Part shown: positions 1 to 64,000 of the stretch, one piece after another
How the letters are laid out: every line of letters begins with the position of its first letter
How positions within the stretch are numbered: position 1 is the first letter of the stretch
Assembly: GCA_963662545.2 (NCBI GenBank)
Contig: CAXXLL010000003.1
Coordinates: 64,001-128,000 of the forward strand
Source: Gammaproteobacteria bacterium
Lineage (GTDB): Bacteria; Pseudomonadota; Gammaproteobacteria; Ga0077536
Length of the DNA: 64,000 nucleotides
Direction: 5' to 3'
Program-made: the position numbers and the translations under genes
Notes under the pieces: model-generated
Databases searched by the model: none
Told to the model about the DNA's origin: nothing
What the model saw: the letters and a program-made list of their open reading frames with translations, nothing else

Positions 1-130
1 CGTGGCATTCCTTGAGCGACACAAAGGCCGCGTGCAGGCCCTGCCCCGCCAACCAGGTCTGCAAAGACGCGCCGTGCCATCCGGGTTCGTCCGTGAAAAT
101 AACGACGTCGGGCTTGGAGTCAGCTCGCAT
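1..130 (-). CDS. RimK-like ATP-grasp ligase of the H4MPT cluster (Orf5), N-terminal part; runs off the window
   Basis: Hand translation from ATG at 130: MRADSKPDVVIFTDEPGWHGASLQTWLAGQGLHAAFVSL. The IFTDxPGWHG start and the position directly after mch match proteobacterial Orf5. Not in the ORF track. Confidence 0.75.
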   Translation of the reverse strand, partial: MRADSKPDVVIFTDEPGWHGASLQTWLAGQGLHAAFVSLKECH

Positions 131-131
131 A

Positions 132-1115
132 TCAATCGGAAAAAGACTGCTCCAGCAAGGCTTCGTGAATTTCACCGGATTCGAAAGTATGACCCGTTTC
201 CATGCTCGTTACCGTTGCTTTGGCAGGCGAGAAGAGCATGGGATCGACTTTGTAGAAATCGTATTCGTAGTCTTTGAATACCTGCGCAAACGGTTTTCCA
301 AAATCGCGCGACGACGCGCTCGGTAGTTGCCGCGCGAGTTCTTCCGCCTTTTCATCACTGGTATTCACGTACAAGTGCACCTGCCCGCCAAAAAGGATCG
401 CATCGTTGGTTCGACCCATGGCCGTCATGAAATCGGGCGCCGGCGGCGGCAGCGGCGCGGCGGCCGACCCGTCGACGAAATCGTCCAACGGAAATTTAAG
501 TTCGTGTATCTTGTGCAAAGCGACCTCGAGTACACGCGACACGATTTGCACGCCGCCCGCGAGGCTCGTTGTCGGGGTCAGGATGACGGTGAGTTGTGCG
601 GGCGTGATACCGCAGCGTTCGACTATCTTGTCCGTGATTTCGACCGGCGGGACCTTATCGACTTCGAGAACGATCACGGTATCGCCTGGCGGCGAGCGGT
701 ACCCGAGTTCATCGAACAGGTCTTCGCGGCTACCCATGGCCCGCGCCGGTCCCGATCCGAGCGCGAAGAACGCCGATTTGCCTTCACCGTGGCTCAGACT
801 CCACCCGGCGTATTGCGACCCGAGACAGGCGATCACCGGGTGGCTGGCCGTCACGTCGACCTGCCATCGCCAGCGCTTGAAAGGCGCAGCGCCGGATATC
901 ACGACCCGTCCCAGGCCACCCATGCAGATCTCGCTGATCAAACGGCCCGCCTCGAGACCGCCCGGTACGCCGATCCCGGCGTCGACCATGCAAACGCCGT
1001 TATCCAGGTGGTTGACTTGGACGCGAAAATTGGCGGCGTTCGAAACGAGTTCGCGAACGAGTGGTTGCACGCTCTCATTCACGTTGCACGCCCCATCGAG
1101 TTCAAGCTTGGACAT
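132..1115 (-). CDS. mch: methenyl-tetrahydromethanopterin cyclohydrolase
   Basis: Motifs [53 protein letters not shown]-rich RBS before ATG 1115. Confidence 0.96.
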
Positions 1116-1127
1116 CACCCTCCCCCA

Positions 1128-2342
1128 TCACACTTCTCTTATCTCTTTTTCACGCGGCACCACACCTTCGCGATAGGCGCCGACGAAGTCGCGGAAACTA
1201 TCGTAGAGCCCCACCAGGGTAGACATTAAAGCCCTGGCGGAGTCCGCACTCGCGTAAAGCGTACACAAGGGCGCGCCCGCACCGATCACGGTGCCCGCTG
1301 TCGGTTGGTCAGCGACGTAGTTCGGCCACGCGATCCTTGCGGGGATCGTCCACGACGTCTCAGCATAGAGCACAAGATGGCCGCAGGTCGTTGCGCGTGC
1401 GGGTCTACTATACAAGAGCTCACCAGTGGTACAAGCCGCCATGTGGGCGTTAAAGATCGCGCCCTTGTCGCTGTAGAGATCGAGGGTTGCCGTCGGCCGC
1501 GGATTGATATCGATCAGGGCGACACGGTCATCGGCGCGTTGGATGAAATCGATCCCGAAGCAACCGATCAACGCTAACTTTCGCGCCACCTCAGCGCCCA
1601 TTTCCTGAACCCTGTTCAGTAAACTATCGGGCGCCTCGATAAGGGTTCGAGCGCCTTCGTATCGAAATGATCGTGCAGGAACCCTACGCCATTGCAGGTG
1701 TGCAGAAATGCCGCATAGACGCGACCCCGAAGCGCCCGCGACGAATAGCCCCGATAGGCTCCGGCCGGGTAAATACTGCTGGAAATAGTAGCCCGTTCCG
1801 GGCGCATCCCGATCGTTGGCGAAGCGCACGTGAGCACCGCCCGTGTGTCCGGACGCCTTGACAAGCCAGACGTGGTCATCGTCAGCGCGATCGCTCAGGG
1901 TGAGCGGCATGCACGCTCCGTTATCTGCATTGAGACGACCGTAGATGGCTGGCATATCCGCCAAACTGGATATGACTTCAGGACCGTTCCCGTGGATTTG
2001 GCTACCACGCGCGATCGCCGCCACCACGTCCGCACGCGCTTCGAACCCGCTGCCTAATACAACGGGCATCGGCCCCGCTTCGCGTTGAAACACCCCGATG
2101 GCCTCGAGCAGAGATTTTTCGTCAAACCGGAAATCGGCGAGATCCGTCAACTGGATCACGCCATACGCCACCGCACGGGTATCGAGATCACCGAACGGGT
2201 CGATCACCCAGGGCAACCAACCCCCTGCGACGGCAGCATGAGCGAGCGCGCGCGCCGAGCGAGCGACGATCAGTACGCGCTTATCGATCGCGGGCGCGGC
2301 CGCTGCTCCAAGGTTCCGGAAATGATGGCGCCCCGGTTGCAT
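1128..2342 (-). CDS. orfY: ATP-grasp protein OrfY (methanofuran/H4MPT cluster)
   Basis: SARALA...DPFGDLDT N-terminus and ATP-grasp motifs WLVK..GG.HV, YFQQYLPG, GCFGIDF, DINPRPTAT. Lies immediately upstream of mch. Start codon uncertain. Confidence 0.8.
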   Translation of the reverse strand: MQPGRHHFRNLGAAAAPAIDKRVLIVARSARALAHAAVAGGWLPWVIDPFGDLDTRAVAYGVIQLTDLADFRFDEKSLLEAIGVFQREAGPMPVVLGSGFEARADVVAAIARGSQIHGNGPEVISSLADMPAIYGRLNADNGACMPLTLSDRADDDHVWLVKASGHTGGAHVRFANDRDAPGTGYYFQQYLPGRSLSGLFVAGASGSRLCGISAHLQWRRVPARSFRYEGARTLIEAPDSLLNRVQEMGAEVARKLALIGCFGIDFIQRADDRVALIDINPRPTATLDLYSDKGAIFNAHMAACTTGELLYSRPARATTCGHLVLYAETSWTIPARIAWPNYVADQPTAGTVIGAGAPLCTLYASADSARALMSTLVGLYDSFRDFVGAYREGVVPREKEIREV

Positions 2343-3274
2343 GGTTCGCATTTAAGAAAGGCCAGGGTGCCCGCTTCGTTGAATGCAGCGTTGAGAGCAT
2401 CGACGAGCGCGGTGGCTTTGTCATCGCTTTCGGCAAACGCGAAGCCAGTCGGTCCCCAACTGCTCTGTCCAACGCCCTTTGACCCGAATTCGTGGACACA
2501 GAACTCAAGCGCCTCGCGGACACCAGCACTGGTATAACGGCCATTCTGTGCGGCCGCGAAATAATCGCCGACGATGCCCTGTATTTCCCCGACGGACGCG
2601 CCGAATGCGTCGAAATCCCGCTCCGCCACGGCTGGCAAAAGCCCCATCAAGGTCACATGGCACAGATGCCCGGCGGTTGCCGCGTCCATGGGCTTCAAGG
2701 CGTGAAACGCCTCGATTTCTGCACGACCGCTGAGTCCTGCGCGGCCCGCATCGAGAATCAGAACGGCGCGCCATTCCTCGGGAAAATCGAGTCGGGCGAC
2801 GATGGGCGGGATGGCAGTCGCCACACCGTGTCCGCCGTCGACGACGAGGCCTCCCCGTTCGAACAGACCGAGCCCGATACCCGAACGCTTGCCCCGCCCG
2901 AGGATTTGGGCGAGCTCAGCGGCCGGCGGCTTACGCCCGAATACTCGGGCCACCGCTGTCGCCGTAGCAAGTGCCAATTGAGTACCGGATCCGAGACCCG
3001 TGTGCGGGGGAATAGCCGCGTCGACGCAGACGCGAATTTCAGGGGGGAGCCGCAAGTACTCGAGCAGGGTTTCGACGAAAGGGCGCACCCGATCACTGTA
3101 TTCGCCGACGATTTCCAAGCCGGTGTGCGGCTCGGCCCTGATGATCGTCGTCAAGGGTCGAACCGATAATCCGATACCCCCGAATCGCCGGCCGAGCGTA
3201 CCGCCCAGATCCAGGAAACCAAGATGCAGTCGCGCGGGTGCTTCGATTCGCACGGTTGTTCGGGCTGAAGTCAC
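2270..3274 (-). CDS. mptG: beta-ribofuranosylaminobenzene 5'-phosphate synthase (GHMP kinase fold)
   Basis: APARLHLGFLDL, PPHTGLGSGTQLALA, GRGKRSGIG, GQSSWGPTGF. Confidence 0.93.
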   Translation of the reverse strand: MTSARTTVRIEAPARLHLGFLDLGGTLGRRFGGIGLSVRPLTTIIRAEPHTGLEIVGEYSDRVRPFVETLLEYLRLPPEIRVCVDAAIPPHTGLGSGTQLALATATAVARVFGRKPPAAELAQILGRGKRSGIGLGLFERGGLVVDGGHGVATAIPPIVARLDFPEEWRAVLILDAGRAGLSGRAEIEAFHALKPMDAATAGHLCHVTLMGLLPAVAERDFDAFGASVGEIQGIVGDYFAAAQNGRYTSAGVREALEFCVHEFGSKGVGQSSWGPTGFAFAESDDKATALVDALNAAFNEAGTLAFLKCEPCNRGAIISGTLEQRPRPRSISAY

Positions 3275-3468
3275 AACTCAAGTTCAGGATCGGAATTGCC
3301 GCGAAGCATTATAGTGCGCTCAGCGCAATGGGACTACGGGTGCGCTCTTTATAGAGCAGATATGGCGACTGTGGTAACGTACTCGAAGTAGAAAATCCAT
3401 GGTGGTTGCGAGCATGGATTTCGCTGTTAGCAATAATGTGAATCCTGCCTTTGGCAGAGAGCGAAGTC

Positions 3469-4743
3469 ATGCCACCGAGACCCGCGTTCAACCGCAAATC
3501 TGAGACCACTGCGGCCGTCGCCGCCGTTTGCCCGTTCTGTTCGTTGCTATGCGACGATCTCGAGTTGCGGCAAACCGACGATCGAAGCTTCAAGATCACA
3601 CGCAATGGCTGCGCGCGTGCGCGCGCCGATTTCGCGCGTGCGCCCATCGTCTCCGAGCCGCTGGTCGGCGGCCAAAGCACCTCCCTCGAAAATGCGGTCG
3701 TTGCCGCTGCCCGCCTGCTAAAGCGCAGCGAGCAGCCCCTGATCGCGGGCCTCGCGACAGACGTCGACGGCATACGCGCCGCGGTCGACCTCGCCGAGCG
3801 ATGCGGCGGTATTTTGGACCATGTTCACGGTGATGTCATGAACGCCACGACCTCGGTTTTGCAGTCGCGCGGGTGGTATGCGACGACGCTTTCCGAATTG
3901 CGCAATCGCGCCGATTTCGTATTACTCGCCGGCGTCGATCTGAACGAACGCTATGAAAACCTGTCACGCCGGTGCCTGCGACCGGCAGCGAGCCTCCACC
4001 CGAAAAACCTCCGCAAGCGCCGAGTCGTATATCTGGGCGGCGCGGCGTCTGCGCCACGCGATGAATCCACCGAATGCATATCGTGTCGGGCTGAATCAAT
4101 GGCGGAAACCCTGCAAGCTTTATTGGCGACATTGAAAGGCGCGCGTCTGACCGCACGATCGATCGGCGGCGTATCGCGCAAAACACTCGGCCGGCTCGCT
4201 GACTCCATGAACGCGGCCGCCTACGCAGTCATCGTCTTTGCGCCGGCATCGCTGGGCGTTCATCGCGAGTCTGCGATAGCGGCGATCTGCGACATCGCCG
4301 ACGAACTGAACCGCGAAGGGCGCGGCGCCATCCTGAGCCTCAGTGGTGATGACGGTGGCCAGACGGCCGTGAGCACCTGTACGTGGATGACCGGCTATCC
4401 CTTACGCGTGTCCTTTGGAAAGACCCTTCACTATGACCCGGTGGCAAACAGCACAAACAAACTGATGGACTCGGGCGCGGTCGACGGTCTCGTCTGGGTC
4501 GACGCCTTTGGCCGCCATCCGGATCCGCCGGCCGGCAACGCGGCGACCGTCATCCTGAGCAGCGTGAAGACAGCGGCGGCGCAAACGGCCGCGGTTTATA
4601 TCCCGGTCGGTACCCCGGGCGTCGATCATTTCTCCCGTCTGCTGCGAACCGATTCGGTGGTGTCGCTCCCCCTGCCGGGGTTACGGCACGCAGGGCTGCC
4701 CGACGTCGCCGCCGTTCTCACTGCGATCACGAGCAGGCTTTGA
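3469..4743 (+). CDS. fhcB: formyltransferase/hydrolase complex subunit B (FwdB-like)
   Basis: CPFCSLLCDDL, GLATDVDG, TTLSELRNRAD, IPVGTPGVDH, RTDSVVSLPL. First gene of fhcBADC. Start 3451 or 3469. Confidence 0.88.
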   Translation: MPPRPAFNRKSETTAAVAAVCPFCSLLCDDLELRQTDDRSFKITRNGCARARADFARAPIVSEPLVGGQSTSLENAVVAAARLLKRSEQPLIAGLATDVDGIRAAVDLAERCGGILDHVHGDVMNATTSVLQSRGWYATTLSELRNRADFVLLAGVDLNERYENLSRRCLRPAASLHPKNLRKRRVVYLGGAASAPRDESTECISCRAESMAETLQALLATLKGARLTARSIGGVSRKTLGRLADSMNAAAYAVIVFAPASLGVHRESAIAAICDIADELNREGRGAILSLSGDDGGQTAVSTCTWMTGYPLRVSFGKTLHYDPVANSTNKLMDSGAVDGLVWVDAFGRHPDPPAGNAATVILSSVKTAAAQTAAVYIPVGTPGVDHFSRLLRTDSVVSLPLPGLRHAGLPDVAAVLTAITSRL

Positions 4744-4756
4744 GGAGACCACGCTG

Positions 4757-6421
4757 ATGCTGACACGGCTGCAAGGCGGTCGCATTGTCGACCCGATGAA
4801 TGGCATCGACGGGGAGGTCAGGGATCTCTATATCCGGGGCGGCCGGATCGTTGCGGCGCCTGCGGATCCGCGCGAAGCAGACAATGTGATCGACGTCTCC
4901 GGGCGCGTCGTGATGGCGGGCGCGATCGATTTACACACCCACATCGGCGGCGGCAAGGTCAATATCGCGCGCATGATGCTGCCCGAAGATCATGCCCGCG
5001 ACCCGGTCGCCGCCCGACGCCACCCGCATGCCGGCTGCGGACATGCGGCACCGGCCACGCGAACGGCCGGCTATCGTTACGCTGAGATGGGCTACGTCGC
5101 ATGCTTTGAGCCTGCGATGCTAGCGCTGAACGCACGGCAGGCCCATATGGAAATGGCCGATACCCCGATGATCGACAAGGGCGGCTACGTGCTCTTGGGT
5201 AACGATGACTTTTTCCTGCGCGCTTTGAAGCAGAAGCGCGACCCGAAGTTCATCCGCGACTACGTCGCCTGGACACTGTGCGCAGCACAGGCCCTGGCGA
5301 TCAAAGTGGTCAACCCCGGCGGCATCAACGCCTTCAAGTACAATCAGCGCAAGCTCGACCTGGACGAGGCCAATTCGGCTTACGGGGTGACACCACGGCA
5401 GATCCTGCTCTCGCTGTCCGCGGCCGTGAGCGACCTCGGCCTGCCCCATCCGCTGCACATTCATGGCTGCAATCTCGGCGTGCCCGGCAACCTGGCGACG
5501 ACCCTCGATACCATCCGCGCGCTCGACGGGCTGCGTGTCCACCTGACCCATATTCAATTCCACAGCTACGGCACCGAAGGCGACCATCAGTTTTCTTCGG
5601 GTGCAGCGCAGATTGCCGAAGCGGTGAATGCCAGGCCCGACATTTCACTCGATGTCGGACAAGTCATGTTCGGGCAAACAGTGACGGAATCCGGCGACAC
5701 CATGCGGCAGTTTGCCGGCAGCGCCTACGCCGATCCGAAGAAATGGGTCGGCATGGACATCGAATGCGACGCCGGCTGCGGTGTGGTGCCTTTCCGCTAC
5801 AAAAATCGTAATTTCGTCAATGCCTTACAGTGGGCCATCGGCCTGGAGTTGTTCCTGCTGGTCGACGACCCCTGGCGCATCTTCCTGACCACCGATCACC
5901 CCAATGGCGCGCCCTTTACCAGCTACCCGCACCTCATCCGCCTGCTGATGGATCGCAGCTTTCGCAACGACATGCTGGCGACTATTAATCCGGAGGCGGC
6001 CGCAGCAAGCCATCTCGGTGCCCTCGATCGCGAATACAGCCTCTACGAGATCGCGATCATGACGCGGGCGGCGCCTGCGCGATCGCTCGGACTCGACGGA
6101 TTCGGGTCGCTCGGCGTCGGCGCGCGAGCCCACGTGACCGTGTACGAGGATCACGAGAACCGCGAGACCATGTTCGCCAGGCCGGAAACCGTCCTCAAGG
6201 ACGGCAAACTCATCGTGCGCGACGGCCGCGTCGTGGAGGAAGTCTCCGGTGCGACGCATGTCGTCCACCCGGAGTACGACCCCGGCATTGAAACCGAGTT
6301 GTCACGCTACTTCGACCGCTTCATGACGATAAAAAAGGATAACGTCCGCATAGCCGACGACGAGATCCGCGATGGCGGACGCGGCGAACTGGTGGTGCAT
6401 GCAACGGCAGCAAGCACGTGA
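4757..6421 (+). CDS. fhcA: formyltransferase/hydrolase complex subunit A (amidohydrolase, FwdA-like)
   Basis: IDLHTHIGGGKVN, HIHGCNLGVPGN, HLTHIQFHSYG, LTTDHPNGAPF. Confidence 0.95.
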   Translation: MLTRLQGGRIVDPMNGIDGEVRDLYIRGGRIVAAPADPREADNVIDVSGRVVMAGAIDLHTHIGGGKVNIARMMLPEDHARDPVAARRHPHAGCGHAAPATRTAGYRYAEMGYVACFEPAMLALNARQAHMEMADTPMIDKGGYVLLGNDDFFLRALKQKRDPKFIRDYVAWTLCAAQALAIKVVNPGGINAFKYNQRKLDLDEANSAYGVTPRQILLSLSAAVSDLGLPHPLHIHGCNLGVPGNLATTLDTIRALDGLRVHLTHIQFHSYGTEGDHQFSSGAAQIAEAVNARPDISLDVGQVMFGQTVTESGDTMRQFAGSAYADPKKWVGMDIECDAGCGVVPFRYKNRNFVNALQWAIGLELFLLVDDPWRIFLTTDHPNGAPFTSYPHLIRLLMDRSFRNDMLATINPEAAAASHLGALDREYSLYEIAIMTRAAPARSLGLDGFGSLGVGARAHVTVYEDHENRETMFARPETVLKDGKLIVRDGRVVEEVSGATHVVHPEYDPGIETELSRYFDRFMTIKKDNVRIADDEIRDGGRGELVVHATAAST

Positions 6422-7311
6422 AGATCAATGGCGTGCTGATCGACAACACCTTTGCGGAAGCGTTTCCGATGAAGGCGACGCGCTTGATCATCACAGCGAT
6501 GAATGACACCTGGGCGAATCATGCCGCGCAGGCCTTGACCGGCTTCGCGACCTCTGTCATCGCCTGCGGTTGCGAGGCGGGTATCGAACGCCCGCTGACG
6601 CCCAGCGAAACACCGGACGGCCGCCCGGGCGTCGCGGTGCTCTTGTTCACCATGAGCAAGAAGGAACTCGGCAAGCAGATTCAAAATCGCGTGGGACAAT
6701 GTGTATTGACGTCCCCGACGAGCGCCTGTTTTGCAGGATTCGATGAAGGCGAACCCATTGATCTCGGCAAGCAGTTGAGATTTTTCGGCGACGGCTACCA
6801 GATCTCCAAAAAGCTCGGTACGCGACGCTACTGGCGAATACCGGTCATGGATGGCGAGTTTCTGTGCGAGGAAATGACCCGTTTCACCAAAGGCATTGGC
6901 GGCGGCAATTTCCTCATGCTCGCGCGTGACCAGGCCGCCGCCCTGGCCGCATCCGAGCGGGCCGTAGCGGCGATGCAGAAAATACGCGGGGTCATCATGC
7001 CCTTCCCCGGCGGCGTGGTGCGTTCGGGCTCGAAAGTCGGGTCGAAGTACAAGGCGCTGCTGGCGTCGACGAATCATCCCTTCTGCCCCACCCTGAGAGG
7101 CGCCGTCAGCAGCGCATTGACGCCGGATATCGGCGCCGTGCTCGAGATCGTCATCGACGGGCTCGACGTGGCGTCGATCGAGGAAGCAACCCGGGTCGGT
7201 ATCCGCGCCGCATGCCGTGGCCGCGGGCACGGTCTGATCCGCATCAGCGCGGGCAATTACGGGGGCAGCCTCGGGCCCTATCATTTCCACTTGCGAAAGA
7301 TCCTGCGATGA
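6418..7311 (+). CDS. fhcD: formylmethanofuran:H4MPT formyltransferase
   Basis: FAEAF, GFATSVIACGCEAGIE, TPDGRPG, PFPGGVVRSGSKVGSKY, ISAGNYGG. Overlaps the fhcA stop. Confidence 0.96.
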   Translation: MKINGVLIDNTFAEAFPMKATRLIITAMNDTWANHAAQALTGFATSVIACGCEAGIERPLTPSETPDGRPGVAVLLFTMSKKELGKQIQNRVGQCVLTSPTSACFAGFDEGEPIDLGKQLRFFGDGYQISKKLGTRRYWRIPVMDGEFLCEEMTRFTKGIGGGNFLMLARDQAAALAASERAVAAMQKIRGVIMPFPGGVVRSGSKVGSKYKALLASTNHPFCPTLRGAVSSALTPDIGAVLEIVIDGLDVASIEEATRVGIRAACRGRGHGLIRISAGNYGGSLGPYHFHLRKILR

Positions 7312-8129
7312 GCGCACTGATCTTCGAGTTGCTCGACCCACCGGGGCGCAGTCTCGACCTCGCGGGCTTGAATCCCGCCAGCCTCGCCGGAAAATCGCTC
7401 GATGCAATCCGCCGGCTGCGCCTCCCGTATGGCCGCCGGCGGAAAGCACTGGGTGATCTTTTCAAGGTATCGGGGGACGCATCTTCCGAACTCAGCATCC
7501 TCGGCGTCAACCGGCACTGCCACCAGATCGGCCGGGGCATGGCTGACGGCATACTCGTCGTCCGCGGCCATGCCGGCGACGGTCTCGGGCGCGAAATGAG
7601 CGGCGGTCAGATACGTGCGAAAGGCAACGCCGGCGACGGCGTCGGCGCCGGCATGACGGGCGGTAGCATCACACTCACCGGATCTGTCGGCGACCGCGCG
7701 GGTGGTCTCGTTCCCGGTGCGACCCGCGGCATGAACGAAGGCATGATCCGGATTGGAAAATCTGCCGGCGCGAGGACGGGTGAACGCATGCGGCGGGGCT
7801 TTATTGTCATTGCGGGCGATGCGGGAGCGCACACCGGCGAGCGTATGATCGCCGGCACCATCGTCGTACTCGGCCAGTGCGGTGTCCACCCTGGTATTGG
7901 CATGCGCCGCGGCACGCTGCTGCTCGCCAAAGCGCCCACCTCGATGACACCGACGTTCAACGACTGCGGTGAATTCGAACTCGCGATCATCGCGATCCTA
8001 AAGAACTACATCGCCTCTCATGACCGCCGTCTAAAGCGCAGGCTCGAAATCTTCACCCGTGCGCGCCGCTGGTGCGGTGACATGTCATACGGCGGCAAGG
8101 GCGAAATCTTCATTGCGAGCGAGAACTGA
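7308..8129 (+). CDS. fhcC: formyltransferase/hydrolase complex subunit C (GXGXG beta-helix)
   Basis: Repeated G..M.GG.I motifs, GERMRRG, GIGMRRGTL, GKGEI. ATG 7308 overlaps the fhcD TGA. Confidence 0.93.
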   Translation: MSALIFELLDPPGRSLDLAGLNPASLAGKSLDAIRRLRLPYGRRRKALGDLFKVSGDASSELSILGVNRHCHQIGRGMADGILVVRGHAGDGLGREMSGGQIRAKGNAGDGVGAGMTGGSITLTGSVGDRAGGLVPGATRGMNEGMIRIGKSAGARTGERMRRGFIVIAGDAGAHTGERMIAGTIVVLGQCGVHPGIGMRRGTLLLAKAPTSMTPTFNDCGEFELAIIAILKNYIASHDRRLKRRLEIFTRARRWCGDMSYGGKGEIFIASEN

Positions 8130-8139
8130 GAGCGGATCC

Positions 8140-9804
8140 ATGCCCACCAAGCGCATTGACAGAAAAGGAAGGTTTCGCGGACGCGCGCTCGACGACGAGG
8201 CCGTCGCGCAGGTCGTGGGCCTCGTCGGCCAGGGTCCGTACCGACGCGATTTACTGATCGAATACCTGCATCTCATTCAAGACGTGCACGGCTGCCTGAG
8301 CGCCGAACACCTCGTGGCCTTGGCGCATTGTCTGCGATTGTCGACCACGGAGGTTTACGAAGTCGCCACTTTTTATCATCATTTCGATGTCGTCACCGCG
8401 GATGAGAAACGCCCGCCGGATCTGACCGTCCGGGTGTGCGATTCGATCACCTGCGAGATGTTCGGCGCGAGTGCGCTCTTCGATGAACTCGATGAGATTT
8501 TCGGTGAGAAGGTACGGGTGCAACGCGTGCCCTGCGTGGGCCGCTGTCACGGCGCACCCGTCGCGGTTGTCGGTCAGAACGCGATCGAACGCGCCGACAC
8601 CGCGAGCCTGATCGAACGGGTCGAACAGTGTGCGACGGCACCGCAGCCGACCTCGCATATCCCGTTCGACGAATACTGCAATGTCGGTGGATACGAGCTG
8701 TTGAAAAAATGCGTAAGGGGTGAAATCCAACGCGAGGCGGTCATCGACATCCTGGCCGATTCCGGCCTGCGAGGACTGGGCGGCGCCGGATTTCCGGCCG
8801 GCCGGAAATGGAGCATCCTGCGCGGCCAGCCGGCGCCCCGGCTGATCGCGGTCAACATCGACGAAGGCGAGCCGGGAACATTCAAGGATCGCTACTACCT
8901 CGAACGCGATCCGCACCGGTTCCTCGAGGGCTTGCTGATCGCCGCGTGGGCGATCGAAGCCGAGGGCTGCTATATCTACCTGCGAGATGAATATGCCGCG
9001 TGCCGCCGCATGCTCGTGGACGAACTCACACGCCTCGCCGCCGATCCGCCGGCGCCGCTCCCCGTCATGGAACTTCGCCGCGGTGCAGGCGCTTATATCT
9101 GTGGTGAAGAGTCAGCCATGATCGAATCGATCGAAGGTAAACGCGGCATGCCCCGGCTGCGCCCGCCTTACGTCGCCGAAGTCGGGCTGTTCGGGCGGCC
9201 GACGCTCGAACACAATATGGAAACCCTCTACTGGGTCCGCGATATCGTGGAAAAAGGGGCCGCATGGTTCAGCTCGCACGGCCGTCGCGAACGCTCGGGC
9301 TTGCGGGCATTCTCCGTCAGCGGCCGCGTCAACAACCCCGGTGTGCATCTGGCACCGGCGGGGATCTCGGTCAGCGAACTGATCGATGAATATTGCGGCG
9401 GCATGCTGGACGGCCATGCCTTCTACGGCTACTTCCCGGGCGGCGCGTCGGGCGGGATCCTCCCCGCCAGTCTCGGCGACCTGCCCCTCGATTTCGACAC
9501 GCTGCAGGAATACGGGTGCTTCATCGGCTCGGCAGCCATTATCATTTTGTCGGATCAGGACAATGCGCGGAGCGCGGCGCTCAATGCCATGCGGTTCTTC
9601 GAGCACGAATCCTGCGGTCAATGTACCCCGTGCCGGGTCGGCACTGCGAAGGCCGCGACGCTGATGGAGCGGCCCGCCTGGGATGCCCCGCTGCTCGAAG
9701 ATTTGGCGCGGGCCATGGAGGACGCATCGATCTGCGGCCTCGGGCAGGCGGCGCCGAATCCGCTGCGATGTGCAATAAAATACTTTCCGCAGGAATTCGA
9801 GTGA
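8140..9804 (+). CDS. fdh1B: NAD-dependent formate dehydrogenase beta subunit (NuoE/NuoF fusion; Fdh1B type)
   Basis: EVATFYHHF, VCDSITC, PCVGRC, LRGLGGAGFPAGRKW, NIDEGEPGTFKDR, GAGAYICGEESA, ESCGQCTPCRVG, ICGLGQAAPNP. Confidence 0.9.
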   Translation: MPTKRIDRKGRFRGRALDDEAVAQVVGLVGQGPYRRDLLIEYLHLIQDVHGCLSAEHLVALAHCLRLSTTEVYEVATFYHHFDVVTADEKRPPDLTVRVCDSITCEMFGASALFDELDEIFGEKVRVQRVPCVGRCHGAPVAVVGQNAIERADTASLIERVEQCATAPQPTSHIPFDEYCNVGGYELLKKCVRGEIQREAVIDILADSGLRGLGGAGFPAGRKWSILRGQPAPRLIAVNIDEGEPGTFKDRYYLERDPHRFLEGLLIAAWAIEAEGCYIYLRDEYAACRRMLVDELTRLAADPPAPLPVMELRRGAGAYICGEESAMIESIEGKRGMPRLRPPYVAEVGLFGRPTLEHNMETLYWVRDIVEKGAAWFSSHGRRERSGLRAFSVSGRVNNPGVHLAPAGISVSELIDEYCGGMLDGHAFYGYFPGGASGGILPASLGDLPLDFDTLQEYGCFIGSAAIIILSDQDNARSAALNAMRFFEHESCGQCTPCRVGTAKAATLMERPAWDAPLLEDLARAMEDASICGLGQAAPNPLRCAIKYFPQEFE

Positions 9805-9866
9805 GATGGATGCAAAGATCGCCGAAGGTACCGTGATCCGCTTCAAGCTCGATGGGCGCGAGGTCG
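9748..9866 (+). repeat. direct repeat copy 1 (fdh1B 3' end + fdh1A 5' start); copy 2 at 10747-10865
   Basis: 119-bp segments 999 bp apart, with about 12 mismatches by manual alignment. Confidence 0.92.
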
Positions 9867-9870
9867 CTTC
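9806..9870 (+). pseudogene. aborted duplicate of the fdh1A N-terminus
   Basis: MDAKIAEGTVIRFKLDGREV versus MDAKTADRTVIRFKLDGREV at 10805; homology decays after about 20 codons. Confidence 0.88.
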
Positions 9871-10014
9871 TCGCAATGCCGAGCCCCGCTACGCCGCCGC
9901 CCGAGGTATCGTTCTGTCGTCACACCGCGAACCGGGCCGCTTCTCAGCGTCGACGCGCGCGCTCGAAGCCCGTCGCAGCATCTCGAAAAACCCGCTTTGA
10001 ATGATCGTTGTCTA

Positions 10015-10314
10015 TCAATGGTAATCCTCTTCGCGCTGATGGCGAATCGCGAGTATCGTCACAGTGGATGGATCTTCGATCTCGAACAAGACCACGTACC
10101 CTGCCGATCCGAAAGGGATCAGGAGTTCACGCAGGAATGGATTGGTGTCATCCGCCTTGCGGCAGCTAAACGGAAAATCCTGCAGGAATTCGACGGCTTT
10201 GGCTATCGCATCACGAGCCCTCCTGGCTGCTTGAAGGTCCCTCTCAAGCAGGTATTCGTAAAGACGGAACAGATCCTCCCGTGCTACCCGGGTATAACGG
10301 ATCCGATAGCTCAA
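10015..10314 (-). CDS. RelE/ParE family type II toxin
   Basis: 99 aa; YRIRYT..AREDL.RL, FPFSCRKA, RELLIPFGSAGYVVLFEI, ILAIRHQRE. Confidence 0.88.
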   Translation of the reverse strand: MSYRIRYTRVAREDLFRLYEYLLERDLQAARRARDAIAKAVEFLQDFPFSCRKADDTNPFLRELLIPFGSAGYVVLFEIEDPSTVTILAIRHQREEDYH

Positions 10315-10592
10315 TCCTCTGAGCCCACACCGCGAGACTCAGCCACTTTGAGCATGTCATCAAGTTCAGAAAGAACGACATCAGCGGCGTAATACTCATT
10401 GGTCCGCTTTGCTTCATCGCGGGAAACCAAGCCACGTGAAATGAACTCCTCACGCACCTGCCGATGCAATATGGATGCTTTTATGGATTTTTCTACGAAA
10501 CTCGACAGACTCTCCCCCTCAGTCAGGACACTTTCAGCAGCTTTTCGTAGTTCGGGGGTCACTCGAAGTGTTGGAATATTGGCAGTTTTCAA
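10311..10592 (-). CDS. ribbon-helix-helix antitoxin (YlcI/YnfO-like)
   Basis: 93 aa; KTANIPTLRVTPELRKAAESVL..GESLSSFVE, EFISRGL.SRDEA. 4-bp overlap with the toxin gene. Confidence 0.85.
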   Translation of the reverse strand: MKTANIPTLRVTPELRKAAESVLTEGESLSSFVEKSIKASILHRQVREEFISRGLVSRDEAKRTNEYYAADVVLSELDDMLKVAESRGVGSED

Positions 10593-10607
10593 AATGACCT
10601 CTTGCGA

Positions 10608-10654
10608 CGCATTTGCGATGCGTTAAGTATGGCGTTAATTACCGGACTGGGCAA
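10608..10654 (-). promoter_or_regulatory. putative sigma70 promoter and operator of the RelE/RHH module
   Basis: On the minus strand, TTGCCC-17 bp-CATACT (10654-10626), followed by the inverted repeat ACGCAT-N5-ATGCGT (~10607-10623). Confidence 0.55.
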
Positions 10655-10746
10655 GTGGCCGATACCTTTATGAATACCTCGTGCCAGGTTATTGGTGTGG
10701 TTCAATAGGATTTTGAGGGATCTGACCCTGAGATGTCCTCGGATAC

Positions 10747-10865
10747 GCAGCGCCAAATCCGTTGCGATGCGCAATAAAATACTTTCCGGAGGAATTCGAA
10801 TGAGATGGACGCAAAGACCGCCGATCGAACCGTGATCCGCTTCAAGCTCGATGGCCGCGAGGTCG
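10747..10865 (+). repeat. direct repeat copy 2 (duplicate fdh1B 3' end + real fdh1A start)
   Basis: Encodes AAPNPLRCAIKYFPEEFE* versus ...FPQEFE* in fdh1B, followed by the fdh1A ATG at 10805. Confidence 0.92.
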
Positions 10866-13564
10866 AAGCGCTGCCCGGCGAAACCATCCTCAATGCCGCG
10901 CGCCGCACCGGTACCGAGATCCCGACGCTGTGCCACATGGACGGCTACCGTGCGGACGGCAATTGCCGCGCCTGCGTGGTCGAGATCAAGGGCGAACGCG
11001 TGCTCGCACCGGCGTGCTGCCGCCTGCCGAGCGAGGGGATGGAAGTGGAAGCCAGCAACGAGCGCGCGCGGTTTAGCCAGCGCATGGTCGTCGAAATGCT
11101 GCAATCCGATATGCCCGAGGGCGGCGCTTCGCCCTACACACCGCGTTCCGAACTCGACCATTGGTGCGAATTTCTCGGTGTCACCGAACCGCGTTTCCCA
11201 CGGCGCGCACAACCGCAAAAGGACCTCTCCAACCCGGCGATCGCCGTCAATCTCGACGCCTGTATCCAGTGCACGCGCTGTGTGCGAGCGTGCCGCGAGG
11301 AGCAGGTCAACGATGTCATTGGCTATGCCTTCCGCGGCACACATTCGAAGATCGTGTTCGATCTCGGCGACCCCATGGGCGACAGCACCTGCGTGAGCTG
11401 CGGCGAATGCGTGCAGGCCTGTCCGACCGGCGCATTGATGCCCGCCGAAGGCGCCGCCAATTTCGAGCCCGATCGCCAGGTCGAGTCGGCCTGTCCGTAT
11501 TGCGGTGTAGGCTGCCTCCTGACCTTCAATATCAGGAACGATCGCATCATCTACGTCGACGGCCGCGACGGCCCGTCGAACAACAGTCGCTTGTGCGTGA
11601 AAGGCCGCTACGGCTTCGATTACGTCCATCACCCCGATCGGCTGACCCGGCCCTTGATCCGCAAAGAGGGCGCCGCAAAGAGCTCCGAACTACTGACCCC
11701 GTCAGATATACCTGCATACTTTCGAAACGCGAGCTGGGACGAAGCCCTTGCATTCGCGAGTGGCGGACTCAAGGCTATACGCGATGCGCAAGGCGGCCAG
11801 GCGCTCGCAGGATTCGGCTGCGCCAAAGGCTCCAACGAGGAGGCGTATCTGTTTCAGAAGCTGGTCCGAACGGGCTTCGGCACGAACAACGTCGATCATT
11901 GCACCCGTCTTTGTCATGCATCGTCCGTGGCAGCGATGTTGGAGACCATCGGCTCGGGCAGCGTTTCCAACCAGGTGGCTGACGTGGCCCAGGCCGAAGT
12001 GATCATCGTGATCGGTGCGCGGCCGACGATGAACCATCCGGTCGCCGCCACTTTCATGAAGAACGCGGCCAAGGCCGGCACGACCCTGATCCTGATGGAT
12101 CCCTACCGCGCCGATCTCGCGCGGCACGCCGATTATTTTCTCCAGTTTCATGCGGACACGGACGTGCCGCTGCTGAACGCCATGATGCATACCATCATCG
12201 ACGAAAACCTGCACAATCCGGCGTTTATCGAAGCGCACACCGAGGGTTTCGAATCGCTCCAAGCCTGCGTGACGAACTACAGCCCGGAAAAAGTCGCTCC
12301 CATCTGCGGCATTCCCGCCGCCGCCATCAAGGAGGTTGCCCGCAAGTATGCGACGGCCAAGGCGTCCATGATTTTCTGGGGCATGGGGATTTCGCAGCAT
12401 GTTCATGGCACGGATAATGCGCGCTGCCTGATCGCGCTCGCCTTGCTCTGCGGGCAGATCGGCCGGCCGGGTTCCGGCATCCACCCGCTGCGCGGTCAGA
12501 ATAACGTTCAGGGCGCCTCGGACGTCGGTTTGATCCCCATGGTTTATCCGGATTACCAACCCGTCGGGGACGAAGCGGTACGGCGCAAGTTCGAAAAATT
12601 CTGGGGCACCGAACTCGACCCCAACCCGGGTCTGACGGTCGTCGAAATCATGGATGCCGTGCACGAAGGCGCGATCAAGGGTATGTACATCATGGGGGAA
12701 AACCCGGCGATGTCGGATCCCAATCTCAATCATGCGCGTGCAGCCCTGGCGAAGCTCGAGCACCTGGTCGTGCAGGATATTTTCTTCACCGAGACGGCGG
12801 GGTTCGCTGACGTGATTCTGCCGGCGTCGGCGTTTCCGGAAAAAACCGGTACCTTCACGAACACCGATCGACGCGTGCAAATAGGCCGCCAGGCCATCGA
12901 GCCGCCCGGCGATGCGCGCCACGATATCTGGATCATCGAGGAAATGGCGAGGGGCCTCGGCCTCGACTGGAATTACTCGGGCGTCGATGCCGTATTCGAC
13001 GAGATGCGTGCGGCGATGCCCAGTATCGGCGGCATCACATGGGACCGCCTGCAACGCGAACATTCCGTGACCTATCCCTGCACGCGCGAAGGCGATCCAG
13101 GGCAACCGATTCTGTTCGAACAGGATTTTCCGACGCCGAACGGCCGCGGTAAGTTCGTACCGGCCGAATACACCCATGCCGCCGAGCTGCCCGACGACGA
13201 ATATCCGAAAATATTCATGACCGGCCGTCAGCTAGAACACTGGCACACCGGAAGCATGACCCGCAACGCGCGTGTCCTCGACGCACTGGAGCCGGAACCC
13301 GTGATCAACGTTCACCCGACGGATATGGACGAGATCGGGGTCGAAGCAGGCGAATTCGTGCGCGTCGAATCACGGCGCGGCGCCGTCGTGGCCCGCGTGC
13401 GAGCGGATAGCGGAATGCAGACCGGTTCGATCTTCATGGCGTTCTGCTACGTGGAAGCGGCGGCTAACCTGCTGACCACCGAAGAACTCGATCCCGTCGG
13501 AAAGATCCCGGAATTCAAATACTGCGCCGTACGAATTTCAAGGCAGAAGGCCAAAGTCGCCTGA
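10805..13564 (+). CDS. fdh1A: formate dehydrogenase alpha subunit (Fdh1A type, W/Mo-bisPGD, N-terminal Fe-S domains)
   Basis: 919 aa; 2Fe-2S motif GNCRAC, 4Fe-4S motifs CIQCTRC, CVSCGECVQACPTG and CPYCGVGC, active site DHCTRLCHASS, PLRGQNNVQG, TGRQLEHWHTG, KIPEFKYCAV. Confidence 0.93.
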   Translation: MDAKTADRTVIRFKLDGREVEALPGETILNAARRTGTEIPTLCHMDGYRADGNCRACVVEIKGERVLAPACCRLPSEGMEVEASNERARFSQRMVVEMLQSDMPEGGASPYTPRSELDHWCEFLGVTEPRFPRRAQPQKDLSNPAIAVNLDACIQCTRCVRACREEQVNDVIGYAFRGTHSKIVFDLGDPMGDSTCVSCGECVQACPTGALMPAEGAANFEPDRQVESACPYCGVGCLLTFNIRNDRIIYVDGRDGPSNNSRLCVKGRYGFDYVHHPDRLTRPLIRKEGAAKSSELLTPSDIPAYFRNASWDEALAFASGGLKAIRDAQGGQALAGFGCAKGSNEEAYLFQKLVRTGFGTNNVDHCTRLCHASSVAAMLETIGSGSVSNQVADVAQAEVIIVIGARPTMNHPVAATFMKNAAKAGTTLILMDPYRADLARHADYFLQFHADTDVPLLNAMMHTIIDENLHNPAFIEAHTEGFESLQACVTNYSPEKVAPICGIPAAAIKEVARKYATAKASMIFWGMGISQHVHGTDNARCLIALALLCGQIGRPGSGIHPLRGQNNVQGASDVGLIPMVYPDYQPVGDEAVRRKFEKFWGTELDPNPGLTVVEIMDAVHEGAIKGMYIMGENPAMSDPNLNHARAALAKLEHLVVQDIFFTETAGFADVILPASAFPEKTGTFTNTDRRVQIGRQAIEPPGDARHDIWIIEEMARGLGLDWNYSGVDAVFDEMRAAMPSIGGITWDRLQREHSVTYPCTREGDPGQPILFEQDFPTPNGRGKFVPAEYTHAAELPDDEYPKIFMTGRQLEHWHTGSMTRNARVLDALEPEPVINVHPTDMDEIGVEAGEFVRVESRRGAVVARVRADSGMQTGSIFMAFCYVEAAANLLTTEELDPVGKIPEFKYCAVRISRQKAKVA

Positions 13565-13594
13565 ATTTCTAATCGACCGTTCTGAACGCACAAC

Positions 13595-13660
13595 GTATCC
13601 GGGAAATCGTGGGCCAAATCGCACCGACCCCCGGATTGCGCTGCGCTTCATCCGGGCTAC
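13595..13660 (-). repeat. GTAG-class REP palindrome plus a truncated partner (REP doublet remnant)
   Basis: Minus strand reads GTAGCCCGGATGAAGCGCAGCGCAATCCGGG (13660-13630), then a spacer, then CCCGGATAC (13603-13595). Confidence 0.65.
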
Positions 13661-13674
13661 GGCCTTCATAGGTG

Positions 13675-14058
13675 TTATGTGGCTCTTGATTTAGAGTAGA
13701 GTTTGACATCCCTTAGTCCCTTGAAATCGGTATCTTGGGTCCACAGAACTGCGCCATATTTCTGTGCGGTTGCATAAATAATGCTATCCGCCAACGGCAA
13801 TTTGTGTTCAATACCGTAACAGGCGGCATCTACAGCCAGCTCGCTGTCCAGGGATACAACTTTTCCTTGCTCCATATGAGCTATTGCTTCAAGGGCTGAT
13901 TCTTCGTCCCTCTGACGCACAATGCTCTTGAAAACCTCGGTAATGGTGATACTGGGCACCAATAACTCTTCTAAAACCTCTATCGGTTTAGCGAATGAGC
14001 CCGCATTCTTGTCGCCGGCGAAATATGATAACCATCCCGATGAGTCGACGACATTCAT
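13675..14058 (-). CDS. vapC: PIN-domain VapC toxin
   Basis: MNVVDSSGWL.Y, VPSITITEVFK, LPLADSIIYATA, LWTQD.DF. Confidence 0.92.
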   Translation of the reverse strand: MNVVDSSGWLSYFAGDKNAGSFAKPIEVLEELLVPSITITEVFKSIVRQRDEESALEAIAHMEQGKVVSLDSELAVDAACYGIEHKLPLADSIIYATAQKYGAVLWTQDTDFKGLRDVKLYSKSRAT

Positions 14059-14261
14059 ACCCTGTCTTTATCTCGCCTTACATTCGTATCAATGCCTTTC
14101 AGGAAGCCTCTCATTTTCTTCATGGGCTTTATAGGAATGAGTTCGATCCGATTTTGATAGGTGAGAACTTGAATCTTCTGGCCGGAATATATTCCCATTG
14201 ACTCCCGCACTTTTTTGGGAATCACGATTTGATATTTCGGTGAAACGGTTACAGCAGTCAC
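14055..14261 (-). CDS. AbrB/MazE/SpoVT antitoxin
   Basis: VTVSPKYQIVIPKKVRESMGI..GQK. 4-bp overlap with vapC. Confidence 0.92.
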   Translation of the reverse strand: MTAVTVSPKYQIVIPKKVRESMGIYSGQKIQVLTYQNRIELIPIKPMKKMRGFLKGIDTNVRRDKDRV

Positions 14262-14293
14262 GGCCGATACTCCATCGATAATAGCACCGTTTT

Positions 14294-14322
14294 ACGATAT
14301 CTCTATCGATAAGCTCCGTCAA
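14294..14322 (-). promoter_or_regulatory. putative sigma70 promoter of the vapBC module
   Basis: Minus strand TTGACG-17 bp-TATCGT upstream of the RBS GGAG and GTG 14261. Confidence 0.65.
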
Positions 14323-14425
14323 GCCACGTAACGAACGAGTCTCACGGATCCCCACATACTCGCTAGGAAAAGCGATCGAAAACTAATGAGATGTAGGTGC
14401 ACCGAACCTCAATTAAGCGCGCGAG

Positions 14426-15200
14426 CACGAACACCGATCGACGCGTGCAAATAGGCCGCCAGGCCATCGAGCCGCCCGGCGATGCGCGCCACGATATCTG
14501 GATCATCGAGGAAATGGCGAGGGGCCTCGGCCTCGACTGGAATTACTCGGGCGTCGATGCCGTATTCGACGAGATGCGTGCGGCGATGCCCAGTATCGGC
14601 GGCATCACATGGGACCGCCTGCAACGCGAACATTCCGTGACCTACCCCTGCACGCGCGAAGGCGATCCAGGGCAACCGATTCTGTTCGAACAGGATTTTC
14701 CGACGCCGAACGGCCGCGGTAAGTTCGTACCGGCCGAATACACCCATGCCGCCGAGCTGCCCGACGACGAATATCCGAAAATCTTCATGACCGGCCGTCA
14801 GCTAGAACACTGGCACACCGGAAGCATGACCCGCAACGCGCGTGTCCTCGACCTACTGGAGCCGGAACCCGTGATCAACGTTCACCCGACGGACATGGAC
14901 GAGATCGGCGTCGAAGCGGGCGAATTCGTGCGCGTCGAATCACGGCGCGGCGCCGTCGTGGCCCGCGTACGGACGGATCCCGGGATACAGCCCGGCAGCC
15001 TATTCATGGCGTTTTGCTATGTGGAAGCTGCCGCGAATTTGTTGACGACCGAAGAGCTGGACCCGGTAGGAAAGATCCCCGAATTCAAATATTGCGCAGT
15101 GAGATTGAGGAAAGCCATTGACAATTCAGCTCCGCGCTCCCACATTCCACGGTTTAATTCCGCACAGGGCGATGGTCGCGAACGAGACGGGCATCGATGA
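14426..15200 (+). pseudogene. duplicated 3' part of fdh1A with an alternative C-terminus
   Basis: 14426-~15110 repeats 12856-~13540 (offset 1570). Nearly identical at the 5' side and clearly diverged over the last ~140 bp. Ends ...CAVRLRKAIDNS...GHR* versus ...CAVRISRQKAKVA*. Confidence 0.92.
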
Positions 15201-15212
15201 GTCCGCAACACA

Positions 15213-16334
15213 ATGCCCCAACCTGAAGCGCTCTCAAATCTATCCCCGGCGAAGAAGCTCCTGGCCGGGCTGCTCACTCTGCTTGTTTTGGGTGCGGGTA
15301 TCCTCGCCCTTGCGGAAGGGGCGGTGCGGGTGCGTGCCTGGATCAAATACGGCTCCGCCGATCATTTCGACGAGATGTACTACTACGACGAGCAACTGGG
15401 GCTCAAATACGTGGTGCCGAACTACCGCACCCGGACTGTACAGGTCAATTCGATCGGCTTCCGCGGACCGGAGCTGGAAGTCAAGTCCGAGTCGACCTTG
15501 CGCATCGGGTTCCTGGGAGGTTCGACGACCTTTTGCGCGGAGGTGAGCGGCAACGATCAGGTGTGGGCGGCTTTGCTCAGCGCCAATCTACAATCGGCCT
15601 TTCCCGGGCTTGATGTCGATTACGTCAATGGTGGAGTACCCGGGTATACCCTCGAACAGTCTCTCAAGAACCTCGAACGGCGAGTCGCCCCGCTCGATCC
15701 AGACGTCATCGTTATCTACCACGCTTCAAACGACATGACCGGAGAGACTCGCGAGCTAGCGAAGGAATCAGGAATATTGCGCGAATTTCATCGGGACCCG
15801 AGCTGGCTCGCACGACATTTCCTGCTTTGGCATCTTGCGGAAATGAATCTAAAGATCCTTCTAGTCAAACGGGAAGGCGACGAACAGAAGCTGAAGTTAT
15901 TTCCCGATGACTTCGGCGCCGAATTCGATCAGAAGTTGGAACACCTGATCGCGAGTGCTCAGAAAGTCGCCGAAATCGTCGTGGTAGTGACCTGGACCCA
16001 GCAAATTCGCGAGCAACAGTCACCCGCACAACAACTCGAGGCCGCATCGTCCGGCTTGTACTACATGCCGTTCATGACCCCGACGAGTCTCCTGGAAGCC
16101 TACGGACGTTACAATACAGCGATTCGAAACGCCGCCACCCGTACCGGCGCCATTCTGGTTGAGGAGGAGAATTCCATTCCGGGCGATGGCGCGCATTTTA
16201 ACGACACCGTGCACTTCAAAGACGCTGGCAGTCGAGCGATGGCGGACCGCATCGCCCGCCGGCTACTGGAATCGCCGCGACTGAAAGCGCTCGTCCAAAA
16301 GAAGCTCCTAAACTCGATGGAGAAGAAATCGTGA
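15213..16334 (+). CDS. membrane-anchored SGNH/GDSL hydrolase
   Basis: N-terminal TM with AEGAVR; NSIGFRG, GFLGGSTTF (block I), NGGVPGY, HASND, FNDTVHF (DxxH). Confidence 0.85.
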   Translation: MPQPEALSNLSPAKKLLAGLLTLLVLGAGILALAEGAVRVRAWIKYGSADHFDEMYYYDEQLGLKYVVPNYRTRTVQVNSIGFRGPELEVKSESTLRIGFLGGSTTFCAEVSGNDQVWAALLSANLQSAFPGLDVDYVNGGVPGYTLEQSLKNLERRVAPLDPDVIVIYHASNDMTGETRELAKESGILREFHRDPSWLARHFLLWHLAEMNLKILLVKREGDEQKLKLFPDDFGAEFDQKLEHLIASAQKVAEIVVVVTWTQQIREQQSPAQQLEAASSGLYYMPFMTPTSLLEAYGRYNTAIRNAATRTGAILVEEENSIPGDGAHFNDTVHFKDAGSRAMADRIARRLLESPRLKALVQKKLLNSMEKKS

Positions 16335-16720
16335 CGCCGGTTCGTCAGAGCAATCGTGCCTTCGCATTAATGTTCGCAATCGTGTTCGCGATCATCACTT
16401 TGCTTGGTTGGTTTTTCTTTGAAAAGACGCCCATTTGGGCGGTTTGGGTAAGTGGCGCGCTGTTATTGGTTGCCTGGGTGTGCCCTGGGGTCCTGCTGCC
16501 GCTGAATCGATTGTGGGGTCTTTTCGCGTTTCGGCTCGGCACGGTGAGCAACGTACTTGTCCTGGGTATCGTACTTTACGGAATATTCGCACCCCTAGCA
16601 TTCTTCTTTCGAGTTATCGGCCGTGATTTGATGAATCGCGACATGGATCCAGCGGCCGATACCTATCTGACCCGGGTCGATCGCCAGATGGATTCAAACA
16701 GTCTCGACGACATGTACTAA
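16331..16720 (+). CDS. SxtJ family membrane protein
   Basis: SNRAFALMF, PGVLLPLNRLW, P.AFFFRVIGRDLM. Confidence 0.8.
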   Translation: MTPVRQSNRAFALMFAIVFAIITLLGWFFFEKTPIWAVWVSGALLLVAWVCPGVLLPLNRLWGLFAFRLGTVSNVLVLGIVLYGIFAPLAFFFRVIGRDLMNRDMDPAADTYLTRVDRQMDSNSLDDMY

Positions 16721-16730
16721 GGAATTGCCT

Positions 16731-16883
16731 GTGATCTCGTTGTTCAAAGAAATCCTGAAGTATGTAATAGCTTCCAAGAAGCTATGGCTATTACCAATCA
16801 TTGTGCTGCTAGTCGCGCTCGGTGGGCTCCTTGTGCTGGCCGAAGGGACCGCGTTCGCGCCGTTCATTTACGCTATCTTCTGA
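16731..16883 (+). CDS. SxtK/DUF5989 small membrane protein (50 aa)
   Basis: Hand translation MISLFKEILKYVIASKKLWLLPIIVLLVALGGLLVLAEGTAFAPFIYAIF*. Below the ORF-track cutoff. Confidence 0.85.
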   Translation: MISLFKEILKYVIASKKLWLLPIIVLLVALGGLLVLAEGTAFAPFIYAIF

Positions 16884-16921
16884 CGGGCTCATTTCGGGCC
16901 ATTAACACGACTGGGCTATTC

Positions 16922-17297
16922 ATGCTTGTCCTGGGAATATCTGCTTTCTATCACGACAGCGCTGCCGCTCTCGTAAGGGATGGCGAGATTGTGGCCGCCG
17001 CCCAGGAAGAGCGATTCTCGCGAAAGAAGGGTGATTCCGACTTCCCCACCGGCGCCGTAAAGTTCTGCCTGGAATCGTGCGGCGTCTCGGTCGACGAAAT
17101 CGACTTCGTGGGGTTTTACGATAAGCCGCTGCTGACATTCGACCGCTTACTTGAGACCTATCTCGGTTATGCCCCGAAAGGACTGCCGTCATTCCGTAGA
17201 TCGATTCCACTTTGGGTAAAGGAAAAATTGCTCATCAAGAAAACGGTCCGAGAGCAGATCACTCATCTCGGACTCGGCGATCTTCCCGAACGTAAAG
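16922..17297 (+). pseudogene. O-carbamoyltransferase (NodU/CmcH/SxtI family) N-terminus, truncated by IS21
   Basis: LGISAFYHDSAAAL, AAAQEERFSRKK, FYDKPLL.FDRLLETY. The frame enters the IS end at 17298 and the rest is not in the window. Confidence 0.9.
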
Positions 17298-17499
17298 TGT
17301 CAACGGCGGAGCAAAATTAGTCCACCCGGGCGGAGCAAAACTAGTCCACTTAACGTTATGCGGTACGCAGTGTTGGGGGGTTGTCCCGGTAGTCCATAGG
17401 AGGGACCCGCGCTGCTTCGTGTAGCGCTTGCGTTACGCGGAGCGAAGCAGCGTGGGAGGTTCCTGTGGACCCACACCGGGTCAACCTTGAGTTCGGTGG

Positions 17500-18270
17500 T
17501 CAAGCAGGCGTATTTGGGGATTTCCGCCGTTTTTGGCTTTGGTTGAGACGATAGCTCTCGCCGTTCATTTCCAGGATATGGACAGGGTGGGTCAGGCGGT
17601 CCAGCAAAGCCCCGGTCAGACGTTCCGAGCCGAATATCTCCGTCCACTCATCGAACGGCAAGTTGGAGGTCACCATGATCGAGCCCCGCTCGTAGCGCTG
17701 GCTGAAGACTTCGAACAGCAGCTCGGCGCCGGTCTTCGAGAGCGGCACGAAGCCGAGTTCGTCGATGATCAGAAGGTGATACTTTGCCAGTTGCTTCTGC
17801 AGGCGCAACAGGCGTTTTTCATCCCTGGCCTCCATCAGTTCATGAACCAGGGCGGCGGCCGTGATGAAGCCGACGGAGAGCCCCTTTTGGCAGGCCGCCA
17901 GACCGAGACCGAGGGCGATATGGGTCTTGCCGGTTCCGCTGTTGCCGAGCGCGATGATATTCTCACGACGCTCTACGTATTCGCATCGCGCCAACTCCAG
18001 AACCAGCATCTTGTTGAGCGAGGCGATGGCCTTGAAGTCGAAGCTGTCGAGGCTTTTGACGGCGGGGAACCTAGCCTGTCTGCTCCGCCGCTCGACCATG
18101 CGGCGCTCACGGTCGATCAGTTCCAACTCGGTCAGACGGACAAGATACCGCACAGGGTCGGCGCCCTCGGTGGCGCATTGGCGGGCCAGCTTGTCGTATT
18201 CGCGCAGGAACGTCGGCAGTTTCAGGGTCTTGAGGTGATGGGCCAGCAACACTTGCGGCGTATCGGTCAT
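17500..18270 (-). CDS. istB: IS21 helper ATPase
   Basis: Walker A GNSGTGKTH, Walker B LLIIDELG, TSNLPF.EW, ALLDRL. Confidence 0.95.
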   Translation of the reverse strand: MTDTPQVLLAHHLKTLKLPTFLREYDKLARQCATEGADPVRYLVRLTELELIDRERRMVERRSRQARFPAVKSLDSFDFKAIASLNKMLVLELARCEYVERRENIIALGNSGTGKTHIALGLGLAACQKGLSVGFITAAALVHELMEARDEKRLLRLQKQLAKYHLLIIDELGFVPLSKTGAELLFEVFSQRYERGSIMVTSNLPFDEWTEIFGSERLTGALLDRLTHPVHILEMNGESYRLNQSQKRRKSPNTPA

Positions 18271-19766
18271 GACGCGCCTCCACCCAACAAGCTCATATAA
18301 CTGGCGGCGGCCGTGGTCGCCACGTTGGCCCGAGGCAGGTAGGGATAGATATCCAGGTCGAGTTTGGGCGGGCGTCGCTCGATACGGCACAGCACAAGGT
18401 GTTTGACGGCGTCGTAGCCGATCGCGCCCAGGCGCAGGGCGTCCTTCACCGCGCCGTGAAGCACCTCGAGATCGAAGGTCTCCAGAAGCCGAAGGACCTG
18501 GACGTATTCCCGCTTGCCGGCCTTGCCCATGCGCGCCTCCAGGAGACGGCGCAGGGTTGGGAAGGCATCAGGCAGTTCCCATCCGGCTAGCGGCGCGGCC
18601 TGATCCAGGGCACCGATCTTGTGCTCCAGCAAAGGCAGGTAGTGGATCGGATCGAAGACCCTATCTTCCCGGTCGTAGGAACGGGGGTGTCGGGCAATGA
18701 TCCCGGCGCCGCAACCGATAACCACCTCGTGGACATAGCCACGGATCCAGACTTCCTGATGGCCGTAGGCGACGGGCACGGAATAGTCATTCGTCCGGTA
18801 GCGCACCAGGGACAGCGAGTTGACCCGCGTGCCCTGCTTGTCGCACGCGTCGAACGGTGCCGGCAGTGGCCTCTTCAACGCTTCGCGGTCACGCACAAAC
18901 CGTTCGCCGATGCTCTCGCGGTGGCCGCGCAGGACGTCGTCTTGCCGTTTGCGGCATTGTTCCTCCAGGTAAGCGTTGAAGGCGTCCCAGCTCGCGAACC
19001 GGGGAAGCGGCGTCATGAAGTTCCGTCGGGCGTAGCCAACCACCCCCTCAACATTGCCTTTGTCGTTGCCCTTGCCGGGACGGCCGTAACGGTCCTCGAA
19101 GAGGTAATGGGACTGCAGTCCGCTGAACGCTCGCGTTCGTTGTCGCGTGCCATCCGGCAAGATGCGCGACACCAGGCACTTGTCGTTGTCGTAGAGAATC
19201 GATCGGGGAACACCGCCGAAGAAGGCGAAGGTTCTGTTGTGCCCGTCCAGCCAGGCCTCCGTCGTCGCTGACGGGTAGGCCGCAACGAAGCAGGCATCGC
19301 TGTGGGGAAGTGTCATGACGAAAAAATGCGCCCGATACTTGACGCCGGCGATGATCGCATCCGCCTCGCCAAAGTCCGCTTGAGCATGGCCCGGAGGATG
19401 TGACAACGGCACAAACATCTCACGCCGACGAAGGCGCCGTTCCCGAACGTAATCCTTCACGATGGTCTCTTTGCCCGTGAAGCCATGTTCGTCGCGAAGG
19501 CGCTCGAATATACGCTTCGCCGTGTGGTGCTGCTTACGGTGAACCGTTCGGTCCTCCTCCAGAATACGGTCGATGATATCCGTGAAGGGGGCCCGTTTCG
19601 GGCGTTTCGGTGGCTGGCGTCGCCGATATCCCGGCGGTTCCGAATGCCGCAGCATCTTCCTCACCGTCTCGCGCGCAATGCCAAACCGACTTGCCGCCTC
19701 TCGCTGGCTCAGACCATCAACATGGCAGGCCAGCCGAACGCGCAGATATAGGTCCACGGTGTACAT
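18267..19766 (-). CDS. istA: IS21 transposase
   Basis: N-terminal HTH, AQADFG, ILYDN, GNDKGNVEG, RTNDYSVP. Confidence 0.95.
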   Translation of the reverse strand: MYTVDLYLRVRLACHVDGLSQREAASRFGIARETVRKMLRHSEPPGYRRRQPPKRPKRAPFTDIIDRILEEDRTVHRKQHHTAKRIFERLRDEHGFTGKETIVKDYVRERRLRRREMFVPLSHPPGHAQADFGEADAIIAGVKYRAHFFVMTLPHSDACFVAAYPSATTEAWLDGHNRTFAFFGGVPRSILYDNDKCLVSRILPDGTRQRTRAFSGLQSHYLFEDRYGRPGKGNDKGNVEGVVGYARRNFMTPLPRFASWDAFNAYLEEQCRKRQDDVLRGHRESIGERFVRDREALKRPLPAPFDACDKQGTRVNSLSLVRYRTNDYSVPVAYGHQEVWIRGYVHEVVIGCGAGIIARHPRSYDREDRVFDPIHYLPLLEHKIGALDQAAPLAGWELPDAFPTLRRLLEARMGKAGKREYVQVLRLLETFDLEVLHGAVKDALRLGAIGYDAVKHLVLCRIERRPPKLDLDIYPYLPRANVATTAAASYMSLLGGGAS

Positions 19767-19933
19767 CCTCCCGCCTTCCATCTCAAAAAAGATCGAAGGC
19801 TACAGGTGGCAGAGTTTTACTCCGCCCGCGGCTGGGAAATCCCGCCGCTTCCGTGGACTAATTTGTCACCGCCGTTCTCACGTATGTAGCATAGGCAATC
19901 AACTGACCTTGACTAGAGATCGAAAAGGCGCCC

Positions 19934-20683
19934 TCAACCCAATGGATCTATCCGACTTAATTCAAGTAACTCACGTATCAAGGGTTGCGCATTGTTTCGC
20001 GACGGAACCTCCGTCTCAATGCGATACAAATAACCCGGCAGCTCATCGCACACGATGAAGGAATAGCTCTTGTTCGCAAAGCGTTCGAATAATTCGCGTT
20101 TGGGATCGTTGAGATACGGCTGAAAGCTGATCTCGAAGCCCTGCCACTCGCGGCCGTCAAATGTAAATGTCTTCGGCGTCACCGTCGCGGATTGCGCCAG
20201 GGCGAACTTGATGCGCCGCTGGAAATAGCGCCAGCGTTCGCGCGAACCTCCATCGGGATCGGTCAGCCTGTTCATTTCGTAGACATCGCCCTGCAGATAC
20301 ACCTTTATCACCGGGTTTACGGTCGCGCTGTCGACGGGTGATACGGGGAAATTGCGTTCGCCAGTCAAAAACTCGACCGACGCGACCTTGGTTCCATCGT
20401 CGTTAATTTTCTGGATTACGAATCGGACTCGATCGGAAAACCCGGTTTCGAGCGAACCTGCCTTTTCAAAGTGGTAAGTCAACTCCATCGCATGCGATAC
20501 CGATTTCAACTGATCGGTGAGCCACAATCGAGTCTCGGCCTCGGAAAACTCGATGCCATCGGCTGCCTCGGGTTCCTGGGCGGTGACGTTCGACCACACT
20601 ACTGTGATCGTGATAACGGACAGGCACAAGCTTGCAATAGCTTGGTGAAACCACCGATATTTCGCCAATCGACTAATCATCAT
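19934..20683 (-). CDS. secreted hypothetical protein downstream of xoxJ
   Basis: Signal-peptide-like N-terminus; 249 aa; overlaps the xoxJ stop, consistent with co-transcription. Confidence 0.75.
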   Translation of the reverse strand: MMISRLAKYRWFHQAIASLCLSVITITVVWSNVTAQEPEAADGIEFSEAETRLWLTDQLKSVSHAMELTYHFEKAGSLETGFSDRVRFVIQKINDDGTKVASVEFLTGERNFPVSPVDSATVNPVIKVYLQGDVYEMNRLTDPDGGSRERWRYFQRRIKFALAQSATVTPKTFTFDGREWQGFEISFQPYLNDPKRELFERFANKSYSFIVCDELPGYLYRIETEVPSRNNAQPLIRELLELSRIDPLG

Positions 20684-21557
20684 CTGCGATCTCCCGAATG
20701 ATCAGTTCGCGCATCGGCACGCCGTACTCCGCCAGGATTTGATCGATCTCCGCCTGATTCTCCGCGATCAATCGATTGATCTGGGCCTTCCATTCATCCT
20801 CGCCAAACCGCACTGCCATCGAGATCTGATAATTAAACCGCAAGCCGGGTTCATTGTTCATTGGAATGACCCGAATTTCGTGATCCTGAATTTCTTTGGC
20901 GTAATAGCCCGCGATTGGCCCCCAGATGAAGGTCAGGTTTATTTTGTCCTGGACGAGATCGCGCTCGATGATCTTGCCCGGGGTTTCCCGGGCGTCTCCC
21001 GTCATCGTCTGATAGGGCGTCCCATACTCCATCAAGTCGACCTGGAATATCCAGTCGGTCGTCGGCCCGCGGTCCCAGATCCCGATGCGGAGTTTTTCTT
21101 TCTGCTCGACCGTCAGCTCTTTCAGATCGTCCTGCGATTCGATGAAGTCTAGCCCCCGGCCCTTGACGTAGACCATGGCCCACGACGAATGCAGATAGGG
21201 GCGGGTCGTCGCCGCCATGTCGAAGTTCTCGATGGTCCCCATCACGAGATCACATTTATAGCTTCCATCAGATGTATCGTTATTACGCAGCGTGTTCCTG
21301 ATGAATCCGATCCGCTGTGGAAACCATTCGTACTCAAGCGGCAGGCTCAGTTTGCGCGCAAACAATTCCGCGATCTTGTTCTCGTAACCGAGCCCTTGCT
21401 TGTTCGACATCGGCAGATTGGAAGGATCGGCACACACGCGAAGCGCCGTACGCTCAGTCACCGGATCTGCTGAAACTGGCGCGCCCAATACGACGCCGAA
21501 GAGCACCAGCGCCAATCGGATATATCGCGCGGATCGGACCTTGAGGAGAGAATTCAT
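20673..21557 (-). CDS. xoxJ: XoxJ/MxaJ-type periplasmic binding protein
   Basis: LRVCADPSNLPMSN, GYENKIAEL, GFIRNTL, CDLVMG, TTRPY, WGPIAGY, ISMAVRFGE. Confidence 0.9.
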   Translation of the reverse strand: MNSLLKVRSARYIRLALVLFGVVLGAPVSADPVTERTALRVCADPSNLPMSNKQGLGYENKIAELFARKLSLPLEYEWFPQRIGFIRNTLRNNDTSDGSYKCDLVMGTIENFDMAATTRPYLHSSWAMVYVKGRGLDFIESQDDLKELTVEQKEKLRIGIWDRGPTTDWIFQVDLMEYGTPYQTMTGDARETPGKIIERDLVQDKINLTFIWGPIAGYYAKEIQDHEIRVIPMNNEPGLRFNYQISMAVRFGEDEWKAQINRLIAENQAEIDQILAEYGVPMRELIIREIADDD

Positions 21558-21616
21558 TGGCAAGGCATGATCTAAGAAAAGGAGAAGAGAATCATGCAAT
21601 AGGTGGCTTGCTTTAT

Positions 21617-22069
21617 CTACTTGGCCTTGTTTTCAAGCGCCTTTTTCATCTTCTTGATCGCGCGGTTGACCATATTTCTCGCAATCTTGATGTTCGCGAG
21701 GTTCTCTTCGATCTGCGCTATATTGGCCGGTGGATCCGCGTCGCCGACGACGATCGCGCCGACCATGCCCGTGCTTATATGCGGAGTGCATTTGTAGATG
21801 TAAGCGCCTTCCTTTTCGACGGTGATGCTAAACCCCTCCTCGCCCATCTTCGAATTCCAGCCCTCGGCGCCTTCGGGGATCATGCCTTCCAGCGCTGCCG
21901 TATCGTGCCCGATCATATTCATGAATCTGACCGTATCACCGGGTTGCGCAAAGGTAACCAGAGGCCTCCACTGGGTGATAACGCCTTTGACGATATGCTC
22001 CTCCGCCGATACCCATGAGCTCACCAGCGCTCCCGCCATGCAAAGGATGACCTGGAATATTCTTTTCAT
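21617..22069 (-). CDS. pseudoazurin-type blue copper protein (cupredoxin) with signal peptide
   Basis: Signal MKRIFQVILC...VSA; PGDTVRF, GHDT, IPEGAEGW, and YKCTPHISTGMVGAIVVG give the His/Cys/His/Met type-1 Cu ligands; C-terminal helices. Confidence 0.9.
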   Translation of the reverse strand: MKRIFQVILCMAGALVSSWVSAEEHIVKGVITQWRPLVTFAQPGDTVRFMNMIGHDTAALEGMIPEGAEGWNSKMGEEGFSITVEKEGAYIYKCTPHISTGMVGAIVVGDADPPANIAQIEENLANIKIARNMVNRAIKKMKKALENKAK

Positions 22070-22242
22070 TCTATTGAACTCCGTTGAACTTACGCTGCCG
22101 TCGCCTTGGCGGCCGTTCCGCACCGGTTTCGGACTTTCACAATAGGCTATCGGCAACACCATGAACGCGGGCTGAATTACGCGGCGCACCTTTATACCAG
22201 AGCGAAACCGATAGTCAATGAAATGGCTGAACCTCGGACCAA

Positions 22243-22282
22243 TAAATAAAAAACCCGGCACTTCGGACGAAGTGCCGGGTTT
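22243..22282 (-). terminator. intrinsic terminator after xoxF
   Basis: Perfect stem AAACCCGGCACTTC-GGAC-GAAGTGCCGGGTTT with a T-rich tail on the minus strand. Confidence 0.85.
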
Positions 22283-22341
22283 AAGCTCATAAAGTCAGTT
22301 TAAGACTGATCTTGTTAATTTATCGCTATCAACGATGCTGC

Positions 22342-24204
22342 TTACGGCAGGCTGAAAACAGTCAACACGCCGCCTAAGCGGGTGAAGCTGTTCAAACCCT
22401 TGTAGGCACCGACCGCACCGAGGCCGTCGGTGTCGTTGATGAGGCCTGCGGCCATGCCGATACCGGCCCAACCGCCAACGCCCGACAGCACGCCGACATA
22501 TTGCTTGCCGCCGTGACCCCAGGTATTGGTGTTGGCGATGATCCCGGAAGGCGTCTTGAACTTCCAGAGCAGCTTGCCGCTCTTGGCGTCAATGGCCTTC
22601 AGGTAACCGCCTAGCGTGCCATAGAACACGACGTCACCGGCCGTCGCCAGCGCACCGCTCCAAACGGAGAAGCGCTCCGGAATCGACCAGACGATCTTGC
22701 CCTTGTCCGCATCCCAGGCAATGAAGTTACCCAGGTTGTTATTGTCGGCGCTGTTGCCGAATTCCGGACCAGGCGAGACACGGCCGGCCGGGAACATGCT
22801 GAGCACAGCGTTCACGTACGGCTGACCCGCCACATACTCACCACCGCTTACCGGCTCGTAATTCATGCAGACGTGGTTCGTCGGCACGTAAAACAGGCCT
22901 GTGCGCGGGCTGTAAGCCGCGGGCTGCTGGTCCTTGGTACCGAGTGCGGCCGGGCAGATGTTGGTGGTATTGACGTCTTCACCCTGAAAGTGGGTGCTGT
23001 ATTTGGCGACCACCTGGGGACGGCCCGTCTTCATGTCGACATGCGTGGCCCAGTTGACCGCGGGATCGTATTTCTCGGCAACGAGAAGCGCGCCGTTGGT
23101 ACGGTCCAGCGTATAGCCGAAGCCGTTGCGGTCGAAATGGACGAGGGCTTTGGTGTCTTTGCCCTTGACCTTCATGTCGACGAGGATCATCTCGTTGATG
23201 CCGTCGTAGTCCCACTCATCGTGGGGCGTCATCTGATAGACCCAGTGGGCCATCCCGGTATCGACGTCACGCGAGATAATGGCCATGGTCCACTTGTTGT
23301 CGCCGGGGCGAACAACCGGGTTCCAGGTCGACGGGTTGCCGGTACCGTAGTAGAACGCGTTGCGCTCTTTGTCGTACGGCCACCAACCCCACACCGAGCC
23401 ACCGCCGATCTTCCACTGATCGCCCTTCCAGGTCTTCAGCGAAGAATCCGCGCCGACGGGCTGACCCAGCGAAGTGGTCTTCTCAGGATCGAACAGCATG
23501 TCCGAATCAGGACCCATGCTGTAGGCGCGCCAGACGCGCTTGCCGTCACTCAGGTTATACGCATTGACCCAGCAGCGCACGCCAAACTCGGCACCGGACA
23601 TCCCCGTGATGACTTTGTCCTTCATCACATGCGGGGCATTGGTGTTGGTTTGACCCAGCTTGGGATCACCGTTCTTGATCGACCAGACGACTTTGCCGTC
23701 CTTCGCGTTCAACGCGACCAGCGTGGTGTCGGCCTGCTGCAGAATGATCTTGCCTTCACCGTAGCCTACTCCGCGGTTGACCACGTCACAGCACATGACC
23801 GGGACGGTCTCGTCGTAGTCTTGAACGGGTACGTACTCCCAGACGATCTCGAGGTTGTCGAGATTGATGGCGAACACGTTGTTGGGAAACGCTGCAACGA
23901 TATACAGCGTGTCATGCGACAGACCCGTTTCTGACCCCGGCAGGACGAGTGGTCCACCTTCGTGCCCACGCAGGACACCGGTGGAAAACGTCCACGCCGC
24001 CTGGAGCTTGTGCGCGTTCTGGTTGTTGATTTGCTTCAACTCCGAATAACGCCAGTTCCAGTAGTTACCACCGGGAAATACCCAGTAGTTGGGGTCTTGC
24101 ATTAGCTTCTCAAGTCCTGCGTTGGCGGACACCTGTGCGGTGCCCACGAACGCCACAAGAGAGGCTGCCGCGATGAGCCATCGCTTAAACGATGTTTTCC
24201 TCAT
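22342..24204 (-). CDS. xoxF: lanthanide-dependent PQQ methanol dehydrogenase
   Basis: [14 protein letters not shown], vicinal disulfide [35 protein letters not shown] (extra Ln-ligand Asp), [32 protein letters not shown]. Confidence 0.95.
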
Positions 24205-24751
24205 GACCTCCTCCTTCACACTTACTTTAAATAACAATCACGTGATTGATCTCTTTGTTGTTTTAACTCCGAGCCGGCCCGAGATCGAGAAGCCGAAACA
24301 GAGCGTTGGAAATCGGTTACAGACGCGTCGACGGAAAATAGACGGTACAGAGCGGGATACCCGGCGGGGCCGGGCCAATGGCAACGCGGAACCGCGGGCG
24401 TTCCGCCGGGCGAAGACAACTTTACGGACAATGGTGTACCACCCCTCCGGTCGCTGATTTTACCGACCTGAACATTCGCACAGGTCGTTGGGCATGCTTT
24501 ATCGGTTCTTATTACGACTATTCAGATGCCCCGGACACGACTGAGATCTAAATCCGTGTGTCTCGGTGCTGGCGATCTCCCGTGCACACCATCATAGGAG
24601 ACGCTTCGTTATTTCATCTCGTGCGCCTAGCGGCAACGCCACAGGGCGGGGGAGTCAGCTCGATTATAGGGAAATTTTCCTAAGCGGCAACCGATTTCGC
24701 CGCCATACGGACCCGTATTCCCACGTTCCGTTTGCGGGAATTTCGGGCCGA

Positions 24752-25144
24752 CTATTCTGGTTCGCCTGCCGTTTTCACAACGGCGTTCGCCTTTTTCCGA
24801 TTCATGCCGATGAAGCATCGTTTCTTGGCGTCGGCCCGTGCTTTGTCAAGCTCACTAACGACCACCTCGGCCCGCTCGCTGTCACGGAAAATCCCGCCCT
24901 TCTCGCCCGGCATACGCCGGTAGATTTCGAAAGTACGCGCCTCGCTGAAATCCTCGAAATCCATCTGCTGTGCGATAATGTCGATCTCACACGAGCAGGC
25001 GTAAAGATTATCGACCGTCTGGCCGCCATGGGTCTTCATGCAGGTCAAAACATGGTCTACGCGTTCGAGCGTGGGGTAGTCGTTGGCCGATGCTGCGAAT
25101 GGAAGAGCGGCAATTAGTAGGATGAGTCCCAGGGTATTTCGCAT
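24752..25144 (-). CDS. small secreted Cys-containing protein upstream of xoxF
   Basis: Signal peptide, then NDYPT..RV..VL.CM and Y.CSCEID. Resembles the hypotheticals found beside PQQ dehydrogenase genes. Confidence 0.75.
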   Translation of the reverse strand: MRNTLGLILLIAALPFAASANDYPTLERVDHVLTCMKTHGGQTVDNLYACSCEIDIIAQQMDFEDFSEARTFEIYRRMPGEKGGIFRDSERAEVVVSELDKARADAKKRCFIGMNRKKANAVVKTAGEPE

Positions 25145-25322
25145 GTATATCCTCCAGTGCGTCGTCGAATATTACCAATTTATTGCGAATGCCTCGTTTC
25201 CTGACCGACTTGCGACGGATGGCCTTCCGATCAGGACAATACCTTATTGCACCGTCGCGCCGGTTGTTTCAGGCGGCCCAATCAGGCTTGAGCCCCGGTC
25301 CTGATAGCGGGTACGATTTCGC

Positions 25323-26681
25323 ATGTCTTTGACCGCGATCGCTTTCCTGGGGGCCTACGGGCTCGGACTCCTGTCTTCGTTCGTGGTTCATCCCCGCTGG
25401 GGACTGATCACCTACATCGCCGTATTTTACCTGCATCCACCGCTGCGTTGGTGGGGCGTTGGTCTGCCGGACATGCGTTGGTCGCTGCTGGCTGCCGTCG
25501 TGACGCTGATCTCACTGCCGCAGGCGAAGCTTCCCCCACAGGCGACACCATTCGCTTCTATTGCGCTCGCAAAGCTCCTGATGATTTACGTCGCGTGGAT
25601 GTGGATACAGACGGCATGGGCCAGTCCGCGCCACCTCGAAGGGGTGATTCTCTTTACTAAATATCTGGTTTTGTTCTACTTGATCTACCGCCTGATCATC
25701 GATGAAAAGACCCTGCTCCTGTTCGCCGTGGCACACGTGCTTGGATGTTTTTATTTCGGACTTCTCGCGCTCGACGCGCGGGGCGTCGGGCGGCTCGAGT
25801 ACATCGGCGGGCCCGGTGCAAATGATTCAAATACGCTGGGTATGCATGTGTCCACGGGCCTGTTCTTCGCAGGTACGCTGATACTGACGCAGCGGGGATG
25901 GATCCGCTGGACCGTTCTGCTGATGGTTCCGGTACTCGCCAACTGCATCGTCCAGGCCGAAAGCCGGGGCGCTTTCCTGGGCGCGGCTTTCGGAGGCCTC
26001 GCCTTCTTCTATCTGGCGCCAAAGCTCTACCGGAAATACATCTTCACGCTGGGCATCATCTCCATCTTCATCCTCCTGGCATACGCCCCTGCCGTATACT
26101 GGGATCGTATGGGCACCCTGAGTGCGGTCCAGTCGGACGAGGTCGAAATCGACCGTAGTTCGCAGTCGCGCATCGCACTCGCCGCCGCGCAGTTTGATAT
26201 GTTCACGGACTACCCATTCGGGCTCGGCTTCGATACCACTACCCAGCTCAGCCGCGGCTACCTCGAGACAGAGTGGCTGACAGCGGCGTTTCGTCAGGAC
26301 GTAGCGTCACAAGGTGGACGCTCCTCGCACAACACGCTGCTCAGTGTGCTGGTGGACCAGGGATTCCCGGGGATCATCATCGCGTTGGCGATAATACTCG
26401 TGGTGTTATCGCTGGTTCGAAGGTTCAAAAAGCTCGACGATCAGGGCCTTTCGCAAGAACTCGGTCTTTATCGAGCGGCTATCGGAGCAACGCTCGCGGC
26501 CGTTCTCACATCCGGAATGTTCACCAATTACCTGAAGGCCGAAATACAGCTTTGGAGCCTTGCGCTGCTGGTGGCGGCTTACGAACTCGGAAAGCTGAGA
26601 TGCGCCGAAAGGAAGGCGCAGGCCCGAATGGCGCGAGAGGATCCTGCCCCACAAGTCGGCTATTTGGCGCCGTCAAGGTAA
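25323..26681 (+). CDS. O-antigen ligase/Wzy_C-like membrane protein (exosortase-system associated)
   Basis: Multi-TM; DSNTLG, ESRGAFLG, SSQSRI, SSHNTLLSVLVDQG. Confidence 0.82.
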   Translation: MSLTAIAFLGAYGLGLLSSFVVHPRWGLITYIAVFYLHPPLRWWGVGLPDMRWSLLAAVVTLISLPQAKLPPQATPFASIALAKLLMIYVAWMWIQTAWASPRHLEGVILFTKYLVLFYLIYRLIIDEKTLLLFAVAHVLGCFYFGLLALDARGVGRLEYIGGPGANDSNTLGMHVSTGLFFAGTLILTQRGWIRWTVLLMVPVLANCIVQAESRGAFLGAAFGGLAFFYLAPKLYRKYIFTLGIISIFILLAYAPAVYWDRMGTLSAVQSDEVEIDRSSQSRIALAAAQFDMFTDYPFGLGFDTTTQLSRGYLETEWLTAAFRQDVASQGGRSSHNTLLSVLVDQGFPGIIIALAIILVVLSLVRRFKKLDDQGLSQELGLYRAAIGATLAAVLTSGMFTNYLKAEIQLWSLALLVAAYELGKLRCAERKAQARMAREDPAPQVGYLAPSR

Positions 26682-26686
26682 ACCCC

Positions 26687-27478
26687 GTGCAATCGGCCGG
26701 CATTCGAAACTTCGACCCCGATGAACTCGCATCGCTGTTCGATCTCAAGTATCGCGGCAGCGTCGAGCTCGGCCCAGACCCCGCGCGGCGGCAGCGCTTC
26801 AACTATTACAATCCAGACGATCACTATGAAGCCCTGATCCGGAAGCTGGTGCAGCCGCAAACCCGCTGGCTCGAGGTGGGTTGCGGGCGCCATATTTTCC
26901 CCAGTAATCCGGCGCTCGCGAAAGAGCTGTCCGCGCGTTGCGCCTCGCTCACCGGAGTCGATCCTGATGCAACCATCGAGGAAAACCCGTTCGTGCACGG
27001 CAAGGTGCGCGGGATGGTCGAGGACCTGGACCCCGAGCTCCAATTCGATCTCGTCACGCTCCGCATGGTCGCGGAGCACGTCGCCGACCCCGCCGATATG
27101 CTCAAGACCCTTTCGAATCTCGTGGTTCCGAACGGGATTGTAGTCATCTACACCATCAACAAGTGGAGCCCTGTTCCACTTGCCACGGCAGTAACGCCTT
27201 TCTCGCTGCACCATCCGATCAAGTACGTTCTGTGGCGCGGGGAGGAAAAAGATACCTTTCCTACGACTTACAGGATGAACACACGCGCGCAACTGCGCGA
27301 ACTGTTCTCTACAGCAGGATTTGCGGAAGACTGCTTCTGGTATCTCGACGACTGCCGAACCTTTCAGAGATTCAGGCTCTTGAACCTGCTCGAACTCAGC
27401 GCCTGGCGAGTACTCAAGGCAATGGGTTTAAGGTATCCGGAAAACTGCCTTCTGGGCGTTTACCGCCGCCGCGGTTAA
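26687..27478 (+). CDS. class I SAM-dependent methyltransferase
   Basis: WLEVGCG, GVDPD, FDLVTLRMVAEHV. Start inferred at GTG 26687. Confidence 0.82.
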   Translation: MQSAGIRNFDPDELASLFDLKYRGSVELGPDPARRQRFNYYNPDDHYEALIRKLVQPQTRWLEVGCGRHIFPSNPALAKELSARCASLTGVDPDATIEENPFVHGKVRGMVEDLDPELQFDLVTLRMVAEHVADPADMLKTLSNLVVPNGIVVIYTINKWSPVPLATAVTPFSLHHPIKYVLWRGEEKDTFPTTYRMNTRAQLRELFSTAGFAEDCFWYLDDCRTFQRFRLLNLLELSAWRVLKAMGLRYPENCLLGVYRRRG

Positions 27479-27564
27479 GGCATCGAGGACGTGCTTATTT
27501 CCAATCCGATTGAACACGTATCCGTAGCCTAAAGCGGTCGCACGGTCCAGACGACTTATCACCC

Positions 27565-28554
27565 ATGAACAACATTCTCGTTACCGGCGGCGCGGGTTAT
27601 ATCGGCAGCCACGTCGTGAAACTGCTCGGCCGCGCCGGTCACCGGCTCGTTACCCTGGACAACCTGAGCAAGGGTCGCCGCGACGCCGTTTTGTTCGGGG
27701 AATTCGTCGTCGGCGACACCGGCAATCGGGAACTGATCTCCAGCCTGCTGCGCCGTCACCACATCGATACGGTAATGCATTTTGCGGCCTTCACGATCGT
27801 GCCGGAATCGGTAAGTGACCCGCTCAAGTATTACGCGAACAACACCTGTAACACCCGTAACCTGCTCGAATGCTGTGTCGAACATGGGATAGGTCAATTT
27901 GTCTTCTCTTCGACCGCAGCGGTCTATGGCACGACGGAAGACGGCGTCTGCGGGGAGGAAACCGTGACCGAACCGGTCAACCCGTATGGACAATCGAAAC
28001 TTCTAAGCGAGATCATGCTGGCCGACACCTGCCGTGCCCACGACATGCGCGCCGTGATCCTGCGGTATTTCAATGTCGCCGGCAGCGACCCCGAAGGAGA
28101 AATCGGGCAATCCACGCCAGGCTCCACCTTGCTGGTCAAGGTGGCCGTCGAGGCTGCGCTCGGCAAACGGGACGCGGTCCGGATCTTCGGCACGGATTAC
28201 CCGACGCCTGACGGGACCGGCGTGCGGGATTACATCCACGTGACCGATCTGGCTGCCGCGCACGTCGATGCGCTCGGATATCTGGAGTCTGGCGGGACCA
28301 CCATCACCTTGAACTGTGGCTACGGCCATGGGTACAGCGTGCGCGAGATCCTGGAAGCCGTCGGGCGCGTCGCATCGAAGCCTTTGAACCTGATCGAGAC
28401 CGACCGCCGGCCTGGAGATCCCCCGCTGCTCATTGCCAAAGCCGATCGGATCAAAGAGGCACTCGGCTGGTCACCGCGCTACGATGACCTCACCGTCATC
28501 GTCCAGACATCCATGGATTGGGAAAGAAAACTGAGTGGGGAAGGCCTCGGCTGA
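27565..28554 (+). CDS. galE: UDP-glucose 4-epimerase
   Basis: TGGAGYIGSH, FSSTAAVYG, PYGQSK, LRYFNVAG, DGTGVRDYIHV. Confidence 0.95.
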   Translation: MNNILVTGGAGYIGSHVVKLLGRAGHRLVTLDNLSKGRRDAVLFGEFVVGDTGNRELISSLLRRHHIDTVMHFAAFTIVPESVSDPLKYYANNTCNTRNLLECCVEHGIGQFVFSSTAAVYGTTEDGVCGEETVTEPVNPYGQSKLLSEIMLADTCRAHDMRAVILRYFNVAGSDPEGEIGQSTPGSTLLVKVAVEAALGKRDAVRIFGTDYPTPDGTGVRDYIHVTDLAAAHVDALGYLESGGTTITLNCGYGHGYSVREILEAVGRVASKPLNLIETDRRPGDPPLLIAKADRIKEALGWSPRYDDLTVIVQTSMDWERKLSGEGLG

Positions 28555-29372
28555 TGTTTGACTCCCGGCCTGCCACACCCTGCACTGGTCGTCGTCGACC
28601 GCCCGCATGGGTGACGCTGGTCGCCGTGTTGGCCGGAATGGCTTTGTTCACGACGTTCCCAGCCCAGGCGGAATCACCCCTCGCCGACACAGTCGAGCGG
28701 ATCAAACCGGCGATCGTGGGCGTCGGCACCTTTGCACCCCTCAGACGACCGCGCGCTAAACTGTTCGGAACCGGATTCTCCGTGGGCAACGGCCGCCTGA
28801 TTGCGACCAACCATCACGTCATAGAACTCGAACTGGATGATCAAAAGAACGAACGGCTGGTGGTCTTCGCGGGGCGCGGGCGTGAACCCGGACTGCGCGA
28901 GGCCACGGTAATGGCCATTGACCGGCGTCACGACCTGGCACTCCTTTCAATCGAGGGCGAACCGCTCCCGGCGTTTATCTTGGGCGACGATGCGGCTGTA
29001 CGCGAAGGGCAGACCGTCGCGTTCACGGGATTTCCGATCGGGGCCGTGCTCGGTCTCTATCCCGTCACCCATCGCGGCATCATTTCCGCGATAACACCGA
29101 TCGTGATCCCGGCGGACCATTCGACGCAGTTGTCGCGCGACCATATCCGAGAGCTGCGCAACCCCTACCTGGTTTTCCAGCTCGACGCCACGGCCTACCC
29201 CGGCAACAGCGGCAGCCCCGTGTACGATCAAAATGACGGCAAGGTGATCGGCGTGATCAACCAGGTCCTGGTCAAGGGCACGAAGGAAAGCGTGCTTCGC
29301 GATCCCAGTGCGATCAGCTACGCAATCCCGATACGGTATCTCCGCGAGCTTCTCGACGGCGCTCCGCAATGA
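28554..29372 (+). CDS. secreted trypsin-like serine protease
   Basis: GTGF, TNHHV (His), HDLALL (Asp), AYPGNSGSP (Ser). Confidence 0.87.
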   Translation: MFDSRPATPCTGRRRPPAWVTLVAVLAGMALFTTFPAQAESPLADTVERIKPAIVGVGTFAPLRRPRAKLFGTGFSVGNGRLIATNHHVIELELDDQKNERLVVFAGRGREPGLREATVMAIDRRHDLALLSIEGEPLPAFILGDDAAVREGQTVAFTGFPIGAVLGLYPVTHRGIISAITPIVIPADHSTQLSRDHIRELRNPYLVFQLDATAYPGNSGSPVYDQNDGKVIGVINQVLVKGTKESVLRDPSAISYAIPIRYLRELLDGAPQ

Positions 29373-29438
29373 GCAGGCAGCCTCGCCGCAGCAACCGCGA
29401 GTATCATCGGACCGGCATTGACGCGCTGCAGACCTAAC

Positions 29439-31031
29439 ATGGCGTATCTGCTTCACGATACCCTCTATGAGACTGCGTCACGGGAACCCTCCCGAGAGAT
29501 CCTTGTGCATGACAAGCATGGCGCGATCGACGCGGCGGCGTTCTACCGAGAAGTCGTCCGTCTGGCCGGCGAACTGCGCGCCGCAGGCGTCGTACCGAAC
29601 GACCGCGTCGCCGTTTACTTGCCGAAGATCCCGCTGAGCGCGTATGCGTTCTACGCCGCCGCGTCGGCCGGCGGCGTATTCGTGCCGGTAAACCCGGTGC
29701 TGAAACCAGCGCAGGTCAGCCACATCCTGAACGACTGCGAGGTCCGAATCCTCGTCACCAGCCCTGAGCGGCTGAATCAACTACAAGACGTTATTGCCCA
29801 TACCCCGAGCCTCGTCCGGATCATCCTGTCCGAGCATCCCGCCAGTGATGCGATCTGCCCGGTCCCCTGGTCCTGCTGGCCTGCTACCGCGCCCGCTCCC
29901 CTGGAACCTCCCGATCTCCCGTTGCGGCTAGACAACGACATGGCGGCCATCCTGTACACGTCCGGCAGTACCGGCAAGCCGAAAGGCGTGATCATCTCGC
30001 ACCGAAACATCGTCGATGGCGCGCGGAGCGTCGCGCAGTATCTCGGCATCACTGAGCACGACCGCCTTCTCGCCGTGCTGCCGTTCAGCTTCGATTACGG
30101 ACTGAACCAACTGACCACAGCCGTACTGAAGGGCGCCACCTGCGTCTTGCTCGATTACCTGCTGCCGAGGGACGTGTTGAAAGCGGTGGAACGCCATCGC
30201 ATCACGGGACTCGCTGCGGTCCCTCCCCTTTGGGCGCAGCTCGCGCCGTTGGAATGGCCGGACGCAGCGCAGCGGAGCCTCCGCTACATCACCAACTCCG
30301 GCGGCGCGATGCCCGACGCTGTACTGTCGCGCCTGCGCGATAAGCTGCCCGATACCGAGCCGTACCTGATGTACGGCCTGACCGAGGCGTTTCGTTCGAC
30401 CTTCCTGCCACCAGATAAGATCGATGAGCGCAAAGGCTCGATGGGCAAGGCGATTCCGAATGCCGAAATCATAGTCATGCGTCCGGACGGCACGCCGGCC
30501 GCGCCGAATGAACCCGGCGAATTGGTGCACCGCGGCGCGCTTGTGGCCCTCGGATACTGGAACGATCCGGAACGGACCGCGACGCGCTTCAAGCCCGCAC
30601 CGGGCCAGCCGGAGGGCATTACGGTCCCGGAAATCGCCGTATGGTCTGGCGATACGGTGCGCAAGGACGAAGACGGTTACCTGTATTTCGTCGGCCGTAG
30701 CGATGCCATGATCAAGACCTCCGGGTACCGCGTCAGTCCGGACGAGATCGAGGAAGTGGTGTCTGCGCTGGAAGGCATCGAAATCACCGCCGCGCTCGGC
30801 GTTCCACACCCCGACCTCGGGCAGGCCATCGTTCTGGTCGTTTGTGTCACCGATGGTGCCGACCTCGACGAGGCGTACATCGCTTCGGCATGTCGCCGCG
30901 CACTGCCCAACTTCATGGTGCCCGCTCGTATCGTATTGCGGGACGAGATGCCGCAGAACCCGAACGGCAAAGTCAACCGGCAACAGCTACGCAGCGACTA
31001 TGCTAGCCTTTTCGAGCCAGCCGAGGACTGA
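29439..31031 (+). CDS. AMP-forming acyl ligase, exosortase A system-associated
   Basis: ILYTSGSTGKPKGV, MYGLTEAFRST, IKTSGYRVSP, NPNGK. Confidence 0.9.
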   Translation: MAYLLHDTLYETASREPSREILVHDKHGAIDAAAFYREVVRLAGELRAAGVVPNDRVAVYLPKIPLSAYAFYAAASAGGVFVPVNPVLKPAQVSHILNDCEVRILVTSPERLNQLQDVIAHTPSLVRIILSEHPASDAICPVPWSCWPATAPAPLEPPDLPLRLDNDMAAILYTSGSTGKPKGVIISHRNIVDGARSVAQYLGITEHDRLLAVLPFSFDYGLNQLTTAVLKGATCVLLDYLLPRDVLKAVERHRITGLAAVPPLWAQLAPLEWPDAAQRSLRYITNSGGAMPDAVLSRLRDKLPDTEPYLMYGLTEAFRSTFLPPDKIDERKGSMGKAIPNAEIIVMRPDGTPAAPNEPGELVHRGALVALGYWNDPERTATRFKPAPGQPEGITVPEIAVWSGDTVRKDEDGYLYFVGRSDAMIKTSGYRVSPDEIEEVVSALEGIEITAALGVPHPDLGQAIVLVVCVTDGADLDEAYIASACRRALPNFMVPARIVLRDEMPQNPNGKVNRQQLRSDYASLFEPAED

Positions 31032-31044
31032 CCGGCCGAACGTT

Positions 31045-32280
31045 ATGAGCAAGCTAAAAAATACCCATGCAAAGCTTGGGGCTCTTCAGGCGGAGGACGG
31101 AAGCCTACTCGTCAATGGCATTCCGATCGAGTTGATCGCCGAACGGGTCGGGCAAACACCATTTTACGTCTACGACCGCGCGGCCATTACGGCCCGGGTG
31201 GCGGAACTCAGGGCAGCACTTCCAAGTTTGGTGAAACTGCATTACGCGATCAAGGCCAATCCGATGCCTGCCGTCGTCGCACACATGAAGCCTTTGGTCG
31301 ATGGTTTCGACGTCGCCTCCCATCGCGAAATGCTCGTTGCGCTCGACAGCGGTATGCAGGCGTCGGAAATCAGCTTTGCGGGACCGGCAAAACGCGAACC
31401 GGAGCTACGCGCGGCTATTGCCGCCGGGATCTGCATCAACTGCGAATCGGAGACCGAACTCGAACGCATAGAGGTCCAATCCGAACAACTCGGGATACAG
31501 CCGCGGGTGGCACTGCGCGTGAATCCCGCCTTCGAACTCAAGGGGTCCGGCATGAAAATGGCCGGCAGCCCGAAACAGTTCGGGATCGACGCGGCGCGCA
31601 TCCCGGCGGCGATGCGCCGGGCGAAAGAAGCCGGTCTCGGTTTCGAAGGTCTGCACATTTACTGCGGGTCGCAGAACCTGAACGCCGATTCGATCATCGA
31701 AGCAAACCTGCGTACCGTCGAACTGGCCTGCCGATTGCAGGACGAGACCGGCATCGCTCTCGAATTCATCAACATCGGCGGCGGTTACGGTATCCCCTAT
31801 TTCCCAGGCGAGCTGGCGTTGGGCCTGGCAAAAGTGGGAGAGGCACTCGGCAGGACGCTGGATGCCAACGCAGTGGGCCTGGCCGACACCGAAATCGTCG
31901 TCGAGCTGGGCAGATTTCTCGTCGGCGAGGCCGGCTACTACGTCACCCGCGTGACCGACATCAAGGAATCCCAGGGCCACGGCTTCGTAATGGTGGACGG
32001 GGGGCTGCATCATCACCTCGCGAACTCGGGCAACTTCGGGCAGATCCTGCGCAAAAACTACCCCGTCGTCATCGGCAACAAGCTGGGAGGCACGGCGGGG
32101 GGTACCGTATCCGTCGTCGGTCCCCTGTGTACTCCCCTCGACATCGTTGCCGACAAGGTCCAGTTACCGTCAGTCGAACTCGGCGACCTGATTGTCGTGC
32201 TGCAGTCGGGAGCCTATGGCTACACAGCCAGCCCGCATCTCTTTCTCAGCCACCCCGTTCCGTTGGAATTGCTGGTCTAG
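31045..32280 (+). CDS. PLP-dependent decarboxylase (LysA-like), exosortase A system-associated
   Basis: TPFYVYD, YAIKANP, FAGPAK, NIGGGYG, ELGRFLV, GPLCTPLD, SGAYG. Confidence 0.9.
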   Translation: MSKLKNTHAKLGALQAEDGSLLVNGIPIELIAERVGQTPFYVYDRAAITARVAELRAALPSLVKLHYAIKANPMPAVVAHMKPLVDGFDVASHREMLVALDSGMQASEISFAGPAKREPELRAAIAAGICINCESETELERIEVQSEQLGIQPRVALRVNPAFELKGSGMKMAGSPKQFGIDAARIPAAMRRAKEAGLGFEGLHIYCGSQNLNADSIIEANLRTVELACRLQDETGIALEFINIGGGYGIPYFPGELALGLAKVGEALGRTLDANAVGLADTEIVVELGRFLVGEAGYYVTRVTDIKESQGHGFVMVDGGLHHHLANSGNFGQILRKNYPVVIGNKLGGTAGGTVSVVGPLCTPLDIVADKVQLPSVELGDLIVVLQSGAYGYTASPHLFLSHPVPLELLV

Positions 32281-32488
32281 GGCCTGCACTGACCGGGCTA
32301 CGGGCTTTCCCCCCCCAGTAGGATCCGATGACGGCAGCACGCGTCGACTTGCTGTAGTTGAAGGGTGTCACAGATGGTGTCCTTAGCCTTGGTGAACAGA
32401 GCTTACTGCTATACTGCGGCGGCTTAAAAATACGCCCCGACACCGAATCCGCACCGCTGAATATCCACCCGAACGAAGCGCCCGAATC

Positions 32489-33634
32489 GTGAGCGTGCAA
32501 CATCCAGCCCAAAAGCGAACGATCGCCCTGAGCGTTCCAAAGCTCGGCGAGGAAGAATGGCTCGCGCTGAAGGCGCCCCTCGAATCGGGCTGGCTCACGC
32601 AAGGGCCATGCGTCGAGGCCTTCGAAGCGGCTTTCGCCGCCCGCCATTCCGTAAAACACGCTATCGCCGTGACGAGCGGTACGACCGCGCTACACGTCGC
32701 GCTTGCTGCCGCCGGCATCGGACCCGGGGACGAGGTCATTGTGCCCGCTTTCACCTGGGTGGCAACGCCGAACGCGGTGATCTACGCCGGAGCAACTGCG
32801 GTTTTCGCCGACGTTCTCCCGAACACCTACAACATCGACCCGGCCGAAGTGCAAAAACGCCTGACCGAACGCACAAAAGCCGTGATCGCGGTGCATCTCT
32901 TCGGGCTGTGTGCAGACATGGATGGTCTGCGCAGCGTTGTTCCCGAAGACGTCATGATTATCGAGGACGCGGCCTGCGCCGCCGGCGCGGCGTATCGCGA
33001 CGTGTCAGCCGGAAGCATGGGAAAGGCGGGATGCTTTAGTTTTCATCCTCGCAAGTCGATGACAACCGGAGAAGGTGGAATGGTTACGACGAACGATGAC
33101 GAGATCGCCGTCGCGTCCCGTTCGTTGCGCAATCACGGCGCGGAGGCCACCAGCGGTACAGTGTATCCACACACCATGCCCGAATTTCCGCGCTTGGGGT
33201 TCAACTATCGCATGACCGAACTGCAGGCGGCCGTCGGACGGGTGCAATTGACGAAACTCGACGGATTCATCGACGAGCGCGCGTCGTGGGCCCAAGTCTA
33301 CCGAGAGGAACTTGGGTCGCTTGGCTGGCTTACGCTTCCGCATTCCGACGCACGAGACCGGCACGCGTGGCAGGCTTTCGTTACCGTGGTCAATGAAGAC
33401 TCGTCGCCGACGACTCGCAACGAATTGATGCAAGATCTGAATTCCTCCGGCATTGCAACGCGACCCGGTACGCACGCGGTAACGGAATTGGCCTACTACA
33501 GAAAACTCGGCGTCGATCCATCGGCTTATCCGGTGGCGCGCGCCCTTCACCATCGCTCGATGGCAATTCCGATGCACAATCGGATGTCCGCAGATGATTA
33601 TCAATACGTTATTGACACGCTTCGACCCCTCTGA
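32489..33634 (+). CDS. DegT/DnrJ/EryC1 sugar aminotransferase
   Basis: SGTTALH, IEDAACA, FSFHPRKSMTTGEGG, GFNYRMTE. Confidence 0.92.
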   Translation: MSVQHPAQKRTIALSVPKLGEEEWLALKAPLESGWLTQGPCVEAFEAAFAARHSVKHAIAVTSGTTALHVALAAAGIGPGDEVIVPAFTWVATPNAVIYAGATAVFADVLPNTYNIDPAEVQKRLTERTKAVIAVHLFGLCADMDGLRSVVPEDVMIIEDAACAAGAAYRDVSAGSMGKAGCFSFHPRKSMTTGEGGMVTTNDDEIAVASRSLRNHGAEATSGTVYPHTMPEFPRLGFNYRMTELQAAVGRVQLTKLDGFIDERASWAQVYREELGSLGWLTLPHSDARDRHAWQAFVTVVNEDSSPTTRNELMQDLNSSGIATRPGTHAVTELAYYRKLGVDPSAYPVARALHHRSMAIPMHNRMSADDYQYVIDTLRPL

Positions 33635-33682
33635 ATCATAAGTCAAAACCATAATCATTCTGGCGAAGGTTTGCTGAATATC

Positions 33683-34699
33683 ATGGCCAAGTACTTCATT
33701 ACCGGTGGCGCGGGTTTCATCGCGAACGCGATCATGCACCGGCTCGTCGACGACAACGAAATCTTCGTCTACGACAATTTTTACCGCGATACGCTGTCGG
33801 CGAGCACGCTGAATGGTCACCCGAACATCGAAGTCATCCGGGGCGGCGTCCTCGATCTCGATCTGCTGACGAAATCCGTCGAGGAGGCCGATGTGATCAT
33901 TCATGCTGCCGGCATCGCGGGCATTGATACAGTCATCAAGGATCCGGTGAAGACGATGAGGGTCAACATGATCGGCACCGCGAACATGCTGGAGGCGGCG
34001 ACCTGCGCTGGCGTGTCCGGTCGAATCATCGATTTTTCGACTTCGGAAGTGTTCGGCCCGATGGCTTTCCGTTCAAGCGAAGAAGATGCGACCGTCGCCG
34101 GATCCGCGGGCGAAGCACGTTGGACTTATTCGGTGAGCAAGCTTGCCGGTGAGCACCTTGCGAAGGCCTACCACACCAGGGACGGCCTGCCCGTCGTCAC
34201 CGTCAGGCCATTCAACGTTTACGGACCCGGCCAGACCGGCGAAGGTGCCATACAGATCTTTATCAAACGGGCTCTCAAGGGTGAAGATATTCAGATCCAC
34301 GGGGATGGAAACCAGATCCGAGCCTGGTGTTACATCGAAGATTTCGTCGACTGCATCATGCGATGCATGGATAATCCGGCTGCGATCGGCGAGAGCTTCA
34401 ACATCGGAAATGCCCGGGCGGTGATCACGATCCTCGGGTTGGCTCAGGTCGTTTGCCGGGTACTCGACTCCAAATCCACCATTGAATTCGTCCCGGCGCT
34501 GTCCGCCGATATCGCGATCCGGATTCCGAGCGTGGAGAAAGCGTACGACCTGCTCGGGTTCAAGGCGCAGGTCGACCTCGAGGAAGGCGTCGAGAAAACT
34601 GCCAAGTGGATGCTGCAACTAGGTAACTGCTCCGAATATAGAACCATATACACGCTTGTCATTTTTGCGGCCGGATCCGAAAACATCTTGGTCCGCTGA
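33683..34699 (+). CDS. NAD-dependent nucleotide-sugar epimerase/dehydratase
   Basis: [34 protein letters not shown]. Confidence 0.9.
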
Positions 34700-34747
34700 A
34701 CGCGATTTTTTCACTCGACGGACCCATCTAAATAATGCGTGTAAATA

Positions 34748-35947
34748 ATGCGTGAAGATATTGATATTCTGCTGCTCGCCCACACAGACTGGTATGGATT
34801 GGGCAATCCTGCTCGAGCGATGGCGACAGCCCTGGCCCGAAATGGCTGGCACATATTTTTTAGCCGAGGCGTTTATTACTCGTGGGAAGTTTTCGATGAG
34901 CACTGGTCGTCATCGCCCTTTTTCACCCGGATTGATGAGGTCCATGGCGTTCGGGTCCACGTGCCCGGCAAATTCCCGTTTCGATGGCCGCGCTTCGAAC
35001 GGTTCGAATCATGGGTAATGAAACATGAATGTTCCAAGCTGTTTCCTCGCAGTTCAGAGCCGGCGAAACGCCGGATTACCCTGGTGCTGCACCCGAAATT
35101 CGGGAGCTTCCTCCCGTATCTGGCCTGTGACGATGTGATTTATTGGGCAGTCGACCTGCTCCGAGCACAACCTGATTACGACGATGCTTCGGAACAAGCG
35201 CACCGGCACATGATGGCCCAGGCAGATATGCTTCTTGCAGCCAGTAGGAGTGTTGGAGCGCTTGCATTCGACGAACACTTCGAACCCGATCATGTTCTAC
35301 GAAGTGGCGTTGATGTAGAACTGGTCATTGCTGCCGCGGATGCGCCGCCGCCCGCAGATCTCGAGGATATCCCCCACCCAAGAATCGGCTACATAGGCGC
35401 GATTAATCAAAAAGTCGACCTTCGGATCGTTGCGCATGTCGCCCGTGCCCGTCCCGATTGGCATTGGGTCATAATTGGTCCGTTAAATATTGGTCCCCCA
35501 CTTCCAAACGTCGACGACGTCACGAACGCATGGCTAGAATGTGAGCGTTTGGATAATGTGCACTGGTTAGGACCGCGTCCGTTTGCAGACGTTCCGCGGT
35601 ACTTGAACAACATGGACGTCAACACGATCTGCTACCGGCTCGACATCGGCAATTGGACGAAAACCGCATACCCTTTTAAAGTCCATGAATGCCTTGCCGC
35701 AGGAAAACCCGTTGTATCGTCTCGACTGCCGGAGCTCCTGATCCACGACGACGTAATAGAATTTGCCGAAACGCCCGAAGAATGGCTCGCAGCAGTTGCG
35801 CGTGCATTGGACGCCCCCGCCGACGACCGCGAAGCACGGCTCGCCGTCGCGAAACAGAACACCTGGGACAAGCGGGTCAAGGAATTAACGACGCCTATAT
35901 CACGAGGACCCATTGCGGTCGCTCATCCTCGTAGAACGCCACGATAA
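34748..35947 (+). CDS. glycosyltransferase (GT-B, TuaH-like); extreme C-terminus collides with the wzx remnant
   Basis: PRIGYIGAI..KVD, NVHWLGPRP, PFKVHECLAAGKPVVSS, NTWDKRV. Confidence 0.82.
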   Translation: MREDIDILLLAHTDWYGLGNPARAMATALARNGWHIFFSRGVYYSWEVFDEHWSSSPFFTRIDEVHGVRVHVPGKFPFRWPRFERFESWVMKHECSKLFPRSSEPAKRRITLVLHPKFGSFLPYLACDDVIYWAVDLLRAQPDYDDASEQAHRHMMAQADMLLAASRSVGALAFDEHFEPDHVLRSGVDVELVIAAADAPPPADLEDIPHPRIGYIGAINQKVDLRIVAHVARARPDWHWVIIGPLNIGPPLPNVDDVTNAWLECERLDNVHWLGPRPFADVPRYLNNMDVNTICYRLDIGNWTKTAYPFKVHECLAAGKPVVSSRLPELLIHDDVIEFAETPEEWLAAVARALDAPADDREARLAVAKQNTWDKRVKELTTPISRGPIAVAHPRRTPR

Positions 35948-36251
35948 AGGGCGACACGGCCAAGAGCGTTACACACGCGATCCCGCCGAACAGGACGTTG
36001 AACGTCCACGCCGTATCGTAGTGGCGTGCGGTGACGTCCTGCTTTTGAATCAGGACGGTGTCGAAACCGAAGTCACCGAACAACTCGATCATCGCGAACA
36101 TGGCCATCGCGATTGCGACGATCCCGAAATCGTCAGGGGTCAGCAATCGCGCGAGGATCATCGTGCTTACGAGCCCGAGCGCCCGAACCGACATCCGTAA
36201 CAACACCATCCACGCGGCCCCGCGAGCGACGGCGCTGCCTAGGTCCTGCAT
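35895..36251 (-). pseudogene. truncated Wzx polysaccharide flippase (N-terminal 118 aa)
   Basis: GAAWMV, ILARLLTPDDFGIVA, TAWTFN, FYED, then a stop at about a quarter of normal length. Confidence 0.85.
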
Positions 36252-36397
36252 TTTCGCCGCGACGCAGTTTTAATGTTCATTTCACGCTTTGCGCTCACAT
36301 GGCCCGGCGTTGGGGTTTCAGATTCCTCGCGTTTTCATGCTCGAACAGACAACCGCTCGGCGAGGACGAAAATACCACGCCCAGATAGGGTCGTCTT

Positions 36398-36890
36398 TCA
36401 CATCCTATTGTCGAATTCGAATGCGCCCGCTTCGGGTGATTCGTCATGCTGCCTGGCGCGTGTAGATACAGGGTGACGGTATTCTGCGTGCGGGACAATT
36501 TTAAGGTCTGCGGTGTCTTCAAGGCCGACACCGGCATCTATGGCAGGCGAATTCTCCCGCAAACGGTAGTCGAGCCTGCCGCGGTTTTGCACCGGCGCGT
36601 CCTTTACGATGCGATTATCCCGGCTACCGGGCAAGCCCCCCCAGGGCGTCCCCTCCGAACAGCGGTATCCGGCCCCACGCGAACACGTTGCCGGCGGCGA
36701 AAGCACCGCCCCGTATCACCTTACCCCTACCGATCTGTAGGTCATTGTGCAAGAACGCCGTTGCCCCGGTCGGATTGGAGAAAAAGTCACCGTCATGGCG
36801 ATCGTTTACGATCGTATTATGGATTACGATAAATGCGTCCTTCCCCGATAGGCCGTCGGAGACGAACGCGATTCCGTCAAACGTTTCTGG
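36398..36890 (-). pseudogene. frameshifted C-terminal fragment paralogous to the adjacent beta-helix protein
   Basis: Frame 1 ...IHNTIVNDRHDGDF...GNVF...DALGG; frame 2 ...DYRLRENSPAIDAG...AGAFEF. These align with VNNTLVSDRRDANF...DYRLQGGSPAIDIG...VGAFEY. Frameshift lies in the G7 run at 36636-36642. Confidence 0.78.
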
Positions 36891-36956
36891 TTACACTGCG
36901 AACCCTCACCGATTCCTGAGCCACCCCGAGCCGCTCGACGCACTCATTTAGACTTT

Positions 36957-38396
36957 CTAGGATCCGTACTCGAACGCACCCACATCAAGCGGGCCTGCCT
37001 GCTCTCGAGGCACGGCAGAAAGCGGGGCCGAATACTCATACTCTGGGAACACGTCAAGCGAATTCGTCGGATCTAGCTCGACGCCAATGTCGATCGCGGG
37101 CGAGCCACCCTGCAAGCGGTAATCGTAAGCATCCCGGTTGACGACATGGACATCGGCGGCGTAGTGGTTCAATTCGCTACCCAAAACACCGCCAAGTGAT
37201 TCATCAAAGCCACCAAGAAATCCGCCTCGGCGATCCACTAAATTACCCCGAAGTATTGCCGTGCCCTCGATTGGCTTCGCTTCGCCAATCATTAGGTTGT
37301 TGTATATGTGAATTATCTCGCCGGAGTGATTGTAAATGAAATTGGCGTCCCGCCGATCGCTAACGAGTGTGTTGTTTACGACGAAAAGTTCATTGACGTC
37401 CCAAATCATCCCCTCCGGTGCATAAGTGATCAATGTATAATTTTCGGTTGCAGGCCCCTGTTGCAAGACATTGCCGACGACAACCGCGCGACCGCCCGCC
37501 GAAAGATCAATCGAATAGTTGCTTCGCCCTCTCGGTTCATCGACGATCCTGTTGTAGAGGATGCTGGACTCGCGTGCACGGCTTTTCACGGCGGATCCGA
37601 CTATCGTTTCATGCACATAAGTGAATTTCAGTTCGAAACTCGCAATCGATCCGATGTAAATCTGGTGTGCTTGGCCCGACGGGTGGCCGTTGCGGGCAAA
37701 CTCGGAATGCTCAATGACAACCGAATTGTCCGGCTCGTTGCTTGCCATCAGGCCAGACTCGTTGTCATGGAAGAAACACGACACCACCCGCAGATGCCGA
37801 CCTTCTGCACGAATCCCGGCGCCATTTCTGTCGCGGCTGCGGGCATACGAAAACTCGATGTTCTCGATTCTGACATTGTCACCGGAAACGATCCAAATTG
37901 CCTTGTGCTGGACGAGCGTGGCACCCCTCGCATCGAGCCGGGCGACCCCACCGACCGCGCGAATGAGCAGATCGTCAGCAACCCACACCGCGCTGTCTCC
38001 GCGGTATGTACCCGCCGCAATTTCGATCCGATCGCCTTTTCTAGCCGCGCGTGCTGCCTGGCTGGGAAGCGAATAGTCCCCTCCGGGTCCGACCTGTAAT
38101 ACCCGTCCGTAACCCTGGCTCTCGCTCGTCGCATCGGGCACAGCGCGAAAGCGAAAAACGTCCGGTAGGGCCTCCCCGAGCATCGCTTCGACGCGCTGCT
38201 CGCGGCGTGTCTCGATACTCTTCGCTTCTGATCGAACCATGGCGAGGGACTGACGAGCGACGGATATCGCGTATTCAAGAGTCCGCACCGGCCCCGATAG
38301 AAACGCAGCTACAAGCAGGACCACCAAGACGAGATGCGCAGCGAGCGCAAGCAGGACCAGATACCAGCGAAAGTAATGGAAAAAACGGCTAAGCAT
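36957..38396 (-). CDS. membrane-anchored right-handed beta-helix (pectate lyase-like) protein
   Basis: N-terminal TM; GDRIEIAAGTY, NGAGIRAEG, FHDNESG, HQIYIG, KSRA, SPAIDIG, DVGAFE. Confidence 0.82.
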   Translation of the reverse strand: MLSRFFHYFRWYLVLLALAAHLVLVVLLVAAFLSGPVRTLEYAISVARQSLAMVRSEAKSIETRREQRVEAMLGEALPDVFRFRAVPDATSESQGYGRVLQVGPGGDYSLPSQAARAARKGDRIEIAAGTYRGDSAVWVADDLLIRAVGGVARLDARGATLVQHKAIWIVSGDNVRIENIEFSYARSRDRNGAGIRAEGRHLRVVSCFFHDNESGLMASNEPDNSVVIEHSEFARNGHPSGQAHQIYIGSIASFELKFTYVHETIVGSAVKSRARESSILYNRIVDEPRGRSNYSIDLSAGGRAVVVGNVLQQGPATENYTLITYAPEGMIWDVNELFVVNNTLVSDRRDANFIYNHSGEIIHIYNNLMIGEAKPIEGTAILRGNLVDRRGGFLGGFDESLGGVLGSELNHYAADVHVVNRDAYDYRLQGGSPAIDIGVELDPTNSLDVFPEYEYSAPLSAVPREQAGPLDVGAFEYGS

Positions 38397-39258
38397 CGTG
38401 CTCGATACGCTTCAACCAATCCACTGCCTGTTGTTCCACCTGAGCGCGCCATACGGCGCTGGAGAAGGTATGGTTCGCATCTTTGAGTATACGCCGATCA
38501 CGAATACGTTCGGCAGCCAGCGATCTCCAGGCTGAGTCGTGCTCACACCGCTGACGAAATTCGCTCGCGACCAGGTCATCTCCGCTCAGTAGAAGGAACA
38601 CGGAGCCACGAAAATTCGCTAGTCCGGTACGCATACGCTCGATGAAATCATCCCTGCCTCTGTGTCGCTCCTCGCGCAATCCCACGAGGCGCCCAGCATA
38701 ATTCGCCAGGCTCGTCACCGAGTCACGCAAATCGAGTTGCCCACGGACAAGCTTGCGCCAGAAATCGCGGTTCCTGAGCCGCGCCATATAGTAGGTGCGC
38801 ACCCGCGCTTGCGCCTCGGTACGCGGCGAATGAACCCACGGATTGGCAAGGATGAGTGCCACGACTCGGTCATTGGCGTACGCGTACATCAACGCCGCGG
38901 ACGCCGCGTCGCACAAGCCCCAGATAACGACACGACGTACCCCGGCGGTGCTTGTGAAGTAGTCGATCGCTGCCTCGATGTCAGCGCCGATAGTCTCGAA
39001 ATCCCGCGGATCGCCTTCGCTGTCGCCGATGCCGCGGTAATCGAAACGGAACACGGGATATCCACTGCGCGCGAGCGCCCGCGCAAGCAACACGAACTGT
39101 CGATGGCTCCCAACCCGGTATTGTGGGCCACCTACGATAAGCAGCACGCCGAGCTCGCTTTCACCTGAAACTTCATGCAACACGGCAATGGTGTCGTTGC
39201 CGGCGATGTCCATGACGCAGGCACGCTCGGTACCGCTCAGACTTCCGGGCGCATCCAT
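38389..39258 (-). CDS. alpha/beta hydrolase 1, exosortase A system-associated
   Basis: VGGPQYRVGSHRQF, FDYRGIGDS, WGLCDAASA, LANPWV, DANHTFS. Confidence 0.9.
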   Translation of the reverse strand: MDAPGSLSGTERACVMDIAGNDTIAVLHEVSGESELGVLLIVGGPQYRVGSHRQFVLLARALARSGYPVFRFDYRGIGDSEGDPRDFETIGADIEAAIDYFTSTAGVRRVVIWGLCDAASAALMYAYANDRVVALILANPWVHSPRTEAQARVRTYYMARLRNRDFWRKLVRGQLDLRDSVTSLANYAGRLVGLREERHRGRDDFIERMRTGLANFRGSVFLLLSGDDLVASEFRQRCEHDSAWRSLAAERIRDRRILKDANHTFSSAVWRAQVEQQAVDWLKRIEHDA

Positions 39259-40073
39259 TGCTTAGCGATCTCCACGGTCCGCACCGCCACCTGCGGCGGC
39301 GCAGATATCTCCTGGGTTGCCCAAAACTGCTCGCAATCAAGAACTTCGCCAAGCGTGGCGATTCCCTGCTGATCCAGAACCTCTAAAAATTTCAGCCCGG
39401 GAAGACTCAGCTTCTCGGACCCGCTCGGTTTGCACTCGAGTACTGCGCATTTTGCTCCTGCGGGGAACGAGAGGTCCGTCAGCTTGACCTCGGCGAGCGC
39501 CCCGGCCAGCTCGGCAGCGATAGAGTATCCGGCCACCTCAACCGACTCACCGCTTTCGAAAAGATTCATCAAGTCCCGGTTAGTTTCATTTCCTCCAGAG
39601 AATTTGCTGGCCATGACCCGTAATCGCAATATTTGCTGCAAGTACTGCCTGCCTTCATACACGGGCTGCCATGCGACGACTAACAAAGGTTTATCGGCGA
39701 GGAGCGAAGGGAGTAACAGCGTCCCCGCACGCACGGCCAACACCATCTCGACGTCGGCAACCGAACGTTCGCTAAACCACGCCCGCACCGCTTCCAGATC
39801 CTGAATCCACCGCTCCCAACGCGCTTCCCCGAATTCTCCCGCGCTGTCTCCGGTGCCGCTCAAATCCGGCAGTACGACGTCGAATCCGGCATCGCTGAGA
39901 CGCCGACAGCACATGGCCATCAGCTTTCGGCATTTGTTCATCTCTTCCATCAAGGGTGGCAGGACGAGGATCCGGCCCTTTGCGGGCGGGACGGCAGGCG
40001 CAAAATGCAGGACAAACAGTGTACGTCCGCTGATTTTCAAGAACTGCGGGTGGAGACGATTGGAATCCGGCAC
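39237..40073 (-). CDS. alpha/beta hydrolase 2, exosortase A system-associated
   Basis: PPLMEEMNKCR, DLSGTGDSAGEF, WQPV, QQILRLR, EVAGY, QFW. Start approximate. Confidence 0.85.
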   Translation of the reverse strand: MPDSNRLHPQFLKISGRTLFVLHFAPAVPPAKGRILVLPPLMEEMNKCRKLMAMCCRRLSDAGFDVVLPDLSGTGDSAGEFGEARWERWIQDLEAVRAWFSERSVADVEMVLAVRAGTLLLPSLLADKPLLVVAWQPVYEGRQYLQQILRLRVMASKFSGGNETNRDLMNLFESGESVEVAGYSIAAELAGALAEVKLTDLSFPAGAKCAVLECKPSGSEKLSLPGLKFLEVLDQQGIATLGEVLDCEQFWATQEISAPPQVAVRTVEIAKQWMRPEV

Positions 40074-40086
40074 GGATTTTCTAACT

Positions 40087-40332
40087 TTAGCCAACCTTGT
40101 ACGCGACAAAATCAACCAGGGAACCCACGGTCTCGAATGTATCGGCGCTCACTTCGTCATCATCGATCATGAACCCGAACTCCTCTTCGATAACCGTCAG
40201 AACCGATACCACGGCCATCGAATCGAATTCCGGCACGTCGCCGAGCAATAGAGTTTGTGCGTTGAAAGCATCGACCCTGTCGCCAATCCCCAGTACTTGC
40301 CCGAGAATCGTTATGATTTTTTGTTCGATCAT
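40087..40332 (-). CDS. acyl carrier protein
   Basis: 81 aa and acidic; LLGDVPEFDSMAVV contains the phosphopantetheine Ser; FETVGSL. Confidence 0.92.
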   Translation of the reverse strand: MIEQKIITILGQVLGIGDRVDAFNAQTLLLGDVPEFDSMAVVSVLTVIEEEFGFMIDDDEVSADTFETVGSLVDFVAYKVG

Positions 40333-40529
40333 CTTCAGCTCTCGTTATCTAGAAATGCTTGCTTGTGTAAGCAGCATGAAATGTTGCCCCGTCACGATGG
40401 TGCTTCTTCTTGCGCACGACCAGTCGTACCGGTTTGCCGACAAGAAGTGCCGACAGTGCTCTTCGGCCCTTCGATACAAATCGGGACATATGCGTTCTCC
40501 GGCTCTCCCGGAACGCGAAGCGTAAACGA

Positions 40530-41807
40530 TCATCGGCCGCGCGGCGCCAAAATTGACTCGAGTTCCACGCACATTTCCGCGGCGCGAACGTCCCGAGAAA
40601 AGCCGCGCACAACCGCGTCGTCCACCGCGACGCGCTCGCGATGAGCGCGCAGGTCTTTGATCTCCGTACTCAGCAGAGCCCGTATATCGGCAGCGGAATC
40701 GATGGCAGCGATCGCGTCGATTCCGACGTCACGGAGAATTTGGGCGGTGTCGCCTGCCTCGTCGGTAATCGCCAATATCGGACGCCCGCTGCGCAGATAC
40801 TCGTATAGCTTGGCCGGTACCTGGAAGTTGCAATTCCCGGCCTGCACCAGCAGCAGAGCGTCTGCGGTGAGCATCTCCTCCACCGCCTCCTGATAACCCA
40901 CCGGCGGGAGCAGTTCGACGATGTCTTCGAGCGCGTAGTCGCGAAGCATGGGCTGATAGTAGGCCTCATGGCCCGACCCACGGAAGGTCACGCGCAGCGT
41001 TGCCGCCGCAATCTCGCCCGCCGCCTTAAGTTCAGACAAAGCCTCGAAAAGGGGTCGCGGATCACGTTCGGACGGGTACAGTATGCCGGAATGCAGCAGC
41101 TTGAGCGGCCCCGCATCACGTGCCGTGCGCCGCGCGGCACTGGCTTCCGCCCTCTTGAACATCGCTTCGTCATACCCGTTGGGAATCGCTCTGCCTTTGC
41201 TCGCGATGCGCTCACCGTAATGCGATTCGTAATAAATCCTCGCACCCGGCGCCGTATAGATCACGCGTTCGGCATGCCGCGCAATCCGATCCTCGATCCA
41301 TCGGAAAGCGCGCCATGTCCTCGGATCGGATGGGTAGCCTTCCTGCGCCATCGGATCGCGCATATCCGCCACCCAAGGCTTCCCTGTCAGGCGGTGCAGG
41401 ATATATCCAATAACATGTGCCGAGGCGATCGGATAGGTCGACACGATAACATCGACGCGGCCACGCGCGATTTCGAATAATCCCAACACCACCGCACTCG
41501 GCACCCACGATACCCAACGATCGGGGATTGCCATGAAATCCAGATACTTACCCTTAATCGACAAATGTCTGGTCGTATCGAGCGCCGGAGCGCGTACAAC
41601 CTTGACTCCGGCCGGCACCATTGCCTCATTTTCAGGGCGCGAAGCAAGCAAGGCGTTGCGCGTCACGGTCAACACGGTGGTCGTCCAACCGTTGCCCGCA
41701 CAATGCGCGGAGAAACTCAGTGTCCTGTGCACCCCGCTGCTCGCCTGAATTGGCGGGTAATGGTATGCGATAAAGAGTACACCGCGTCGGATGGACAGTT
41801 CGTTCAT
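40530..41807 (-). CDS. glycosyltransferase family 4
   Basis: IAYHYPP...SGVHR, PWVADMRDP, IPNGYDE, PAKLYEYLR. Confidence 0.88.
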   Translation of the reverse strand: MNELSIRRGVLFIAYHYPPIQASSGVHRTLSFSAHCAGNGWTTTVLTVTRNALLASRPENEAMVPAGVKVVRAPALDTTRHLSIKGKYLDFMAIPDRWVSWVPSAVVLGLFEIARGRVDVIVSTYPIASAHVIGYILHRLTGKPWVADMRDPMAQEGYPSDPRTWRAFRWIEDRIARHAERVIYTAPGARIYYESHYGERIASKGRAIPNGYDEAMFKRAEASAARRTARDAGPLKLLHSGILYPSERDPRPLFEALSELKAAGEIAAATLRVTFRGSGHEAYYQPMLRDYALEDIVELLPPVGYQEAVEEMLTADALLLVQAGNCNFQVPAKLYEYLRSGRPILAITDEAGDTAQILRDVGIDAIAAIDSAADIRALLSTEIKDLRAHRERVAVDDAVVRGFSRDVRAAEMCVELESILAPRGR

Positions 41808-42281
41808 AGGCTTGGCGACATTGGCGCCGGGCAACACAATACCCCTGCGACTCGCGCAGCGTGGCGAATCGGGCGCAACGTGTCGACAGGTTCCTGAAGC
41901 ATTCTCGGAATTTCAAGTACAATTCGCCGAGTCGGGACTTCGATGGTGAAAATTTGTGTCGGCATAGCGTAGGTATAGTGAATGGATTTCGCGGGTCATG
42001 CATCTTACGGCAACCCAGTCGGTCCGCGTCCTAAAGCAATCTCTCATGCCTGCCGATGGAGAAAAGAGGGATTCCGGATCCGGCCGTGTTGAGCGTAAAG
42101 TGGACGCGCGGCTGGTTTTTGGCCCGCTCTCGCAGACACCAGCTACCCCGCTTAATCATACCTAAGTAAGCCGACACCAATGGAGCGACAGGGCGTGGAG
42201 CTTAGCGCAGAGAGGGTAACGGAGGCCTCTGCAGTCCATATCCACCCAGCCTTGTTCGAATGCATCGATCCGGAAGCGACG

Positions 42282-43412
42282 ATGTACCCTGCCCCGGCGC
42301 TGCCGATTTTACCTTATCTAACCGCTTCGCAGCTTTTACGTGGGCCCCGCGACCTGCCGATTTTCCTTTCGCGACCACATCAATTTTTTCGCAATGCCCG
42401 CTCTGCCCTCGCTCAGGTATTTACCCAATGCGGCCTGCACAACAATCACATTCTCGTTCCCGGGTACATCTGCAAATCAGTTATCGAACCGATTATCTGG
42501 AGCGGGAGTACGCCGGTATTTTACAATTTGAATGACGATTTAAGCGTTGATGAGACCGATTTCGAAGCCAAGTTAGTCGATGCGGATGCTGCAATCGTGA
42601 CACATTTTTTCGGCATTCCTCAGCATATCGATCGGCTTGCCGAGTTGTGTCGCCGACAACAGGTAATCCTGATAGAAGACTGCGCCCATGCTCTTATGGG
42701 CGCCCTGAACGGCGCACCACTCGGCTCGTTAGGCGATTATTCGATCGCGAGCACCATTAAATTTTGCCCCGGGATCGACGGAGGCATACTGATCTGTAAT
42801 GGCCCCACCACTACAGACCGACGTGAACCGCGTACCACCCACGTAGATCTGCGGTCCATTGCTTCCCTGCTCGAGCGCAGCGTGACAGGTTACGTTTCGA
42901 GATACGGCAACAGATCTTATTCGAGCAATCACGTGCCGCCGGTACCGCGGTGGCGCTCAAGCCGGATGCGCGAACTCGAACAATCGCCAGGGATCGATGG
43001 CCGGTATGAATGGTTCGATCCGGAGGATATGGGAATCCCTGGCAACGAAGTGTCTCGCCGTCTCCTATTCATGCTCGATTACGATCTGATTCGACGTCGC
43101 CGCCGCGAAAATTTCCTGCACTACGTTGAGGTGTCTCGCGGGCTTGCAAGATGCCAGGCAATCATCACCGAACTGCAGGCCGAAACTGTGCCTTACATGT
43201 TTCCCCTTTTCGTCGAAGGCATCGATGACGTATTCCGGACTCTGAAGTTCCGCCGTATTCCCATCTGGCGATGGGAGCAGCAGCACGTCAACGTCCCCGC
43301 AATAGGGAAGCGATTAGGGCGAGGTTTGCTCCACTTGCCCTGTCATCAGTGCATCACCCTGAGAGACATCGATAAAATCATCGCTGCAATTCGCGATAGC
43401 TTGCAGTTCTAG
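42282..43412 (+). CDS. DegT-like PLP-dependent aminotransferase
   Basis: VPGYICKSV, THFFG, LIEDCAHA, IASTIKF, VPYMFPL, LPCHQ. Confidence 0.8.
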   Translation: MYPAPALPILPYLTASQLLRGPRDLPIFLSRPHQFFRNARSALAQVFTQCGLHNNHILVPGYICKSVIEPIIWSGSTPVFYNLNDDLSVDETDFEAKLVDADAAIVTHFFGIPQHIDRLAELCRRQQVILIEDCAHALMGALNGAPLGSLGDYSIASTIKFCPGIDGGILICNGPTTTDRREPRTTHVDLRSIASLLERSVTGYVSRYGNRSYSSNHVPPVPRWRSSRMRELEQSPGIDGRYEWFDPEDMGIPGNEVSRRLLFMLDYDLIRRRRRENFLHYVEVSRGLARCQAIITELQAETVPYMFPLFVEGIDDVFRTLKFRRIPIWRWEQQHVNVPAIGKRLGRGLLHLPCHQCITLRDIDKIIAAIRDSLQF

Positions 43413-43453
43413 TCCGCCAATATAGCGATCTGGTACCAGGAATTTCGCTGGCA

Positions 43454-44482
43454 ATGAAAACAACAGTAACACCTTGTTCGGATTTTGCCGCGTATAGCGG
43501 TGCATGGGATCGACTGGCCGCAGCCGGTTACGGCGTGCCAATACTGTCATCTGCCTTCGTCGAGTCCTGCCTGGAACATTTCGCGGACGGTTCCATCAAT
43601 CTCGCAGTCGTCGAAGACGAACAAGGAATAATCGCGCTCGTTTTTCTCAAGGCGCACCGGGTCGGCGTGCTGGAAACCTGGAACCCCGGACAAGCTCCTC
43701 TGGGCCTGTTCGTATTCGAACAGGACCGAGAGCTGACAGATATTTTCGATGCATTGTTCTCTCATTTTCGTGGCCGCGCCATGGTCAGTGTGACGCAACA
43801 GGATTCCAGGTTCGTGAAATCATCCCAATTCCCGGCTTGCGCCGACTTAGTTCCGTATATCGAGACGCCGTGGATCGAATGCGCGGCACCGTTCGAGGAG
43901 TACTGGAATTCCCTCGGGAAAAATATCAAGCGGAATATGCGCAAAGATTCGAATAAGCTCGAGTCGCGAAATATATCAACCAGGCTGAATATTATTATCG
44001 AAAGAGCCGAGATGGGTGCGGCCATCGACGCTCACGGCAAGCTCGAGTCGTCTGGCTGGAAAGGCGCCGCGAACAGCGCGATAGCCGGCGACAATATCCA
44101 AGGCAGATTTTATACGACTCTGCTTCAACGATTCAGTAAAAACAAAAACGGTCTCGTCTTCCAGTACTACTACGGCGATGAACTCGTGGCGTCGGACTTT
44201 GCCGTATCAAATGGCAAAAGCGTGGTAATACTGAAAACCGCCTACCTGCAGTCAAAACGAGAAACATCACCGGCCCAATTACTGCGCCATGCCTATTTTC
44301 CATTCTTGTTCGAACGGTTTGCCGGATCTAGGATTGAATTCTACGGTAAGGCACTGGAATGGCACTCGCGCTGGACCAAACAGACCAGGCCCCTTTACCA
44401 CATGAACGTGTATCGTTCGATTATGGCGCGCAGCGTTGTTCGTTCAATGAGGCGCGTTGCCAGGTCGAGTTTCACTAAATGA
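43454..44482 (+). CDS. GNAT family (CelD/BcsL-like) acyltransferase
   Basis: FEEYWNSLGKN, LESSGWKG, GRFY, LKTAY, SPAQLL. Confidence 0.8.
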   Translation: MKTTVTPCSDFAAYSGAWDRLAAAGYGVPILSSAFVESCLEHFADGSINLAVVEDEQGIIALVFLKAHRVGVLETWNPGQAPLGLFVFEQDRELTDIFDALFSHFRGRAMVSVTQQDSRFVKSSQFPACADLVPYIETPWIECAAPFEEYWNSLGKNIKRNMRKDSNKLESRNISTRLNIIIERAEMGAAIDAHGKLESSGWKGAANSAIAGDNIQGRFYTTLLQRFSKNKNGLVFQYYYGDELVASDFAVSNGKSVVILKTAYLQSKRETSPAQLLRHAYFPFLFERFAGSRIEFYGKALEWHSRWTKQTRPLYHMNVYRSIMARSVVRSMRRVARSSFTK

Positions 44483-44827
44483 TTCTGGAGGCTTGGCGTC
44501 CTAGTCGGCTTATGCCCACTCTTTGGGCGTTCGCCGTTCCTGGCCTATCACACCGTCACGTGCATCGCCCGGGCGAAGGCGGCCCCGGCCCCGACCGTGC
44601 CCCGTTTCGCTCGTGCCCGCCGCCCGTTTGCGTCTTGCGAGCGGTCTCATCAATACTGGGCGCCGGAATTCGCCCGGATCGGTGTTGGTAGAACGTTTTC
44701 CCGATGAGCGCACCCAATCGCACTTATGTCAATCGCGGCATGGGCGCGCCGATTGGCTTTCTGGCCGTTTTTTGGCCCGTAGCCGTTTAAAGCAAGTTCC
44801 TATCCTAATTGTTATGAAGGTAATTGA

Positions 44828-46261
44828 ATGACATCTAAAGCGTGCGTCGACTTGCCCCCCGGTCTGGTAAGAGAGGGTGGATCTTATCGTGATCCCGCTG
44901 GGCACGTTTTTAACTTCAACGGTCGAATAATCAGGACCGTGACCACTCACGCCAAGGCGGAATACGAGTTCGTACGCGACTCTGAGTGTCTGAAGAAGCT
45001 AATCGAAAGGGGGTGGGTAATCTCCACCGAGGAAATCGACCCGCAACCCTTTGTCGGTGCGGATAAAGACATTACCTATGTACTTGAGCACGAGCCGGTT
45101 CCGTGGATATCGTTTCCTTACGAATGGGGATTTTCGGCGCTCAAGGCCGCTGCCTTGCTACATCTTGAAATTCAATTGTTGGCGCTGGAATATGGTGTGG
45201 CGTTATCGGACGCGAGCGCCTACAACGTTCAATTCGTCGGAGCCCGGCCGATCTTTATCGACGTACTATCTTTGCGGCGCTATCGCGATGGGGAATTCTG
45301 GACGGGGCAGCGTCAGTTCGCAGAGCAGTTTCTCAATCCGCTGCTGCTGCGTGCATTGACCGGAGTACCCCACAATGCCTGGTTTCGGGGCGCTTTGGAA
45401 GGCATCGAATCGCAACACCTCAACAGCGTCATTCCGGGTTGGCGGAAACTCGGCTGGAAGATTCTAACCAACGTAGCGCTACCTTCCTACGTACAACAAT
45501 CGGCCAGAAAGCGGTCAACCAGTAATCTTCAAAGCCTTCAGGACAAACGTCTCTCCAAAACCGGATATCACTCCCTGCTTGTAACTTTACGAGATTGGAT
45601 CGCGACGCTCCGTCCTAAGGATAGCGGTGAGACCACCTGGGAAAATTACGAAGCAGATCGGACCTACAGCTCCGCGGAGGCGAGCAGGAAGCGTGACTTT
45701 ATCAAGCAGTTCATCGAAGCGACAAGACCAAAGACGGTATGGGACCTTGGCTGTAACACCGGCGAGTTCAGTGAGGCGGCGCTCGCAGCCGGTGCTGAGT
45801 ATGTAGTGGGTTTCGACATCGATCACGGCGCACTCGATAAAGCATTTGCCAGAAGTCGTAATTCCAGTCTGGCACTTCAAGTCGTGTACCAGGATGCTGC
45901 CAATCCCACTCCGAACCAGGGATGGTTAATGCAGGAAAGAGGTTCGATATCGGCAAGAGGAGCCCCGAATGCTATCCTCGCGCTCGCATTTGAGCATCAT
46001 CTGGCGATCGGTAAAAACATACCGCTTGACCAAGTCGTTTTTTGGCTCACTTCACTTGCCCCGACCGGCGTGATTGAATTCGTTCAGAAGACCGATCCCA
46101 CTATCGAACGGATGCTTGCCCTTCGGGAAGACATTTTTGATGAATACAGTGAGGAGAAATTCAGGGCAACGTTGGAATCGTGCGCAGAGATAACCTGTGA
46201 GGAGAAGATTTCGTCCGATAACCGGATGTTATTCGGTTTCAAGACGAGATCCCACCCATGA
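44828..46261 (+). CDS. NoeA-like SAM-dependent methyltransferase
   Basis: GSYRDPAG.VF, ISFPYEW, DASAYNVQF, QFLNPLLL, WDLGCNTGEFS, LAFEHHLAI. Confidence 0.85.
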   Translation: MTSKACVDLPPGLVREGGSYRDPAGHVFNFNGRIIRTVTTHAKAEYEFVRDSECLKKLIERGWVISTEEIDPQPFVGADKDITYVLEHEPVPWISFPYEWGFSALKAAALLHLEIQLLALEYGVALSDASAYNVQFVGARPIFIDVLSLRRYRDGEFWTGQRQFAEQFLNPLLLRALTGVPHNAWFRGALEGIESQHLNSVIPGWRKLGWKILTNVALPSYVQQSARKRSTSNLQSLQDKRLSKTGYHSLLVTLRDWIATLRPKDSGETTWENYEADRTYSSAEASRKRDFIKQFIEATRPKTVWDLGCNTGEFSEAALAAGAEYVVGFDIDHGALDKAFARSRNSSLALQVVYQDAANPTPNQGWLMQERGSISARGAPNAILALAFEHHLAIGKNIPLDQVVFWLTSLAPTGVIEFVQKTDPTIERMLALREDIFDEYSEEKFRATLESCAEITCEEKISSDNRMLFGFKTRSHP

Positions 46262-46330
46262 ATGCGACCGAGATCTACCTTCTGATCCTAACGCGTCCCA
46301 TGCATTGTCATTCGACTTAAGGATAGCAAC

Positions 46331-46582
46331 ATGAACAAAACGTCCATAATCGTCGGTCGCCTACTGGGTGTATCGCTCGCGACCTACAGTGTCGCATCGC
46401 ATGCATACCTGGACCCAGGGACAGCCAGCATTATCCTCCAAGGTACCATCGCCGCCATCGCCGGGGCGGCCATTACCCTTAAGCTCTACTGGTATCGCAT
46501 CAAGTCGATGTTCACAAAGTCTTCTGAGAAAGACGTTGAGAACACGGATTTTGAATCCGAAGAAGACCCGAACGGCGGGTAG
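46331..46582 (+). CDS. small membrane protein with an AYLDPGT motif
   Basis: RBS AAGGA; signal-like start, HAYLDPGTASIILQ, TM, YWYRIK, acidic tail. Confidence 0.78.
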   Translation: MNKTSIIVGRLLGVSLATYSVASHAYLDPGTASIILQGTIAAIAGAAITLKLYWYRIKSMFTKSSEKDVENTDFESEEDPNGG

Positions 46583-47568
46583 ACAACAGTGCTTACCCGA
46601 TAGATAGACGGATTAAGGACCACCGGTAGAATGTGCTCTATCCAGCCTAACGATGCCTTGAAGGGATGTCCGGCCTAGGAACCTTGGGGGAAAGTCCCGA
46701 CGAATTTTCACGAAAGAAGTTTAAGCAACGCCGCGTCTTCCGCAGCGCCAGATGACGAAATGCGCAGTCCTAATATTTCCGAGTGTTGCATGATCCCGCC
46801 CCCATGCCGTCATACCATGGACATCGAAGTAATGCGATAACTCTCTCTAAGGTTGCGTTGTCGTTCAATAACAACGCGAGTTTCCAACCGGGACGAAGTA
46901 GTCGGCCAGTACGTTGAAAGAGATTAATCCTCATCGTTTGAAGTATCTCGAACGTCCAAAAGGCCGTGCGCTTGGTGACCGCGCCGTCAATATTCGATAC
47001 TCGCGTTTCACTTTCCCGCCGACTGTGCGGGGCGACTCATTCTCAAGCGTCCCAGTCAAAAATAATGTTGCCGGCGCTTGAAGTGGAAACAAATCCGGGA
47101 GTCCGCGGACGGCTGGGTACCTGCCGGTCTTGATCCACCCCTATCAACGTGTCGCTTCGCGAATGATGGTACGTTTCGTACACGATGTCGCACGTAAATA
47201 GATCCTGTAATTATGTTTCCACGTACACCAAACAAACGTGACGTGGCTTCCACGTGGCAAACCGTACTCGTTTGTCAGTTTCTCATGGTCAGCCCGCTTG
47301 TAAAGTTCCTAATGACCGAGTCATACCCTGTTTTTTCATTCGAAGTGATTTTAGTTCTCGTAAGTTACTTGTCGTTGGCCACGATACTTGCTTGGGCAAT
47401 GATGAAATGTCGCTGGCGATGGTTATCCTATCTTTTGTTATGTGTTTTATTGACATATAGCTTAGAGCAGCTATTCGCTGTACCGTTAAAAGTGATTATG
47501 CCTGCAGTCCTGACCGCAGTCTGGTTGTTACGCAACAACATATATCCGATTACCCTAACTGCTTTCGG

Positions 47569-47966
47569 GAACTTCACTTCAAAGTCCCAACGTCGCTCCT
47601 ATTTTAATAACGAACCATTCTCCTTGTCGGTACTGATGATCTCCATTGTGATTTTTCCACCGAGCATACCATTGACTAATTTCGATAATAATTCAGTCGG
47701 TTCTACAGCTAGTAACAAGCCATCTATCGTACATCTCGTTCTGGACGAACATATAAGTGTCAGGGCCATTTCCGACCACGCTCCAGACAGCAAGGTTATT
47801 GGCGTAATAAGGAGTTTTTATCAGAGAAACGGATTCGAATTGTTTGGCGCCGCAGTATCTAAGTATTTTTGGTCTACCGATTCATTGCCGAATCTCATGA
47901 ACTTTCACTTCAAAGTCCCAACGTCGCTCCTATTTTAATAACGAACCATTCTAGCGGCCTTGTCGG
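47569..47966 (+). repeat. internal ~60-bp direct repeat (47569-47630 and 47899-47966)
   Basis: Both copies contain CACTTCAAAGTCCCAACGTCGCTCCTATTTTAATAACGAACCATTCT followed by CCTTGTCGG. Confidence 0.9.
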
Positions 47967-48053
47967 AAAATCGATACTTCAATTTGCTGAACCATGCCGG
48001 CTATAAGATCAATGTGTATCAAAGCAGTTGCGCAAGCGTCTAGACTCTTGACC

Positions 48054-48305
48054 ATTGCGCACCTGATGATGCAGAAATAAACAAGTGCGTCACATATTCG
48101 GCGAACTCGATACGAAATATTGCAAACGAAAATCTAAGCGTGACAACCACCGGAGGTTTCGATCCCTTAAGCGACAAATTTTCCTTTTTATTTCAACCGC
48201 ATCGCATGCACACTACCTAGATTATTGCGCACCTGATGATGCAGAAATAAACAAGTGCGTCACATATTTGCGAAATATTGCAAACGAAAATCTAAGCGTG
48301 ACAAC
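48054..48305 (+). repeat. internal ~85-bp direct repeat (48054-48147 and 48224-48305)
   Basis: ATTGCGCACCTGATGATGCAGAAATAAACAAGTGCGTCACATATT...CGAAATATTGCAAACGAAAATCTAAGCGTGACAAC occurs twice; the second copy is 12 bp shorter. Confidence 0.9.
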
Positions 48306-49101
48306 TAAAGCTCTATTGATTGTCATCAGTCAACATACGTTAAATGAAAACCTTACGGTAACAGCGGTACGGCATTACTGCGATAAGCTTCGGCCGAAAT
48401 TTACAAACGTCAAATTTCCATGTAAGAGCGAAGGGCCGATAACATCAACACTGGCGTCCTCATTACAGCTTCCACGGATAATGGAAGACGTAATATCTAA
48501 CCCTACTGGCCACCTGTTTTTTGCACATTTATTGGTGCCACACTACCCATACGTTTATAACTCCGCCTGCCACCTGAAAAACCATTTCATTGATTGGCTC
48601 GGCAAGAACGCGCTTGCCGCTCAAGAAAGTGAGGATGAAGAGTCAGCTGAATTAAGTAAGCATTTAGATCAAGTTGAGTGTCTATACGTGCAATTGCAGT
48701 CGTTTATTAATGGACTGAAGAGAAAAGGGTTTTACGATCGACTCGTGTTTATTGTGCATGGGGACCACGGTGCCAGAATTTCACTGCAAACAGAATCAAA
48801 TAGCCATGATCCCCAAATTCAAATTAATTACATCATAAAGAATTATTCGACTATATATGCGACAAAAACCTCATCTCAGAGTGCGGGTTATGAATCAAAG
48901 TTGCTACCGTTGGATACGTTGTTTGCACATACGATAAAGAAGATTATGCCCGCTGCAACGATTTTGATTGCCGCAGACGACTATGTTTATAAAGAACGGT
49001 CCGGTGCCGGGTTTGGGGGGGAAATGTTTAAGCTACAGATCCCCGAACATATCGAAGCTAGAATTCTGGATTAGGCAAAGTCTGTATAGAGCACCCGTTT
49101 A

Positions 49102-49184
49102 GGGGAATGTCAGGAATTTTGTGTATGAGCCGGTTCATGAATGGATTGCTACGGACCGATCTTCAGAGTGTATCGAAAATTGTG
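49102..49184. mobile_element. possible IS256-family terminal-repeat remnants
   Basis: GGGGAATGTCAGGAATTTTGTGT and AGAGTGTATCGAAAATTGTG resemble IS256-type ends from recall; no transposase is present. Confidence 0.3.
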
Positions 49185-49495
49185 CCTTAGCTTAACGCCA
49201 GGTGACGCGCTCTTCATGCATGATTCGAAGGGATCGCTCAGCAGCTCAGCAAGCCGCTGGTGACTAAGACGATAGGCGGGGTTCGAGCTAACCTGTGAAC
49301 ACGCAGCGAGAATCTACAGCCGACAGCGAGCAACTCAGCGGTCTGCGCTAAGCCACAGTCGCGCAGTTCGCGCCCGACTGGATCATACACGGTTAAAAGC
49401 GTGTACCGATGAAGTCGCATTTGCATCGCGTATACTACCGCGACCAGTATGCCCCGTGCAGCCGCTGCGACCCTAAACCTGAACGCTTCTCCGCC

Positions 49496-50143
49496 ATGAT
49501 TTTCATCTGTGGAGCCATCGACTGGCATACCGCCGGCGCCACCGCAGCGGCATCGGCCGCGATGGTGCAGGCAAGACGCACAGCACGCGACCGAGCCATC
49601 TCTACCGTAAATCTGCCGGGCGCCGTTATGGCACATGCCGAGCAGAATGCGATTCGGGCCAGCGTCGGCAGCAATACGGCGCTCCTGTTTCGCCCCACCG
49701 CTGAAGACATCGCCGACGATGGTGCGCGCCTCACGGAAATGCTCGACGACTACCTGCGTTCCGGCCGCCTGCGGCCTGGCGCGATGAGCGGTGCGTTCAT
49801 GCTCGTTGTCATTGACGTCGGACAGCGACGCACGCTGCTGGCGACCGACCGGTTCGGGATCTGCCCCATGTACTATCGGGTGGCACCCGAACGCATCATG
49901 TTCTCCAGCGACCTCGATGCACTCGTCGCGCACCCGTAAATCGCGCCCGCGCTTGATGCCCAGGCCATCTACGATTACGTATTTTTTCATTGCATCCCTA
50001 GCCCACGCACGATTTACCAGGAAGTAAGCAAACTGGGGCCGGCGGAATCGCTGTTATGGGACGAAGCTGGGGCACACCGCGGGCCGTACTGGCAGCCTGA
50101 CTTTGCCGCCGAAGACGCTGGGCCTAAGGCCGCCGGGCAACGC
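49496..50143 (+). pseudogene. asparagine synthetase-like amidotransferase N-terminus with a nonsense codon, truncated by IS21
   Basis: GAFMLV, ATDRFGICPMYY, FSSDL, stop at 49937-49939, then in frame ...YVFFHCIPSPRTIY...YWQPDF up to the IS end. Confidence 0.82.
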
Positions 50144-50343
50144 TGTCAACGGCGGAGCAAAATTAGTCCACCCGGGCGGAGCAAAACTAGTCCACTTAAC
50201 GTTATGCGGTACGCAGTGTTGGGGGGTTGTCCCGGTAGTCCATAGGAGGGACCCGCGCTGCTTCGTGTAGCGCTTGCGTTACGCGGAGCGAAGCAGCGTG
50301 GGAGGTTCCTGTGGACCCACCGGGTCAACCTTGAGTTCGGTGG

Positions 50344-51114
50344 TCAAGCAGGCGTATTTGGGGATTTCCGCCGTTTTTGGCTTTGGTTGAGACGATAGCT
50401 CTCGCCGTTCATTTCCAGGATATGGACAGGGTGGGTCAGGCGGTCCAGCAAAGCCCCGGTCAGACGTTCCGAGCCGAATATCTCCGTCCACTCATCGAAC
50501 GGCAAGTTGGAGGTCACCATGATCGAGCCCCGCTCGTAGCGCTGGCTGAAGACTTCGAACAGCAGCTCGGCGCCGGTCTTCGAGAGCGGCACGAAGCCGA
50601 GTTCGTCGATGATCAGAAGGTGATACTTTGCCAGTTGCTTCTGCAGGCGCAACAGGCGTTTTTCATCCCTGGCCTCCATCAGTTCATGAACCAGGGCGGC
50701 GGCCGTGATGAAGCCGACGGAGAGCCCCTTTTGGCAGGCCGCCAGACCGAGACCGAGGGCGATATGGGTCTTGCCGGTTCCGCTGTTGCCGAGCGCGATG
50801 ATATTCTCACGACGCTCTACGTATTCGCATCGCGCCAACTCCAGAACCAGCATCTTGTTGAGCGAGGCGATGGCCTTGAAGTCGAAGCTGTCGAGGCTTT
50901 TGACGGCGGGGAACCTAGCCTGTCTGATCCGCCGCTCGACCATGCGGCGCTCACGGTCGATCAGTTCCAACTCGGTCAGACGGACAAGATACCGCACAGG
51001 GTCGGCGCCCTCGGTGGCGCATTGGCGGGCCAGCTTGTCGTATTCGCGCAGGAACGTCGGCAGTTTCAGGGTCTTGAGGTGATGGGCCAGCAACACTTGC
51101 GGCGTATCGGTCAT
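50344..51114 (-). CDS. istB: IS21 helper ATPase
   Basis: As copy 1 (RRIRQ instead of RRSRQ). Confidence 0.95.
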   Translation of the reverse strand: MTDTPQVLLAHHLKTLKLPTFLREYDKLARQCATEGADPVRYLVRLTELELIDRERRMVERRIRQARFPAVKSLDSFDFKAIASLNKMLVLELARCEYVERRENIIALGNSGTGKTHIALGLGLAACQKGLSVGFITAAALVHELMEARDEKRLLRLQKQLAKYHLLIIDELGFVPLSKTGAELLFEVFSQRYERGSIMVTSNLPFDEWTEIFGSERLTGALLDRLTHPVHILEMNGESYRLNQSQKRRKSPNTPA

Positions 51115-52610
51115 GACGCGCCTCCACCCAACAAGCTCATATAACTGGCGGCGGCCGTGGTCGCCACGTTGGCCCGAGGCAGGTAGGGATAGATATCCAG
51201 GTCGAGTTTGGGCGGGCGTCGCTCGATACGGCACAGCACAAGGTGTTTGACGGCGTCGTAGCCGATCGCGCCCAGGCGCAGGGCGTCCTTCACCGCGCCG
51301 TGAAGCACCTCGAGATCGAAGGTCTCCAGAAGCCGAAGGACCTGGACGTATTCCCGCTTGCCGGCCTTGCCCATGCGCGCCTCCAGGAGACGGCGCAGGG
51401 TTGGGAAGGCATCAGGCAGTTCCCATCCGGCTAGCGGCGCGGCCTGATCCAGGGCACCGATCTTGTGCTCCAGCAAAGGCAGGTAGTGGATCGGATCGAA
51501 GACCCTATCTTCCCGGTCGTAGGAACGGGGGTGTCGGGCAATGATCCCGGCGCCGCAACCGATAACCACCTCGTGGACATAGCCACGGACCCAGACCTCT
51601 TGGTGGCCGTAGGCGACGGGCACGGAATAGTCATTCGTCCGGTAGCGCACCAGGGACAGCGAGTTGACCCGCGTGCCCTGCTTGTCGCACGCGTCGAACG
51701 GTGCCGGCAGTGGCCTCTTCAACGCTTCGCGGTCACGCACAAACCGTTCGCCGATGCTCTCGCGGTGGCCGCGCAGGACGTCGTCTTGCCGTTTGCGGCA
51801 TTGTTCCTCCAGGTAAGCGTTGAAGGCGTCCCAGCTCGCGAACCGGGGAAGCGGCGTCATGAAGTTCCGTCGGGCGTAGCCAACCACCCCCTCAACATTG
51901 CCTTTGTCGTTGCCCTTGCCGGGACGGCCGTAACGGTCCTCGAAGAGGTAATGGGACTGCAGTCCGCTGAACGCTCGCGTTCGTTGTCGCGTGCCATCCG
52001 GCAAGATGCGCGACACCAGGCACTTGTCGTTGTCGTAGAGAATCGATCGGGGAACACCGCCGAAGAAGGCGAAGGTTCTGTTGTGCCCGTCCAGCCAGGC
52101 CTCCGTCGTCGCTGACGGGTAGGCCGCAACGAAGCAGGCATCGCTGTGGGGAAGTGTCATGACGAAAAAATGCGCCCGATACTTGACGCCGGCGATGATC
52201 GCATCCGCCTCGCCAAAGTCCGCTTGAGCATGGCCCGGAGGATGTGACAACGGCACAAACATCTCACGCCGACGAAGGCGCCGTTCCCGAACGTAATCCT
52301 TCACGATGGTCTCTTTGCCCGTGAAGCCATGTTCGTCGCGAAGGCGCTCGAATATACGCTTCGCCGTGTGGTGCTGCTTACGGTGAACCGTTCGGTCCTC
52401 CTCCAGAATACGGTCGATGATATCCGTGAAGGGGGCCCGTTTCGGGCGTTTCGGTGGCTGGCGTCGCCGATATCCCGGCGGTTCCGAATGCCGCAGCATC
52501 TTCCTCACCGTCTCGCGCGCAATGCCAAACCGACTTGCCGCCTCTCGCTGGCTCAGACCATCAACATGGCAGGCCAGCCGAACGCGCAGATATAGGTCCA
52601 CGGTGTACAT
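51111..52610 (-). CDS. istA: IS21 transposase
   Basis: As copy 1 (EVWVRG instead of EVWIRG). Confidence 0.95.
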   Translation of the reverse strand: MYTVDLYLRVRLACHVDGLSQREAASRFGIARETVRKMLRHSEPPGYRRRQPPKRPKRAPFTDIIDRILEEDRTVHRKQHHTAKRIFERLRDEHGFTGKETIVKDYVRERRLRRREMFVPLSHPPGHAQADFGEADAIIAGVKYRAHFFVMTLPHSDACFVAAYPSATTEAWLDGHNRTFAFFGGVPRSILYDNDKCLVSRILPDGTRQRTRAFSGLQSHYLFEDRYGRPGKGNDKGNVEGVVGYARRNFMTPLPRFASWDAFNAYLEEQCRKRQDDVLRGHRESIGERFVRDREALKRPLPAPFDACDKQGTRVNSLSLVRYRTNDYSVPVAYGHQEVWVRGYVHEVVIGCGAGIIARHPRSYDREDRVFDPIHYLPLLEHKIGALDQAAPLAGWELPDAFPTLRRLLEARMGKAGKREYVQVLRLLETFDLEVLHGAVKDALRLGAIGYDAVKHLVLCRIERRPPKLDLDIYPYLPRANVATTAAASYMSLLGGGAS

Positions 52611-52724
52611 CCTCCCGCCTTCCATCTCAAAAAAGATCGAAGGCTACAGGTGGCAGAGTTTTACTCCGCCCGCGGCTGGGAAATCCCGCCGCTTCCGTGG
52701 ACTAATTTGTCACCGCCGTTCTCA

Positions 52725-53120
52725 CTCGAATGCGGCGGTTATTTAATGGGCATTGGCACCCACCTCGGCACCGTGACGTTCTACCATTGCATCGAAGATT
52801 TAAACGACGACTTCCCATTCAACGTTTACTCCGACGACTCGCCGTTTGACGTACGTTGCATCGATTGGAGCGGCGAGGTTCACGCGCTTACGTTGTCAGG
52901 CCATGGTCCCTCGCAGAGCCGCATCGACCGCCCGGAAAACGATGCCATACGCGGCTATTTCACCAATCGATTCGAACGCAAGGCCGGGCTTGAATGGTTT
53001 ACCGTGGGACAAACGAAAGGCTGGTTTGTGGCCATGCCTCCCATGTACGAGGAATGCCTAGCTATGCTGGCCGAGGGCGTCACGATCTATACGAACGGAG
53101 ATGAACTGCCCAATACCTAA
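52725..53120 (+). pseudogene. C-terminal remnant of an AAC(3)/Antibiotic_NAT-like acyltransferase
   Basis: GGYLMGIGTHLGTVTFYHCIED resembles the G..L.LG....NT..H..E motif. The N-terminus is replaced by IS21. Confidence 0.6.
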
Positions 53121-53274
53121 GACCCCGTACATTTGTGCCATTTGAAATTCCACCGCCCGCACCTGAAATTTCGAAGAGCGGACAAGACTCGCTTGTCTGG
53201 TCAGACCCTTCAACGCCTGCCGCGCGATTGGCAACCGAATGATTTGACAGATTTCTCCACGACCTGGACCGAAA

Positions 53275-54339
53275 TCAGAGTCTCCGCGCATGGATATAGT
53301 CCGCACCGTTGTCCGGTACCAGATGGTCCGCAACGGTGACCAAGCGCCGTACGTGCCGCCAGTGCGAACCGGCGGAGAACCAGGGCCGGTAACGCGTCAG
53401 TCCGTGCCACCGTACGACGCCGGCTTCCAGCGCGCGACACGTGTCCTGCTCGATAACATCCAGGTCCCGCCCTTCCCGTATGGCCGCTAAGGCCTCCCCA
53501 AAAAACCCGTAGAGGCAGATGCTCACGACGTGCATGCGCAGCTGAATCTCGTCAAACTCAGGCTGACGGTTGGCAAGCGGACGGAAATACAGGACGTCGA
53601 CCTCCCAGATTCGCCGGGAAAGACTTGGCGAATAGTCATAGACATTCAGCACATTCGTCAGCACTGATCGACTCCCGTGAAGCGAACGCGGCTGCCGATC
53701 CGGCCACAAATCGAGTAACTCGAAACCCTTGCCGGTCATCAGTGCGTGAATATCGCAAAATGTTGGATAGCCGGGCTCGTGTTCGTGCATGGCTGCTTCC
53801 AACTCGACAAGTGAGCATTCGGGCAGAACGGTATTGGCCAAGCCTTCCAGTATTTCGAGTTCACACCCCTGCACATCGAGTTTCAGCAGATCGATCCGGT
53901 TTACACCGATCGATTCGAAGAATTTACCCGAAGCTTCGGTCTTCAGCGTTCGCGTCGTGATCGGCAGCAAATACTCGGATGTCGTATAAGCCCTGACGAG
54001 GTCGTTGTCAGGATTGAACAGGGACGAGCCGCTCGGTGCGGCTGTCACATAGAGAGTGCGCTCACCACCTTCTTTTGACAGCGCCACCGGAAACACCTGG
54101 TAATCTCCACTGTTACCGCGTGCCGCGTGCCGCTTTTTCATGCGCTCGCATGCTTCTTCGTCGGGCTCGACGCAAATGAATTGGGCGTTCTCCTCTAGAT
54201 CCAGCCACGGCTCCGGCAGGTCGCCGCTCGCGCCGATATCCACGGCCACCGGCGTGTATCCGTCCAGCAAAGATCCGATCGCGTTTCGAAGTGCCGCCCG
54301 TTTACGCGAGCGACGCCACGACATAATCCATTCAATCAT
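53275..54339 (-). CDS. FkbM family methyltransferase
   Basis: VDIGASG, VEPD, PVALS, SGSSL, DLLKLDVQGCELEIL. Confidence 0.88.
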   Translation of the reverse strand: MIEWIMSWRRSRKRAALRNAIGSLLDGYTPVAVDIGASGDLPEPWLDLEENAQFICVEPDEEACERMKKRHAARGNSGDYQVFPVALSKEGGERTLYVTAAPSGSSLFNPDNDLVRAYTTSEYLLPITTRTLKTEASGKFFESIGVNRIDLLKLDVQGCELEILEGLANTVLPECSLVELEAAMHEHEPGYPTFCDIHALMTGKGFELLDLWPDRQPRSLHGSRSVLTNVLNVYDYSPSLSRRIWEVDVLYFRPLANRQPEFDEIQLRMHVVSICLYGFFGEALAAIREGRDLDVIEQDTCRALEAGVVRWHGLTRYRPWFSAGSHWRHVRRLVTVADHLVPDNGADYIHARRL

Positions 54340-54413
54340 GCTTGCCTTCGCGCACTCGCTGATTCGCGTGCTCGACCGTTCAAGCCCTGCATTGATCGGC
54401 CTTCAGTGACCCG

Positions 54414-54966
54414 TCAAATCTTGGTAGCGACGACGAGCGTATATGGGGTCGCCATGTGCCCGAGGAATCGCAGCGGGGGTAGCCGCCGTATCACAGTGAA
54501 CACTATCCTGCGCAACGCCGTAGTGCTAGTCACGGCACTAAAATCAAACCGGTCCAGGGCCTGTAACCCACGTTTCTTGAGTTCCTTTCGGAGACCGTAA
54601 TAAGGGAACCAATGGACGGCCGGATAGGTCGCGTAGTTGACGAGTTCAGGTCGGGTCGTTACAGAAAGCCGTTCGTAGTAATGTTTGAGTCTCGCGGGGT
54701 ACCAACTATATAAGGGCAATTCGAATTCCTGCTGTGCCGGGCACAGTATATTGCTGGTGCTCAAGTAAAGGACTCCTCCCGGCTTCAAGATCCTGACCGC
54801 CTCGTCGAGGCAACGCCGCCAATCAGCCACGTGCTCGAGCAGTTCCGGCATCAGGCATAAGTCCATAGCTTCGTCGTCCCATGGTAGTTCGGTCGCGCTG
54901 CCGACGACGTACTCGATGTCCAGCCCCTGCTCTTTCGCCCTTTGGCAAGCGATCTCAATTAATGGT
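54414..54966 (-). pseudogene. class I SAM methyltransferase lacking its N-terminal motif I
   Basis: ...PLIEIACQRA...GSATELPW...PELLEHVADW...LKPGGVLYLST; an in-frame stop lies upstream and there is no GCG motif. Confidence 0.75.
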
Positions 54967-55073
54967 GATGTCTCGCTTCATCTGCATACTCGATCACAGC
55001 CGCCGTGACATGGCAAGTTAATTTACGACACCGTCCTTCGTGAGCGTGGTTTTCAGAAGCGGGCTAGTCTAGG

Positions 55074-56250
55074 TCAAACTTTTTCTGTCAAGCGCATCTG
55101 ACGCCAAACGACACACCCGACCACTATTGTTGCGCCTAAATGCATCGCTCCAACAACGAGCCATTGCGGCAACAATAACGCACCCGCCGATGTAAATAGG
55201 CTATAACGTCCAAGGTAGATCACGCTAAAAGTAATTGCGCCAAGACAACCACCGAAAGCGATCCATTTCATCCAATCCGATAATCGGTACGCCGTTGGAT
55301 AGAACCAATCCAGATGGCGTTCGAACCACAGCACCGCAAACGGTAATAACCATGGCGCGAACATGAATCCGATCCGAATTTCGCGTACCCGTGCAAGCGC
55401 GATGTTAGTGACTAAGATCAATAGCAGCACTATTGGCGCGGACAGGTAGAGGACGCGCCAACTATTCGGGAGCTGATTGCGGATTCGAATTGCTTCAAAG
55501 TAACCGGCCACACCGATAGGCCACAATACACCGAAAACCATCGCCAAGAAGAACACACTTTCAATTGGGAACTCGACGTTACGCGTTGCCCCATCAAAGG
55601 GCCGATAACTTTGAACCCCCAGCCACCATCGAGTTGCAAGCAACGTCAGCGGCGCAATAGCACTTAATACGATGCGTTCCCGTAAGCGGCCCGAGCCAGC
55701 GACTAAGTATGTAAAGGACAATACAAGCGTTGTCTCGCGTGTGAGCGCTCCGAAAACAGAAAACAATACCATGAGAATTCGGTTGCCGCGTATTAGCGCA
55801 ACTAATCCGAATATGACGAGTAAATAAGCCAGTGGGTCTTCGCGAGTATGTACCGGAAAAACGTAGGCAAGTAGTATCGGAGGCGACAGGAAAAACAATG
55901 CGATGGCAAATTGCGCGGAGCTATCGGAGAACCCCAAGACTTTAGCGTATTGGTGAAAAGCAACGCCGGTGATAGCAAGGCAAAGGAAACTCAAGGTAAT
56001 GAATGTTGCGAAGAAGAATTCACTCGATTCGGACGGTGAAACTGCAGAGTAGACGCCCTCCACGACCCATTGAAAGAGGACTCGATATCTCATTGCGGGC
56101 CTTTCCGATATGTTCCAGTCCTGAGGTGAATGAGCCGGGGACGTGAGCTCGGCCGCTAAGGCCGATGAATCTCTAAAGCTGCCGTAGTCCGATATCGCGA
56201 AAAGCCAAACGACGAATAGACAAGCGCCCAGAATGAGTGTTGTTCTCACT
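55074..56250 (-). CDS. polytopic membrane protein (GT-C/Wzy-like?)
   Basis: About 10 hydrophobic segments; RYRVL, EDPLAY, LTRETT. Lower GC; start uncertain. Confidence 0.6.
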
Positions 56251-56446
56251 TTGCCATCCCGGGAATGCCCGCGACATTCCCCACTTTTAACCAACGGCAC
56301 CGAATACAGGCAATCCGCGCTATTGTGAAAATCATTCGAACATACTTCCTTCCCACAATGGAAAGAATTCCGGCGGACCGCCGATTTGATCTTCCCCCGA
56401 TAAGGCGGACATTAGTTTAAGCGGCATTATTCGGTTCGTACACTAT

Positions 56447-56903
56447 GTGCTTCCGCATGTGCGGCATATTTTCATCATGCGAAATCCGATTGACCGAGAA
56501 TGGTCTGCGGCACTAATGAGCCTCGTGAAGCGCAGCGGCAAGCGATACGAAGACGTACCCGAGCATTCCTTCAGCGAACATTTTCGCGCTTCGCCATCTG
56601 TAAGGCGAGGAGACTGCCTTACGACACTCGAGAACTGGCTTACCTATTTTCTTCGGAGCAGCTGCTGATTGAATTATTCAAGGACATTTCGACGCAGCCG
56701 CGTGACCTTCTTGGTCGCGTATTCGCGCACATCCGCGTTTCGAGCGAAGTCCATTGGAACCAGTTTCCATTCGAGCAGAACCCGAACAGAGCATCGAAAT
56801 GCCCCCGCAGTTTCGAGAGTTCCTGAACGACATGTACTGCGACGACATCGAGCAACTCTACGATCGTTTTGGGGATCGCGTAGCAGGATGGCGCGTCGCG
56901 TGA
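56447..56903 (+). pseudogene. frameshifted sulfotransferase remnant
   Basis: IFIMRNPIDREWSA (3'-PB motif), LENWLTYF / SEQLLIELF / MYCDDIEQLY spread over three frames. Confidence 0.72.
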
Positions 56904-57405
56904 AGCTGTACACGCTTGCTTCTTCATAGTCGTCCGCGGCACCGTTAGTCTAAGATTGCGTCGGCCCCACTTCACACAGCGTATCTAAATGTTAGAGCGC
57001 GTTGCGATAGTTTTTGATGACGACGCTTTTTGGAATCACGTGCTTAAGAGTTCGTGGCAGCAGGCCGATAAACATTCGAATCAGTGCTTCGGCACCCCGC
57101 TCCAGTTGCACTTTCTTTTGAGCAAGGGTGCTGACCACGGCTAACAGCAGCCAAGTTAAACGCCCGTGCCAACAGCCTGCTCGCAAAAGAGCCGATTCGG
57201 AGAGATCCTCAACATCCTCGGGTTACGAACTTCAGTGCGTCCGCCGCTGTTAAAAAGAGTAGCAGGCACAATTCTGTGACTGTGAGGAAGTCACGAAGTC
57301 GAGTATCGTACGATTATCTGAGACTTCGACTGAAAATGACCCGCCTTCCAATCACCGCCTTCGCGAACACCCGCTGGGGCTCGGCATTCCAGTGCTACAT
57401 GCTCG

Positions 57406-58287
57406 ATGCCTAGACCCAACTTTTTCCTTATTGGTTCGATGAAGTCCGGGACCTCTTCGATGCACCGATATCTCGCAACTCACCCGGACATATTCATGTC
57501 GGAGGACAAGGAGCCCAGCTACTTCGTCGAGCCTGAAACTTTGAAGGTACTGTGGCCAGCAATGTACGCAAAGCGATACTGGGAGAATCTCGAGAATTAC
57601 CTCTCCTTATTCGCCGGCGCCGGCCAGGCTAGGTGGATCGGAGAATCGAGTACCAATTACTCCAAGCTGCCTGTCTCGGCCGACATTGCGGAGCGAATCC
57701 ACCGTTTCGCGCCAGACGCGAAAATACTCTACTTGATGAGAGATCCCGCGCACCGCGCGCTAAGCCATTATTGGCAATCCGTGGACCGGGAGTTCGAACA
57801 GGCGGCACCCGAACACGCTCTGGTACCCGGCAGCCATTATTTCGATGTTAGCCATTACGCAATGCAGTTGCGCCCGTATCTCTCGCTGTTCCCGCGTGAT
57901 TCGGTCATGGTGCTGTCACTCGAGGAATTCGAAGCGGAACCGGACCGTGTATTCGGCGCGATCCTGCGTTGGCTCGCGGTGAGTTCCGTATTCCGTCCTG
58001 CGAATCTCGGCGAAAAATTTCACCAAACCCCATCGATTCTCTGGCAGACGCGCGCGGGGCGACTCGCGCGATTCTACCGCAAGATCTCGGTACCTAAGTT
58101 CATCCGGCGGCTATGTCCGGACGCGATGCGCTATTATGCGTGGCGCTTGGCAGTCAAACCGGTCCGCCGCGACCCGACCAGCGAGACAGCTTTAATGGCA
58201 CGGGTGCGCGAGTGGCAACGGCCGCAGATCCGGGAGCTGGAAGATCTGCTTGGGCGCCGGTTTCCGGAGTGGGTCGGTAACCCCTGA
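57406..58287 (+). CDS. PAPS-dependent sulfotransferase
   Basis: FFLIGSMKSGTSS (5'-PSB), HPDIFMS..KEP.YF, GESSTNY, LMRDPAHRALSHY. Confidence 0.92.
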   Translation: MPRPNFFLIGSMKSGTSSMHRYLATHPDIFMSEDKEPSYFVEPETLKVLWPAMYAKRYWENLENYLSLFAGAGQARWIGESSTNYSKLPVSADIAERIHRFAPDAKILYLMRDPAHRALSHYWQSVDREFEQAAPEHALVPGSHYFDVSHYAMQLRPYLSLFPRDSVMVLSLEEFEAEPDRVFGAILRWLAVSSVFRPANLGEKFHQTPSILWQTRAGRLARFYRKISVPKFIRRLCPDAMRYYAWRLAVKPVRRDPTSETALMARVREWQRPQIRELEDLLGRRFPEWVGNP

Positions 58288-58390
58288 GATCGATTGACGC
58301 GCATGGCCGCAGGTTCTCCGGCGTCGACGTGATCCAAGACGTGAACTCGATGCTACGGATCTTCCAAGTGATGCATTCGTCTGCTTCGAA

Positions 58391-59587
58391 ATGAATGTCC
58401 TGCAGGTGTATAAGACGAGGTACCCCGAACTCGCAGGCGGCGTCGATGTCGTCGTCGCGAATCTGCTGCGTAGCACGGAACCAGGCTTCAATGTCGCCCT
58501 GCTCCGTACCGCGGAATGGACAATGCGCGGGATTGATGATCAGATCGTCGATGACGCACGGATGTTTTCGCTGCATCTTCCCTTGCCCCCCGCGAAGCCG
58601 CGTGATTTTCGCGGCTGGTTGTTTTTCGCGCGCAAGGCACCGGTCTGCCTGATGCGCTTGAGCAAACTACTGGCTCGTAATGATTTCGATCTGGTCCATC
58701 TGCACACGCTTCAGAACTACCATTTATATTTCGTGCTGGCTCAGATCTTGGGGGGGCCGCCCTTCGTCATAACCTTGCATCGCGCGGAGGTGCTGGGATT
58801 TCCAACGCGGGCGCGGCCAACACGCATCCTCTGGAAGCTGTCGCTGCGGCGGGCGGTGGCTGTCAATGCGGTATCCGAATGGCTCGCCGGGGAAGCCCGC
58901 GCGGCCTTTCCTTTCCTTCGAAACATCGACTGCATCACGAGCGGCATCGACATCGGCGTGGAGACACTGCCGGTGGGTCGCGACGTGCGGGAACGATTGT
59001 CACTGCCGGAACGCTACTGCGTCGCGATCGGGACCTTGGCGCCGTATAAGGGGCACGACATCGCAATCCGTGCATGGCGAGAGCTTGATCCTGAATACGA
59101 CGATCTCCACCTCGTCATCGTCGGTTCGGGCGCACTCCTACACGCACACCGGGACCTCGCACAGGCGTTAGGGATCTCCGGCCGCGTGCACTTCACCGGT
59201 CAGCTGGGACGTGCCGACGCCCTCGCTGTCGCGCGCGACAGCCTCGCCATGGTCATGGCGTCCAGAAACGAGGGCCAGGGTCTCGCGGTGCTCGAAGCCG
59301 GCGCCGTGTCAACTGCGATCATTTGCAGCGACATCGGTCCGTTTCGGGAAATGGTTGAACACCGCGAAACCGGTCTCTTGTTCGAGTCAGAAGATCACCA
59401 TGCTCTGGCCACCGCAGTTCAGTCCCTCGCCTCGGACCGCAAGCTTAGAGAAGGGGTTGCGAGGCGATTCTCGCAGCAGGTGCGATCGCGTTATTCGCTT
59501 GCGGAAATGTTTGCTCGCTACGCCGCGTTTTATCGCAAGGCACTCGATCGAAGGCCGGCCGAACGGCCGGCCCACCGCGTGCGATGA
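58391..59587 (+). CDS. glycosyltransferase family 4
   Basis: AGGVD, HLHT, KGHDI, EGQGLAVLEA, SDIGP, ETGLLF. Confidence 0.9.
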   Translation: MNVLQVYKTRYPELAGGVDVVVANLLRSTEPGFNVALLRTAEWTMRGIDDQIVDDARMFSLHLPLPPAKPRDFRGWLFFARKAPVCLMRLSKLLARNDFDLVHLHTLQNYHLYFVLAQILGGPPFVITLHRAEVLGFPTRARPTRILWKLSLRRAVAVNAVSEWLAGEARAAFPFLRNIDCITSGIDIGVETLPVGRDVRERLSLPERYCVAIGTLAPYKGHDIAIRAWRELDPEYDDLHLVIVGSGALLHAHRDLAQALGISGRVHFTGQLGRADALAVARDSLAMVMASRNEGQGLAVLEAGAVSTAIICSDIGPFREMVEHRETGLLFESEDHHALATAVQSLASDRKLREGVARRFSQQVRSRYSLAEMFARYAAFYRKALDRRPAERPAHRVR

Positions 59588-60765
59588 CCTACCGCGCCGC
59601 GCCGGTCTGCGTGATCGTGCCGACCTTTAACCGGGCGGCAACCCTGCCGGACGCGATAAATAGTATTTTAAATCAGACTGTTAAGCCAGATCAAGTGATC
59701 GTCGTTAACGATGGGTCCAGCGACGAGACCGGACAGATCGTGCTGCCTTTTCTCGACCGCGTCACCTACATCGATAAGGACAACGGCGGTAAATGCTCGG
59801 CCATCAACGCGGCGCTAGAGCAGGCCGATCAGGAGTTTGTATGGGTGTTCGACGATGACGACGTCGCGTGCGAGGATGCTATTGAGCGGCATCTCGCGGT
59901 GCTGCAGCGCAGGCCGGAGATCGGATTCACGATCAGCGGGTCCTACCGCTGCCGTGAAGAACCCGAGACCGGGCGACTCGTTGTGATTCGGGCGCACGGT
60001 GTACGCGACTTTCACGATGACGATTATCTTCTCGAGTTGATGCTGAGCTCCTACATCGCCGGCCCTTCGACCATGATCCGGCGCTCGCTGATCGAACAGG
60101 TGGGTCCTTATCGCACGGATCTCGCGCGGGTAGACGATTTCGAAATGGCGTTGCGCCTGGGGCTCGTCAGCCGGCCGGGGCGGCTCGATGATCCGAAGCC
60201 GACGTACTACCGACGCTGGCACCGGGGACTGAGGGGCTGGCAAGACCAACGATTTGGATACGACGAAAGCATCGCCCACAGCCGTGAGGAAGAGCGCATG
60301 GTCCTGCGTGACATGCACGGCCGGATTGAGCTCAGGCATTACCTGCCGCGTTCGGATTGGGACAAGCCGTTCGACCGAGCTACCGAACGCAGTGCACGGC
60401 TGCGGCGGTGGGTCGTATCGGTGCAGAAGCACCTGTGGCCCGAAGCGGGCGAGGAATTCGAAGCACTGCGCGATCTCGGCCTCGCAAGTCTCAGCCTCTG
60501 TGATCTCGTGTGGGCCCAACGCGCCTTTTCAGACCTCAACGCACTCTCAGAACTGCGCGGGGACGAAGATGCCCTGCGGCAGCTACGCGAAGGGCTGTCC
60601 GATCCCAGCGCCCGGCGCCTCCGCCTCAGCGCTCTCAAGCAGTTTTACTATCATCTCCGCGCCAGCCTCAACAAACGCGAATGGCAGCGGATCGAAGTCG
60701 CGGCCGCGGTGGGCCGCGGTATTTTCGATATACGGGGCATCCTCGACGCCTTGATGGCGAGGTAG
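59584..60765 (+). CDS. glycosyltransferase family 2
   Basis: VIVPTFNRA, VVNDGSSD, NGGKCSAIN, FDDDD. Confidence 0.9.
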   Translation: MTYRAAPVCVIVPTFNRAATLPDAINSILNQTVKPDQVIVVNDGSSDETGQIVLPFLDRVTYIDKDNGGKCSAINAALEQADQEFVWVFDDDDVACEDAIERHLAVLQRRPEIGFTISGSYRCREEPETGRLVVIRAHGVRDFHDDDYLLELMLSSYIAGPSTMIRRSLIEQVGPYRTDLARVDDFEMALRLGLVSRPGRLDDPKPTYYRRWHRGLRGWQDQRFGYDESIAHSREEERMVLRDMHGRIELRHYLPRSDWDKPFDRATERSARLRRWVVSVQKHLWPEAGEEFEALRDLGLASLSLCDLVWAQRAFSDLNALSELRGDEDALRQLREGLSDPSARRLRLSALKQFYYHLRASLNKREWQRIEVAAAVGRGIFDIRGILDALMAR

Positions 60766-60779
60766 CAGGGTCGCGAACA

Positions 60780-62225
60780 ATGTCTGATTTTCGCCGCGCG
60801 GTGGTCCAGGCCACGACGGGCCAGTATATCTCGCTGCTCATCGGGTTCGCCTCGATCCTCGTCCTCGCACGCCTGCTGCTTCCCGAGGAAGTCGGCGTAT
60901 TTTCCGTCGGTGCTTCGGTCCTCGCGATCATCCACGTGTTCCGCGATTTCGGGATCGCCCAATATGTCGTGCGCGAACCGGAACTCACCGATGTCAAGCT
61001 GGGCACGTGTTTCTCGCTCTCGGTTGTCATCGCATGGATTTTCGCTGGATTTTTACTCGCCGCCGTTCCGAGCATAGCAACGTTCTACGAGCAGCCCGGG
61101 CTGAAGACGGTTTTGTGGATCCTGTCGGCGGGCCTGATGCTCGTACCCTTCAACAGCGTTCGGATGGCGCTGCTCCGCCGGGACATGCGATTCGACATTC
61201 TGTTCTTCGCGGATATCGCCAGTGCCTCGGCCAATGCGGTCGTTGCGATTACTCTGGCACTTCTGGGTTACGGTTTCGTCAGCCTCGCTTGGGGTGCACT
61301 CGCTTCGATCGGCGCGACGTTTCTGCTAGTGCAGTTATCCAGCGCAGGAGACCGCCACTTTCGGCCCGCCTTTTCCGAGTGGCGTAGCGTCTGCAGTTTC
61401 GGAGGCCTTGCACTCAGTCTAAACCTCGTAACGCGCGTCGGCAACAAAGCTCCGGATCTCATCATCGGTAAATCATCGGGCATGTTCGAGGTCGGGATTC
61501 TCTCCCGCGCGCGCGGATTGGTCGATCTGCTGCAAACGAGTTTTCTGAACACCATCAGCACTGTCACGTATTCGCAGATCTCCCGAAAATTCCGTGAGGG
61601 TAAGCCGCTGGGACAGGACTACCTGGTTGCCGTGTCCTACCTGAGCGTAATCGCGTGGCCATGCTACGCCTTCGTTTTAATCAATGCCGCTCAAATCATA
61701 CGCCTGCTATTCGGGCCGAACTGGGATGCCTCGGCGGCCCTGGTCGAAGTGTTGGTGCTAACGGGCTTCTTCGCGCCATTCTGGGTCTTTAACGGAACCT
61801 TTTTCACGACGATTGGAAAAATCGGCGTGCAATTTCGCATCCAGGCGGTTTCTCACTTCTTTAAAATCTGCGCGTGGCTGCTCGCTATTCCGTACGATCT
61901 GATGGCGGCCATTGCCGCCTACGTCGTGGTGCACTGTGCGACGGTGGTAGTGTCCTGCATAGTGCTGACCCGGACGCTTGAAATTCGCGCGAGCGATGCG
62001 CTCCGCCGCACCTTGCTCAGCCTGGCGGTTACCATTGGGGCGATATCGGTGCCCGTCCTCTCGCAAATCGCAGCGCTGGACCAGCGCATCGGAGCCAACG
62101 GCAGCCTGATCCTGAGCGCGGCTGCGCTCGCGCCGTGCTGGATTGGCGCCGTCTATCTGTTCCGTCATCCCATCCGCCGCGAAATCGATATCGGCATCGG
62201 TAAGCTGCGTGCGGCGTTCGGATAG
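60780..62225 (+). CDS. Wzx polysaccharide flippase
   Basis: LARLLLPEEVG, FRDFGIAQY, LRRDMRF, DLIIGK, LFGPNW; about 12 TM segments. Confidence 0.88.
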   Translation: MSDFRRAVVQATTGQYISLLIGFASILVLARLLLPEEVGVFSVGASVLAIIHVFRDFGIAQYVVREPELTDVKLGTCFSLSVVIAWIFAGFLLAAVPSIATFYEQPGLKTVLWILSAGLMLVPFNSVRMALLRRDMRFDILFFADIASASANAVVAITLALLGYGFVSLAWGALASIGATFLLVQLSSAGDRHFRPAFSEWRSVCSFGGLALSLNLVTRVGNKAPDLIIGKSSGMFEVGILSRARGLVDLLQTSFLNTISTVTYSQISRKFREGKPLGQDYLVAVSYLSVIAWPCYAFVLINAAQIIRLLFGPNWDASAALVEVLVLTGFFAPFWVFNGTFFTTIGKIGVQFRIQAVSHFFKICAWLLAIPYDLMAAIAAYVVVHCATVVVSCIVLTRTLEIRASDALRRTLLSLAVTIGAISVPVLSQIAALDQRIGANGSLILSAAALAPCWIGAVYLFRHPIRREIDIGIGKLRAAFG

Positions 62226-62380
62226 CAAACCCGCCTATTGCGCGAAGACGGTCGCGGCGCTAAGAGAATTAATTGAGCAAACAGAATTAATCGGGCCATT
62301 CAAGCGCCGCAGTAGGAGAATGGTGAAAGATTCGGGCGAGGTCGTCCCCGAGAGGGGTCTCATCCGTGACCCGCCTCCTC

Positions 62381-64000
62381 TCACTGCTTCGCGAGAAACG
62401 CGTCAAACATCAGCAAGGTCCACAATAACGCACTGTAATCCCGTCGCCCGGACTGATGCGCTTCGATCAGATGGCGCAGGAAACCCGTCTCAAAATATCC
62501 GGTCCCGTTCAACCTCGGCCCAAGCACGACCTCGCTTATGCGGGGCTTCAGCGGTCCGCGGAACCATTTGGCCAGCGGCACGGCGAAGCCCATCTTGGGT
62601 CGATAAAGCACATCGGCCGGGAGGTGGGGCTCGAGGGCCTTCTTGAAGACCGACTTGCCTTCGCCGCGGTGCAGCTTCATGTGCGGCGGCAGACCCGAGA
62701 TCCACTCGACCAGCTCGTGATCAAGCAGCGGCACACGCACCTCGAGCGCATGAGTCATGCTTGCGCGGTCTACCTTGGTAAGGATGTCGCCCACCAGATA
62801 GGTCTTCAGGTCCAGATACTGGATCAGTGACAGCGGATGGTCGGTCGGCGCACGTGCGGCATGCGCGCGCAACACCTCGCCGGCCTCGTATCCCTGCAGG
62901 TCGGATTTGAATGCTGGACTGAACAGACGGCCGCGCAGTTCGTCGTTGAACAGCGAGATGGTATGGAAATAAGCGGCGACTGAATCGCGCGCCAGGGCCT
63001 GGAATGTCGTCTTAGCGCGAAACACCCGCGGTGCCCAGTCCGCCTTCGGATACAAGCTGCCGAGCGGCCCGAACAGTGCTCGCCTTACCGGTAGGGGCAA
63101 TAGGTCACGGACCCGCTCTTCGGCCATGTGCAGCTTGTAGCGCCGGTAGCCGGCGAGGTTCTCGTCGCCGCCATCACCAGACAATGCGACCGTAACGCGC
63201 TCGCGCGCCAGCTCACAAACGCGGTAGGTCGGTAGCGCTGAACTATCGGCGAATGGTTCGTCGTATAGGTCGATCAGATGGTCTACCAAACCGAAATCGT
63301 CCGGGCTTACTTGCCTCACGTGATGGTTGGTTCGGAAGCGTCGCGCAATATCGGCGGCATAAGCGGATTCATCGAAACCCGGCACGTCGAATGCAATTGA
63401 GCAGGTGTTCACCGGATCGTTCTGCAGGCCTGCCATCATCGCGACGACCGCCGAGGAATCGACGCCGCCCGACAGGAATGCGCCGAGCGGCACTTCGGAG
63501 ACGAGGCGGATATCGACCGCCTCACGGATACGTTCGACCAGTTCGACGCGCGCGTCGGCTTCGTTAATGCCGGCGTCGAGCGCGAAGGGGACGTCCCAGT
63601 AATCGCGGGGCGACGACAGTGTGGCGCCGCGCCGCACGCACAGTACGTGCCCCGGCGACAACTTTGCTACAGATTTGTAAATGGTGCGGGGTTCCGGCAC
63701 GTAGCCGTAGGCAAAGTATTCCTCGACGGCGAGCGGATCGAGCGCCCGCCCCACAGCGGGATCGAGCATGATCGATTTCAGCTCCGAGGCGAACACCAGC
63801 CGCCCGTCCGGAAGTACGGCGTAGAGCAGCGGCTTGATGCCGAGCCGGTCGCGCGCGAGGAACAGGCACTCGCGGTTAGCGTCCCACACGGCGAAGGCGA
63901 ACATGCCGCGCAGGCGGGTGACGCACGCCTCGCCCCATTCGAGCCATGTATGCAGCAACACCTCGGTGTCCGAACGTGTGCGGAAGGCGTGCCCGGCGGC
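62381..64000 (-). CDS. asnB: XrtA/PEP-CTERM system asparagine synthetase-like amidotransferase; N-terminus outside the window
   Basis: TRSDTEV, RGMFAF, ARDRLGIKP, FLSGGVDSS, DEPFADSS, SGDGGDE, KVDRASM, RPKMGF. Confidence 0.92.
   Translation of the reverse strand, partial: AAGHAFRTRSDTEVLLHTWLEWGEACVTRLRGMFAFAVWDANRECLFLARDRLGIKPLLYAVLPDGRLVFASELKSIMLDPAVGRALDPLAVEEYFAYGYVPEPRTIYKSVAKLSPGHVLCVRRGATLSSPRDYWDVPFALDAGINEADARVELVERIREAVDIRLVSEVPLGAFLSGGVDSSAVVAMMAGLQNDPVNTCSIAFDVPGFDESAYAADIARRFRTNHHVRQVSPDDFGLVDHLIDLYDEPFADSSALPTYRVCELARERVTVALSGDGGDENLAGYRRYKLHMAEERVRDLLPLPVRRALFGPLGSLYPKADWAPRVFRAKTTFQALARDSVAAYFHTISLFNDELRGRLFSPAFKSDLQGYEAGEVLRAHAARAPTDHPLSLIQYLDLKTYLVGDILTKVDRASMTHALEVRVPLLDHELVEWISGLPPHMKLHRGEGKSVFKKALEPHLPADVLYRPKMGFAVPLAKWFRGPLKPRISEVVLGPRLNGTGYFETGFLRHLIEAHQSGRRDYSALLWTLLMFDAFLAKQ

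Follow-up and report, generated by a model that had tools for sequence, protein, structure and literature searches.

When a piece of DNA integrates by a Campbell-type single crossover, e.g., a suicide plasmid with a gene fragment, the cargo comes to lie between two direct copies, each of which is a reciprocal chimera of donor and recipient, and the gene is intact only where the homologous piece includes the gene end. Insertion with long target duplication was reportedly described by Nobusato et al. in 2000. Toxin-antitoxin pairs are said to stabilise chromosomal regions or integrated elements, work that is attributed to Szekeres et al. (2007) and to Wozniak and Waldor (2009). Restriction-modification systems have been found inserted with long target duplication (Furuta, Abe and Kobayashi 2010, PMC2853133). 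The authors proposed that such systems enter, amplify via the repeats and are released again, in a cycle like that of a virus, and double-strand breakage by the restriction enzyme was suggested as the common cause (PMC2853133). Homology-facilitated illegitimate recombination (HFIR) has been described, as have displacement arrays of T6SS effector-immunity, Rhs and CDI toxin modules (Kirchberger et al. 2017, PMC5361080). In natural transformation, a tandem duplication was described to arise when a short piece of donor DNA pairs at two sites, across the sister chromatids (Johnston et al. 2013, PMC3784515).

The locus that is compared with these systems is an fdhBA operon in a window of 64,000 nt from a gammaproteobacterial contig. 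The initial annotation had claimed that fdhA is flanked by two toxin-antitoxin pairs antisense to the operon, that each pair is bounded by direct repeats of fdh coding sequence, that one intact copy of each gene is left, and that neither module contains an integrase or transposase. All four points were confirmed.

Two toxin-antitoxin pairs between direct repeats of fdh sequence

Both genes of the operon are located on the plus strand. The gene fdhB (8059-9804) encodes an intact FDH beta subunit with a fused NuoE/NuoF-like architecture (Pfam Complex1_51K, NADH_4Fe-4S, 2Fe-2S_thioredx) and is collinear with its counterpart in L001, a relative with 92-94% DNA identity. The gene fdhA (10805-13564) encodes an intact tungsten-type alpha subunit of 919 aa, assigned with Pfam and solved structures, the best of which is the alpha subunit of a tungsten-containing formate dehydrogenase (1270 bits), and FdhA has the same length in L001 and in a further genome, L019. 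L019 is a more distant relative than L001. Both reading frames are whole despite the two sets of repeats. In L001 the sites of both modules are empty, and, thus, both modules are insertions. The two copies of each repeat map onto a single L001 sequence.

Module 1 is bounded by a direct repeat of the junction between the fdhB end and the fdhA start (DR1), which is 129 nt long, with 114 of 129 nt identical (88%) and a period of 999. The left copy (9738-9866, plus strand) consists of the native fdhB end (9738-9804) followed by a 5' fragment of a foreign fdhA allele (9806-9866), and the right copy (10737-10865, plus strand) consists of a 3' fragment of a foreign fdhB allele (10737-10804) followed by the native fdhA start. 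The 870 nt of cargo in between (9867-10736, minus strand) have no counterpart in L001 and a G+C content of 0.53 versus 0.63 in the flanks; the cargo of module 2 is also low in G+C. The pair (10015-10592) is encoded antisense to fdh and comprises a ParE/RelE-family toxin of 99 aa (10015-10314, minus strand; Pfam ParE_toxin, E 1.2e-16; 3409 homologues in the homologue search) and an antitoxin of 93 aa with a YlcI/YnfO-type N-terminus (10311-10592, minus strand; NCBIfam YlcI_YnfO_N, E 1.8e-11), the genes of which overlap by 4 nt. The predicted structure of the antitoxin complex had an ipSAE of 0.87 versus 0.00 for the best control. The same gene pair is also annotated in plasmids of Burkholderiaceae.

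Module 2 is bounded by a direct repeat of the fdhA 3' end (DR2), i.e., 675 nt with 94% identity and a period of 1570 (12856-13530 versus 14426-15100, plus strand). The right copy is the displaced native fdhA 3' fragment; it extends to 15113, where it is cut 20 nt short of the native stop, and is 95.9% identical to L001 over 688 nt. The truncation is caused by a separate 4.9-kb foreign segment (15114-20002), which takes the place of 121 nt of the L001 arrangement and contains genes for a GDSL lipase and an SxtJ-like protein, an N-terminal fragment of a carbamoyltransferase gene and, at its end, an IS21 element. Local alignment of the left and right flanks gave scores of 580 for DR2 and 91.5 for DR1, while the best of 20 shuffles reached 13.5 and 12.5, respectively, and thus neither repeat is due to chance. 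Just past the stop codon of fdhA lies a REP-like palindrome (13630-13661), which has matches directly downstream of fdhA in L018 (32 nt, 4481-4512) and L007 (31 nt, 7456-7486). The antisense pair (13675-14261) consists of a VapC toxin of 127 aa (13675-14058, minus strand; Pfam PIN, E 2.4e-16; 4666 homologues) and a VapB antitoxin of 68 aa with an AbrB/MazE fold (14055-14261, minus strand; Pfam MazE_antitoxin, E 1.5e-7; TIGR01439, E 1.4e-13). The translation of vapC contains the acidic residues D5, E41, D91 and D109/D111, which we take to be the PIN catalytic positions.

An own promoter had been claimed for each pair. Two overlapping sigma-70-like sites were indeed present upstream of vapB (14322-14278, minus strand), as consensus matches of a kind that is no commoner than by chance (3 sites in the region versus a mean of 2.8 in shuffles), but none was found for module 1. 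Neither the open reading frames nor Pfam revealed an integrase or transposase between the repeats of module 1 or module 2, and the nearest mobility gene belongs to the IS21 copy at 17298-19881.

Allelic composition of the repeat copies and recurrence

The differences between the two DR2 copies are distributed very unevenly, with 7 over the first 541 nt and 54 over the last 168 nt, from 13397 to the fdhA stop at 13564 (Fisher p 1e-29). The working fdhA changes abruptly at about 13397 to a foreign tail that is nearest to L019, and the displaced fragment retains the native tail. The tail of the working gene (13397-13564, plus strand) matches L019 best (85% over 168 nt), with L001 missing from the top 6 matches. 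It encodes ...AVRISRQKAKVA, and the L019 counterpart reads ...AVRISRQQAQVA. Compared with the right copy, 24 codons differ synonymously and 8 non-synonymously. In contrast, the tail of the right copy has L001 as its best match (91%). The suggestion that the gene was restored with a donor allele was thus supported, in that the intact fdhA bears a donor-type 3' end. Of all codons that differ between the repeat copies 37/51 are synonymous (binomial p below 1e-9 at 30% expected), and therefore both copies evolved inside working genes under purifying selection. The description of the repeats as diverged alleles with many synonymous differences was borne out by this count, but for DR2 it applies mainly to the tail.

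For DR1, the left copy is identical to L001 at 63/67 positions in the fdhB part and at 52/62 in the fdhA part, and the right copy at 58/67 and 58/62. This pattern hints that the copies may be reciprocal chimeras with native and diverged halves swapped (Fisher p 0.057 for DR1 taken alone). Decay of dead fragments would also yield this pattern, and only the synonymous bias (8/13 codons) speaks against decay. The fdhB fragment in the right copy differs from the working fdhB by 6 synonymous and 2 non-synonymous codons. With its short length, its 88% identity and a longest perfect block of 26 nt, DR1 is a poor substrate for recombination.

The part of fdhA that precedes the foreign tail (12764-13396) is unusually similar to L001, with 14 mismatches in 633 nt versus 26 in the adjoining upstream 364 nt (p 3e-4). 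The same contrast was seen for the right copy of DR2 (15/541 versus 13/147, p 0.003). The L001-likeness of both copies in this region points to the import of a pre-formed module 2, and its ready-made import by double crossover would fit better than a fresh single crossover at this site. If a diverged donor had recombined by one simple single crossover, the 5' part of the right copy would be expected to be of donor type. The first 541 nt of the right copy are about 99% identical to the left copy, and therefore an extra step is needed, which could be gene conversion or the arrival of the module in ready-made form.

The same layout was also found in other genomes. In L018 an MNT/HepT-like pair is located downstream of fdhA between 187-nt repeats, i.e., different cargo at the same anchor, as had been anticipated. 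In addition, a Gp49/HigB-like toxin gene together with an HTH gene lies in L046 between 147-nt repeats of the rpe 3' end, i.e., at the end of a different gene. L018 and L046 are unrelated assemblies, and L007 shares the cassette of L018. In total, nine toxin-antitoxin modules were present in 81 sequences (1.44 Mb), five of them downstream of fdhA at a distance of up to about 1.5 kb, compared with an expected number of 0.76 (Poisson p 0.001). Long flanking repeats were found at 4/15 toxin-antitoxin loci tested, a census that is biased because the repeat-positive cases were found via the repeat search and the ORF-pair filter missed L018 and L046. Long repeats were absent from 4/8 testable modules in the loci (one of these, L006, with only 247 nt of left flank), from 5/5 plasmid relatives of module 1, and from mazEF and yafNO of E. 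coli K-12.

Origin of the insertions

The observations are best explained if bare type II toxin-antitoxin cassettes were inserted into the fdhBA operon on two independent occasions, via homologous recombination with target-bearing donor DNA, and were maintained by addiction (probability roughly 0.6). The donor of each cassette would have been a related lineage, and the incoming DNA would have included that lineage's version of the target, i.e., the junction of fdhB end and fdhA start for module 1 and, for module 2, the fdhA 3' end together with the stop codon and the terminator-like palindrome. Homologous recombination by the host inside the shared piece would link the donor DNA to the chromosome, and the other junction is non-homologous. 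The structure matches either a one-ended, homology-facilitated illegitimate event or a single crossover of Campbell type in which the fragment was circular or concatemeric. As a gene end lies within the shared piece, one gene copy stays complete, with a native and a donor part, and a dead fragment remains on the opposite side. A finished unit could pass between related strains when the fdh sequence on its two sides undergoes an ordinary double crossover, which is most likely how module 2 entered this genome. The direct repeats would normally recombine and delete the insert. Loss of the cassette, however, would free the stable toxin and the deletants would be removed, which would explain why toxin-antitoxin pairs are the surviving cargo of repeat-flanked insertions.

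An unlikely alternative is an origin of the modules from integrase-borne islands, or from satellites using an integrase in trans, that inserted site-specifically at a gene end, brought a replacement end along and later lost everything but the toxin-antitoxin pair. With a newly supplied gene end, a native fragment that is displaced and direct repeats, the modules resemble the attL and attR sites of elements that target gene 3' ends, e.g., e14 and phage 21 at icd. In DR2, the element could have brought the entire left copy from 12856 onwards, with the right copy being native throughout, and the IS21 and further foreign DNA lie just downstream. However, none of the four repeat-flanked modules carries an integrase, their cargo comprises only 851-1096 nt, and their repeats range from 129 to 675 nt, with no common junction motif found across the four. 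DR1 covers a stop/start junction and has donor sequence at the inner side of either copy, and the integrase would have to have been lost completely and independently four times, each time with the toxin-antitoxin pair alone being spared. That a cassette was trapped by an old local tandem duplication or a replication template switch, with subsequent decay of the dead fragments and no donor allele, is very improbable. Template switching is known to produce duplications with an insertion at the join, and the L001-like working halves and more diverged dead halves of DR1 match decay, but in DR2 the diverged, L019-like tail belongs to the working copy, and it is the dead copy that resembles L001. 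Furthermore, the differences are mostly synonymous even in dead fragments (6/8 codons in the fdhB fragment), and neither insertion is present in L001.

It is very improbable that alleles of two strains were threaded in tandem through the cassettes during assembly. The diverged copies do resemble strain variants, the related records are metagenome-assembled genomes, and L043, a frameshift-rich assembly, has a cargo-free tandem duplication of 1340 bp at the same fdhB/fdhA junction. Yet such a path assembles only if every junction is present in real molecules, the working genes keep intact reading frames, and the layout is repeated in independent assemblies. In addition, a nearly identical pair of 2.58-kb IS21 copies in the window (2577/2582 identical) was resolved separately, and the contig on which the VapC cluster is recorded has a length of 5.8 Mb.

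The initial annotation had suggested that the modules may be minimal selfish units. The insertions, the alleles, the donor end and the recurrence agree with insertion by recombination, but long repeats characterise only a minority of the loci, DR2 disfavours a fresh single crossover, and the idea has a precedent in the restriction-modification insertions described in PMC2853133. Taken together, the results suggest that ordinary homologous recombination can bring toxin-antitoxin pairs into chromosomes and that the pairs need no enzyme of their own for this.

Comparison with described systems

DR1 fits a Campbell-type single crossover exactly. In contrast to Campbell-type integration, a replicon or vector is absent, and the first 541 nt of the right DR2 copy are not visibly of donor type. 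The tandem duplications described for transformation offer a way in which the structure found here could form from linear DNA; they are 100-900 kb long, lie between IS-derived repeats and have no foreign cargo or link to toxin-antitoxin systems (PMC3784515). As in the displacement arrays, a conserved part of a gene would anchor the incoming DNA, and the former 3' end becomes an orphan fragment downstream of a new one, which comes with its protective partner (PMC5361080). However, the host gene encodes a metabolic enzyme rather than a toxin whose C-terminus varies, the toxin-antitoxin cargo forms its own antisense operon, and HFIR, as described there, usually deletes recipient DNA, whereas here DNA was duplicated (PMC5361080).

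As in the systems in which toxin-antitoxin pairs act as stabilisers, the stable toxin would select against deletion of the pair. The work on stabilisation deals with superintegron arrays and conjugative elements, not with 1-kb inserts between duplicated host gene ends.

The closest resemblance is to the restriction-modification insertions. In both cases an addiction-type gene pair was inserted without a mobility gene, the direct repeats are long and variable (46 to about 420 bp in the cases described) and align to one sequence in an empty relative, and insertion is often at gene 3' ends (PMC2853133). Unlike in the cases described there, the cargo is a type II toxin-antitoxin pair, and the repeat copies are allelic mosaics of donor and recipient; therefore, the duplication was not copied from the recipient's own target (PMC2853133). 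Double-strand breakage as a cause is not applicable to ParE or VapC. By analogy with the systems described in PMC2853133, the class of event would be insertion with long target duplication, and the idea thus has a precedent.

The fdh operon and its two antisense gene pairs

The source of the window is a methylotroph. Tetrahydromethanopterin-pathway genes (mch, an ATP-grasp gene and fhc-type genes) are located at 132-8129, and a XoxF-type PQQ dehydrogenase is encoded at 22342-24237. The formate dehydrogenase operon contains two intact genes, fdhB (8059-9804), which encodes a fused NuoE/NuoF-like subunit, and fdhA (10805-13564), which encodes a protein of 919 aa. The naming as fdh1 is reasonable, because the top solved relative of FdhA is the alpha subunit of a tungsten-containing formate dehydrogenase (1270 bits). 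Two small operons were found on the strand opposite to fdh, one between fdhB and fdhA, and the other after fdhA.

The operon between fdhB and fdhA, module 1, encodes a ParE-family toxin (10015-10314, minus strand), which matches positions 1-87 of the 89 positions of the Pfam profile ParE_toxin (E 1.2e-16). The gene directly upstream in the same operon (10311-10592, minus strand) overlaps the toxin gene by 4 nt (10311-10314) and encodes an antitoxin of 93 aa with a YlcI/YnfO-type N-terminus. A plasmid search with the module 1 cargo DNA revealed only distant matches, i.e., eight records with 64-73% identity. The pairing of RelE/ParE with YlcI/YnfO was annotated in five of the eight (Burkholderiaceae), and it was present in four retrieved records. 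The model of the toxin-antitoxin (TA) complex had an ipSAE of 0.87, compared to 0.00 for the best of three controls; of the solved complexes, 116 of 157 attain the ipSAE mark, as do 2 of 215 mismatched pairs, counts that are rough because own alignments were used. The contact agreement between runs was at least 93%, and the pLDDT of the partner was at least 86. The model supports binding of the YlcI/YnfO-type antitoxin to the ParE-family toxin, but its pass may mirror likeness to solved complexes, because ParE-antitoxin complexes are already among them. A type II TA system of the ParE/RelE family fits module 1 with respect to the toxin fold, the conserved operon partner and the binding predicted in silico. 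On the plasmid pBRH02 (2505-4325) a relative of module 1 and another pair, which consists of a Phd/YefM antitoxin gene and a PIN-domain gene, are separated by 600 nt and form a small TA cluster.

The operon after fdhA, module 2, is a VapBC system by gene content. The vapC gene (13675-14058, minus strand) encodes a PIN-domain toxin (E 2.4e-16), and its translation contains all of the acidic residues D5, E41, D91 and D109/D111, which we take to be the catalytic residues of the PIN domain. The vapB gene (14055-14261, minus strand) is located upstream, overlaps vapC by 4 nt, and encodes an antitoxin of the AbrB/MazE type (MazE_antitoxin, E 1.5e-7; AbrB-family TIGR01439, E 1.4e-13). The plasmid search with the module 2 cargo DNA gave zero matches. 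The initial annotation had assigned an own promoter to each pair. This is only partly supported, since sigma-70-like hexamers were seen upstream of vapB and none upstream of module 1, and the number of sigma-70-like matches in the TA region was not above that of shuffled sequences.

Direct repeats, empty sites and allelic mosaics

Both pairs are enclosed by direct repeats of fdh sequence. DR1, a repeat of the junction between the fdhB end and the fdhA start, comprises 129 nt, of which 114 are identical (9738-9866 versus 10737-10865), and DR2, a repeat of the fdhA 3' end, comprises 675 nt with 94% identity (12856-13530 versus 14426-15100). The periods of 999 and 1570 had already been proposed in the initial annotation, and both were confirmed by alignment of the left with the right flanks: the scores were 91.5 for DR1 and 580 for DR2, versus maxima of 12.5 and 13.5 for 20 shuffles.

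A scan for FdhA, with one genome per species, led to 80 loci. The closest locus, L001, has a DNA identity of 92-94% across 24 kb of shared sequence. In L001, fdhB and fdhA are contiguous, and they are directly followed by the genes that start at 20003 in the window. Both copies of DR1 align with one and the same L001 sequence (9933-10061, 129 nt), and both copies of DR2 align with another one (12052-12739, 675-688 nt). Modules 1 and 2 are insertions.

The cargo consists of the TA genes only, with sizes of 870 nt (module 1) and 895 nt (module 2), and has a G+C content of 0.53 and 0.47, respectively, versus 0.63 and 0.59 in the flanks. Also the claim that neither module has an integrase or transposase was borne out, as no recombinase gene is present between the repeats. 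A tyrosine or serine recombinase gene, the hallmark of an integrase-mediated integrative element, was detected neither between nor beside the repeats of either module, and the nearest mobility genes are istA and istB of an IS21 element at 17.3-19.9 kb. Features of a transposon or IS are lacking as well: there is no transposase, no inverted repeat was found to bracket either cargo, and the duplications of 129 and 675 nt are not short target duplications. The cargo-flank pieces 10593-10736 and 14262-14425 were compared with the loci in a search for relics of former hosts, and no match was obtained; for 13565-13674 the only matching part was a palindrome. Between 9867-10014 and locus L071 a weak tblastx match was obtained (E 0.008), which was regarded as a chance hit and not as such a relic.

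The repeat copies had been described as diverged alleles with many synonymous differences, and indeed 37 of the 51 differing codons in all repeat segments are synonymous. The left copy of DR1 is identical to L001 at 63 of 67 positions in the fdhB end and at 52 of 62 positions in the fdhA start, while the respective values for the right copy are 58 of 67 and 58 of 62. Because of this reversal, the working halves are native-like, and the dead inner halves represent a more distant allele. Between the dead fdhB fragment and its working counterpart, six codons differ synonymously and two non-synonymously, a ratio that is unexpected under random decay (p 0.004-0.011); the reciprocal DR1 pattern alone is weak (p 0.057).

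The DR2 copies have 7 differences over the first 541 nt versus 54 over the final 168 nt (from 13397 through the fdhA stop at 13564; p 1e-29). From about 13397, the working left copy has a foreign tail, which among the loci is most similar to L019, a more distant relative (85% over 168 nt, stop included). The foreign tail encodes ...AVRISRQKAKVA, and the L019 counterpart encodes ...AVRISRQQAQVA. The displaced right copy has retained an L001-type tail (91%). Within the 110 nt past the foreign fdhA stop there is a REP-like palindrome (13630-13661, about 32 nt), which is also found directly after the fdhA stop in the loci L018 (4481-4512) and L007 (7456-7486). Its position after fdhA in these two loci suggests that the donor DNA supplied the natural fdhA end together with downstream sequence. 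The FdhA proteins of the three genomes with this palindrome differ by about 27%. The empty L001 sites and the mosaic repeat copies show that the TA modules are insertions with donor alleles, in line with the earlier view.

A separate foreign segment of 4.9 kb (15114-20002) truncates the right DR2 copy 20 nt short of the native stop. Its first part (15114-17320) contains a GDSL lipase gene, an SxtJ-like gene, a 52-aa ORF and the N-terminal fragment of a carbamoyltransferase, the first 178 aa, cut by IS21; the rest of this gene was not found within the window. In L019, a related SxtJ/DUF5989/carbamoyltransferase cluster follows fdhA on the opposite strand and in a different order. Two IS21-family copies with istA and istB (17298-19881 and 50144-52725) have the same orientation and enclose about 30 kb, in which the XoxF cluster and polysaccharide genes are located. 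The two copies may form a composite element, or they may provide a substrate for deletion or duplication. A 118-aa ORF (35895-36251, minus strand) matches only positions 1-80 of the 293 positions of the Polysacc_synt_3 profile and is probably a flippase gene fragment; its full-length homologue is located at 60510-62225.

Repeat-flanked TA cargo at other loci

Self-comparison of each of the 80 loci, and of the window up to 26 kb, revealed seven direct-repeat pairs of at least 100 nt with at least 88% identity and a spacing of at most 2 kb. Four of the seven flank TA cargo, i.e., the two window modules and one module each in L018 and L046. In L018, repeats of 187 nt from the fdhA 3' end (period 1283) enclose an MNT/HepT-like pair (weak Pfam and NCBIfam matches), so that the anticipated different TA cargo at the same anchor was indeed found in another genome. 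L007 is 92.5% identical to L018 and has the same cassette after fdhA, within which its contig terminates. In L046, a Gp49/HigB-like gene and an HTH gene are flanked by repeats of 147 nt (period 998), which are made up of the rpe 3' end plus 90 nt of downstream sequence. A junction motif common to the four repeat-flanked modules was not found, and each could use its own site.

The remaining three repeat pairs, in L043, L004 and L064, are without TA cargo. L043, a candidate Eremiobacterota MAG, contains a cargo-free tandem duplication of 1340 bp with 91.5% identity at the same fdhB-end/fdhA-start junction (7613-10293); the sequence quality is doubtful, because both fdhB copies are frameshifted at the same place. 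The repeat pair in L004 represents tandem copies of a large repeated ORF, which looks like an IS transposase, and the repeat in L064 belongs to a multi-copy short repeat family. Repeats in L073 (69 nt, Uma2) and L007 (50 nt, BrkB-family gene) were set aside as short and unclear, and the low-identity rows of the screen were paralogues.

A census of adjacent small ORFs comprised 205 pairs with 320 ORFs, of which 307 + 5 were scanned, the remaining eight being antisense ORFs inside the window modules; it is biased, and it is incomplete, as its filter missed the pairs of L018 and L046. The census added four modules: a HicAB-like pair in L004, HigB with an HTH gene in L006, and FitA-like plus PIN pairs, which are located directly after fdhA in L008 and, in L078, after fdhA plus a Uma2 gene. 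Flanking repeats were not found for any of the four, and thus long repeats surround four of the eight testable TA modules in the window and the loci. TA modules are enriched up to about 1.5 kb downstream of fdhA (5 of 9 observed versus 0.76 expected, p 0.001), also when L018 and L007 are counted as one event (p 0.008). In the Binatia, the spacer between fdhA and the DUF2237 gene is empty in L068 and contains a Uma2-family nuclease gene in L073; L075 aligns with the Uma2 stretch of L073 without a confirmed gene, and L078 contains Uma2 plus a VapBC-like pair. Flanking repeats were not found at these four spacers (about 12700-14700).

Homologues of the four window TA proteins were absent from the 80 loci at E 1e-4. 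The five plasmid relatives of module 1 had no long flanking repeats: four records had flank scores of 10.5-14.0, below shuffle maxima of 14.5-16.5, and pBRH02 scored 12.5 versus 11.5 for shuffles, a marginal match of 30 nt. The pairs mazEF (relA-mazG) and yafNO (dinB-yafP) of E. coli K-12, which are named as intercistronic insertions in a 2020 TA review (PMC7167474), had only chance repeats of 18-29 nt. Either repeat-flanked entry is one of several routes, or its traces are lost over time. Contigs of only 0.5-3 kb are the source of many close ParE, VapC and antitoxin homologues, and assemblies may tend to break around such TA cassettes.

Route of entry and comparison with known systems

An assembly artefact could in principle generate the window structure, but several observations speak against this. 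Two IS21 copies, 33 kb apart and identical at 2577 of 2582 aligned bases, in addition to a 2-nt indel, are resolved in the window; the contig recorded for the VapC cluster has a length of 5,809,490 nt; the working fdh genes are intact; and the repeat-flanked TA layout was seen again in independent assemblies. The best explanation, with a probability of roughly 0.6, is that two independent insertions of TA cassettes took place by homologous recombination with a donor that carried a piece of the target, and that the cassettes are held by addiction. The mechanism put forward in the initial annotation is thus supported in part: the insertion, the donor alleles, the lack of a recombinase and the recurrence are established, and circles, a single crossover as the route taken, addiction and a locking-in of the FDH gene stay hypothetical. 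The observed layout would result if a circular or concatemeric fragment, consisting of target piece and cargo, had integrated by a single crossover. In a single-crossover insertion the gene stays intact if the homologous piece includes the gene end, and one intact gene survives here because the homologous piece spans a gene end. One junction lies within homologous sequence, i.e., the allele switch at about 13397 inside fdhA, and the other is without homology; the onset of homology is abrupt at 14425/14426 and at 10736/10737. The DR1 pattern is an exact fit to the single-crossover prediction, and an equally good fit is a one-ended, homology-anchored event with joining across sister chromosomes, as has been proposed for duplications made by transformation (PMC3784515).

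For module 2 the history may have been longer. Up to 12763, the window fdhA has 5-18 mismatches to L001 per 100 nt, and from 12764 to 13396 the mismatches drop to 14 in 633 nt (p 3e-4). The right DR2 copy has 15 mismatches to L001 in the first 541 nt and 13 in the 147 nt of its tail (p 0.003), and the tail is at the background divergence from L001. Based on these mismatch densities, the simplest reading is that module 2 was imported ready-made: it would have been formed earlier with both repeats in a lineage with an L001-like fdhA, and would then have reached this genome through an ordinary double crossover, the arms of which lay near 12764 and near 14966-14985. Gene conversion between the DR2 copies is an alternative to import of a preformed module.

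The locus carries the scars of two integrations, together with an empty-site relative and identifiable donor-type alleles. This adds evidence that such a duplication consists of donor alleles and recipient alleles that homologous recombination has joined, suggests why TA pairs and not other genes persist between duplicated gene ends, explains the short fdhA and fdhB pseudogene fragments beside TA pairs in the genome annotation, and may explain breaks in metagenome assemblies at such TA loci. It is a tentative and rather unlikely extension that the cassettes are recombinase-free mobile elements, with a borrowed gene end as attachment site, RecA-dependent entry, exit as a circle of about 1 kb, and post-segregational killing. 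If true, conserved gene ends like the fdhA 3' end would be landing pads across phyla, and there would be one general answer to the colonisation of chromosomes by TA systems.

The closest known class is the insertion with long target duplication, which was found for restriction-modification (R-M) systems by genome comparison, and for which a virus-like cycle of entry, amplification through repeats, and release was proposed (PMC2853133). In a later review of the same school the mode is assigned to R-M systems only (PMC3874152), and in the 2020 TA review the way TA systems move and integrate is called unknown and their insertion sites non-random (PMC7167474). The literature searched, mostly outside subscription journals, contained no description of type II TA pairs between long host-coding duplications. 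As in the R-M class, the modules are absent from L001, the flanks of which align on both sides, the repeats are longer than 30 bp with both copies on one sequence of the empty genome, and the inserts are smaller than 20 kb without another mobile-element gene. In contrast to that class, the cargo is a TA pair and not homologues of R and M genes. The modules thus agree with three of the four stated features, and because of the cargo they are a variant rather than a member of the class, which adds a second class of addiction cargo to the idea proposed for R-M systems. Homology-facilitated illegitimate recombination is similar in that there is one homologous and one non-homologous junction, but in the window the recipient DNA was duplicated, and neither replaced nor deleted. 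The layout also resembles the arrays of T6SS effector-immunity genes, Rhs and CDI systems, in which an incoming 3' end with a partner gene displaces the old 3' end.

What the first reader, a model, noticed from the sequence alone, without database searches (positions are those of the whole stretch)
19934..24204. Blue-copper pseudoazurin occupies the XoxG slot of a lanthanide methanol dehydrogenase locus
Seen: the gene order is xoxF (DYD Ln-ligand motif) - secreted cupredoxin with intact His/Cys/His/Met ligands - xoxJ - secreted hypothetical, all on one strand. I saw no c-type cytochrome gene in this locus. Established: the usual order is xoxF-xoxG-xoxJ (or mxaF-J-G), where G is the cytochrome c electron acceptor; cupredoxins are known acceptors for methylamine dehydrogenase and some quinohemoprotein ADHs. 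Inference: this XoxF may pass electrons to, or via, a copper protein, giving a Ln-to-Cu, iron-sparing methanol oxidation module. The cupredoxin C-terminal helix is very Lys-rich (RAIKKMKKALENKAK), which could be a docking surface. Caveats: gammaproteobacterial xoxG is sometimes encoded elsewhere, and a terminator separates xoxF from the cupredoxin gene.
Basis: partly seen in the sequence, partly recalled or inferred. Interest (0 to 1): 0.8.

Follow-up and report, generated by a model that had tools for sequence, protein, structure and literature searches.

The report
Copper protein replaces XoxF's cytochrome partner
In this uncultured marine bacterium and one branch of related bacteria, the gene slot beside the rare-earth methanol dehydrogenase XoxF that normally holds a haem electron carrier holds a blue-copper pseudoazurin-type gene instead, so methanol electrons likely leave the enzyme through copper rather than haem, which nobody has yet tested.

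Summary
Confirmed. On the minus strand lie xoxF5 (D-Y-D motif), a pseudoazurin-type gene with all four copper ligands, xoxJ and a hypothetical. The genome (96.85% complete) gave no XoxG/MxaG match. The order is conserved: 33 of 34 family loci have the copper gene next to xoxF. On a XoxF tree, one branch (39 rows, 11 families) never has a cytochrome in the slot; all 9 cytochrome-slot loci lie outside it. Where xoxF has moved, pseudoazurin stays with xoxJ. The terminator after xoxF also precedes xoxG in 6 of 7 cytochrome loci, so it is no objection. Against a dedicated role: several relatives lost xoxF but kept the copper gene, 15 of 45 xoxF-bearing family genomes keep an unlinked XoxG-like cytochrome, and the swap is one evolutionary event. 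Best reading (0.65): pseudoazurin is XoxF's direct acceptor and also a general periplasmic carrier. Electron transfer is inferred, not shown. I found no description in ten literature searches. The scan noted this same arrangement before in at least six other genomes. New variant of a known kind.

The parts
24752..25144 (-). conserved secreted Cys-rich hypothetical (130 aa) upstream of xoxF; part of the gammaproteobacterial xoxF5 module
   Evidence: No Pfam or NCBIfam hit; homologue near xoxF in both copper-type and cytochrome-type loci
22342..24204 (-). xoxF, XoxF5-type lanthanide/PQQ methanol dehydrogenase (620 aa)
   Evidence: TIGR03075 over cut-off; best PDB hits 6dam and 6oc5; only XoxF-grade gene in the genome, the other 8 PQQ dehydrogenases being 28-36% identical; covered by RNA-run contigs in 4 of 4 runs laid
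23203..23211 (-). D-Y-D codons (catalytic Asp plus extra lanthanide-ligand Asp)
   Evidence: Read from the sequence; motif [10 protein letters not shown]
22251..22282 (-). intrinsic terminator-like hairpin after xoxF
   Evidence: -24.8 kcal/mol. A similar hairpin follows xoxF in 22 of 24 copper-slot, 6 of 7 cytochrome-slot and 7 of 8 xoxJ-direct loci
21617..22069 (-). secreted pseudoazurin-type type-1 copper protein in the xoxG slot (150 aa; mature part from 22003)
   Evidence: AlphaFold model pLDDT 97 whose top-ranked Foldseek matches are all pseudoazurins; only PF00127 match in the genome
20673..21557 (-). xoxJ, periplasmic binding-protein-like MDH accessory protein
   Evidence: TIGR03871 263.5 bits, over cut-off
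19934..20683 (-). conserved secreted hypothetical (249 aa), overlaps the end of xoxJ by 11 nt
   Evidence: No family; nearest ESM Atlas clusters are unnamed, with recognition under the tool's mark; follows xoxJ in both locus types

Best explanation
The pseudoazurin-type protein encoded between xoxF and xoxJ likely takes electrons directly from the lanthanide methanol dehydrogenase XoxF in place of the cytochrome XoxG, and likely also works as a general periplasmic electron carrier. Shown: gene order, intact copper ligands, replacement of xoxG at this position in one XoxF5 branch, and no XoxG-type gene in this genome. Inferred: XoxF oxidises methanol, reduced PQQ gives two single electrons to two Cu(II) pseudoazurins, and these pass them on to a haem-copper oxidase (oxidase subunit II genes are present). 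Recalled pseudoazurin potentials (about +260 to +280 mV) are close to cytochrome cL, so the step would be downhill. The swap appears to have happened once. The displaced xoxG survives elsewhere in a minority of genomes.
For: (1) Position: the copper gene follows xoxF in 33 of 34 family loci that carry this XoxF type; the exception ends at a contig end. The same order occurs in families f59, f204, f15, f16 and f161. (2) Replacement: 9 more distant XoxF5 loci carry a cytochrome there or beside xoxJ (TIGR03874, E 1e-20 to 5e-47), often with the same flanking hypotheticals. (3) Tree: one branch of 39 rows (SH-aLRT 100, quick tree) holds 24 copper-slot rows, 8 rows whose genome has pseudoazurin-xoxJ elsewhere, and no cytochrome-slot row. 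The 32 copper-linked versus 9 cytochrome rows need one change. (4) In 6 genomes where xoxF has moved away, pseudoazurin stays fixed to xoxJ. XoxG and XoxJ form one protein, cyt cGJ, in strain SolV (bioRxiv 10.1101/2023.10.26.563981, passage), and a XoxJ-XoxG fusion sits beside another XoxF in G447. (5) This genome has no over-cut-off MxaG or TIGR03874 match and no match to my XoxG alignment at E<=1e-6. 30 of 45 xoxF-positive family genomes have no XoxG-like hit at E<1e-30, including near-closed G004, G019 and G473. (6) Class sample: the copper subfamily at E<=1e-35 (threshold set after seeing scores) is in 20 of 21 genomes of the branch, 1 of 17 genomes with other XoxF5, and 3 of 358 without a xoxF match (unpublished G063 left out). 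(7) The usual pseudoazurin partners NirK, NosZ and NirS give no full-length match here. (8) XoxF of this branch has branch-specific changes: an insertion at mature 62-68, EPVSG at 423-427, and G438N. The last two align with MxaF 420-424 and 433, which I recall as the active-site entrance funnel. (9) pqqC and fae are present.
Against: The copper gene is kept without xoxF in 6 of 7 g4 and 4 of 6 g7 genomes, and at the same chromosomal address in G435 and G443, so it has a job without XoxF. This genome has three TTQ amine-dehydrogenase-like operons with no cupredoxin of their own. 15 of 45 xoxF-positive family genomes and 5 of 17 non-family genomes of the branch keep an unlinked XoxG-like cytochrome. 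G227 (95% complete) has this XoxF with neither partner found. Methylomonas XoxF5 uses an unlinked cytochrome without homology to other XoxGs, XoxG4 (PMC5874918, passages), and I could not identify an XoxG4 sequence for certain. It is a single evolutionary event, so the genome counts are not independent. The profiles were built from the proteins they score. No contig shown bridges xoxF into the copper gene.
Confidence: 0.65

Rival explanations
1. Second-step carrier. XoxF would reduce an unlinked cytochrome (an orphan XoxG, an XoxG4-like protein or a generic c4/c552), and the pseudoazurin would carry electrons onward to the oxidase as cytochrome cH does.
For: Precedent of the unlinked XoxG4 (PMC5723320, PMC5874918, passages). 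Orphan XoxG-like genes occur in 23 of 81 family genomes, and 19 of 20 sampled form one group among linked XoxGs (SH-aLRT 82). Generic c4, c5 and c552-type cytochromes exist in this genome. The copper gene is retained after xoxF loss. Azurin downstream of cytochrome cL in an obligate methylotroph is recalled, not checked.
Against: The orphan does not track xoxF: it is in 15 of 45 xoxF-positive and 8 of 36 xoxF-negative genomes and was not found here. MxaG, a c6 and an unassigned mono-haem cytochrome of the methanotroph-type genome G362 have no hit in this genome. The unassigned one has no hit in 81 family genomes (its identity as XoxG4 is unverified). A downstream carrier would not be expected to stay fixed to xoxJ.
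Confidence: 0.2
2. Interchangeable acceptors. XoxF would reduce both the pseudoazurin and, where kept, the orphan XoxG, with cells switching by copper, iron or oxygen supply, as with plastocyanin/cytochrome c6 (recalled analogy). This is compatible with the best explanation but makes the haem route still physiological in part of the branch.
For: The orphans look like descendants of the displaced xoxG. Some sit beside RegAB-like or cytochrome bd-like ORFs, read by eye from translations.
Against: It cannot apply to this genome or to the 30 of 45 family genomes without the orphan. The orphan also occurs without xoxF.
Confidence: 0.08
3. Bystander. The pseudoazurin would serve other enzymes (TTQ amine dehydrogenases, bc1-to-oxidase shuttling) and sit here by inheritance of an old insertion.
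For: It is retained without xoxF. A related gene lies directly before petABC-like ORFs in G028. Amine dehydrogenase-like operons here lack their own cupredoxin.
Against: It leaves XoxF with no identified acceptor in two-thirds of the family genomes. It does not explain the exact slot, the pseudoazurin-xoxJ cassettes away from xoxF or the branch-specific XoxF changes.
Confidence: 0.07

Closest known systems
xoxF5-xoxG-xoxJ clusters (Methylorubrum extorquens AM1; gammaproteobacterial loci L061-L063, L071, L078 seen here)
   Same: XoxF5 enzyme, xoxJ, gene order, terminator after xoxF and, in the gammaproteobacterial loci, the flanking hypotheticals
   Different: The acceptor slot encodes a type-1 copper protein, not a c-type cytochrome; XoxF carries branch-specific indels
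XoxF5/XoxG4 of Methylococcaceae (PMC5874918, PMC5723320, PMC6277846)
   Same: Gammaproteobacterial XoxF5 with no cytochrome gene beside it; acceptor identity debated (PMC6277846, passages)
   Different: There the slot is empty (L070) and no pseudoazurin of this type was found in G362; here a candidate fills the slot
Pseudoazurins (Alcaligenes, Achromobacter, Paracoccus, Sinorhizobium 3tu6)
   Same: Fold, His-Cys-His-Met site and two C-terminal helices
   Different: Below the TIGR02375 cut-off (82.2 vs 109.85 bits); 27-37% identity in structural alignments; no NirK, NosZ or NirS in the genome; tied to xoxF/xoxJ
Quinoprotein-cupredoxin pairs: MADH-amicyanin, AADH-azurin, quinohaemoprotein ADH-azurin (recalled)
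   Same: A periplasmic quinoprotein hands single electrons to a blue copper protein
   Different: Those use TTQ or an internal haem c; a haem-free PQQ/lanthanide enzyme reducing copper directly is not something I found described

Membership tests
XoxF5 lanthanide methanol dehydrogenase | Extra Asp two residues after the catalytic Asp (D-x-D) | tested here: met
   [10 protein letters not shown]
XoxF5 lanthanide methanol dehydrogenase | Vicinal Cys-Cys; closer to XoxF5 than to MxaF | tested here: met
   6dam 893 and 6oc5 832 bits versus at most 574 for MxaF-type entries; groups with XoxF5 rows on the tree
XoxF5 lanthanide methanol dehydrogenase | Lanthanide-dependent methanol oxidation | not testable with these tools
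   Needs protein; pqqC and fae are present
Pseudoazurin | Type-1 copper ligands His, Cys, His, Met with C-x-P-H-x4-M loop | tested here: met
   Invariant in 27 of 27 rows and in 36 of 36 rows
Pseudoazurin | Cupredoxin barrel plus two C-terminal helices | tested here: met
   Predicted model pLDDT 97, helices 95-104 and 109-127; top Foldseek hits all pseudoazurins, E down to 2e-13
Pseudoazurin | TIGR02375 equivalog cut-off | tested here: not met
   82.2 bits versus 109.85: a pseudoazurin-type subfamily, not the curated equivalog
Pseudoazurin | Donor to NirK, NirS or NosZ | tested here: not met
   No full-length match for any of them in the genome; only short partial hits
Pseudoazurin | Bound copper, blue absorption, potential | not testable with these tools
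   Needs purified protein
Canonical xoxF-xoxG-xoxJ system | c-type cytochrome XoxG in or near the locus | tested here: not met
   None in the locus; no XoxG- or MxaG-grade match in the genome
Canonical xoxF-xoxG-xoxJ system | xoxJ | tested here: met
   TIGR03871 over cut-off
XoxF5/XoxG4 system of Methylococcaceae | Unlinked XoxG4 cytochrome | tested here: inconclusive
   No verified XoxG4 sequence obtained. Candidate cytochromes of G362 gave no hit here, but PF13442 may have missed XoxG4

The most novel reading that the evidence does not exclude
A whole branch of gammaproteobacterial XoxF5 enzymes, spread over at least 11 mostly uncultured families, has swapped its haem acceptor for a copper one and changed the enzyme's entrance loops to match. 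That would give a lanthanide-PQQ-to-copper route with no haem between methanol and the terminal oxidase, the first haem-free PQQ alcohol dehydrogenase known to me to reduce a cupredoxin directly.
Probability: 0.6. Interest if true: 0.85.

Novelty: new variant of a known kind. Interest (0 to 1): 0.68.

Why it matters
Methanol dehydrogenases are treated as specific for their own c-type cytochrome (bioRxiv 10.1101/2023.10.26.563981, passages). The acceptor of gammaproteobacterial XoxF5 is still debated (PMC6277846, passages). xoxF5 is one of the two dominant xoxF types in most natural environments (PMC12542740, passage). A direct XoxF-to-copper step would widen the chemistry of PQQ enzymes and tie marine methanol turnover to copper as well as lanthanides, possibly sparing iron (untested). 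It also names a small, easily expressed, coloured protein with which the question can be settled in one cuvette assay.

Tried and rejected
Co-fold of mature XoxF with the pseudoazurin, each with a 36-row alignment: no answer (score 0.01, mark 0.32), not used as evidence either way.

Net-charge comparison of XoxF and partners: no separation between copper-type and cytochrome-type XoxF.

Terminator as evidence against linkage: rejected.

Denitrification partner: rejected.

The careful bootstrap tree did not finish in two runs, so supports are SH-aLRT from the quick tree. That tree used 16 of the family loci plus the window; XoxF pieces under 550 aa were left out.

XoxG4 identification failed: the paper and its two held supplement files give no sequence.

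RNA: contigs of 4 runs from 2 studies cover xoxF. Parts of the copper gene are covered in 2 of 4 runs. xoxJ has no cover, which proves nothing. A 7.7-kb control stretch got only a 42-nt piece in 2 runs. Contig depth cannot rank the genes.

The protein homologue search timed out. The Atlas gave no answer for the upstream ORF. A plasmid search gave only classical pseudoazurins under 60% identity.

Literature: ten searches. xoxF with pseudoazurin (3 papers), cupredoxin (6), azurin (10), blue copper (3) and plastocyanin (6), plus five broader ones. No listing described this arrangement, but most were seen as listings only. PMC6814260 and PMC6370294 were not held. Subscription reviews and bioRxiv supplements could not be seen and may mention it.
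Full report
Observation. The minus strand carries, in order, a Cys-rich secreted ORF (25144-24752), xoxF (24204-22342), a terminator (22282-22251), a cupredoxin (22069-21617), xoxJ (21557-20673) and a hypothetical (20683-19934), followed by an IS21-type element. XoxF has the D-Y-D motif and vicinal cysteines and is closest to the solved XoxF5 enzymes 6dam and 6oc5. The cupredoxin matches Pfam Copper-bind and pseudoazurin structures. Its four ligands are invariant in 27 of 27 relatives. Its model (pLDDT 97) has the pseudoazurin barrel with two C-terminal helices and retrieves pseudoazurins first. It scores under the curated pseudoazurin cut-off, so I call it pseudoazurin-type.

Own genome. It is 5.58 Mb in 3 contigs, 96.85% complete. 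There is one XoxF-grade gene and one copy each of the cupredoxin, xoxJ and both hypotheticals. MxaG and XoxG family models give only weak hits of 23-24 bits. Real slot cytochromes of related XoxF5 loci score 74-159 bits on the XoxG model, so such a gene would have been seen. An alignment of nine such cytochromes finds nothing at E<=1e-6. The 26 PF13442 matches, 17 of which I read with their neighbours, look like generic c4, c5, c552, SorU-like, oxidase or flavoprotein subunits and quinohaemoprotein domains. The cupredoxin is the only PF00127 match. NirK, NosZ and NirS have no full-length match. Three TTQ amine-dehydrogenase-like operons exist without their own cupredoxin. pqqC and fae are present.

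Conservation. In the family, 45 of 81 genomes match xoxF at E<=1e-150 and 65 of 81 match the cupredoxin. 44 of the 45 have both; the exception, G471, has a xoxF match that stops at residue 421. Of 34 fetched family loci with this XoxF type, 33 have the cupredoxin next and one ends at the contig edge. In a class sample, 42 of 401 genomes matched. I fetched 40 loci from them, plus G227 and G184. The copper gene fills the slot in f59, f204, f15, f16 and f161. A TIGR03874-type cytochrome fills it, or sits beside xoxJ, in nine loci of eight families. In six genomes of f89, f40 and f174, xoxF stands apart while pseudoazurin-xoxJ stays together.

Tree. A quick maximum-likelihood tree of 64 XoxF-like rows gives one branch of 39 rows from 11 families (SH-aLRT 100). 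It holds 24 rows with the copper gene adjacent, 8 with pseudoazurin-xoxJ elsewhere, 6 with pseudoazurin elsewhere and 1 (G227) with neither partner found. All 9 cytochrome-slot rows lie outside. The two labels need one change. This is one event, not repeated co-evolution, and the bootstrap run did not finish. Class-wide, at E<=1e-35 (a threshold I set after seeing the scores, with a profile built from the branch), the copper subfamily is in 20 of 21 branch genomes, 1 of 17 genomes with other XoxF5 and 3 of 358 without a xoxF match (G063 left out). At E<=1e-20 the last figure is 12 of 358. Branch XoxFs share changes that are absent or rare in the 20 outside rows: an insert at mature 62-68, V425-S426-G427 and N438. 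The last two align with MxaF 420-424 and 433. That this is the active-site funnel is my recall, not a call result.

Terminator and RNA. A strong hairpin with a U tract follows xoxF in 22 of 24 copper-slot, 6 of 7 cytochrome-slot and 7 of 8 xoxJ-direct loci. It is a general feature of xoxF5 loci. RNA-run contigs from two studies (one labelled sponge metagenome) cover xoxF in 4 of 4 runs and parts of the copper gene in 2 of 4. A control stretch was almost empty. No listed contig bridges the two genes, and depth cannot rank them.

Results against. XoxG-like cytochromes (E<1e-30) occur in 23 of 81 family genomes: 15 of 45 with xoxF and 8 of 36 without (two of the latter have xoxF fragments at contig ends). 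They also occur in 5 of 17 non-family genomes of the branch at E<1e-20. The 20 whose ±5 kb I read are unlinked to xoxF or xoxJ, and 19 of them form one weakly supported group among linked XoxGs. They look like the displaced former resident. The copper gene persists without xoxF in 6 of 7 g4 and 4 of 6 g7 genomes. The five of these I read have it beside formate dehydrogenase. It also persists in G435 and G443 at the old address. It therefore has a XoxF-independent job. Methylomonas XoxF5 reduces the unlinked, non-homologous XoxG4 (PMC5874918, passages and two supplement files), and I could not exclude such a protein with a verified query.

Mechanism. Most likely (0.65), the pseudoazurin-type protein is the immediate acceptor of this XoxF and a shared periplasmic carrier to the terminal oxidase. 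The positional replacement, the tie to xoxJ, the lack of XoxG in two-thirds of family genomes and the branch-specific XoxF loops all point this way; the electron transfer itself is inference. Rivals: second-step carrier behind an unlinked cytochrome (0.2), interchangeable haem and copper acceptors in part of the branch (0.08), bystander (0.07). The basic helix is conserved (R114 and K118 in 36 of 36), but so are acidic core residues (core net charge -7, helix +7). The published rule for XoxF docking is enzyme lysines against acceptor carboxylates (bioRxiv 10.1101/2023.10.26.563981, passage).

What is known. Seen as passages: PMC5723320, PMC5874918, PMC6277846, PMC11845868, PMC12482762, PMC12542740 and bioRxiv 10.1101/2023.10.26.563981. 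None mentions a cupredoxin partner in the passages or term counts returned. Ten searches listed no paper describing the arrangement, but the library lacks most subscription journals. MADH-amicyanin, AADH-azurin and quinohaemoprotein ADH-azurin precedents and the redox potentials are recalled. Six earlier notes of this scan report the same arrangement in other genomes, and a seventh a similar pairing with another PQQ dehydrogenase. I had reached the reading before opening them and do not count them as support.

Verdict. The feature is real, conserved and apparently undescribed: a new variant of the XoxF system with one cheap decisive assay. Interest 0.68.

Noticed in passing
L031, L032, L035, L040, L082, L083 (and G112, G302): Many relatives carry two tandem pseudoazurin genes in the slot, the first with a lipoprotein-like signal and a long Pro/Ala-rich linker (tethered form); L041, L103 and L118 have only the long form. 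G016 has a broken first copy.
   Followed up: partly
L129:1462-2907 (G447): A XoxJ-XoxG fusion protein, like cytochrome cGJ of Verrucomicrobia, lies beside a second, more distant XoxF (54% identity) in a genome that also has the copper-type locus.
   Followed up: partly
L108 (G024): A divergent XoxF paralogue (57% identity, long branch, neither the CC nor the DYD pattern matched) is followed by a pseudoazurin but no xoxJ.
   Followed up: no
L074 (G028, closed 1.5-Mb genome): xoxF5-xoxJ outside the copper branch, no XoxG-like match in the genome, and a related pseudoazurin about 6 kb away directly before petABC-like genes; possibly an independent case.
   Followed up: partly
window 17500-19880: An IS21-type element (istA/istB) sits right after the hypothetical and separates the module from the formate dehydrogenase genes that adjoin it in relatives (L029-L033, L037, L039).
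   Followed up: partly
L169, L173, L177; L171, L178, L179: Orphan XoxG-like cytochromes often lie beside RegAB-like two-component genes or cytochrome bd oxidase-like genes (read by eye), hinting at a low-oxygen role.
   Followed up: no
G000:C3:893198-896603: Another PQQ dehydrogenase and its small cytochrome c gene are split by an IS, which appears to truncate the cytochrome's start.
   Followed up: no
window 24752-25144 and 19934-20683: Two conserved secreted proteins of no known family accompany gammaproteobacterial xoxF5/xoxJ in both copper-type and cytochrome-type loci; candidates for unrecognised XoxF maturation or lanthanide-handling factors.
   Followed up: partly
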